A stretch of DNA of 20,000 nucleotides. It comes from an uncultured virus (IMG/VR IMGVR_UViG_3300031182_000006) (taxonomy: Duplodnaviria; Heunggongvirae; Uroviricota; Caudoviricetes). The notes under the pieces were generated by a model, which did not search any database, was not told the DNA's origin, and saw nothing but the letters and a program-made list of their open reading frames with translations. This document shows positions 1 to 20,000 of this stretch, one piece after another. The position numbers were made by a program, and so were the translations under genes. The DNA lies in IMG/VR virus record IMGVR_UViG_3300031182_000006. One strand, given 5' to 3'. Positions within the stretch are counted from its first letter, which is position 1. Each line of letters begins with the position of its first letter.

Positions 1-355
1 TATCTGGCTTACCGTTGAGCATCCTATAATAATTATTCTTTTCGACATAAGAATCGACAATAATTTTTCTCTGCTCTTCAACAACTCGATCTCGCAAAGA
101 TCTAGGGATTAAGTATTTATCATTGACATATTTGATCGCCAAGTCTATATCAGACACACCGGCATTAATAATAGCCTGAAGATCAAATCTCTGATATGTG
201 TTAAAAGAATCCATTTTCTGGGCTGCGTAAAGATAAAGGTCGGATTCTCTTTTAGAATCAACTGTCTCAAACTGTCTTGCCTTATTTTCATATTTAACCG
301 TAATGCTATTGATAATCTTTCTAAGATCTCTAAATATGGAATCGATTAATTGCAT
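1..355 (-). CDS. N-terminal part of a probable virion structural protein (runs off the window edge)
   Basis: Not in the ORF track because it is truncated. Own translation from ATG 355 (SD AAGGAG upstream): MQLIDSIFRDLRKIINSITVKYENKARQFET...YVEKNNYYRMLNGKPD, open to base 1. The E-x-N-N-Y-Y-R-x-L-x-G-x-P motif recalls jumbo-phage virion proteins (recollection only). Confidence 0.7.
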   Translation of the reverse strand, partial: MQLIDSIFRDLRKIINSITVKYENKARQFETVDSKRESDLYLYAAQKMDSFNTYQRFDLQAIINAGVSDIDLAIKYVNDKYLIPRSLRDRVVEEQRKIIVDSYVEKNNYYRMLNGKPD

Positions 356-384
356 GAAATCATCTCCTTCCTAAATACTACTAA

Positions 385-396
385 AACATTATATTA
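385..396 (+). promoter_or_regulatory. Late-type phage promoter AACA-N6-TA
   Basis: AACA TTATAT TA lies about 47 nt upstream of ATG 443 and matches the AR9 late consensus as I recall it. The context CTAAAACATTA is identical to the minus-strand site at 11676-11691. Confidence 0.6.
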
Positions 397-442
397 ACCT
401 AATGTAGAATAAATATTTTTACTGTAAGGGGGACGATGAAAC

Positions 443-1084
443 ATGTTTGACAATATCCCAAACATAAATTTTAAGAAAACAAGCAGAAATCCCACGATCG
501 ACTCAGCCGATAGTAACTACGAGCTCCCCTTCTATAAAGATATTGATTATTTTTCCAATATAGATAATTTTGTCAACTTTATTAATGCTACCAAGAGAAT
601 GGTCAGAAGATCTAAAGATTATGATATGTACAAAGCTTATATTATAAATGAAGTTGGCCTCGAAAGATGTCAGGTTCTTTCTAATGTTGAGGGTGATGAC
701 AACGTCGATATTGAAATGCATCATGGACCCATTCTTACACTTTTCGACGTGTTGCAAATAATGGCCGACCATCTCCTGAATAACGGAGAAAAATTAACCA
801 CATTCGATCTCGCCGATCTGTGCTTGGAAGAGCACTTTAATAATAATATCCAGGTTGTTATGTTATCTAAAACTGTTCATGAGCAGGTACATGAAGGAAA
901 CATTTTCATCAACTTTAAACAAGGTTTTGGTGATATTAATACGTTTCTCCGTAAATATAAAGACGGAATAAGTAAAGAACACATCAATAAAATTCAAGCA
1001 TATATTGATAAATCAAAACAATATGACAGTTTTGATAATGGCGTTCTCAAACTTTCCGGTTTTGTTAAAAACTGGAATGAATAA
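443..1084 (+). CDS. HNH-like (His-Me finger) jumbo-phage protein, paralogue of 10684..11352
   Basis: 213 aa, SD AAGGGGG; motifs C..IEMHHGP.TLFD and LSKTVHEQVHEGNIFI. Confidence 0.7.
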   Translation: MFDNIPNINFKKTSRNPTIDSADSNYELPFYKDIDYFSNIDNFVNFINATKRMVRRSKDYDMYKAYIINEVGLERCQVLSNVEGDDNVDIEMHHGPILTLFDVLQIMADHLLNNGEKLTTFDLADLCLEEHFNNNIQVVMLSKTVHEQVHEGNIFINFKQGFGDINTFLRKYKDGISKEHINKIQAYIDKSKQYDSFDNGVLKLSGFVKNWNE

Positions 1085-1111
1085 AAAAGAAAGGGTTTGG
1101 TGAGCACCCAT

Positions 1112-1486
1112 ATGGAAAGAATTTACATTCTCACAGCATTATTTATTTTATTTGCAATTTTAGGTTTATTTATTCTTCGTCCACAGAGACAAAAGGAAAG
1201 TCCTACCATGGAGTATGAGCTTCTGATGGCTATTCTCGAAACAACTATTCAGAGAGAAATTAAAGTGAAAATGGATGATTACACCCTCCGGGGTGTTAAA
1301 TTCCCCTCTGATTACATGGAAGAAGTGCGTGAAGTCTGTCAGCGTATTGTAAGAGGAATCAGTCCTTTTATGTGGGAAGAACTTGAATTCTTTCACCCTA
1401 GAAAATACATTTTAGACAAGATAAATAAGGATGTACAACAATTCTTTATCACTTTCATTCGTGAGAATAAGCCTATAACAAGATAA
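1112..1486 (+). CDS. Hypothetical membrane-anchored protein (one N-terminal TM helix)
   Basis: ORF track starts at TTG 1097; ATG 1112 with SD GGTGAG 7 nt upstream is more likely. Hydrophobic segment IYILTALFILFAILGLFIL followed by RPQRQK. Confidence 0.75.
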   Translation: MERIYILTALFILFAILGLFILRPQRQKESPTMEYELLMAILETTIQREIKVKMDDYTLRGVKFPSDYMEEVREVCQRIVRGISPFMWEELEFFHPRKYILDKINKDVQQFFITFIRENKPITR

Positions 1487-1491
1487 AAAAA

Positions 1492-1523
1492 ATAAATGCC
1501 TAACCATATGGTTAGGCATTTAT
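1492..1523. terminator. Bidirectional intrinsic terminator
   Basis: Perfect 32-bp palindrome ATAAATGCCTAACCATATGGTTAGGCATTTAT between convergent genes, flanked by A/T tracts. Confidence 0.85.
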
Positions 1524-1527
1524 CTTT

Positions 1528-2049
1528 TTAGTACGTAAGCATGAATGAATCCATGACGTCATTGAATTTTCGAGCAATGACGTGAATGTTAGACGGAATC
1601 ATGACCTGATACGTTTCCATTTCCAGGTCACGATCAGTCAGACTGCGCACCGGTCTAGCCCGGATTCCATACTCCTTATGCAGGAAAGTGAAGATATAGG
1701 AGATCGTCTTTCTGTCGTCCCACCGGCGAGAATGGAAATTCGGTTTACAATTGAACCGATCTCCATATTCGTTTATGTGTTCCCAGTTTTGACGAACAGA
1801 AATGAAGAATTCGATGAACGTCTTGGCAAGAGCTGCATTGTTTTTGAAGAGCTCGTTCTCGATACCGATAAGTGAATATTGTGTATCAACTTCATTCATG
1901 GCCGGCTCTGTGTACATACCGACATCCTTAATTTCAACCCTGTTGTCGACCGCAAAATCGAAAATCTTGCGATCAATGTTACTCTCATACGCCCTACTGC
2001 CAACCACCGTAGGGTCTTTTGCGATGACGAGAAAGACTTTGGTTGCCAT
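1528..2049 (-). CDS. Hypothetical protein
   Basis: ORF of about 173 aa; SD AAGGAG (2060-2065) 10 nt before ATG 2049 (track uses TTG 2055); has its own promoter motif and terminator. Confidence 0.8.
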   Translation of the reverse strand: MATKVFLVIAKDPTVVGSRAYESNIDRKIFDFAVDNRVEIKDVGMYTEPAMNEVDTQYSLIGIENELFKNNAALAKTFIEFFISVRQNWEHINEYGDRFNCKPNFHSRRWDDRKTISYIFTFLHKEYGIRARPVRSLTDRDLEMETYQVMIPSNIHVIARKFNDVMDSFMLTY

Positions 2050-2093
2050 TTTCAAATCGCTCCTTATTTATTTTATAAATAATATTCGGTTTT

Positions 2094-2102
2094 ATAATAT
2101 AT
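2094..2102 (-). promoter_or_regulatory. Early-type phage promoter motif ATATATTAT
   Basis: Exact motif about 45 nt upstream of the start codon; recurs upstream of several minus-strand units. Confidence 0.55.
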
Positions 2103-2117
2103 ATTTCAATTTCCAAT

Positions 2118-2873
2118 CTATACCAAAATACTTATGAGTGGTATTAAATATCTATTGAAATTGTAATTAATATTTATTTTATTAATGTCTCTTACATCCA
2201 TTGCTCCAATACTTTCGTTGAAAAGACTCTCGTTAAGTCTAAAAAGAGACTGTCCATTCAGTTCCCGATAGAAGCCCAAATCGAGAGTCTTATTCTTATA
2301 TTCTTCAATAAAACTCCTTAGAAGGGTAATAACTTTCTTTCTCGATGATATCTCATTCATTTTAAAGAAATTGTGTAGAAAATCAAGCATGTATGGTTTA
2401 TGGAGTTCCAATAATTCATCTTTTATTCCTTTAACATGAATGTCATGATTTTTATTATAATAAAATTCATATTTATTCAAATAATAATACGAAGTGTAAA
2501 AATTCTTCTCAACGAATTTAATGTTATCAAACTCTGTGTTACTACAACGTTTCAGGGAAATTACTGCGTCTTTCTTGATAGATAAAACATCGTCTGACTC
2601 TAAGCTATTACTTTCAAAAAACCAACGTCGCACTTCAACGAATTTCTCATTAAGAGCTTTACCAAATTCTTTATCGGCTTTAATATATAAACCTATCTGG
2701 ATGGCTCTATGTTGTTTAGATAGGCGATCCAAATATTTTATTCTTTCCTCACTCAATAACTTAAAACGCTTCACAAGGTTAAATCCTGCTTCCTGTATAT
2801 CATATTCGATTATTTCATTCGATATCAAATATGGAATATCTTTATTTAAATAATTATGTTTTTTATATAACAT
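2118..2873 (-). CDS. Small family-B DNA polymerase-like (palm-only) protein
   Basis: 251 aa; motif A-like IIEYDIQEAG, motif C-like VLSIKKDAV, downstream HVKGI; no exonuclease domain. Confidence 0.55.
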   Translation of the reverse strand: MLYKKHNYLNKDIPYLISNEIIEYDIQEAGFNLVKRFKLLSEERIKYLDRLSKQHRAIQIGLYIKADKEFGKALNEKFVEVRRWFFESNSLESDDVLSIKKDAVISLKRCSNTEFDNIKFVEKNFYTSYYYLNKYEFYYNKNHDIHVKGIKDELLELHKPYMLDFLHNFFKMNEISSRKKVITLLRSFIEEYKNKTLDLGFYRELNGQSLFRLNESLFNESIGAMDVRDINKININYNFNRYLIPLISILV

Positions 2874-2890
2874 TGGGAATCCTCTCCCGC

Positions 2891-3424
2891 TTAAGAAGTA
2901 GATGTCGCCACACCGCCATTTATAAAATTATCTAATATGTTAGTCACAAATTTCATATAATCCTCTCGGAATTTATAATCTCTCGAATGGAGATCCGTAT
3001 CAAAGATTCTAACAGACCTCTCCTCCATATAAAGTTGATAATTCTTAGGTTTCATTTCCGTTATTAAAAATATTCTGCCTTTATATGTATAGAAAGGTAT
3101 AGAATCCCTCAAGACAAAATATTCTCTTGAAGGTCTTAAGAAACCAATGACCCTAGCCTTATCCTCTACAGTAATAAGTTCATTTTGAATATATCTAAGA
3201 AATTTGAATATAAAAAGAGTTTTATTATTTAAAAATTCCGCTTTTATAATGATATTTTCTTTAGTCGCTTCCATTTCTCTCAATTTAATATTCTCTTCCC
3301 TTGTTAATAACTGCGTCAATTCAATAAACCTACCCAATGTATATTTATCTTTATCAGGATACACATTTATCATAAAAAAAGGATTTATCATATTAATTGA
3401 ATCTTTAATAGGTTCATTTTTCAT
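2891..3424 (-). CDS. Hypothetical protein, tandem paralogue of 3470..3985
   Basis: 177 aa, SD AGGAGG; shared blocks PDKDKY, FYTYKGRIF, IFDTD...YKFREDY. Confidence 0.85.
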   Translation of the reverse strand: MKNEPIKDSINMINPFFMINVYPDKDKYTLGRFIELTQLLTREENIKLREMEATKENIIIKAEFLNNKTLFIFKFLRYIQNELITVEDKARVIGFLRPSREYFVLRDSIPFYTYKGRIFLITEMKPKNYQLYMEERSVRIFDTDLHSRDYKFREDYMKFVTNILDNFINGGVATSTS

Positions 3425-3469
3425 GAAAAAATTCCTCCTGTGATGATGGATAATTATTAATTTTTACCA

Positions 3470-3985
3470 TTACTTATTTTTCTCCACTGAGTCTATAAAT
3501 TCATTAAATATTTTCGGAATGTAATCTTTATAATCATCCTCAAAAATATATTCTTTCATACGATTATCTGTGTCCCAAATTTCAACTCGTTGTGTTTTAA
3601 ACAAAGAATGATCAGATCTTTCTTTCTTCACTATAAATATTTTTCCTTTATAAGTATAAAAATAAATTACATCTCCTGAATACATGTAGCTTTCAGGCAG
3701 TAAAAGACCAATAAATTTAGCTGCTTCTTCCGATAATAAGAACTGATCCTGGATAAAATTAAGAACTTTAAACAGAGATTCAATTTCTTTAATTAAAGTG
3801 CCCTCTACAATCATATCATCTTGGCTAGTATCAACCCTATTTGAACCAATACCGCTTTCTGTTTTCAATAAATCAATTAATTTTGTCACATTTCTTTGGT
3901 TATATTTATCCTTACTCGGGAAAAATTTAATAAAGAACGAAGGAAACGATCTGTTCTCTGTAGATGGTTCGAAATTATACTTCAT
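3470..3985 (-). CDS. Hypothetical protein, tandem paralogue of 2891..3424
   Basis: SD AAGGAG then ATG 3985 (track uses GTG 3994); blocks PSKDKY, FYTYKGKIF, IWDTD...YIFEDDY. Confidence 0.85.
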   Translation of the reverse strand: MKYNFEPSTENRSFPSFFIKFFPSKDKYNQRNVTKLIDLLKTESGIGSNRVDTSQDDMIVEGTLIKEIESLFKVLNFIQDQFLLSEEAAKFIGLLLPESYMYSGDVIYFYTYKGKIFIVKKERSDHSLFKTQRVEIWDTDNRMKEYIFEDDYKDYIPKIFNEFIDSVEKNK

Positions 3986-4059
3986 AAATAACACACTCCT
4001 TCTACATTCCTTATTAGTCGATTGTTTTTTGAACCGTTAAATTCAAATATTGCGTATAA

Positions 4060-4068
4060 ATAATATCT
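4060..4068 (-). promoter_or_regulatory. Early-type motif variant AGATATTAT
   Basis: One mismatch to ATATATTAT, upstream of the 3985-2118 unit. Confidence 0.4.
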
Positions 4069-4088
4069 ATTTCTTTTGTATTTTAATT

Positions 4089-4100
4089 AACAGTAAAATA
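4089..4100 (+). promoter_or_regulatory. Late-type promoter AACA-N6-TA driving a putative small RNA
   Basis: AACA GTAAAA TA directly precedes the GC-rich structured element; no plus-strand ORF follows. Confidence 0.5.
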
Positions 4101-4160
4101 AGGGTGCTCACCCACCTTAGAATCGTGTAGGGACCTTAAATAGGACCTACACGGTTTTTA
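4099..4160 (+). ncRNA. Putative small antisense RNA (sRNA-1)
   Basis: 5' hairpin TAAGG..CCTTA; 3' stem AATCGTGTAGG (4121-4131)/CCTACACGGTT (4146-4156) with a G-U pair valid only on + strand, then T tracts; 4102-4112 is the exact reverse complement of 1099-1109. Confidence 0.5.
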
Positions 4161-4170
4161 ATTTTTTACA

Positions 4171-4200
4171 AAAAAATAAACCTTCGTAAAGAAGGTCTAT
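4171..4200 (-). terminator. Intrinsic terminator after the metallopeptidase gene
   Basis: ACCTTC-gtaaa-GAAGGT stem with an A tract on its left (U tract on the minus strand). Confidence 0.6.
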
Positions 4201-4209
4201 GTATAGATA

Positions 4210-4713
4210 CTAATCCGCTATCCATTCAATATTCTTTACTCTCATTTCCATTTCAAAATGTATCCTAAAAATATCCTCCTGAGTTAAGTTCAGTCTTTCC
4301 ATATTTTCTTCTAGTATTTGTGCGGTCTCTCTAAGTGCCAGTATAGCATTTTCAAAACCTATAATCTTAGCCGCAACAGCATCTGCTTCCAACTCGTCTC
4401 TAGATACTCGTCCTTCGATTCTTGCTTTTTCTCTCTCGTCTCTAATATAACTATCATCGACATGACCTAACGTATTATGCGCTAATTCATGAAAGATAAC
4501 AAACCTTAAGAAATTTTCCGAATAAAGATTGGAGAATTCTTCATCGATAAAGACACCCATGGAAAGTGCAAAGAAAGGATTATTGAATAACTTTAAAGAA
4601 GGACCTACAAATACGGGAGCTGAATAATTACTATATTCCTTAAACTTCTCAGAATTGATGATCGCTATATCATATTTAGAACCTAAAACTTTCTCATATG
4701 TTTTTTGCATCAT
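4210..4713 (-). CDS. HEXXH zinc metallopeptidase (ImmA/IrrE- or M48-like)
   Basis: FVIFHELAHNTLGH plus downstream ELEADAVA third-ligand motif; SD GGAGG before ATG 4713/4710. Confidence 0.8.
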   Translation of the reverse strand: MMQKTYEKVLGSKYDIAIINSEKFKEYSNYSAPVFVGPSLKLFNNPFFALSMGVFIDEEFSNLYSENFLRFVIFHELAHNTLGHVDDSYIRDEREKARIEGRVSRDELEADAVAAKIIGFENAILALRETAQILEENMERLNLTQEDIFRIHFEMEMRVKNIEWIAD

Positions 4714-4788
4714 TAACACCTCCAAAATTTTATTTATTATCGTATATCAAATTTATAATGTGTAATCGTCTATTCAAAAAAGACGAAA

Positions 4789-4826
4789 AAAATAAGAGTC
4801 GTAGTATATACTACGACTCTTATTTT
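4789..4826. terminator. Intrinsic terminator of the 8179-4835 operon
   Basis: Perfect 38-bp palindrome AAAATAAGAGTCGTAGTATATACTACGACTCTTATTTT. Confidence 0.85.
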
Positions 4827-4834
4827 CCATTCGA

Positions 4835-5506
4835 TCAGGATGCAATTTTCTTGAGGATCTTTTTGATGAGTTTCTTCTTGCCCATATCCTCATCAACCTT
4901 GATCCTCTTATCGGCAGCAATCTTTCGAAGCTCTTTTCTACTGAGCTTCTCAAGTTTCTTCCGAATTTTATCTTTGTCGATATCAGCATTGAGCTGAACA
5001 CCGTGGCGTTCCATGGATTCGAACTTACGACCGAGAATCTTAGTCACTTCATCTTTGTTCTTGATGCTTCCAGCTTTCTCAGGTCCTTTTTCCAGGTACT
5101 TATCCCACGAATACGTCTTAAGTTGATACGTTGCTTCAATGTATTCACAGAGAAGCTTGACGTATTTTCTTTCCCATTCCGACTTCGAGCACAGAATGAC
5201 AACCTTCATGTCATATACGACAGCTGCTTTGACCATAACCGAGATAAACGCCTCGACTTCCGGATCTTGCAGCTGATTCATATATGCCTTCTTATAAGGT
5301 TTACTTTCCCCACTCACATAAAGGCTGATTACTGACGGAGTTGGAATGAGACGAGGGAAGCTCATGATGTTTTTCGGTTTATTCTCAATGTCTTTGATCT
5401 TGATGTCTTCGCTAATGAGAATAAACTGATACTCGTCGGTATTCTTCACATTCGGAAGAAACTCTTTAAAGAACTTCTTCGAGTTCATTCTGATAATTAC
5501 ACCCAT
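4835..5506 (-). CDS. Hypothetical protein with C-terminal Rho-N/HeH-like nucleic-acid-binding motif
   Basis: 223 aa, SD GGAGG, overlaps the kinase stop; C-terminus LEKLSRKELRKIAADKRIKVDEDMGKKKLIKKIL. Confidence 0.75.
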   Translation of the reverse strand: MGVIIRMNSKKFFKEFLPNVKNTDEYQFILISEDIKIKDIENKPKNIMSFPRLIPTPSVISLYVSGESKPYKKAYMNQLQDPEVEAFISVMVKAAVVYDMKVVILCSKSEWERKYVKLLCEYIEATYQLKTYSWDKYLEKGPEKAGSIKNKDEVTKILGRKFESMERHGVQLNADIDKDKIRKKLEKLSRKELRKIAADKRIKVDEDMGKKKLIKKILKKIAS

Positions 5507-7167
5507 TGGTTTTTACCTCCACGATTGAATTTATTGTTAAGTCTATCACGATCTGCTCGCTCTTGAAGATCTTCATACTCGTCTTCATATTTGTTTTGAG
5601 ACTCGTCGTCTTGTTCGTCAGTTAAACCACCAAGAGCTTGAAGTTCCCGACGAAGTTTTTCTGCCTCATCTTCTTCATCGGATTGAACCTCCTCCGAGGG
5701 ATCTTCCTGGGGTTCAGTATCCTCATTTTCAGATGCCGGCTCGGAAGAATCCACATCTTCCTCTTCCGTGGTCTCAGCTTGCTCTTCTTCAGGCGTTTCG
5801 TCAACAGTTACATCTTCGTCACCACCATCTTTGTTTTCAGTCGCAACAGGTGCCGATTCATTTTGCACTTCTTCAGACGATTCATCCTTTTTCGGCTCCT
5901 CTACAGCTACGACTTTCGTCTCCTCAGTGCTCTGAACGGTAACATTCCCGTCGCTAATCTGGGTAGTTTTCGTATGTTCGACCACTACCGTCGGCACAGG
6001 TTCAGTTTGTTTACCACTCTTTGCGGAGGAGATTTTCTTAAGGTCTTCCATTGCGCGCTCATATGCGTCTTCAGGGTCAACATGAAATTGCTGCCGGTAT
6101 CGAGGACCCTGGTTTTGGTTACCATGTGGTGGCTTCCGTTCTTGTTGTTTTTGCTCTTCCACCAGCTTCTTCAATTTCACTTTGTCAGTTATTTCTACAC
6201 TGTTTCGATAAACCTTTACTTGATACTGGTTTCCATTTTCCGCCGGTCGGTTAATGGTGGGAGTATCAACGCGTCTCATACTCTTCAAGAGTTCGAGGGT
6301 GTTGTCGTATGCGTCTCCTTCTCTCCCGGAATTGAATTCGCCAGGTCTTCCTTGGTTCATCTCTTCTTCCTCCTCTACATCGTCTTTGGGAGTGAAATAC
6401 TTGGAGGGCTTTTCCTCCCTCCTGGTGGTAGTTTCACTCGCCGTTTCAAACTCTCCGACTTCACTTGTGAGTTTGAAACTCATTTCCTTTGCTATAATGT
6501 TTTCTTGCATTTCTTGTTCAAATGGTATCATTCTCCTTAGGTCTTCAAATTTATACTTTTTGCCGCACTTCGGACAAACCATTTCATAGAAATTGACATC
6601 GTAATCGAGAATGGTCTGATCGTTACGGCAAATAATCTGCTCTGGATTCACCCTATAAATATGGGCGAAGTCCAGAATCACAAGCTTACCGTCATCTCTA
6701 TACCCCCAGTTAAGAAAGTTCTTCGTAACGGCACCCACGTCTCCCAACAAATAGGTTTCCGCAAGTACCGCCAAGATCTGTCTCACCTCATCAATCCGTT
6801 CAATGAATTCTTCCCGAGAGATTACCGTCACATATTCATGAACAGAAATGAGGTCATTAGTTTCATAAGTTTTAACTACAAATGGCTGAAGCTCTTTGGA
6901 TAATTTAAACTCGTTTACATTATCACGTTTACCTTGTTGGTCAAACGCAATTTTGAAAACGAAGTTGTCGATAAGGATCGCCATCCGGTTTGTACCTGGA
7001 CCAAGCTCGGCATGATCAATACCATGCTTGTTCAGAACATTGAGAATCATGTCTGCTTTGACATTGTTGTTCCCAATTGTTCTGTCCATACAAATCCGGT
7101 CGAGATCCACCAATGCTTCAGGAGTAAAATATTGGTGTATTCTACTACGAAGTCTTTTGGTTGGCAT
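5497..7167 (-). CDS. Protein kinase-like (PKL/APH fold) protein with Zn-ribbon and acidic disordered C-terminus
   Basis: 556 aa; G-loop LGPGTNR, VFKIA lysine, helix-C NVNEF, catalytic loop LGDV..NFLNWG, VILDFA (DFG-like), then ICRND...CPKCG and an E/D-rich tail. Confidence 0.75.
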   Translation of the reverse strand: MPTKRLRSRIHQYFTPEALVDLDRICMDRTIGNNNVKADMILNVLNKHGIDHAELGPGTNRMAILIDNFVFKIAFDQQGKRDNVNEFKLSKELQPFVVKTYETNDLISVHEYVTVISREEFIERIDEVRQILAVLAETYLLGDVGAVTKNFLNWGYRDDGKLVILDFAHIYRVNPEQIICRNDQTILDYDVNFYEMVCPKCGKKYKFEDLRRMIPFEQEMQENIIAKEMSFKLTSEVGEFETASETTTRREEKPSKYFTPKDDVEEEEEMNQGRPGEFNSGREGDAYDNTLELLKSMRRVDTPTINRPAENGNQYQVKVYRNSVEITDKVKLKKLVEEQKQQERKPPHGNQNQGPRYRQQFHVDPEDAYERAMEDLKKISSAKSGKQTEPVPTVVVEHTKTTQISDGNVTVQSTEETKVVAVEEPKKDESSEEVQNESAPVATENKDGGDEDVTVDETPEEEQAETTEEEDVDSSEPASENEDTEPQEDPSEEVQSDEEDEAEKLRRELQALGGLTDEQDDESQNKYEDEYEDLQERADRDRLNNKFNRGGKNQWV

Positions 7168-7195
7168 CTATCTCACCTTTTCTTAGTTTTATTTT

Positions 7196-8179
7196 TTATT
7201 TAAAGATGTCTGCAACTGTAAACGATTCCATTTCAGCCTGGAAGTCTTCGAAGCTATCATAACCTCCATCTGTCATCAGTTGGACAATCAGATTATCCTG
7301 ATTATATGCGTCTTTCTTCTTCTTTTTCTTTTTCTTCTTTTCATCTTTAAAGATCTTCGAAATTCTCTTGCTAACACCAGCTTTACGCATGAGTTTAACA
7401 GAATTCCAGCCGAGCTTACCAAGCTCTCTATAGATGGAAACTTCGTCCATCGATTCTTTATTCATATATTGACCACGGAAGAATACAACCTCACGTTCTT
7501 CTTCTCTGGTATCACGAAGTTTCTTAGCAAACGTACCGTCGCAATAATCCGACAAAGAGAAGACAGTATCATCACTTTCTTTCTTGTAATTTCCGCTATT
7601 TTTGGTCCGGAAATATTCTTCCAAGAATTCAATACTATTCGAAATATTTTTCAAAGAAATTTTACGAGACGACTTAATCTCACCTTTTCTGATGAGTTTC
7701 TTAACAATTTTCTTTTTCTTTTTATCAACGTTTTTACTTCCGAAAACCCGAACAACGCCTTCTTTATTTTTTTCATTCTCAGGAACGTATAAATTCTCGA
7801 TCTTATCGAGTGTTTCTTCATTGATATCGTAACTTCTCCGCTTACTGATGATAATATTGTTTTTCAATGAAAATTTATTGAGTTCGTTAAGTTTGAGTCC
7901 CGGTTTAGGCGGAATAAACTCTGTAACCTGATTATATTTAATTTTCAATTTAAGAATTTCAACGCCACCATACTTCTTTGCCAACAACGACATGTATTCA
8001 TTATAGATGGTAACTGCTTTGAGAAAATCTGTGATGTCCTTATATCTTCTGCGAATCCTTCTAGCTTCCCGTTCAAGTTCGCTGGAAGGTTCGTCGTTGA
8101 ATCTATGATAGTTATCACCGAAATCTTGCACATATACTTCGAGTAATGCGCTTTTAGCAGTTCCGAAATTAATCTGCAT
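7196..8179 (-). CDS. Hypothetical Lys-rich protein
   Basis: 327 aa, SD GAGGAGG; poly-Lys tracts DKKKKKIVKK and EKKKKKKKKKD. Confidence 0.85.
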   Translation of the reverse strand: MQINFGTAKSALLEVYVQDFGDNYHRFNDEPSSELEREARRIRRRYKDITDFLKAVTIYNEYMSLLAKKYGGVEILKLKIKYNQVTEFIPPKPGLKLNELNKFSLKNNIIISKRRSYDINEETLDKIENLYVPENEKNKEGVVRVFGSKNVDKKKKKIVKKLIRKGEIKSSRKISLKNISNSIEFLEEYFRTKNSGNYKKESDDTVFSLSDYCDGTFAKKLRDTREEEREVVFFRGQYMNKESMDEVSIYRELGKLGWNSVKLMRKAGVSKRISKIFKDEKKKKKKKKKDAYNQDNLIVQLMTDGGYDSFEDFQAEMESFTVADIFK

Positions 8180-8218
8180 TTATTTTTCCTCCTCATTAAT
8201 ACGATTTTCGATGTAGTT

Positions 8219-8227
8219 ATAATATAT
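8219..8227 (-). promoter_or_regulatory. Early-type motif ATATATTAT
   Basis: Exact motif 40 nt upstream of ATG 8179, just downstream of a terminator. Confidence 0.55.
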
Positions 8228-8245
8228 ATTCTATTTTTAAATAAA

Positions 8246-8289
8246 AAATGTTAGAGTGATATTTACTAAAAAATATCACTCTAACATTT
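8246..8289. terminator. Intrinsic terminator after the Nudix gene
   Basis: About 19-bp stem AAATGTTAGAGTGATATTT / AAATATCACTCTAACATTT. Confidence 0.8.
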
Positions 8290-8316
8290 GTCTTTATTTT
8301 TTATTCTTGTTTCTAT

Positions 8317-9138
8317 TTAGGAGGTTAGAACGTCAATCGCCCAGCTATCGAGCTCATCTTTTAGACGGTCCACCTCGGAGAGATCAAAGCAGAAAACATC
8401 ATGTTTCTCAGGCTCCCCAGATTTGATCTTACTGATGAAATCTTCGTTTATCTCGTTTACATCTATTTGGTAAATAAGCCCTATATGTTCGAGATCTGTG
8501 AATGTTTTTGTTTTAAGCAGACCAAAAGTTGGGTACTCAGGAATGGATTTGAGGATTTTGTCTTTGATCGAACTATCCTCAAACATAAGTTCTTCTTCGA
8601 TCTCTCTCTTAATAGACAGACGCAAATAATTTATTTCGGGATTAAAATAGATCTCAGGACTGAATTCGACGTGTCCTTGGATCAATGTGATCTTTTTTGC
8701 TATACGATTATTTTCATTAGTTTTAAGCATAATCACTTTCTTCCCGTCAGTAATAAATGCGCCTACGACAATCTGTCTGTATCTAACATCATATTCAGCG
8801 TCACAGCGCTGAATAAATCGTACAAAAGGATCTTGTGTATAAAGCAATTTATTACTAAAAACAAAGTTTCCGTCATGAGCCAGTTCTTGTTCTTTTGAGT
8901 TTACATTCAAAGTAAAGACGGGCCAATCCGAATCCTCTGTGTAAATTATGTCAGATGCCAGACAGAGAAGATATTTTGAATATTTTTCTTTGTCGAACCT
9001 GAGAAGAGAGTTTCTCAGCTCATATTTGATATAGTTATAGCTATCGGAATCTACTGGGTGTTTACGGAGTTCAGACTCAAGATCCCGAATCCTCTCCAAT
9101 GTTACGGGACTCTCCCGATCCATATAATTTTCGGACAT
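8317..9138 (-). CDS. Nudix hydrolase
   Basis: 273 aa; QGHVE...SIKREIEEEL Nudix box with an insertion; YRQIVVGAFI and HIGLIY resemble YmaB-type Nudix proteins. Confidence 0.75.
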   Translation of the reverse strand: MSENYMDRESPVTLERIRDLESELRKHPVDSDSYNYIKYELRNSLLRFDKEKYSKYLLCLASDIIYTEDSDWPVFTLNVNSKEQELAHDGNFVFSNKLLYTQDPFVRFIQRCDAEYDVRYRQIVVGAFITDGKKVIMLKTNENNRIAKKITLIQGHVEFSPEIYFNPEINYLRLSIKREIEEELMFEDSSIKDKILKSIPEYPTFGLLKTKTFTDLEHIGLIYQIDVNEINEDFISKIKSGEPEKHDVFCFDLSEVDRLKDELDSWAIDVLTS

Positions 9139-9171
9139 TTAAAAGCTCCTTTCCGTTTCTACTTCCCCATA

Positions 9172-9810
9172 TTAATTTGTTTTTTGAGATTTATTTTTTA
9201 ATTTATATTCTTCATATGCTTCTTTAACACCTTTATCACAGAGCGAGTTTTGAAGGATGATAAACGCAAATTCTTCATCGCTAACCTTACAATTATTAAA
9301 TTTTTCAAATTTTTTCTTAACTTGTTTCATATTTTTACTAGAAACATGTGAGTTTACATGAAAGAATTCAACCTTGATCTTTTTCTCTTTCTTCAACCAC
9401 TCTATATATGCAAAAGATTTCAATATCTCTTCTTGATTGATAACTGGCTCATTGTTCGAATTATACAAAATACCATTTTTCGCTCTCCTTATCCAACCAT
9501 ATATCCATTTAGTTAAGGAATTATAATAAAGCATCGAATCGGTAAAAACTTTTACTTGATATTCTCCTTTATATAATTCACTTTCTTTGATTTTTTGAAC
9601 AACCCATTCCAAACCTTTTCTAATAGCATTGATTTCTGAGAAATTTCCTGTCGCATTTACATTGACATTTTTCTCCTCATATGCCAACTCAGGCTTAGAA
9701 TTATCTATAACATGCAACACACGAACTGATGTTACAGAATCGAATTTAGGTGGTTTTTCTTGGGTTCGAAATTGGCCACCATCAGTAAATATGAGAAACT
9801 TTATCATCAT
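9172..9810 (-). CDS. rnhA: Ribonuclease HI
   Basis: IFTDGG (D), NFSEINA (E), VFTDS (D), WIYGW, HVNSH, NSLCD (D): the complete RNase HI catalytic set; start at ATG 9810/9807 after SD GAGGTG. Confidence 0.9.
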   Translation of the reverse strand: MMIKFLIFTDGGQFRTQEKPPKFDSVTSVRVLHVIDNSKPELAYEEKNVNVNATGNFSEINAIRKGLEWVVQKIKESELYKGEYQVKVFTDSMLYYNSLTKWIYGWIRRAKNGILYNSNNEPVINQEEILKSFAYIEWLKKEKKIKVEFFHVNSHVSSKNMKQVKKKFEKFNNCKVSDEEFAFIILQNSLCDKGVKEAYEEYKLKNKSQKTN

Positions 9811-9817
9811 AGTCACC

Positions 9818-10132
9818 TCATTCTTCTATGCATGTTATGTATTCGGGTGGTATAACATCAATCGCAATTAATTCATCATCATATACTCCCTGAATAAGTG
9901 GGAAATCATCCGGTAGAGTTACCTTTAAAATTACAGTTTCCTCATCTTCGCCAAAGAAATCTTCGTCCATCCAACTACCCAAAGCATCTTCTAATGCTTC
10001 AATTGTTTTAAATAAATAAACTCCTTTCGGATCATTTACACGTATGGTATTTTTACCAATTTGTGGAATAAGCCCTTGTTTCATTATGGATTCTTTATTT
10101 TCTGCTTTTGTTATATGATAACAATAACGCAT
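9818..10132 (-). CDS. Stand-alone ADP-ribosyltransferase-fold protein (Tpt1/KptA C-lobe-like)
   Basis: 104 aa; YHIT...IMKQGLIP...GVYLF...VILKV...DDELIA..VIPPEYI. Confidence 0.65.
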   Translation of the reverse strand: MRYCYHITKAENKESIMKQGLIPQIGKNTIRVNDPKGVYLFKTIEALEDALGSWMDEDFFGEDEETVILKVTLPDDFPLIQGVYDDELIAIDVIPPEYITCIEE

Positions 10133-10134
10133 TT

Positions 10135-10200
10135 TTACATCACCTTACCTAAAAGTTGCTCAAAAAAATGAACTATAATATAAGGCGGCCGCCTTGCCAT
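10135..10200 (-). CDS. Possible 21-aa micropeptide MARRPPYIIVHFFEQLLGKVM
   Basis: Perfect SD AAGGAGG (10210-10216) 9 nt before ATG 10200; stop ends 3 nt before ATG 10132. Alternatively this is only the antisense face of sRNA-2. Confidence 0.35.
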   Translation of the reverse strand: MARRPPYIIVHFFEQLLGKVM

Positions 10201-10263
10201 CTGGTTTGACCTCCTTCATCCCATTGGGCTTGTATACATTCGTTGTATACAGGCCGCCTTTTT
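10181..10263 (+). ncRNA. Putative structured small RNA (sRNA-2) with exposed anti-SD
   Basis: GC-rich island; AAGGCGGCC (10182-10190) pairs with GGCCGCCTT (10252-10260); 12-bp stem 10227-10238/10244-10255 with a plus-strand G-U; T tract; CCTCCTT at 10210-10216; preceded by AACT-ATAATA-TA. Confidence 0.45.
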
Positions 10264-10275
10264 ATTCTATAAATA

Positions 10276-10319
10276 AAAAATATACCGTATACCTTCATTG
10301 AGGTATACGGTATATTTTT
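10276..10319. terminator. Bidirectional intrinsic terminator
   Basis: 19-bp stem AAAAATATACCGTATACCT / AGGTATACGGTATATTTTT. Confidence 0.85.
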
Positions 10320-10656
10320 ATTGTCTTTTTACCGAAATGACATCAAATTTATACTCATTAAATCCGTTAAACAACGAATCATCAACTTCAAGTAAAAGGG
10401 AGTTACGAATTCTTCCTTTGATATATGCATCATTGTCATATCTAAACTCTTTTTTCACAGCTTCGGTAAGCTGGTCTTTGAAGTTTTTCATTGCCGCATA
10501 AGGTACAAATTCTCCGGTCTCGCGGCCAGCAAAGTCGTAATCTTCTAGTTTAAGTTCGGGAAAACCAATAACAATACAGCTTATTTTCTTCGTTTCATCA
10601 TTTCTCCCAATTAGTACCCTAAACGAAAAGATAGTTGGTTTATCATAGAACATCAT
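10318..10656 (-). CDS. Hypothetical protein
   Basis: 112 aa, SD GGAGG, in an operon with the upstream genes. Confidence 0.8.
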   Translation of the reverse strand: MMFYDKPTIFSFRVLIGRNDETKKISCIVIGFPELKLEDYDFAGRETGEFVPYAAMKNFKDQLTEAVKKEFRYDNDAYIKGRIRNSLLLEVDDSLFNGFNEYKFDVISVKRQ

Positions 10657-10683
10657 ACCCTCCGCCGTCCTCTCCCAAGATCA

Positions 10684-11352
10684 TTATTTAGTAACAATTT
10701 CGTCTAGAGTTTCTGGAAGAATGAATCCATCGACCTCAAGATAAGTATATTTCGTTTCAATAATACTCATATCTTGTTTTTCAATTTCTTTCGACATTTT
10801 AAGTTTAATTTGGAGCATTTCCTTGAGATCGTCAGAGATATATTCATCATATTCCTCGATGAATTGAATGAAATTTCCTCTGACGTTTTGAAGCGGGATA
10901 AAAAGTTTACCAGAATGTACCAATTGATGAACAGTGGTTGACAAGGGAATAAGACCGACCTTGTTCTGATAATGAAGTTTCATAACTTCTTTCGCAATCT
11001 TGAGCGGTCTGATCGGATTTCCCTCACGAATCCATTTTTCAAGCACAATTTGGGTAATATCATAAAGGGTAAAAGGTTCGTGATGAATCTCAATGGACAC
11101 TTTACCTTTACCGTTTTTTACCACACCTTGAAAGAATGAGCATTGTGTCATGTCAATATATTCACGCAGGTAACCAGTATAGTCTTTATTTTCAAGAGAT
11201 GAGCGAACATCCCGCTCGATGCTTTTGATTAACTTAACTTTATCTTTATCAGATGTAATGACAACATTTCGACTTGTCGGGGGAATATTTTCTATTCTTT
11301 TTACCTCTATTTTACTATCATTGGTGTAAGATTCAATCTTAGGTAATCGCAT
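10684..11352 (-). CDS. HNH-like jumbo-phage protein, paralogue of 443..1084
   Basis: 222 aa; QC..IEIHHEPFTLYD and LSTTVHQLVHSGKLFI align with ORF 443. Confidence 0.7.
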   Translation of the reverse strand: MRLPKIESYTNDSKIEVKRIENIPPTSRNVVITSDKDKVKLIKSIERDVRSSLENKDYTGYLREYIDMTQCSFFQGVVKNGKGKVSIEIHHEPFTLYDITQIVLEKWIREGNPIRPLKIAKEVMKLHYQNKVGLIPLSTTVHQLVHSGKLFIPLQNVRGNFIQFIEEYDEYISDDLKEMLQIKLKMSKEIEKQDMSIIETKYTYLEVDGFILPETLDEIVTK

Positions 11353-11402
11353 TTTTTAACCCCCTCTACTGAAGTTTTAATTCATAGTGTTACATGACGG
11401 AT

Positions 11403-11651
11403 TTAGATTTCCACAAGCATATTTTCTACAACGTTTTCAACCTTTTCCTCAATATCTTCATTGTCATGATCGTATTCAGGAATATTTGAAACCAATTTCT
11501 TGATTTCAGGATCGTTTTCCGCACCGATCACAGCAATATCGGGGTCATTGAGAAAAATATCTTTAACGTCTACCGAATTTTCAAGTACAGAATCATTCAC
11601 AGATTCCTGTTCTTTATATTTATGAATAGATTTTTTAAGATCGTTAAACAT
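11403..11651 (-). CDS. Small acidic hypothetical protein (late-type promoter)
   Basis: 82 aa, SD AAGGGGAG; D/E-rich. Confidence 0.8.
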   Translation of the reverse strand: MFNDLKKSIHKYKEQESVNDSVLENSVDVKDIFLNDPDIAVIGAENDPEIKKLVSNIPEYDHDNEDIEEKVENVVENMLVEI

Positions 11652-11675
11652 ACCAATCTCCCCTTATGAGGTTTT

Positions 11676-11687
11676 TACATTAATGTT
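11676..11687 (-). promoter_or_regulatory. Late-type promoter AACA-N6-TA
   Basis: AACA TTAATG TA 25 nt upstream of ATG 11651; shares CTAAAACATTA with the site at 381-391. Confidence 0.6.
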
Positions 11688-12126
11688 TTAGGACGACGTA
11701 GTTGATTATCTCTTTCATATCAAAATACTCATCGGGGGTAACGCATGATTCTCCATCTTCATCCAAATCTTCAAGTATCCTCTGTATAAAAATAAAAAAC
11801 TGAGCTAAAATCTTTCTCTCCTTTTTACCAAATTTAATATATTTCGCCATTTTCTTTATTTCGCTATAAAATAAACCCAATTCTTCAATCCTACCTAAAG
11901 CTATTGCTTTAGCCTCATCCAACTCATAGTCGAATAGGGCCATCTTATACAAAGGATTCCATCTCAATTCACGATCTTCAATATCCTCCACCCCGGTTGT
12001 ATCTATATCCGACACTTTACAAATGTCATAGTTCTTAAATCCTCTTGATTTCAAAAATGACTTTAATATCTTCTTTTTCCTAGCGTAACCAACAAAATTA
12101 TTATTTCGAAAGATCAAATAGATCAT
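11680..12126 (-). CDS. Hypothetical protein, paralogue family A
   Basis: 148 aa; N-terminal Y-hydrophobic strand, F-x-x-(S/Q)-R...Y-x-I-x-K-V, C-terminal YIKFGKKERKIL. Confidence 0.8.
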   Translation of the reverse strand: MIYLIFRNNNFVGYARKKKILKSFLKSRGFKNYDICKVSDIDTTGVEDIEDRELRWNPLYKMALFDYELDEAKAIALGRIEELGLFYSEIKKMAKYIKFGKKERKILAQFFIFIQRILEDLDEDGESCVTPDEYFDMKEIINYVVLKH

Positions 12127-12608
12127 TCGCTCACATTCCTTCCAATTATTTTAAATGCCATTTTTCCAAGATTGAAGAAAATATCCTCAGGTGAATCTTC
12201 ATCGGGAGCTATTTCATATTCGAATCTATTGGAATATTCATTGAGATGATGAATGACCATGGAAATAAATTCCAATACTGTTGTATATTCATCATCCTTC
12301 AGTTTCAAAAATGGTAATATTCCCTCAAAAAGATTTTTTAGTGTAGAATTTATATCCAAGATCATTTGATCAAATGATATACTAAAGTATTCGAACTCAT
12401 CTGGGAACATTACTACTCCCGAGACAAGTACTGCATTTATGTCTATTTCTCTTAAATATTCTTCTATTTCATCAGCATCAACTTTCTCAATTTTGTATTG
12501 TTTCATATCTCTTTGCTTCTTGAAACATTTTAAAATTTCTTTATTTGGTATAATCCCTATAAGGGAGTAATCTTGGTCTATATCAAGTACTGCATATACT
12601 TTTCCCAT
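12123..12608 (-). CDS. Hypothetical protein, paralogue family A
   Basis: 161 aa, SD AAGGAGG; FKKQRDMKQYKIEKV, ILPFLKLKDDE. Confidence 0.85.
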   Translation of the reverse strand: MGKVYAVLDIDQDYSLIGIIPNKEILKCFKKQRDMKQYKIEKVDADEIEEYLREIDINAVLVSGVVMFPDEFEYFSISFDQMILDINSTLKNLFEGILPFLKLKDDEYTTVLEFISMVIHHLNEYSNRFEYEIAPDEDSPEDIFFNLGKMAFKIIGRNVSE

Positions 12609-12622
12609 AATTTTACCTCCTT

Positions 12623-13096
12623 TTATGGGTCAAATACTCCAAGGGCAGGTTCTATAATTTTATCCATTTTGAAAAATCTATCGTTAACCATTTGGTATTC
12701 GAATATGTTACATTCCATAGATTTTTCACTATATTCTTTTTGATGCATGACGACTATCTCAATGAAATCCATCAAAATAGTCATCTCATTTTTATCTAAT
12801 TTAATGATAGGCAGTATCTCATTGATCAACTTGAGAATCAAGCTTTCCAAATTACTTATATTATCGACTAGATTTTCTATGATGTATTCATTTTCATCGG
12901 AGAATACAACATAACCATTCATCAATTCAGCAGAATAACCTTTTTTAATTAGCTCTTTGATTATTTTCGGATCGTCAACTGATTCTATTCTATATCCCGC
13001 CATGTCTCTCTGTGTTTTAAATAACTTATGTTCATCCTTTGAAAGTATGGCACGTATAATGCCATCGTTATTTAATACAACATAATGCTCTTTCAT
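12623..13096 (-). CDS. Hypothetical protein, paralogue family A
   Basis: 157 aa; FKTQRDMAGYRIESV, ILPIIKLDKNE. Confidence 0.85.
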   Translation of the reverse strand: MKEHYVVLNNDGIIRAILSKDEHKLFKTQRDMAGYRIESVDDPKIIKELIKKGYSAELMNGYVVFSDENEYIIENLVDNISNLESLILKLINEILPIIKLDKNEMTILMDFIEIVVMHQKEYSEKSMECNIFEYQMVNDRFFKMDKIIEPALGVFDP

Positions 13097-13335
13097 TCAT
13101 CGTCACCACTATTATTGAGAAGTTTTCCTAAACGTATCACTTCTTTTACTTCTTCTTTACTTTTAGCTTTACGAAGTGCTTTAGCTTTCTTTTTCAAAAT
13201 CTTTATAGCTTTCTCAGCAAGTTCTTGTTTCTCAGGTGATAATCTAAGATAGCCGACATAGTTTTCAAGTTCATCAGACACAAAGGTTAAATTTTTAGAA
13301 AATTTATCGACAGTTTCACGCACTTCTTTTTTCAT
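13093..13335 (-). CDS. Small basic helical protein, possibly the C-terminal module of family A alone
   Basis: 80 aa, SD GAGGAGG; ELENYVGYLRLSPEKQELAEKA resembles DLEHYIKYYSMGKKEKKVLLKA of 17272..17787. Confidence 0.8.
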   Translation of the reverse strand: MKKEVRETVDKFSKNLTFVSDELENYVGYLRLSPEKQELAEKAIKILKKKAKALRKAKSKEEVKEVIRLGKLLNNSGDDE

Positions 13336-13365
13336 TTAAATTACCTCCTCAAATTGTCTTTATTA

Positions 13366-13374
13366 ATGATATAT
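13366..13374 (-). promoter_or_regulatory. Early-type motif variant ATATATCAT
   Basis: 31 nt upstream of ATG 13335, downstream of a terminator. Confidence 0.5.
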
Positions 13375-13393
13375 AAACAATAAAAAATTAAAA

Positions 13394-13418
13394 AAAGAGA
13401 GCTATAAGAACTCTCTTT
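13394..13418 (-). terminator. Intrinsic terminator
   Basis: AAAGAGAG / CTCTCTTT stem plus A tract. Confidence 0.6.
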
Positions 13419-13962
13419 ATTCAAGAACTAAAGAAAGTCTTTCAAAATACTTTCTCGTAGAGGAAATCATCTTTATAATACGGAGATTCGTGAAGAAATC
13501 AAAATCTTCATTAGTTTCAATCTTTTGTTTCTTGTTACCATAGTTGTCGTTGAAATAATTAATGATGTCGCCTAATGAAACTATTACAGGTAAGAAAAGA
13601 TCAATCGCCCGTTTTAATTTGAAAACTGTATCTTCAGAAATAAGTAATGTGAGTTCCCTCATATTCAAATTTTTGGATAACTCCATAATTAAAGTGGCTA
13701 CCAAATTCTTAGTATATATTAAATCAATACATTTTCTGAATTTCTTCATTTGACTATTTATTACCGTAATTTTTTCATTCAATTTTTCATCGATGGGAAG
13801 ATTATGTCTTTTCGCGTAAGTATAAAAGGAACCCATAAATATAGGATCTCGTTCATCATCAGAATATTCAATTCCGTATGTCAGTATGGTAGATAGAACC
13901 ATGAGTGTTTCCGTTCTCGGAAATCCAATCATCTTAGAAATCTTGGCTTTACTTTTTTTCAT
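13417..13962 (-). CDS. Hypothetical protein, tandem paralogue of 14061..14618
   Basis: 181 aa, SD GGAGG; PRTETLMVLSTILTYG and LKRAIDLFLPVIVSLGDII align with the neighbour. Confidence 0.85.
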   Translation of the reverse strand: MKKSKAKISKMIGFPRTETLMVLSTILTYGIEYSDDERDPIFMGSFYTYAKRHNLPIDEKLNEKITVINSQMKKFRKCIDLIYTKNLVATLIMELSKNLNMRELTLLISEDTVFKLKRAIDLFLPVIVSLGDIINYFNDNYGNKKQKIETNEDFDFFTNLRIIKMISSTRKYFERLSLVLE

Positions 13963-14001
13963 TGTACTACCTCCAAGTATTTTTATTTCTTAATCAAAGT
14001 A

Positions 14002-14010
14002 ATTATATAT
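14002..14010 (-). promoter_or_regulatory. Early-type motif variant ATATATAAT
   Basis: 40 nt upstream of ATG 13962. Confidence 0.45.
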
Positions 14011-14023
14011 AAATAAAAAAAAT

Positions 14024-14051
14024 AAGAAAATGCCTTTGTAGACATTTTCTT
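14024..14051. terminator. Intrinsic terminator
   Basis: AAGAAAATG / CATTTTCTT stem with A and T tracts. Confidence 0.6.
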
Positions 14052-14060
14052 TTTTATAGT

Positions 14061-14618
14061 TCAAAAGACTTTTAACATCTTTTTCACAGCATCGTTAGTG
14101 GTCGCTATCATTTCCAAAGCATAAAACTGTTTTGAAAATTCTTCGTCTGGTATATGTGTAACTTCTGGTGTAAATAAGTTTACAACTTTTCTGAATTTAC
14201 CCTTTATATATTTAACCACATCTTCCAGAGCATCAAGTACTGGGATGAGGAGTGTTATCGATTTCTTTATATATACAGACTCTTCTTCTGTTATAAAAAT
14301 AATTGATTCTTTTACGTTTTCCATTGCTAAAAGTTGGTTGAATATGTGCTCCATTCGTATATTGGGGAAATGTTTATTTATATTTCTATTGAAGCGACGT
14401 AAGGCTTTTTGAAGATTTTCATATTTATCACAATATTCTTTCTCTTCGAATAAACCACTTTTTTCAGAGAATTTTTTCAATAACCTGAAATTTATTATGT
14501 TTTTGAGATCATATCTCTTAGTCACATCATTAGCAAACGCCAATAAAGTAGTCATTGCTACCGTTGTATCGAGAGGTGGGACTTTAAATTCTTTCAAAGC
14601 AATATTATTATTTGTCAT
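14061..14618 (-). CDS. Hypothetical protein, tandem paralogue of 13417..13962
   Basis: SD GGGAGG 9 nt before ATG 14618 (track uses GTG 14624); PPLDTTVAMTTLLAFA, IKKSITLLIPVLDALEDVV. Confidence 0.85.
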   Translation of the reverse strand: MTNNNIALKEFKVPPLDTTVAMTTLLAFANDVTKRYDLKNIINFRLLKKFSEKSGLFEEKEYCDKYENLQKALRRFNRNINKHFPNIRMEHIFNQLLAMENVKESIIFITEEESVYIKKSITLLIPVLDALEDVVKYIKGKFRKVVNLFTPEVTHIPDEEFSKQFYALEMIATTNDAVKKMLKVF

Positions 14619-14654
14619 ATTCACAAGCCTCCCTATTTAATAAAATGAAAAGAA

Positions 14655-14689
14655 AAAACAATGAGGGATTTTTTATCCCTCATTGTTTT
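14655..14689. terminator. Intrinsic terminator
   Basis: 15-bp stem AAAACAATGAGGGAT / ATCCCTCATTGTTTT. Confidence 0.85.
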
Positions 14690-14693
14690 CACA

Positions 14694-15725
14694 TTAGAAT
14701 TTAAGATCTTCCAAGACCTTGATGAACTCCTGCTCTTTCTCGTTCAGCGGAAAAGTAGCATATCCGTATGAGTTTTTGTAGATTGGACGAATTTCACCTT
14801 TGACATTTACTACAACAAAGAAACTTTGATTATGATACGTAATTGCTTTTTTCAAAATCGTGCTAGCCATTTCCCTAGTGATGTTCGACTCCTCAATATA
14901 GTCGTTGAGCTCATGTTGTTGAAGAACACTAAGAGGAGCTCCATCAACGAAAATTACTTCCTCATCAGACAATTTCTTACTGTAGAAACAGCGAAGGAAG
15001 ATGTTCTCCACCCGTTTGTCTACACCATTAACATTGGTAAGACCTTCGGGCGAATTTTTGTTGAGGATAAGCCTCTTACCTTCATCATTGAAAGAAATAA
15101 GCTCACCCTCTTCATTACGGTGAAACAAGCGGTTAGTGACAACCCGTCCCGGATTGAAGCAGTATTTAGGAGTGGTGAAGTCATCGGTCTTCTTTCTGCT
15201 GACAAGAAGTGAATGTCTGACTGCTTCCCGCAATTCACGAAGATTTTCCTTCACACTATGATGTGTGGTTAATACAAGACGATCAATCAATCTAACGTTG
15301 ATAGAAATTTCCGTGTTGATACAGAATCTAACATTAGGAGAAACTTCGATAACTTTAAATACATTCACAACATGTCGATTAATGTTCGACCTCCGTCCCG
15401 AACTAACCTCGGGAAACGTGTGAATAATGTAGTTACCGACTTCGATGAGAACTTTAGCCAAGCAGTTTTCGGGGAAGTTATCCCTGACGCAGTCGTTGGT
15501 AGCAACTGCAAACTGCTTCTGACCTTTTCGGTTAGTCATAATCAAGACATTTTTTCCAGGTTCACAATATTCGTAAAAGTACAGCTGTCGGTCGTTTCCA
15601 TGGAAGCCGTCAGTGATTAAACTGTTAGAGATGTTAAATACATCACCAACTTGAAGTTTGTCTTTCTCGATCCCCGGAAATACAAGGGAGTTATTTTCTA
15701 CTCTATAGAAACGATCGATATTCAT
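14694..15725 (-). CDS. Hypothetical protein
   Basis: 343 aa ORF, SD GAGG; no motif recognised. Confidence 0.85.
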   Translation of the reverse strand: MNIDRFYRVENNSLVFPGIEKDKLQVGDVFNISNSLITDGFHGNDRQLYFYEYCEPGKNVLIMTNRKGQKQFAVATNDCVRDNFPENCLAKVLIEVGNYIIHTFPEVSSGRRSNINRHVVNVFKVIEVSPNVRFCINTEISINVRLIDRLVLTTHHSVKENLRELREAVRHSLLVSRKKTDDFTTPKYCFNPGRVVTNRLFHRNEEGELISFNDEGKRLILNKNSPEGLTNVNGVDKRVENIFLRCFYSKKLSDEEVIFVDGAPLSVLQQHELNDYIEESNITREMASTILKKAITYHNQSFFVVVNVKGEIRPIYKNSYGYATFPLNEKEQEFIKVLEDLKF

Positions 15726-15754
15726 ATCGCTGTTCCTCTCTTTCTCTTTATTGC

Positions 15755-16465
15755 TTATTTTAGTATTTTTTGGATTTCCGCGAAAATATCTTCTGAGATG
15801 TCTTCTCTAGTTCTCATATTTCCATCGGAATTTACGCAATTTATGGGAACCCATTTACAATATGGAACAATTTTTTTGTTGTTTTCATAGACCATTCGTA
15901 AATGGGTGTAATTTTCATGGATGTCGTAATTGTCGTTACCGTTATACCTTTGGCTTATATTTTTTAATGCCACTTCTGGAGTCACGTCCAAATAAAAGAC
16001 TACAGTTGGTTTTGGCAAACCTAGAGTACTATACTCAAAATCTTCGATCCAATCAACAAGTCTATATTTTTCTTCAACGTTTTCAATATTCGAGGTTTGG
16101 TGGAGGATATTAGACGTGGTATAACGATCACAAATTATGAAAGCCCCATTCATATAGTCTTCATAAAGAGTTGTTCCACTGGTACGTGTTTTGAAGAGCG
16201 TTGATACCCTATCTACTGCATAGAATGTACAGATTTGTTTCAAAAACGTCATTCTATCGATGATTTCTTTACTTCTACCGAAATTTCCATTGAGATAGCT
16301 TTTAACAAGGGCAGACGACGAGTCGTCGTAGTTAGGAAAGGAGACTAACGTGGAAATGACATTTGATTGTTGTAATTTACTCTGCAAAAGTTCCGATTGT
16401 GTTCTTTTAGATGCTCCGTCCATTCCTTCAATGACAACTAAAATTCCTTGGTTCACATTTCCCAT
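15755..16465 (-). CDS. tmk: Thymidylate (dTMP) kinase
   Basis: VIEGMDGASKRTQ P-loop, SFPNY, FYAVDR, ICDRYTTSN, LPKPTVVFYLDV, DIHE; ATG 16465 after GGGGG. Confidence 0.9.
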   Translation of the reverse strand: MGNVNQGILVVIEGMDGASKRTQSELLQSKLQQSNVISTLVSFPNYDDSSSALVKSYLNGNFGRSKEIIDRMTFLKQICTFYAVDRVSTLFKTRTSGTTLYEDYMNGAFIICDRYTTSNILHQTSNIENVEEKYRLVDWIEDFEYSTLGLPKPTVVFYLDVTPEVALKNISQRYNGNDNYDIHENYTHLRMVYENNKKIVPYCKWVPINCVNSDGNMRTREDISEDIFAEIQKILK

Positions 16466-16491
16466 TTTTCTAACCCCCAATAAATAGCATT

Positions 16492-16502
16492 TATTATTAG
16501 TT
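16492..16502 (-). promoter_or_regulatory. Motif AACTAATAATA (third promoter-like class)
   Basis: Lies between a terminator and the tmk start; same pattern at 16790-16800 and 17826-17836. Confidence 0.4.
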
Positions 16503-16514
16503 TATAGAGAAATA

Positions 16515-16553
16515 ACTTAGTAGAGGGGTAGAAAATCCACCCCTCTACCAAGT
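16515..16553 (-). terminator. Intrinsic terminator
   Basis: GTAGAGGGGT (16520-16529) / ACCCCTCTAC (16539-16548), extended by ACTT/AAGT. Confidence 0.75.
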
Positions 16554-16568
16554 CATCAATTAATCAAA

Positions 16569-16658
16569 TCATTTCAGCGACTTCAGGAATTCATTGAATT
16601 TTTCTTTGTTAGAGATGATACATTCAAGTTTGCGTATATCGATCTCCTTCTTTTTCAT
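16569..16658 (-). CDS. Possible 29-aa micropeptide MKKKEIDIRKLECIISNKEKFNEFLKSLK
   Basis: Lies between a promoter motif (16741-16749) with SD AAGGAGG (16672-16678) and a terminator; a competing 13-aa ORF 16624-16665 has better SD spacing. Confidence 0.4.
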   Translation of the reverse strand: MKKKEIDIRKLECIISNKEKFNEFLKSLK

Positions 16659-16740
16659 ATCCCATTTTATACCTCCTTTTCATTTTGAATATTTTCCGTT
16701 CTCTGTAGGATGAATATATTATTCATCTATATTCAGATTA

Positions 16741-16749
16741 ATAATATAT
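16741..16749 (-). promoter_or_regulatory. Early-type motif ATATATTAT
   Basis: Exact motif upstream of the micro-ORF unit. Confidence 0.5.
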
Positions 16750-16813
16750 GTTTATTATGATCGACTCTCCGCAAAATTCGTAAAATGCCTATAATTAGTT
16801 CATAGAAAAAAAA

Positions 16814-16844
16814 TAAGCGATGTCTGATTAAAAGACATCGCTTA
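16814..16844 (-). terminator. Intrinsic terminator
   Basis: 12-bp stem TAAGCGATGTCT / AGACATCGCTTA plus A8 tract. Confidence 0.85.
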
Positions 16845-16885
16845 ATCATTGCTTACATGCACCCATTATAAATTAAGTGCAAGCG

Positions 16886-17254
16886 TTAAAGTAATCTTCC
16901 TTCTTCTTGTATCCCTATTTCTTTTATCTCAATTTTATTATTTTCTTTAAGAGTTGAAATAATACCTTGGGCAATATGACCAACAGTTATTTTCGCCAAT
17001 TGCCCATCTCTGGTTTTACCCGGTAATGCAAATGAAATTCTAGTGAGATTTTTTACCTCTTTGTTATTAATTGCGGGCTCAAAATCGACTTCAACTCCAT
17101 AGTAGATCGAATTAAACCCCGGTGGAAGACCATTCTCTTCTTCAATACTCGGGGTTTTCATCTCAAGAGTTGCAGTAACATCTATGATTTGATTATTTTC
17201 CGTAATTAAGTAGAGTTTAAAAATACGCTTCCAAGATCCATTGTTATTTACCAT
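16886..17254 (-). CDS. Hypothetical protein
   Basis: SD GGGAGG 8 nt before ATG 17254 (track starts at 17275). Confidence 0.8.
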   Translation of the reverse strand: MVNNNGSWKRIFKLYLITENNQIIDVTATLEMKTPSIEEENGLPPGFNSIYYGVEVDFEPAINNKEVKNLTRISFALPGKTRDGQLAKITVGHIAQGIISTLKENNKIEIKEIGIQEEGRLL

Positions 17255-17271
17255 AGCTGAGTCCTCCCAAT

Positions 17272-17787
17272 TCATTCTTCATCGGTATTAATTATGATCT
17301 TTAACACTTTAGAAGCTGTGTTCATTGTCTCCTTAAAGAGCTCAGAAATACTTGTTCGCTTTCTAAGGAAATTTATAAGCTCGTGAAGCTTTATGCTCTT
17401 TTTGAGGTTTTTTACTTCTCTATTAGGGTGTAGTATCGAGTGAGCCTTTAGAAGAACCTTTTTCTCTTTTTTACCCATTGAGTAATACTTAATATAGTGC
17501 TCCAGATCACTCAATGTTGTTAAAATTCTTGCCCTTTCTTCTTCGATTGTGGAACTAACCACGAGCCATTCAGATTGAGTAAACACCTTATCGAGTTCAT
17601 CATCATGGATAAGGTATTCGTCCTCATAATTAATAGCAAACTTTTCAGCTTCTTTCCCTTTAACTTTGAAATAGGAATATTCATCAAGGGAAAGTTCATT
17701 TTGCAAAATATAATTAATGACAGATTCCTCGTCCTCAGATATTGCTATTACTTTAACATCATCCTTTACTAAAACCCATAACTTCAT
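17272..17787 (-). CDS. Hypothetical protein, distant member of paralogue family A
   Basis: 171 aa, SD AAGGAG; LWVLVKDDVKVIAIS...YSYFKV...VFTQSE...YIKYYSMGKKEKKVL. Confidence 0.8.
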   Translation of the reverse strand: MKLWVLVKDDVKVIAISEDEESVINYILQNELSLDEYSYFKVKGKEAEKFAINYEDEYLIHDDELDKVFTQSEWLVVSSTIEEERARILTTLSDLEHYIKYYSMGKKEKKVLLKAHSILHPNREVKNLKKSIKLHELINFLRKRTSISELFKETMNTASKVLKIIINTDEE

Positions 17788-17850
17788 TATATTAACAACT
17801 CCTTATTCATCTGCTTAAATATCTGTATACTTAGTTATCAAAAACAAAAA

Positions 17851-17882
17851 ATAAAGGGAATGGTAACAACCATTCCCTTTAT
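17851..17882. terminator. Intrinsic terminator
   Basis: 14-bp stem ATAAAGGGAATGGT / ACCATTCCCTTTAT. Confidence 0.85.
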
Positions 17883-18481
17883 TTATGAACATCGTTTATC
17901 TTTATTCCTGAATCTTTACTGGGAGGAAACCACCATTCTCCTTTTTTACATATATCTTTCGCATCAAATAGATAAACTGGTTGTTTCTGTTTTCTACTAT
18001 AGCACATAGTATTGTAAGTACCAGACCTTGATTTATTGAAATCCCAAAATGCTAATGTTAGATCACTATTATCTACCATATATTGATTTCTTTCTATAAA
18101 GAGTTTAGGATTAATTTGTTCATCACTTAATCTTATTACGGTAGTGGCAACTTTGTCTATGATGAATTTATATTGCGCTTTTTCCTCTCTGGTAAAAAAT
18201 CTATCCTGGTTTCTACCTGGAATAACACAATATAGATCAATTTCTCTGTTAGGATTTCTCTCACGATACTTATGAATAGCTATTCCAAAAAGTAAATCTA
18301 TTCCTGAACTCATTCCGATATAAACTTTTTTGATCTGAGAATTTTTTTCTAGAAATCTTACCATTACTGCGATCAATTGTTTGATAACGGTGCTGGAATA
18401 CACTTTGTCAGTATACCCAGCACCGAATAATTTTTCCGCTCTTAAGCCAGTAATACATAAGGCCAATTCATTGTTTACCAT
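17879..18481 (-). CDS. YspA/YpsA (DUF1273) SLOG-family protein
   Basis: CITGLR, IGMSSGIDL, CVIP..NQ, RNQYMVDNSD, SGTYNT motifs. Confidence 0.85.
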   Translation of the reverse strand: MVNNELALCITGLRAEKLFGAGYTDKVYSSTVIKQLIAVMVRFLEKNSQIKKVYIGMSSGIDLLFGIAIHKYRERNPNREIDLYCVIPGRNQDRFFTREEKAQYKFIIDKVATTVIRLSDEQINPKLFIERNQYMVDNSDLTLAFWDFNKSRSGTYNTMCYSRKQKQPVYLFDAKDICKKGEWWFPPSKDSGIKINDVHK

Positions 18482-18495
18482 GGGTATTCATCCAT

Positions 18496-19215
18496 TCAAT
18501 TCAAGTTATTTCCTTTTTTATTATCTTTTTTAAAGATGAGTATGTTAAGATCCTTTCCCATCAGTGGAATATCTTTCATAAAATCCTGATGAAATAGAAA
18601 GGGATTCTTCTTTTCATTGAAAAAGAAAGAGGATATATCAGCCTGTTCTTTTTCACCTTCATTTCCTGATTCATTTCCATCTTCACTGATAAGACGAATC
18701 CATTTAATTTTATCCCTAGAAACAATTCTTTCACGTACTTCGAGCACTTTATTTATCAGATTCATAATTACCTTTTTACTCATTTCAGCATCGCTATTAG
18801 CAGATACTTGGATATCAATATTTCTGAGTTCGTCGAAAAGATCATATAATGTACACAATACGGTTGCAAGTTCCTGAATTTGCGAGCGATAAATTTTAAG
18901 AATATTTTCCCGTACTTCTTGAAGAAGTTCATCGGCCGCTTCTTTGATATAATCACTTTCAGGTTTATTTAATTTTTCGTACCTGATACCAGTGAGAAGT
19001 TCACTCACCATGGACAGATTTCCTACGGCGAATCCATAGTTAAATGCCTCTACTGGATGCATTTCAGAAACATCTACGTTACCATGTTCGATTTCTTGGT
19101 TACTAATTTCATTAAAGAGTTCGGTTTTTAATTTAATAAGGTTGGCTCGGAGTTCATTATGAGAAAAATGATTAATAATATCACGTGCATTTTCAATATA
19201 CTTATTTCTATTCAT
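18496..19215 (-). CDS. Hypothetical helical protein
   Basis: 239 aa, SD AAGGGAG. Confidence 0.8.
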   Translation of the reverse strand: MNRNKYIENARDIINHFSHNELRANLIKLKTELFNEISNQEIEHGNVDVSEMHPVEAFNYGFAVGNLSMVSELLTGIRYEKLNKPESDYIKEAADELLQEVRENILKIYRSQIQELATVLCTLYDLFDELRNIDIQVSANSDAEMSKKVIMNLINKVLEVRERIVSRDKIKWIRLISEDGNESGNEGEKEQADISSFFFNEKKNPFLFHQDFMKDIPLMGKDLNILIFKKDNKKGNNLN

Positions 19216-19218
19216 GGT

Positions 19219-19452
19219 TTATTTCTCCCTTTCATCCAAATTAATCTTTTTAGATTCCACATGATAGATATAGAAACTGGTGCCTATAACGATAAGTGAA
19301 CCCAAAATAATGATCACGAAATTAACAATGATAGCATAAGGGTCTATTGTAGCAAATGCTTCAAAAATATTTCTACTCCCATTAAAAACAAGAAGTGCTC
19401 CTAAAAGATACCACATCAGAACCATAGTAGTATTATTTTTATTCATGTTCAT
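19219..19452 (-). CDS. Small two-TM membrane protein
   Basis: 77 aa, SD GGAGG; hydrophobic segments VLMWYLLGALLVF and AIIVNFVIIILGSLIVIG. Confidence 0.8.
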   Translation of the reverse strand: MNMNKNNTTMVLMWYLLGALLVFNGSRNIFEAFATIDPYAIIVNFVIIILGSLIVIGTSFYIYHVESKKINLDEREK

Positions 19453-19553
19453 TATCCTCCATTTATTGATTTTTATTAATTTTACTGTAAATTGATAATT
19501 AAATAGTAATTATTTCATATAAACCTCCGTCCTTTGTTAATATTTACCTTAAT

Positions 19554-19562
19554 ATGATATAT
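19554..19562 (-). promoter_or_regulatory. Early-type motif variant ATATATCAT
   Basis: Downstream of terminator 19577-19600, upstream of SD 19524-19528. Confidence 0.5.
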
Positions 19563-19576
19563 AAATTAAAAAAATA

Positions 19577-19600
19577 ACAGATATCCTTCGGGATATCTGT
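19577..19600 (-). terminator. Intrinsic terminator
   Basis: ACAGATATCC-ttcg-GGATATCTGT stem plus A tract. Confidence 0.85.
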
Positions 19601-19630
19601 CTAATTTCAGCAAAAATAAGTGAGTTTGTA

Positions 19631-19993
19631 TTATTTTATACGAAATGGAAGATCGACTATAATATTTATCAAAAGTGCGCGCAAATCTTCTAAGTCTTCA
19701 GACTCTAAATTTTCTCGGAGAATATAGATTTCATATTCGATTTGAGCCATAAAATCCTCATTTTCAGGAATTTCGATTTTACTTATATCCAGTATAGTTT
19801 TACGTCCTTTTCTTTCGAACCAGTCGATGAATAGATTTAGATCATCATTATTTTTTCTCTTAGCCTTATCAATAATTTCATCCAGATTTAATGAACTTTC
19901 GACGTCCAAATATTTGGCCAACGCTTGAGTATAGAGATAAAAAAGTTCATAGATGATTTTTGGTTTATTACCAAACAAGATGCTGATATTCAT
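19631..19993 (-). CDS. Hypothetical protein (may start beyond the window edge)
   Basis: 120 aa ORF; frame stays open to the window end. Confidence 0.75.
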   Translation of the reverse strand: MNISILFGNKPKIIYELFYLYTQALAKYLDVESSLNLDEIIDKAKRKNNDDLNLFIDWFERKGRKTILDISKIEIPENEDFMAQIEYEIYILRENLESEDLEDLRALLINIIVDLPFRIK

Positions 19994-20000
19994 TTCAAAT

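Follow-up and report, generated by a model that had tools for sequence, protein, structure and literature searches.

The last 20 kb of a jumbo phage contig probably gives rise to a plus-strand small RNA of about 60 nt, made from a compact intergenic unit among genes of the opposite strand. We tentatively propose that this RNA also represses gene 1112-1486 by pairing with the Shine–Dalgarno (SD) region of its ribosome-binding site (RBS), which would make it a late trans-acting anti-RBS sRNA of an AR9-like jumbo phage. A promoter motif, a 5' hairpin and a terminator biased toward the plus strand together support the delimitation of a non-coding unit of this length, and the CUCACC loop and 5' arm of its first hairpin are, by computation, complementary to the SD region of gene 1112.

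An AR9-like phage and its promoter motifs

The window, i.e., the whole 20,000-nt stretch analyzed here, is the end (approximately 192219-212218) of a 212,288-bp contig of an AR9/PBS1-like jumbo phage. A tblastn search with the protein encoded at 2118-2873 matched 21 records, all of them jumbo phages of the AR9/PBS1 kind at 29–41% identity, including the Bacillus phages BpSp, AR9, PBS1, Goe21 and Internexus, the Yersinia phage phiR1-37, S6-like phages of Staphylococcus and the Listeria phage LPJP1. At the DNA level, none of 50,697 phage records matched 3400-4800, 400-1600 or 4085-4170, and an IMG/VR search with an exact 21-mer from the candidate unit returned the source contig only. Most of the 30 window proteins scanned received no family assignment; those that could be recognized are an RNase H, a thymidylate/deoxynucleoside-kinase-like protein, a YpsA-SLOG protein and an M48-like metalloprotease. 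The kinase-like protein is encoded on the minus strand at 15755-16480, and in a PBS1/AR9-like dU phage it may act as a dUMP-directed kinase. Two paralogues of PHROG 12252 are present in the window, one at 443-1084 (plus) and one at 10684-11352 (minus).

In AR9, dRNA-seq defined an early promoter consensus, AAATATATATTAT-(6N)-G, and a late one, AACA-(6N)-TA/G, in which the last base is the start; the available part of the same study also describes late antisense and internal promoters and, by RNA-seq, predicted terminators that stop transcription strongly (PMC5312081). The late motif is recognized by the non-virion polymerase on the dU-containing template strand, according to the accessible text of a second study (PMC5449584). 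Other marks of an AR9-type late unit are uracil at template positions −11/−10, a polymerase that the phage encodes together with its promoter-specificity subunit, and a 5' end mapping to +1. Early-consensus matches with at most one mismatch were found in the window at 2087-2106, 4053-4072 and 16734-16753, all on the minus strand, intergenic and upstream of minus-strand genes. The late motif AACA-N6-TA occurs 15 times, with seven copies on the plus strand and eight on the minus strand, and four of these lie 24–46 nt upstream of a gene start (385 before 443, 4026 before 3985, 9181 before 9138 and 11687 before 11651), distances that match the typical spacing of AR9 late leaders in the available part of Table S3. 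Judged by its sequence, the phage is AR9-like and is predicted to use both the early and the late AR9 promoter motifs.

So short a motif can also arise by chance, as illustrated by the plus-strand copy at 17794-17805, which is simply the RBS region of gene 17272-17787 read on the opposite strand. An unlisted minus-strand ORF of about 32 aa with a good SD was noted at 16567-16665, inside a 405-nt 'intergenic' gap with minus-strand terminators on both sides; its early-consensus promoter match lies at 16753-16734 (minus, one mismatch).

A candidate plus-strand unit in the minus-strand array

Plus-strand genes are confined to 443-1084 and 1112-1486, while 1528-19993 is a single array of minus-strand genes, as an earlier note made from the sequence of this stretch had described the region. 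Within this array, the interval 3995-4209 contains, from right to left, the terminator of gene 4210-4725 (a hairpin at 4200-4176 on the minus strand plus a T tract), an A/T spacer, hairpin 2, hairpin 1 and the plus-strand promoter motif (Table 1). At its left end lie the divergent minus-strand early (4072-4053) and late (4026-4015) promoter motifs of gene 3470-3985. The plus-strand unit therefore exactly occupies the gap that a divergent promoter and a convergent terminator leave between them, and the hairpin 2 terminator opposes a minus-strand terminator, as at convergent units.

Table 1. Positions in the window of the candidate small RNA, its predicted target and the neighboring signals.
Feature	Position	Strand	Basis or remark
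Late-promoter motif upstream of operon 443-1084 / 1112-1486	385-396	+	AACA-N6-TA scan
Proposed target site, SD region (GGUGA) of gene 1112	1092-1109	+	Duplex −29.5 kcal/mol
Target gene, 124-aa protein	1112-1486	+	N-terminal hydrophobic helix and helical domain
Late-promoter motif of gene 3470-3985 (29-nt leader)	4015-4026	−	AACA-N6-TA scan
Early-promoter match AAATAGATATTAT-N6-G of gene 3470-3985	4053-4072	−	One mismatch; divergent from the sRNA promoter
Late-promoter motif AACA-GTAAAA-TA, AACAGTAAAATA	4089-4100	+	Predicted start A4100; AR9 consensus
Predicted non-coding RNA, ~56–68 nt	4100-4167	+	A4100 to the U tracts
Hairpin 1, 6 bp (4101-4106/4113-4118), loop CUCACC 4107-4112	4101-4118	+	Carries the whole seed
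Hairpin 2 and U5-AA-U6, predicted intrinsic terminator	4119-4167	+	Fold, strand energies
Terminator of gene 4210-4725	4166-4200	−	Faces hairpin 2 across a shared A/T spacer

The AACA-N6-TA element that the note had placed at 4089-4100 was confirmed and satisfies all six conserved late-promoter positions. Together with the two preceding bases (4087-4100), it agrees at 13 of 14 bases with the mapped promoter of AR9 gene g022, as given in the available part of Table S3. The element is preceded by TT, not by AA as in the four gene-linked motifs of the window; the idea that TT disqualifies it was discarded on the basis of the same table, in the accessible part of which at least seven promoters mapped by dRNA-seq, e.g., that of g022, carry TT before AACA. 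Taken alone, the motif is weak evidence, with six fixed bases and 15 copies in the window.

The stretch 4099-4165 folds at −26.9 kcal/mol with a z-score of −4.5, and none of 200 shuffles folded equally well. The note's description of an 11-bp stem with one G-U pair was roughly right: the stem of hairpin 2 (4119-4131/4146-4158) comprises 13 bp, two of them G.U, and is capped by a 3-bp tip; U5-AA-U6 follows on the plus strand at 4155-4167. Because both G.U pairs turn into C.A on the minus strand, the hairpin is weaker there (−15.8 vs −20.4 kcal/mol on the plus strand), and the minus strand has no T tract downstream. Hairpin 2 thus has what is expected of an intrinsic terminator, i.e., a G+C-rich hairpin with a U tract directly after it on the transcribed strand. 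Among the plus-strand terminator-like intergenic hairpins of the minus-strand array, only this one and another at 10227-10255 are not mirrors of minus-strand terminators.

Only two plus-strand ORFs of at least 20 aa overlap 4030-4205. One is a 26-aa TTG frame at 4050-4130 that lacks an SD and opens before the predicted transcription start; the other is the end of ORF 3798-4040. The unit 4100-4167 is without a credible ORF, and the earlier claim of about 60 nt of non-coding sequence holds in this respect. A scan of the window against Rfam gave no match at the gathering threshold, the best one below it being STnc370 (27.3 vs 54 bits, E 0.079), and ARAGORN found no tRNA in the candidate region.

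RNA cover, strain variation and relatives

Sixteen of the 22 listed runs hold at least half of the sampled words of 3000-5000, and region 400-4800 was compared with the contigs of four runs, two of RNA (the metatranscriptomes X15 and X16) and two of DNA (X5 and X8). The RNA contigs of X15 end at 4033 and restart at 4191, and X16 has none in 3997-4324, where it should be borne in mind that RNAs of 60 nt are usually lost from libraries of this kind, so that the gap speaks neither for nor against a transcript; the 4034-4190 gap in the RNA contigs is bridged by the DNA contigs of X5 and X8. Target gene 1112-1486 is covered by RNA contigs in both X15 and X16. The strains of all four runs differ from the window by less than 1%, and at this low divergence the target site is unchanged in all four, and the seed, covered by X5 and X8 only, is unchanged among the listed differences. 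X5 is identical to the window over 4010-4317. In X8, a TT insertion after 4161, within the U tract, is the only change in the unit among about 18 of its 29 differences.

Protein-guided searches returned the source contig and one 5.2-kb relative (L004, 68% at the amino acid level), with no further match in genome_contigs. The relative lacks the whole of 2891-4830, a 1.9-kb block of three genes and the candidate RNA, and joins homologues of 2118-2873 and 4835-5506 within approximately 175 bp. The candidate and its three neighbor genes are therefore an accessory insertion or deletion. The block 2891-4830 marks a variable accessory island.

Complementarity to the start region of gene 1112

Read in reverse complement, the segment GGGTGCTCACC (4102-4112) is identical to GGTGAGCACCC (1099-1109), and just 2 nt separate the latter from the ATG at 1112; this 11-nt match was the central observation of the note, and it was reproduced in the sequence. 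RNAduplex further pairs 4114-4118 with 1092-1096, in agreement with the imperfect flanking extension noted earlier, to give 16 bp in total at −29.5 kcal/mol, with C4113 and U1097-U1098 left unpaired as a 1x2 loop. Opening the sRNA at 4102-4118 costs 6.4 kcal/mol and opening the target 8.9 kcal/mol, so that the net energy is about −14 kcal/mol. The loop CUCACC itself opens for 0.13 kcal/mol and offers six free bases opposite GGUGAG, the SD. Complementarity beyond chance combined with an accessible seed, as expected of a trans-acting sRNA, was thus found. Points against the repression reading are that the seed lies within a hairpin and that the target SD is partly paired.

The note had proposed that gene 1112 should rank top among start regions, which it does among the 31 tested in the duplex scan, at −29.5 vs −20.5 kcal/mol for the next best; other SDs of the GGUGA type in the window score much lower against the seed. 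When both strands of 28.9 kb of the 212-kb contig were scanned, 1092-1109 was the best pairing site. The runner-up (L005:1167-1191, −28.4 kcal/mol) was rejected as bulged and antisense to a gene.

Such a pairing seldom arises by chance, as the note had held. None of 1500 composition-matched shuffles of the 26-nt 5' part reached −29.5 kcal/mol against 30 start regions (best −26.1), and a Watson–Crick run of 11 nt arose in 4 of the 1500. Eight of 3994 window probes of 30 nt paired at −29 or better; two of these are the candidate's, and the remaining six all target the G+C-rich start region of 10318-10656. Distant inverted 11-mers with at least eight G+C number one in the window vs a mean of 0.10 in 300 block shuffles, and 8% of these shuffles contain one or more. 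With up to two mismatches, the seed 11-mer pattern has four window matches vs 0.82 expected, a number reached by none of 200 shuffles, although one of the four is the near-palindrome matching itself. The 8/10 palindromy of GGTGAGCACC and its likeness to an SD favor inverted matches at RBSs. Given the choice among a few dozen features, we put the pairing alone at roughly P = 0.01–0.1; its location, from nt 3 onward in a unit that runs from promoter to terminator, counts as further and largely independent evidence.

The target gene

The ATG at 1112 is backed by a 67%-identical homologue (P0004), encoded on a 2.6-kb contig, that starts at the same Met. An AF2 model of the 124-aa protein (pLDDT 77, from an alignment of two sequences only) has a hydrophobic helix at the N-terminus, residues 2–21, plus four further helices, and it is reasonable on this model to call the protein membrane-anchored, in keeping with the note's description of a membrane protein. 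Its presumed late expression is likewise supported by the position of the gene in a plus-strand operon behind the late-promoter motif at 385-396. The role in lysis or assembly that had been suggested for it is guesswork: the protein has no match in Pfam, PHROGs or the atlas, and its AF2 model found none in BFVD with Foldseek. The operon mRNA is predicted to fold such that the SD region of 1112 pairs with the last part of the preceding gene (~1040-1056), a hint of translational coupling that an sRNA could modulate.

Proposed mechanism and competing explanations

In the mechanism that we propose, the phage non-virion RNA polymerase would initiate at A4100, directed by the motif at 4089-4100, and stop at hairpin 2 and its U tract. 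The resulting RNA, about 60 nt long, would have a stem-loop at its 5' end and the terminator hairpin at its 3' end. The loop would make the first contact with the SD, and pairing would then spread to the 16-bp duplex over 1092-1109. This duplex would hide the SD and lower translation of the membrane-anchored 124-aa protein, possibly also triggering its own cleavage, and the first gene of this late operon would not be affected. As late expression is expected of both RNAs, the effect of the sRNA would be a threshold or a ratio and not an on/off switch. A broader and rather doubtful extension is that AR9-like dU jumbo phages possess a post-transcriptional layer of sRNAs made by the non-virion polymerase, with several units per genome, this one uncoupling the second gene of an operon from the first.

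The promoter, terminator and non-coding evidence would apply equally to a real small RNA whose match to 1112 is incidental and which acts on other phage or host messages, or in a pairing-independent role. Such an RNA would suit the C-rich, anti-SD-like 5' hairpin (CUCACC, CACCUU), with a seed that we take to resemble the 16S rRNA tail, and the target screen spanned 29 of 212 kb, all of it phage sequence. Against an incidental match stand the 16-bp pairing, stronger than in any of the 1500 shuffles, and its lead of 9 kcal/mol over the other 30 start regions, and we consider it unlikely. Without any small RNA, hairpin 2 could be a structural or insulating part of the terminator cluster that separates two minus-strand units, where it might, e.g., halt stray antisense transcripts, with the motif and the 11-mer present by chance. 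The low information of a motif with 15 copies would agree with this, as would the hairpin at 10227-10255, which also adjoins a minus-strand terminator and suggests a recurrent layout, the frequency of G+C-rich inverted 11-mers in shuffled windows (8%) and the selection of the candidate out of many features. However, the plus strand has no AACA-N6-TA between 1437 and 4089 and therefore no known transcript that would have to be stopped there, the promoter motif, seed (nt 3–19) and terminator are contiguous and in the right order, and the pairing energy lies beyond all 1500 shuffles. On balance, we doubt that hairpin 2 is a mere insulator, while granting this explanation some weight.

Two other explanations address the shared 11-mer itself, which runs along local transcription at both loci; this common orientation keeps both of them alive. 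The near-palindromic (8/10) GGTGAGCACC(C) might be a site, at two loci, for a DNA- or RNA-binding regulator of the phage, with pairing as a by-product. Its symmetry (GGTG..CACC) fits such a site, as does the location of one copy at +3 to +13 of the promoter motif and of the other on an RBS, but 28.9 kb of sequence contain no more than two copies, the extra 8.9 kb having none even at two mismatches or fewer, and the pairing of 4114-4118 with 1092-1096 lies outside the palindrome, where a shared protein site would not lead one to expect it. We regard a protein site as improbable. Still less credence is given to the idea that the minus-strand AAGGTGGGTGAGCACCC is what gene loss in a variable region has left of a duplicate RBS or gene start related to that of 1112. 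The equal orientation of the motif relative to local transcription, a similarity that continues as GGTGAGCACCCaTAT / tTAT, and the status of 2891-4830 as an indel between relatives all accord with a relic; yet the homology ends within 15 nt, its local alignment score is equaled by 5% of random segments, the minus strand has no ORF after the motif, and the site lies upstream of an early promoter and downstream of a terminator, outside the minus-strand units.

Comparison with known systems

By analogy, a small RNA made from this unit would belong to no described RNA family and would work like c4 of phage P1 or the C-rich-loop sRNAs of Bacillota. The latter, of the RoxS/RsaE type, are short, host-encoded, conserved RNAs with a terminator hairpin that mask the SDs of many targets. 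The candidate shares with them a C-rich unpaired loop (CUCACC) directed at a G-rich SD, the short length and the terminator hairpin; in contrast to their many targets, it has one long, gene-specific match of 16 bp, and it has no Rfam family. The c4 antisense RNA is processed from a longer transcript and has no sequence relation to the candidate. It is likewise a phage RNA, of P1 and P7, that acts in trans on a phage message, and its loop-displayed complementary stretches, to which we liken those of the candidate, bind around an RBS and block translation, as described in the available part of PMC12197685. Whereas c4 is part of a temperate-phage immunity circuit, the candidate would be a stand-alone late unit of a presumably lytic jumbo phage.

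Intergenic sRNAs of the Pseudomonas giant phage 201phi2-1, detected by ONT-cappable-seq, are also short promoter-to-terminator units without a CDS (PMC11512511, accessible part). There, transcripts were seen without a known target, whereas the present candidate is known from its sequence and has a predicted target; the phage lineage and the promoters also differ. AR9 late units resemble the candidate in the promoter motif, including the T at −1 and the A at +1, and in their intrinsic terminators, but in the available parts of these studies each mapped late start is attributed to a gene, a tRNA or an antisense RNA, and the unit predicted here is intergenic and gene-less (PMC5312081, PMC5449584). 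The accessible portion of PMC5312081 nowhere uses the words sRNA, small RNA or noncoding, and no sRNA of the AR9/PBS1 group is described in the literature searched.

Regulatory RNAs by which lytic phages act on their own messages are scarcely documented. If the proposal is true, a 60-nt RNA and one RBS form a compact, testable pair for studying the tuning of late protein ratios in a jumbo phage that relies on polymerases of its own for transcription. The pair would also provide a handle on the membrane protein of 1112-1486 and a minimal cassette, from promoter to terminator, for transcription by the non-virion polymerase. If the match is due to chance, it illustrates that SD-like near-palindromes are able to mimic sRNA–target pairs.

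Other possible non-coding units

The second plus-facing hairpin with a T tract (10227-10255) adjoins a minus-strand terminator, and upstream of it, within region 10171-10265, lies AACT-N6-TA at 10171-10182. This variant of the motif is present at the mapped AR9 promoters of g057 and g202 (dRNA-seq, available part of Table S3), and a further plus-strand unit may start at approximately 10182. The stretch 10173-10268 folds at a z-score of −5.3. On its minus strand, at ~10201-10136, lies a 21-aa ORF that has a strong SD, GAAGGAGGT, and ends 3 nt before the start of 9818-10132; the region may represent a cis-antisense RNA or a leader peptide, or combine the two.

A gene-less stretch was also noted in AR9 (L006, KU878088), where the late start at 207979 is labeled 'tRNA' in the available part of Table S3. 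ARAGORN places the tRNA-Asn of this region at 208904-208977 (L006 9657-9730), inside the leader that starts at 208874 and is listed under g244. The start at 207979 opens 560 nt without an annotated gene (L006 8662-9222) that contain CACCUCC, and AR9 itself may make an undescribed late non-coding RNA.

Follow-up and report, generated by a model that had tools for sequence, protein, structure and literature searches.

Two predicted anti-Shine-Dalgarno small RNAs in an AR9-like jumbo phage and their putative membrane-protein targets

Lytic jumbo phages have only two promoter classes, and two intergenic elements of an uncultured virus (IMG/VR record IMGVR_UViG_3300031182_000006) bear on how such phages could adjust individual genes of an operon at late stages of infection. 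The phage of origin is an AR9-like jumbo phage, a relative of Bacillus phage AR9, and the window analysed here is a stretch of 20,000 nucleotides of its DNA. An initial annotation had read both elements as members of one family of small RNAs directed at ribosome binding sites. What do these elements encode, and which start regions, if any, do they mirror?

Two intergenic units with late-type promoters

As judged in silico, both elements appear to be non-coding units with a late-type promoter (AACW-N6-TA) and a terminator of their own. The features around the first, RNA-1, are the following:

4053..4072, minus strand: early-type promoter of gene 3470-3985, 1 mismatch to AAATATATATTAT, +1 G at 4053
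4089..4100, plus strand: late promoter of RNA-1, AACA-N6-TA, fitting exactly the consensus in PMC5312081
4100..4159, plus strand: putative RNA-1, about 60 nt, from a predicted start at A4100
4101-4118, plus strand: 5' hairpin of RNA-1, with the anti-Shine-Dalgarno (anti-SD) loop CUCACC at 4107-4112
4124-4153, plus strand: terminator hairpin of RNA-1 by its fold (stem 4124-4131/4146-4153), T run 4155-4159
4176..4200, minus strand: separate terminator of the convergent gene 4210-4713, facing RNA-1

Those around the second, RNA-2, are:

9172..9810, minus strand: RNase H gene, a neighbour of RNA-2 only
10171..10182, plus strand: late-type promoter of RNA-2, AACT-N6-TA, an AACT variant at a position conserved in relatives
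10182..10263, plus strand: putative RNA-2, about 82 nt, from a predicted start at A10182
10196-10208, plus strand: RNA-2 seed GCCAUCUGGUUUG, followed by a bulged A10209 and the anti-SD CCUCCUU at 10210-10216
10227-10255, plus strand: terminator hairpin of RNA-2 by its fold, T run 10259-10263
10276..10319, both strands: bidirectional terminator of the minus-strand operon, a back-up stop for RNA-2
10684..11352, minus strand: phrog_12252 paralog, orthologous to AR9 g242; across relatives, the RNA-2 locus follows its 3' end in convergent orientation

The late promoter consensus of AR9 is AACA-N6-TA/G (PMC5312081), and AACT variants are present among its mapped late starts (Table S3 of the same paper). 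In this phage, AACA-N6-TA is enriched in the spacers, with 13 intergenic and 14 coding matches (densities of 1.31 and 0.20 per kb, respectively, compared with 0.1-0.9 per kb for seven control motifs). As first annotated, TAAGG follows at N6 spacing in both elements, at 4099 after the AACA at 4089 and at 10181 after the AACT at 10171; under the AR9 rule, transcription would begin at the A (4100, 10182), and therefore the T of TAAGG would be left untranscribed. The long 3' hairpins followed by T runs were confirmed in both elements, and read-through to the terminator at 10276..10319 could yield an RNA-2 form of about 140 nt.

Both RNAs fold better than shuffled sequences (z = -4.5 for RNA-1 and -5.9 for RNA-2, with 0/200 shuffles as good), and the C-rich sequence complementary to ribosome binding sites noticed earlier is unpaired in the predicted ensemble of both, as a CUCACC loop in RNA-1 and an ACCUCC loop in RNA-2. 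The proposed 5' hairpin holds for RNA-1, at 4101-4118; that of RNA-2 (AAGGC/GCCUU) forms only in the nascent 5' part, and in the predicted fold of the whole RNA the two ends are paired with each other instead. Regarding the flanks, which had been described as a terminator and an early-type minus-strand promoter on either element, both terminators are present, and the early-type promoter of gene 3470-3985 stands back to back with RNA-1, followed by a late promoter at 4026. Left of element 2 we found only the 8-base core TATATTAT, and no full early motif within 2 mismatches.

In a search of the window against Rfam no family, RsaE/RoxS and C4 included, matched at the gathering score, and the 7 matches returned were all weak and below it; a trpB motif match at 10227-10322 (40.8 vs 59 bits) reflects the hairpins, and a tRNA search gave no match at either element. 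Four runs, all as assembled contigs, were uninformative on expression, two RNA runs being without cover over either element and one breaking at both. In strain X8 neither RNA-1 nor the site that it targets shows a listed change, but this strain differs by less than 1%.

RNA-1 mirrors the start of gene 1112-1486

The best predicted partner of RNA-1 lies 3 kb away:

1092..1109, plus strand: predicted RNA-1 target site, AGGGU at 1092-1096 plus 11 exact bases at 1099-1109
1112..1486, plus strand: predicted RNA-1 target gene, 124 aa

The 11 exact bases span the GGUGAG Shine-Dalgarno (SD) sequence and the spacer before the ATG at 1112. The pairing energy of -29.5 kcal/mol is the best of 1575 sub-windows of the window (mean -8.4, sd 3.1) and ranks gene 1112 first of 192 start regions of this phage. 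These start regions, extended by means of a 99.99%-identical record (G009), were delimited with a simple gene-calling procedure and represent about 192 kb of the 212 kb. The energy was reached by 0/40 mirror controls of translation initiation regions and by 0/100 shuffles with the loop kept fixed, and the dimer gain was -18.3 (mean -2.1, sd 2.4). The case rests on energy and not on match length, because 11-base exact matches are common: 80 of the 192 start regions share one with another.

Gene 1112 comes second in a late operon that has its promoter at 385-396 and its first gene at 443-1084, and it is conserved, usually syntenically, in relatives. Its protein has an N-terminal transmembrane helix followed by four helices and matched no named family. 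A holin assignment was considered and rejected, as no family, solved-structure or fold match had E < 0.001.

RNA-2 mirrors the start of a distant membrane-protein gene

Among the first 39 start regions, RNA-2 had no partner above chance (14/39 controls as good). Gene 4835-5506 (rank 3/39) and the RNase H start (rank 32/39) were dropped as targets. Gene 7196-8179 was likewise rejected, with ranks of 11/39 here and, genome-wide, 1/186, 4/210 and 53/259 in relatives; its start is top locally in 4/4 close relatives and it is the best of 85 ortholog triplets (uncorrected p 0.0015), so it is only a lead for those relatives.

With the wider set, the top partner (rank 1/192, -39.2) was the start of a 175-aa gene located 193 kb from RNA-2:

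~9401-9421 of its own contig, outside the window: predicted RNA-2 target site, confirmed in the contig of the window

The pairing involves 20 bases (7 + 13 bp) with one bulge, over the SD, the spacer and the AUG. Its energy was reached by 0/40 controls and by 0/100 shuffles with the SD fixed, and the dimer gain was -23.4 (mean -3.0, sd 4.0). Exact and wobble pattern scans of this contig missed this site on account of its one-base bulge and matched only the element itself. The gene belongs to the thymidylate-synthase operon and encodes a C-terminally anchored membrane protein for which no ortholog was found in nine genome sets searched; two genes of the DHFR operon are weaker possible sites. 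Both predicted targets are single-pass membrane proteins; of 192 proteins, 15 have a strong hydrophobic helix, these two among them.

Such C-rich RNAs might instead bind SD sequences in general, as sponges, or be directed at mRNAs of the host, the best phage matches being incidental. Any strong SD can pair with CCUCCUU, several other RNA-2 sites reach -28 to -32, and most relatives keep a UCC core without a clear phage partner. Yet fixing the SD motif did not let a single shuffle reach either top partner, and the mirrored RNA-2 site, sought in 185,579 genomes, gave 17 scattered matches, about the chance expectation, in no coherent gene. We consider this reading very improbable.

The minus strand offers another interpretation. 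Element 2 would then comprise an SD and a leader peptide of 21 codons (10198-10133), with coupling to gene 9818-10132, and GGTG-N2-CACC in element 1 would be a palindromic DNA operator. An AAGGAGG-N9-ATG does start the 21-codon frame, which ends 2 bases before the next ATG, and the RNA-1 11-mer occurs at 1099, inverted at 4102 and once more at 54929 of G009. Against this, the mirrored minus-strand frames conserve neither length nor phase among relatives, a strong terminator lies directly upstream of the 21-codon frame on that strand, the third copy of the 11-mer coincides in part with a stop codon, and 162 kb of G009 contain only 1 GGTG-N2-CACC site. This proposal, too, seems to us very improbable.

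A common design rather than one family

The initial annotation regarded the elements as one family. A local alignment of RNA-1 with RNA-2 has a score reached by 714/1000 shuffles, so that the common TGTA/TACA and TAAGG are not evidence of homology. Covariation analysis gave no consensus pair in either alignment, and a sequence-only model run on 60 sources (1.18 Mb) retrieved only its training sequences and one match at E 0.33. A scan for promoter plus terminator over seven genome sets, with false AACAT motifs from opposite-strand ATG-TT starts filtered, gave 37 matches, compared with 23-38 for seven control motifs; this phage has one further candidate. The two elements are best described as sharing a design, homology not being supported, and the suggested layer with many members was not detectable. 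Nor did we find support for a guide-like, protein-guided function.

Conserved promoter position and changing partners in relatives

With the same false AACAT motifs filtered, 21 of 31 related spacers have a convergent-strand promoter where that of RNA-2 lies, compared with 22 of 176 control spacers; wrong promoter spacings occur in 1-8 of the 31. It was found in 14 of 22 clusters at 90% identity, with a varying N6, and its occurrence follows the phrog_12252 paralog, including at loci that lack RNase H, so that a link to RNase H is not supported.

This conservation could reflect a convergent late promoter only, which would serve to transcribe the antisense strand or to let polymerases collide at a hairpin common to both strands, the RNA being a by-product and the mirrored start regions copied DNA patches. 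In AR9 a mapped antisense late start, 207906, lies in the same orientation at the 3' end of g242 (PMC5312081), collision-driven termination is described in E. coli (10.1101/2022.10.23.513370), and many distant relatives have a bidirectional hairpin, with no above-chance partner for the body. However, each element has its own terminator besides the minus-strand one, and an inserted gene stands between RNA-2 and gene 10684 in this phage. A by-product would also hardly mirror a distant start over 16-20 bp with the right polarity, twice here and again in the relative G006, and we therefore hold this explanation to be unlikely.

In G006, the RNA at the RNA-2 position has a 20-bp partner (rank 1/280, 0/40 controls as good) at the start of a 243-aa gene, whose protein is a singleton. 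Its partner at rank 2/280 is the gene 1112 ortholog, which it matches exactly over 14 bases; exact matches of this type join 28 of 39,060 start-region pairs. The two RNA/1112 pairs, of this phage and of G006, are cognate-specific, and the gene 1112 family is matched by unrelated RNAs in these 2 phages and not in the others. Seven other genomes were compared at the RNA-2 locus, and G006 alone is clearly better than its controls: of these, 2/40 were as good in G003 and 2/40 in G008 (both borderline), 13/40 in G001, 19/40 in G002, 24/25 in G004 and 25/25 in G007. A start-region partner above chance was seen for both elements and in G006, and most relatives show none.

In 11 related loci, no partner of the orphan intergenic kind was found within 10 kb of the gene 1112 ortholog, and in G001-G003 the orthologs rank 48-182. 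A syntenic RNA-1 (L091) pairs at -24.9 with gene 1112 of this window vs -5.4 with its own. Two elements at the RNA-1 position were discarded, one (L006) with a different fold and no partner, the other (L012) overlapping the SD of the adjoining gene. An ungapped comparison of L379 with L380 (439 differences) was set aside as probably shifted by an indel. Taken together, these predictions indicate that the targets are not conserved and turn over among relatives.

A model for late repression in trans

Each RNA mirrors the ribosome binding site of a different membrane-protein gene of the phage and would therefore probably switch that gene off late in infection. We favour the reading, and think it probable, that the elements are phage-encoded, trans-acting anti-SD sRNAs that repress genes of the same phage late in infection, which agrees with the RBS-targeting role first proposed: each element has one top-ranked start-region partner, and the promoter position of RNA-2 is conserved. 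According to this model, two independently evolved stand-alone RNAs would be made late by the phage non-virion RNA polymerase, and each would expose an anti-SD seed, with flanking bases adding specificity, and pair in trans with one start region of the phage's own mRNA, blocking 30S loading. The CUCACC loop of RNA-1 would contact the GGUGAG SD of gene 1112 before the 5' arm invades (16 bp), and RNA-2 would pair through 7 + 13 bp across the SD, spacer and AUG of the 175-aa gene. The outcome would be a late damping of single-pass membrane proteins within polycistronic messages, leaving operon neighbours on.

More tentatively, AR9-like jumbo phages may hold fixed sRNA slots (late promoter plus terminator) whose seeds are rewritten in each lineage to mirror new target start regions, forming a re-programmable, protein-free translational layer. 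In the present phage, the two slots would both act on single-pass membrane proteins to damp them, proteins that may have a part in lysis, exclusion or the envelope. The gene 1112 family would be met from different slots in different phages. The two RNA-target pairs are predicted at base level and can be tested with reporters, and they direct attention to two uncharacterised membrane proteins as worth tight control.

Comparison with known systems

In type I toxin-antitoxin systems, the antitoxin is a small RNA that covers the start of an mRNA for a membrane protein, and a very small toxin gene overlaps or adjoins the RNA. Here, in contrast, the predicted targets are of 124 and 175 aa, stand within operons 3 kb and 193 kb away and are not known to be toxic.

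The C-rich anti-SD sRNAs of Bacillota (RsaE, other Rsa RNAs and the RNAIII loops), as presented in PMC2790875, have in common with the window RNAs a 5' hairpin, an unpaired C-rich seed against the SD, an intrinsic terminator, specificity from flanking bases and a predicted block of initiation. Unlike RsaE and RNAIII, RNA-1 and RNA-2 are phage-encoded, would be read by a phage polymerase, have genes of their own phage as predicted targets and lack an Rfam match; their seeds are CUCACC and CCUCCUU, vs UCCC in the RsaE type, and their targets turn over fast.

Among jumbo phages, phiR1-37 has an sRNA seen by RNA-seq, misc_4, with guessed host targets (PMC4848604), and 201phi2-1 has 11 sRNAs, including the conserved, 5'UTR-derived sRNA005 (PMC11512511). 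Like the window RNAs, these are short and non-coding, come from phages with their own polymerases and include one that is conserved in position. The accounts of these few sRNAs of lytic jumbo phages describe expression without a shown target, whereas the present RNAs are known from sequence and have predicted targets at phage start regions. Among the papers found, none gave RNAs of such a kind with targets.

A further likeness is to AR9 itself, a cultured model whose mapped late starts of the same design, classed as antisense, use the same AACA-N6-TA/G promoters (PMC5312081); the main text of that paper contains neither "sRNA" nor "non-coding" and assigns no targets to them. By the sequence-only model, the window RNAs are not homologous to theirs. 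Start 207906 is the one at the 3' end of g242, orthologous to gene 10684, and starts 75478 and 115851 head a short C-rich leader followed by a hairpin, as in the window RNAs. At 75478, a strong late start listed as antisense, the computed fold has an unpaired CCUCC leader and then a 16-bp hairpin.

Features of the two elements

The two elements lie at the following positions of the window:

4100-4159, + strand: element 1 (RNA-1)
10182-10263, + strand: element 2 (RNA-2)

Both are real features: as the initial annotation had described, each starts at TAAGG after AAC(A/T)-N6 and ends in a hairpin and T run facing a second, minus-strand terminator, and folding compared with shuffles gave z values of -4.5 (element 1) and -5.9 (element 2). 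The 5' hairpin attributed to both exists in element 2 only as a nascent fold, since full-length RNA-2 pairs its two ends, and the early-type motif reported beside both is good at element 1 and weak at element 2. Searches of the elements returned no Rfam family at its threshold and no tRNA.

The suggestion of one homologous family did not hold, the local alignment of the two elements being equalled by 714 of 1000 shuffles. Alignments of each element with its syntenic counterparts yielded no consensus pair, and a sequence model run over 60 sources recovered its training set alone. RNA-1 and RNA-2 have a design in common and probably separate origins. Nor is a large family shown, since a genome-wide promoter-plus-terminator scan (37 hits, against 23-38 for control motifs) was not enriched. 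A third candidate unit lies after another terminator in G009, a 99.99%-identical record; its best partner among 192 start regions reached -26, none being above controls:

L374:1649-1716 (G009 81649), + strand: AACA-N6-TA, 33 unpaired C-rich bases, 10-bp hairpin and U7

Genome setting and promoters

The window spans bases 192,219-212,218 of a viral contig of 212,288 bases, and the two phrog_12252 genes it contains have matches in AR9, PBS1, phiR1-37 and staphylococcal jumbo phages. AR9 promoters are described as AAATATATATTAT-(6N)-G (early) and AACA-(6N)-TA/G (late) (PMC5312081). In this phage the late motif is denser between genes than within them, at 1.31 per kb (13 intergenic hits) against 0.20 per kb (14 coding hits). 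AR9 polymerase is reported to require uracils at -11 and -10 of the template to read the late motif (PMC5449584). The genes for thymidylate synthase, DHFR and thymidylate kinase in this phage (L370:6576-7508, L372:2747-3340 and window 15755-16465, as listed) suggest thymine DNA, and given its AACA-N6-TA late motif despite these genes, its polymerase may have lost this dependence on uracil. The 420-base spacer at 16466-16885 has facing TATATTAT motifs as well as two long hairpins; it also carries an AACT-N6-TA site at 16630 (-) and, near 16678, an unlisted short frame whose Shine-Dalgarno (SD) is strong.

RNA-1 is predicted to pair with the start region of gene 1112-1486

Partners were sought among 192 start regions, of which G009 supplied 153 and the window with its flank the other 39. 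These were called with our own simple gene caller, and 40 RNAs mirroring real start regions and 100 shuffles with the loop (RNA-1) or SD (RNA-2) fixed served as controls. The proposal that the elements are RBS-targeting phage sRNAs gained in silico support, as the top predicted partner of each beats both controls and shuffles. The RNA-1 loop CUCACC is complementary to the GGUGAG SD of gene 1112-1486, whose start codon is placed at ATG 1112 by homologs. The predicted duplex (1092-1109, 16 bp, -29.5 kcal/mol) ranks first among 1575 windows and the 192 start regions, and its energy was reached by 0/40 mirror controls and 0/100 loop-fixed shuffles. Counting against this pairing, 11 exact bases are common by themselves, 80 of the 192 start regions sharing such a word with another. 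The 124-aa product is conserved and carries a membrane helix at its N-terminus (predicted structure, pLDDT 88); no named family was found for it. A second exact copy of the target 11-mer (L346:19442 (-), G009 54929) lies about 50 bases ahead of a 99-aa gene, where it overlaps a stop codon, and is a possible secondary site (-24.4).

At the RNA-1 position, four relatives (loci L091, L011, L012, L006) carry elements that have both a late promoter and a terminator, three of them starting at TAAGG. The best local partner of the L091 element is the gene that opens the late operon of gene 1112 (rank 1/26), that of the L011 element is not above controls (5/40), and orthologs of gene 1112 in relatives mostly have no RNA partner.

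RNA-2 is predicted to target a membrane-protein gene

Among the first 39 start regions, no RNA-2 partner exceeded chance. At the RNA-2 position of the relative G006, the RNA is predicted to pair over 20 bp with a partner at a distance of 92 kb (rank 1/280, 0/40 controls), which suggested that the target of RNA-2 lay outside those 39. The site found in G009 comprises AAGGAGG, a one-base bulge and a run of 13 exact bases that takes in the AUG of a 175-aa gene (-39.2, rank 1/192, 0/40 controls, 0/100 SD-fixed shuffles), with a dimer gain of -23.4 against a mean of -3.0. It is present in two viral contigs only, that of G009 and the window's own (about 9401-9421). The gene holds third place in an operon that begins with thymidylate synthase and has both early- and late-type motifs; its protein has a C-terminal membrane helix, and no family or ortholog was found for it. 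Weaker sites, on the 202-aa (-32.1) and 400-aa (-28.4) genes of the DHFR operon, fall within the control range. Of the 192 proteins, 15 are strongly hydrophobic, and the top targets of RNA-1 and RNA-2 are both among them.

A 22-base exact mirror of RNA-2 on a gene start region of an unrelated tailed-phage contig (L001:10001-10022) is the only such match in the viral collection apart from the element itself; it is probably chance, and less likely a sign that RNA-2 targets a rival phage.

The RNA-2 locus across relatives

The locus keeps its position among relatives. Past the 3' end of the phrog_12252 paralog, the convergent strand carries AACW-N6-TA in 21 of 31 related spacers (leaving out the window, L012 and G006, each with an inserted gene) vs 22 of 176 control spacers, with 1-8/31 at wrong spacings and 14/22 when counted by clusters at 90% identity. 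In AR9, an antisense start is mapped at the 3' end of g242, the orthologous gene, as would befit a convergent promoter for antisense transcription or collision, the short RNA being a by-product; we find this reading unlikely.

RNA targets turn over among relatives. The G006 RNA also matches the ortholog of gene 1112 exactly over 14 bases, a length shared by 28 of 39,060 start-region pairs; predicted partners at this locus were not above controls in G001, G002, G004 and G007 and were borderline in G003 and G008 (2/40 controls each). Top or second predicted partners in relatives include ThyX (G005, G003) and dCMP deaminase (G001) (L212:9937-11388, L182:860-2191, L170:6375-6890, as listed), not above controls where tested; they echo the thymidylate operons with predicted sites in this phage.

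Proposed mechanism and comparison with known systems

RNA-1 and RNA-2 are probably anti-SD sRNAs that act in trans, each on a specific membrane-protein gene of the phage, and they are likely to work late, by repressing single phage genes inside operons. A general SD sponge, or a host target, appears quite improbable, and a minus-strand leader peptide or DNA operator is the least probable reading.

In the open PMC and bioRxiv literature, we found no paper on anti-SD RNAs with targets in AR9-like phages. The AR9 transcriptome paper, in its accessible text, reports seven antisense late starts and no sRNA (PMC5312081). Of these late "antisense" starts, 75478 (-) and 115851 (+) (L202, L204) each precede a short C-rich leader and a terminator-like hairpin; the strong start 75478 has an unpaired CCUCC leader and then a 16-bp hairpin, and its best predicted partners reach -26.8 and -26.7. 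A late AR9 RNA filed as "asparagine tRNA" (L004 about 816-1120; AR9 207979 onward, +), located after g242 and co-directional, is given an FPKM >200,000; it begins about 250 bases ahead of the tRNA-like end and has several anti-SD-like stretches. The accessible text of a 2025 review lacks the words "Bacillus", "jumbo" and "Gram-positive" (PMC12197685). For other jumbo phages, the available text reports sRNAs without shown targets in phiR1-37 (PMC4848604) and 201phi2-1 (PMC11512511), and one predicted, not confirmed sRNA in phiKZ (PMC8244752). The mechanism proposed for RNA-1 and RNA-2 resembles that described for the C-rich sRNAs of Bacillota (PMC2790875).
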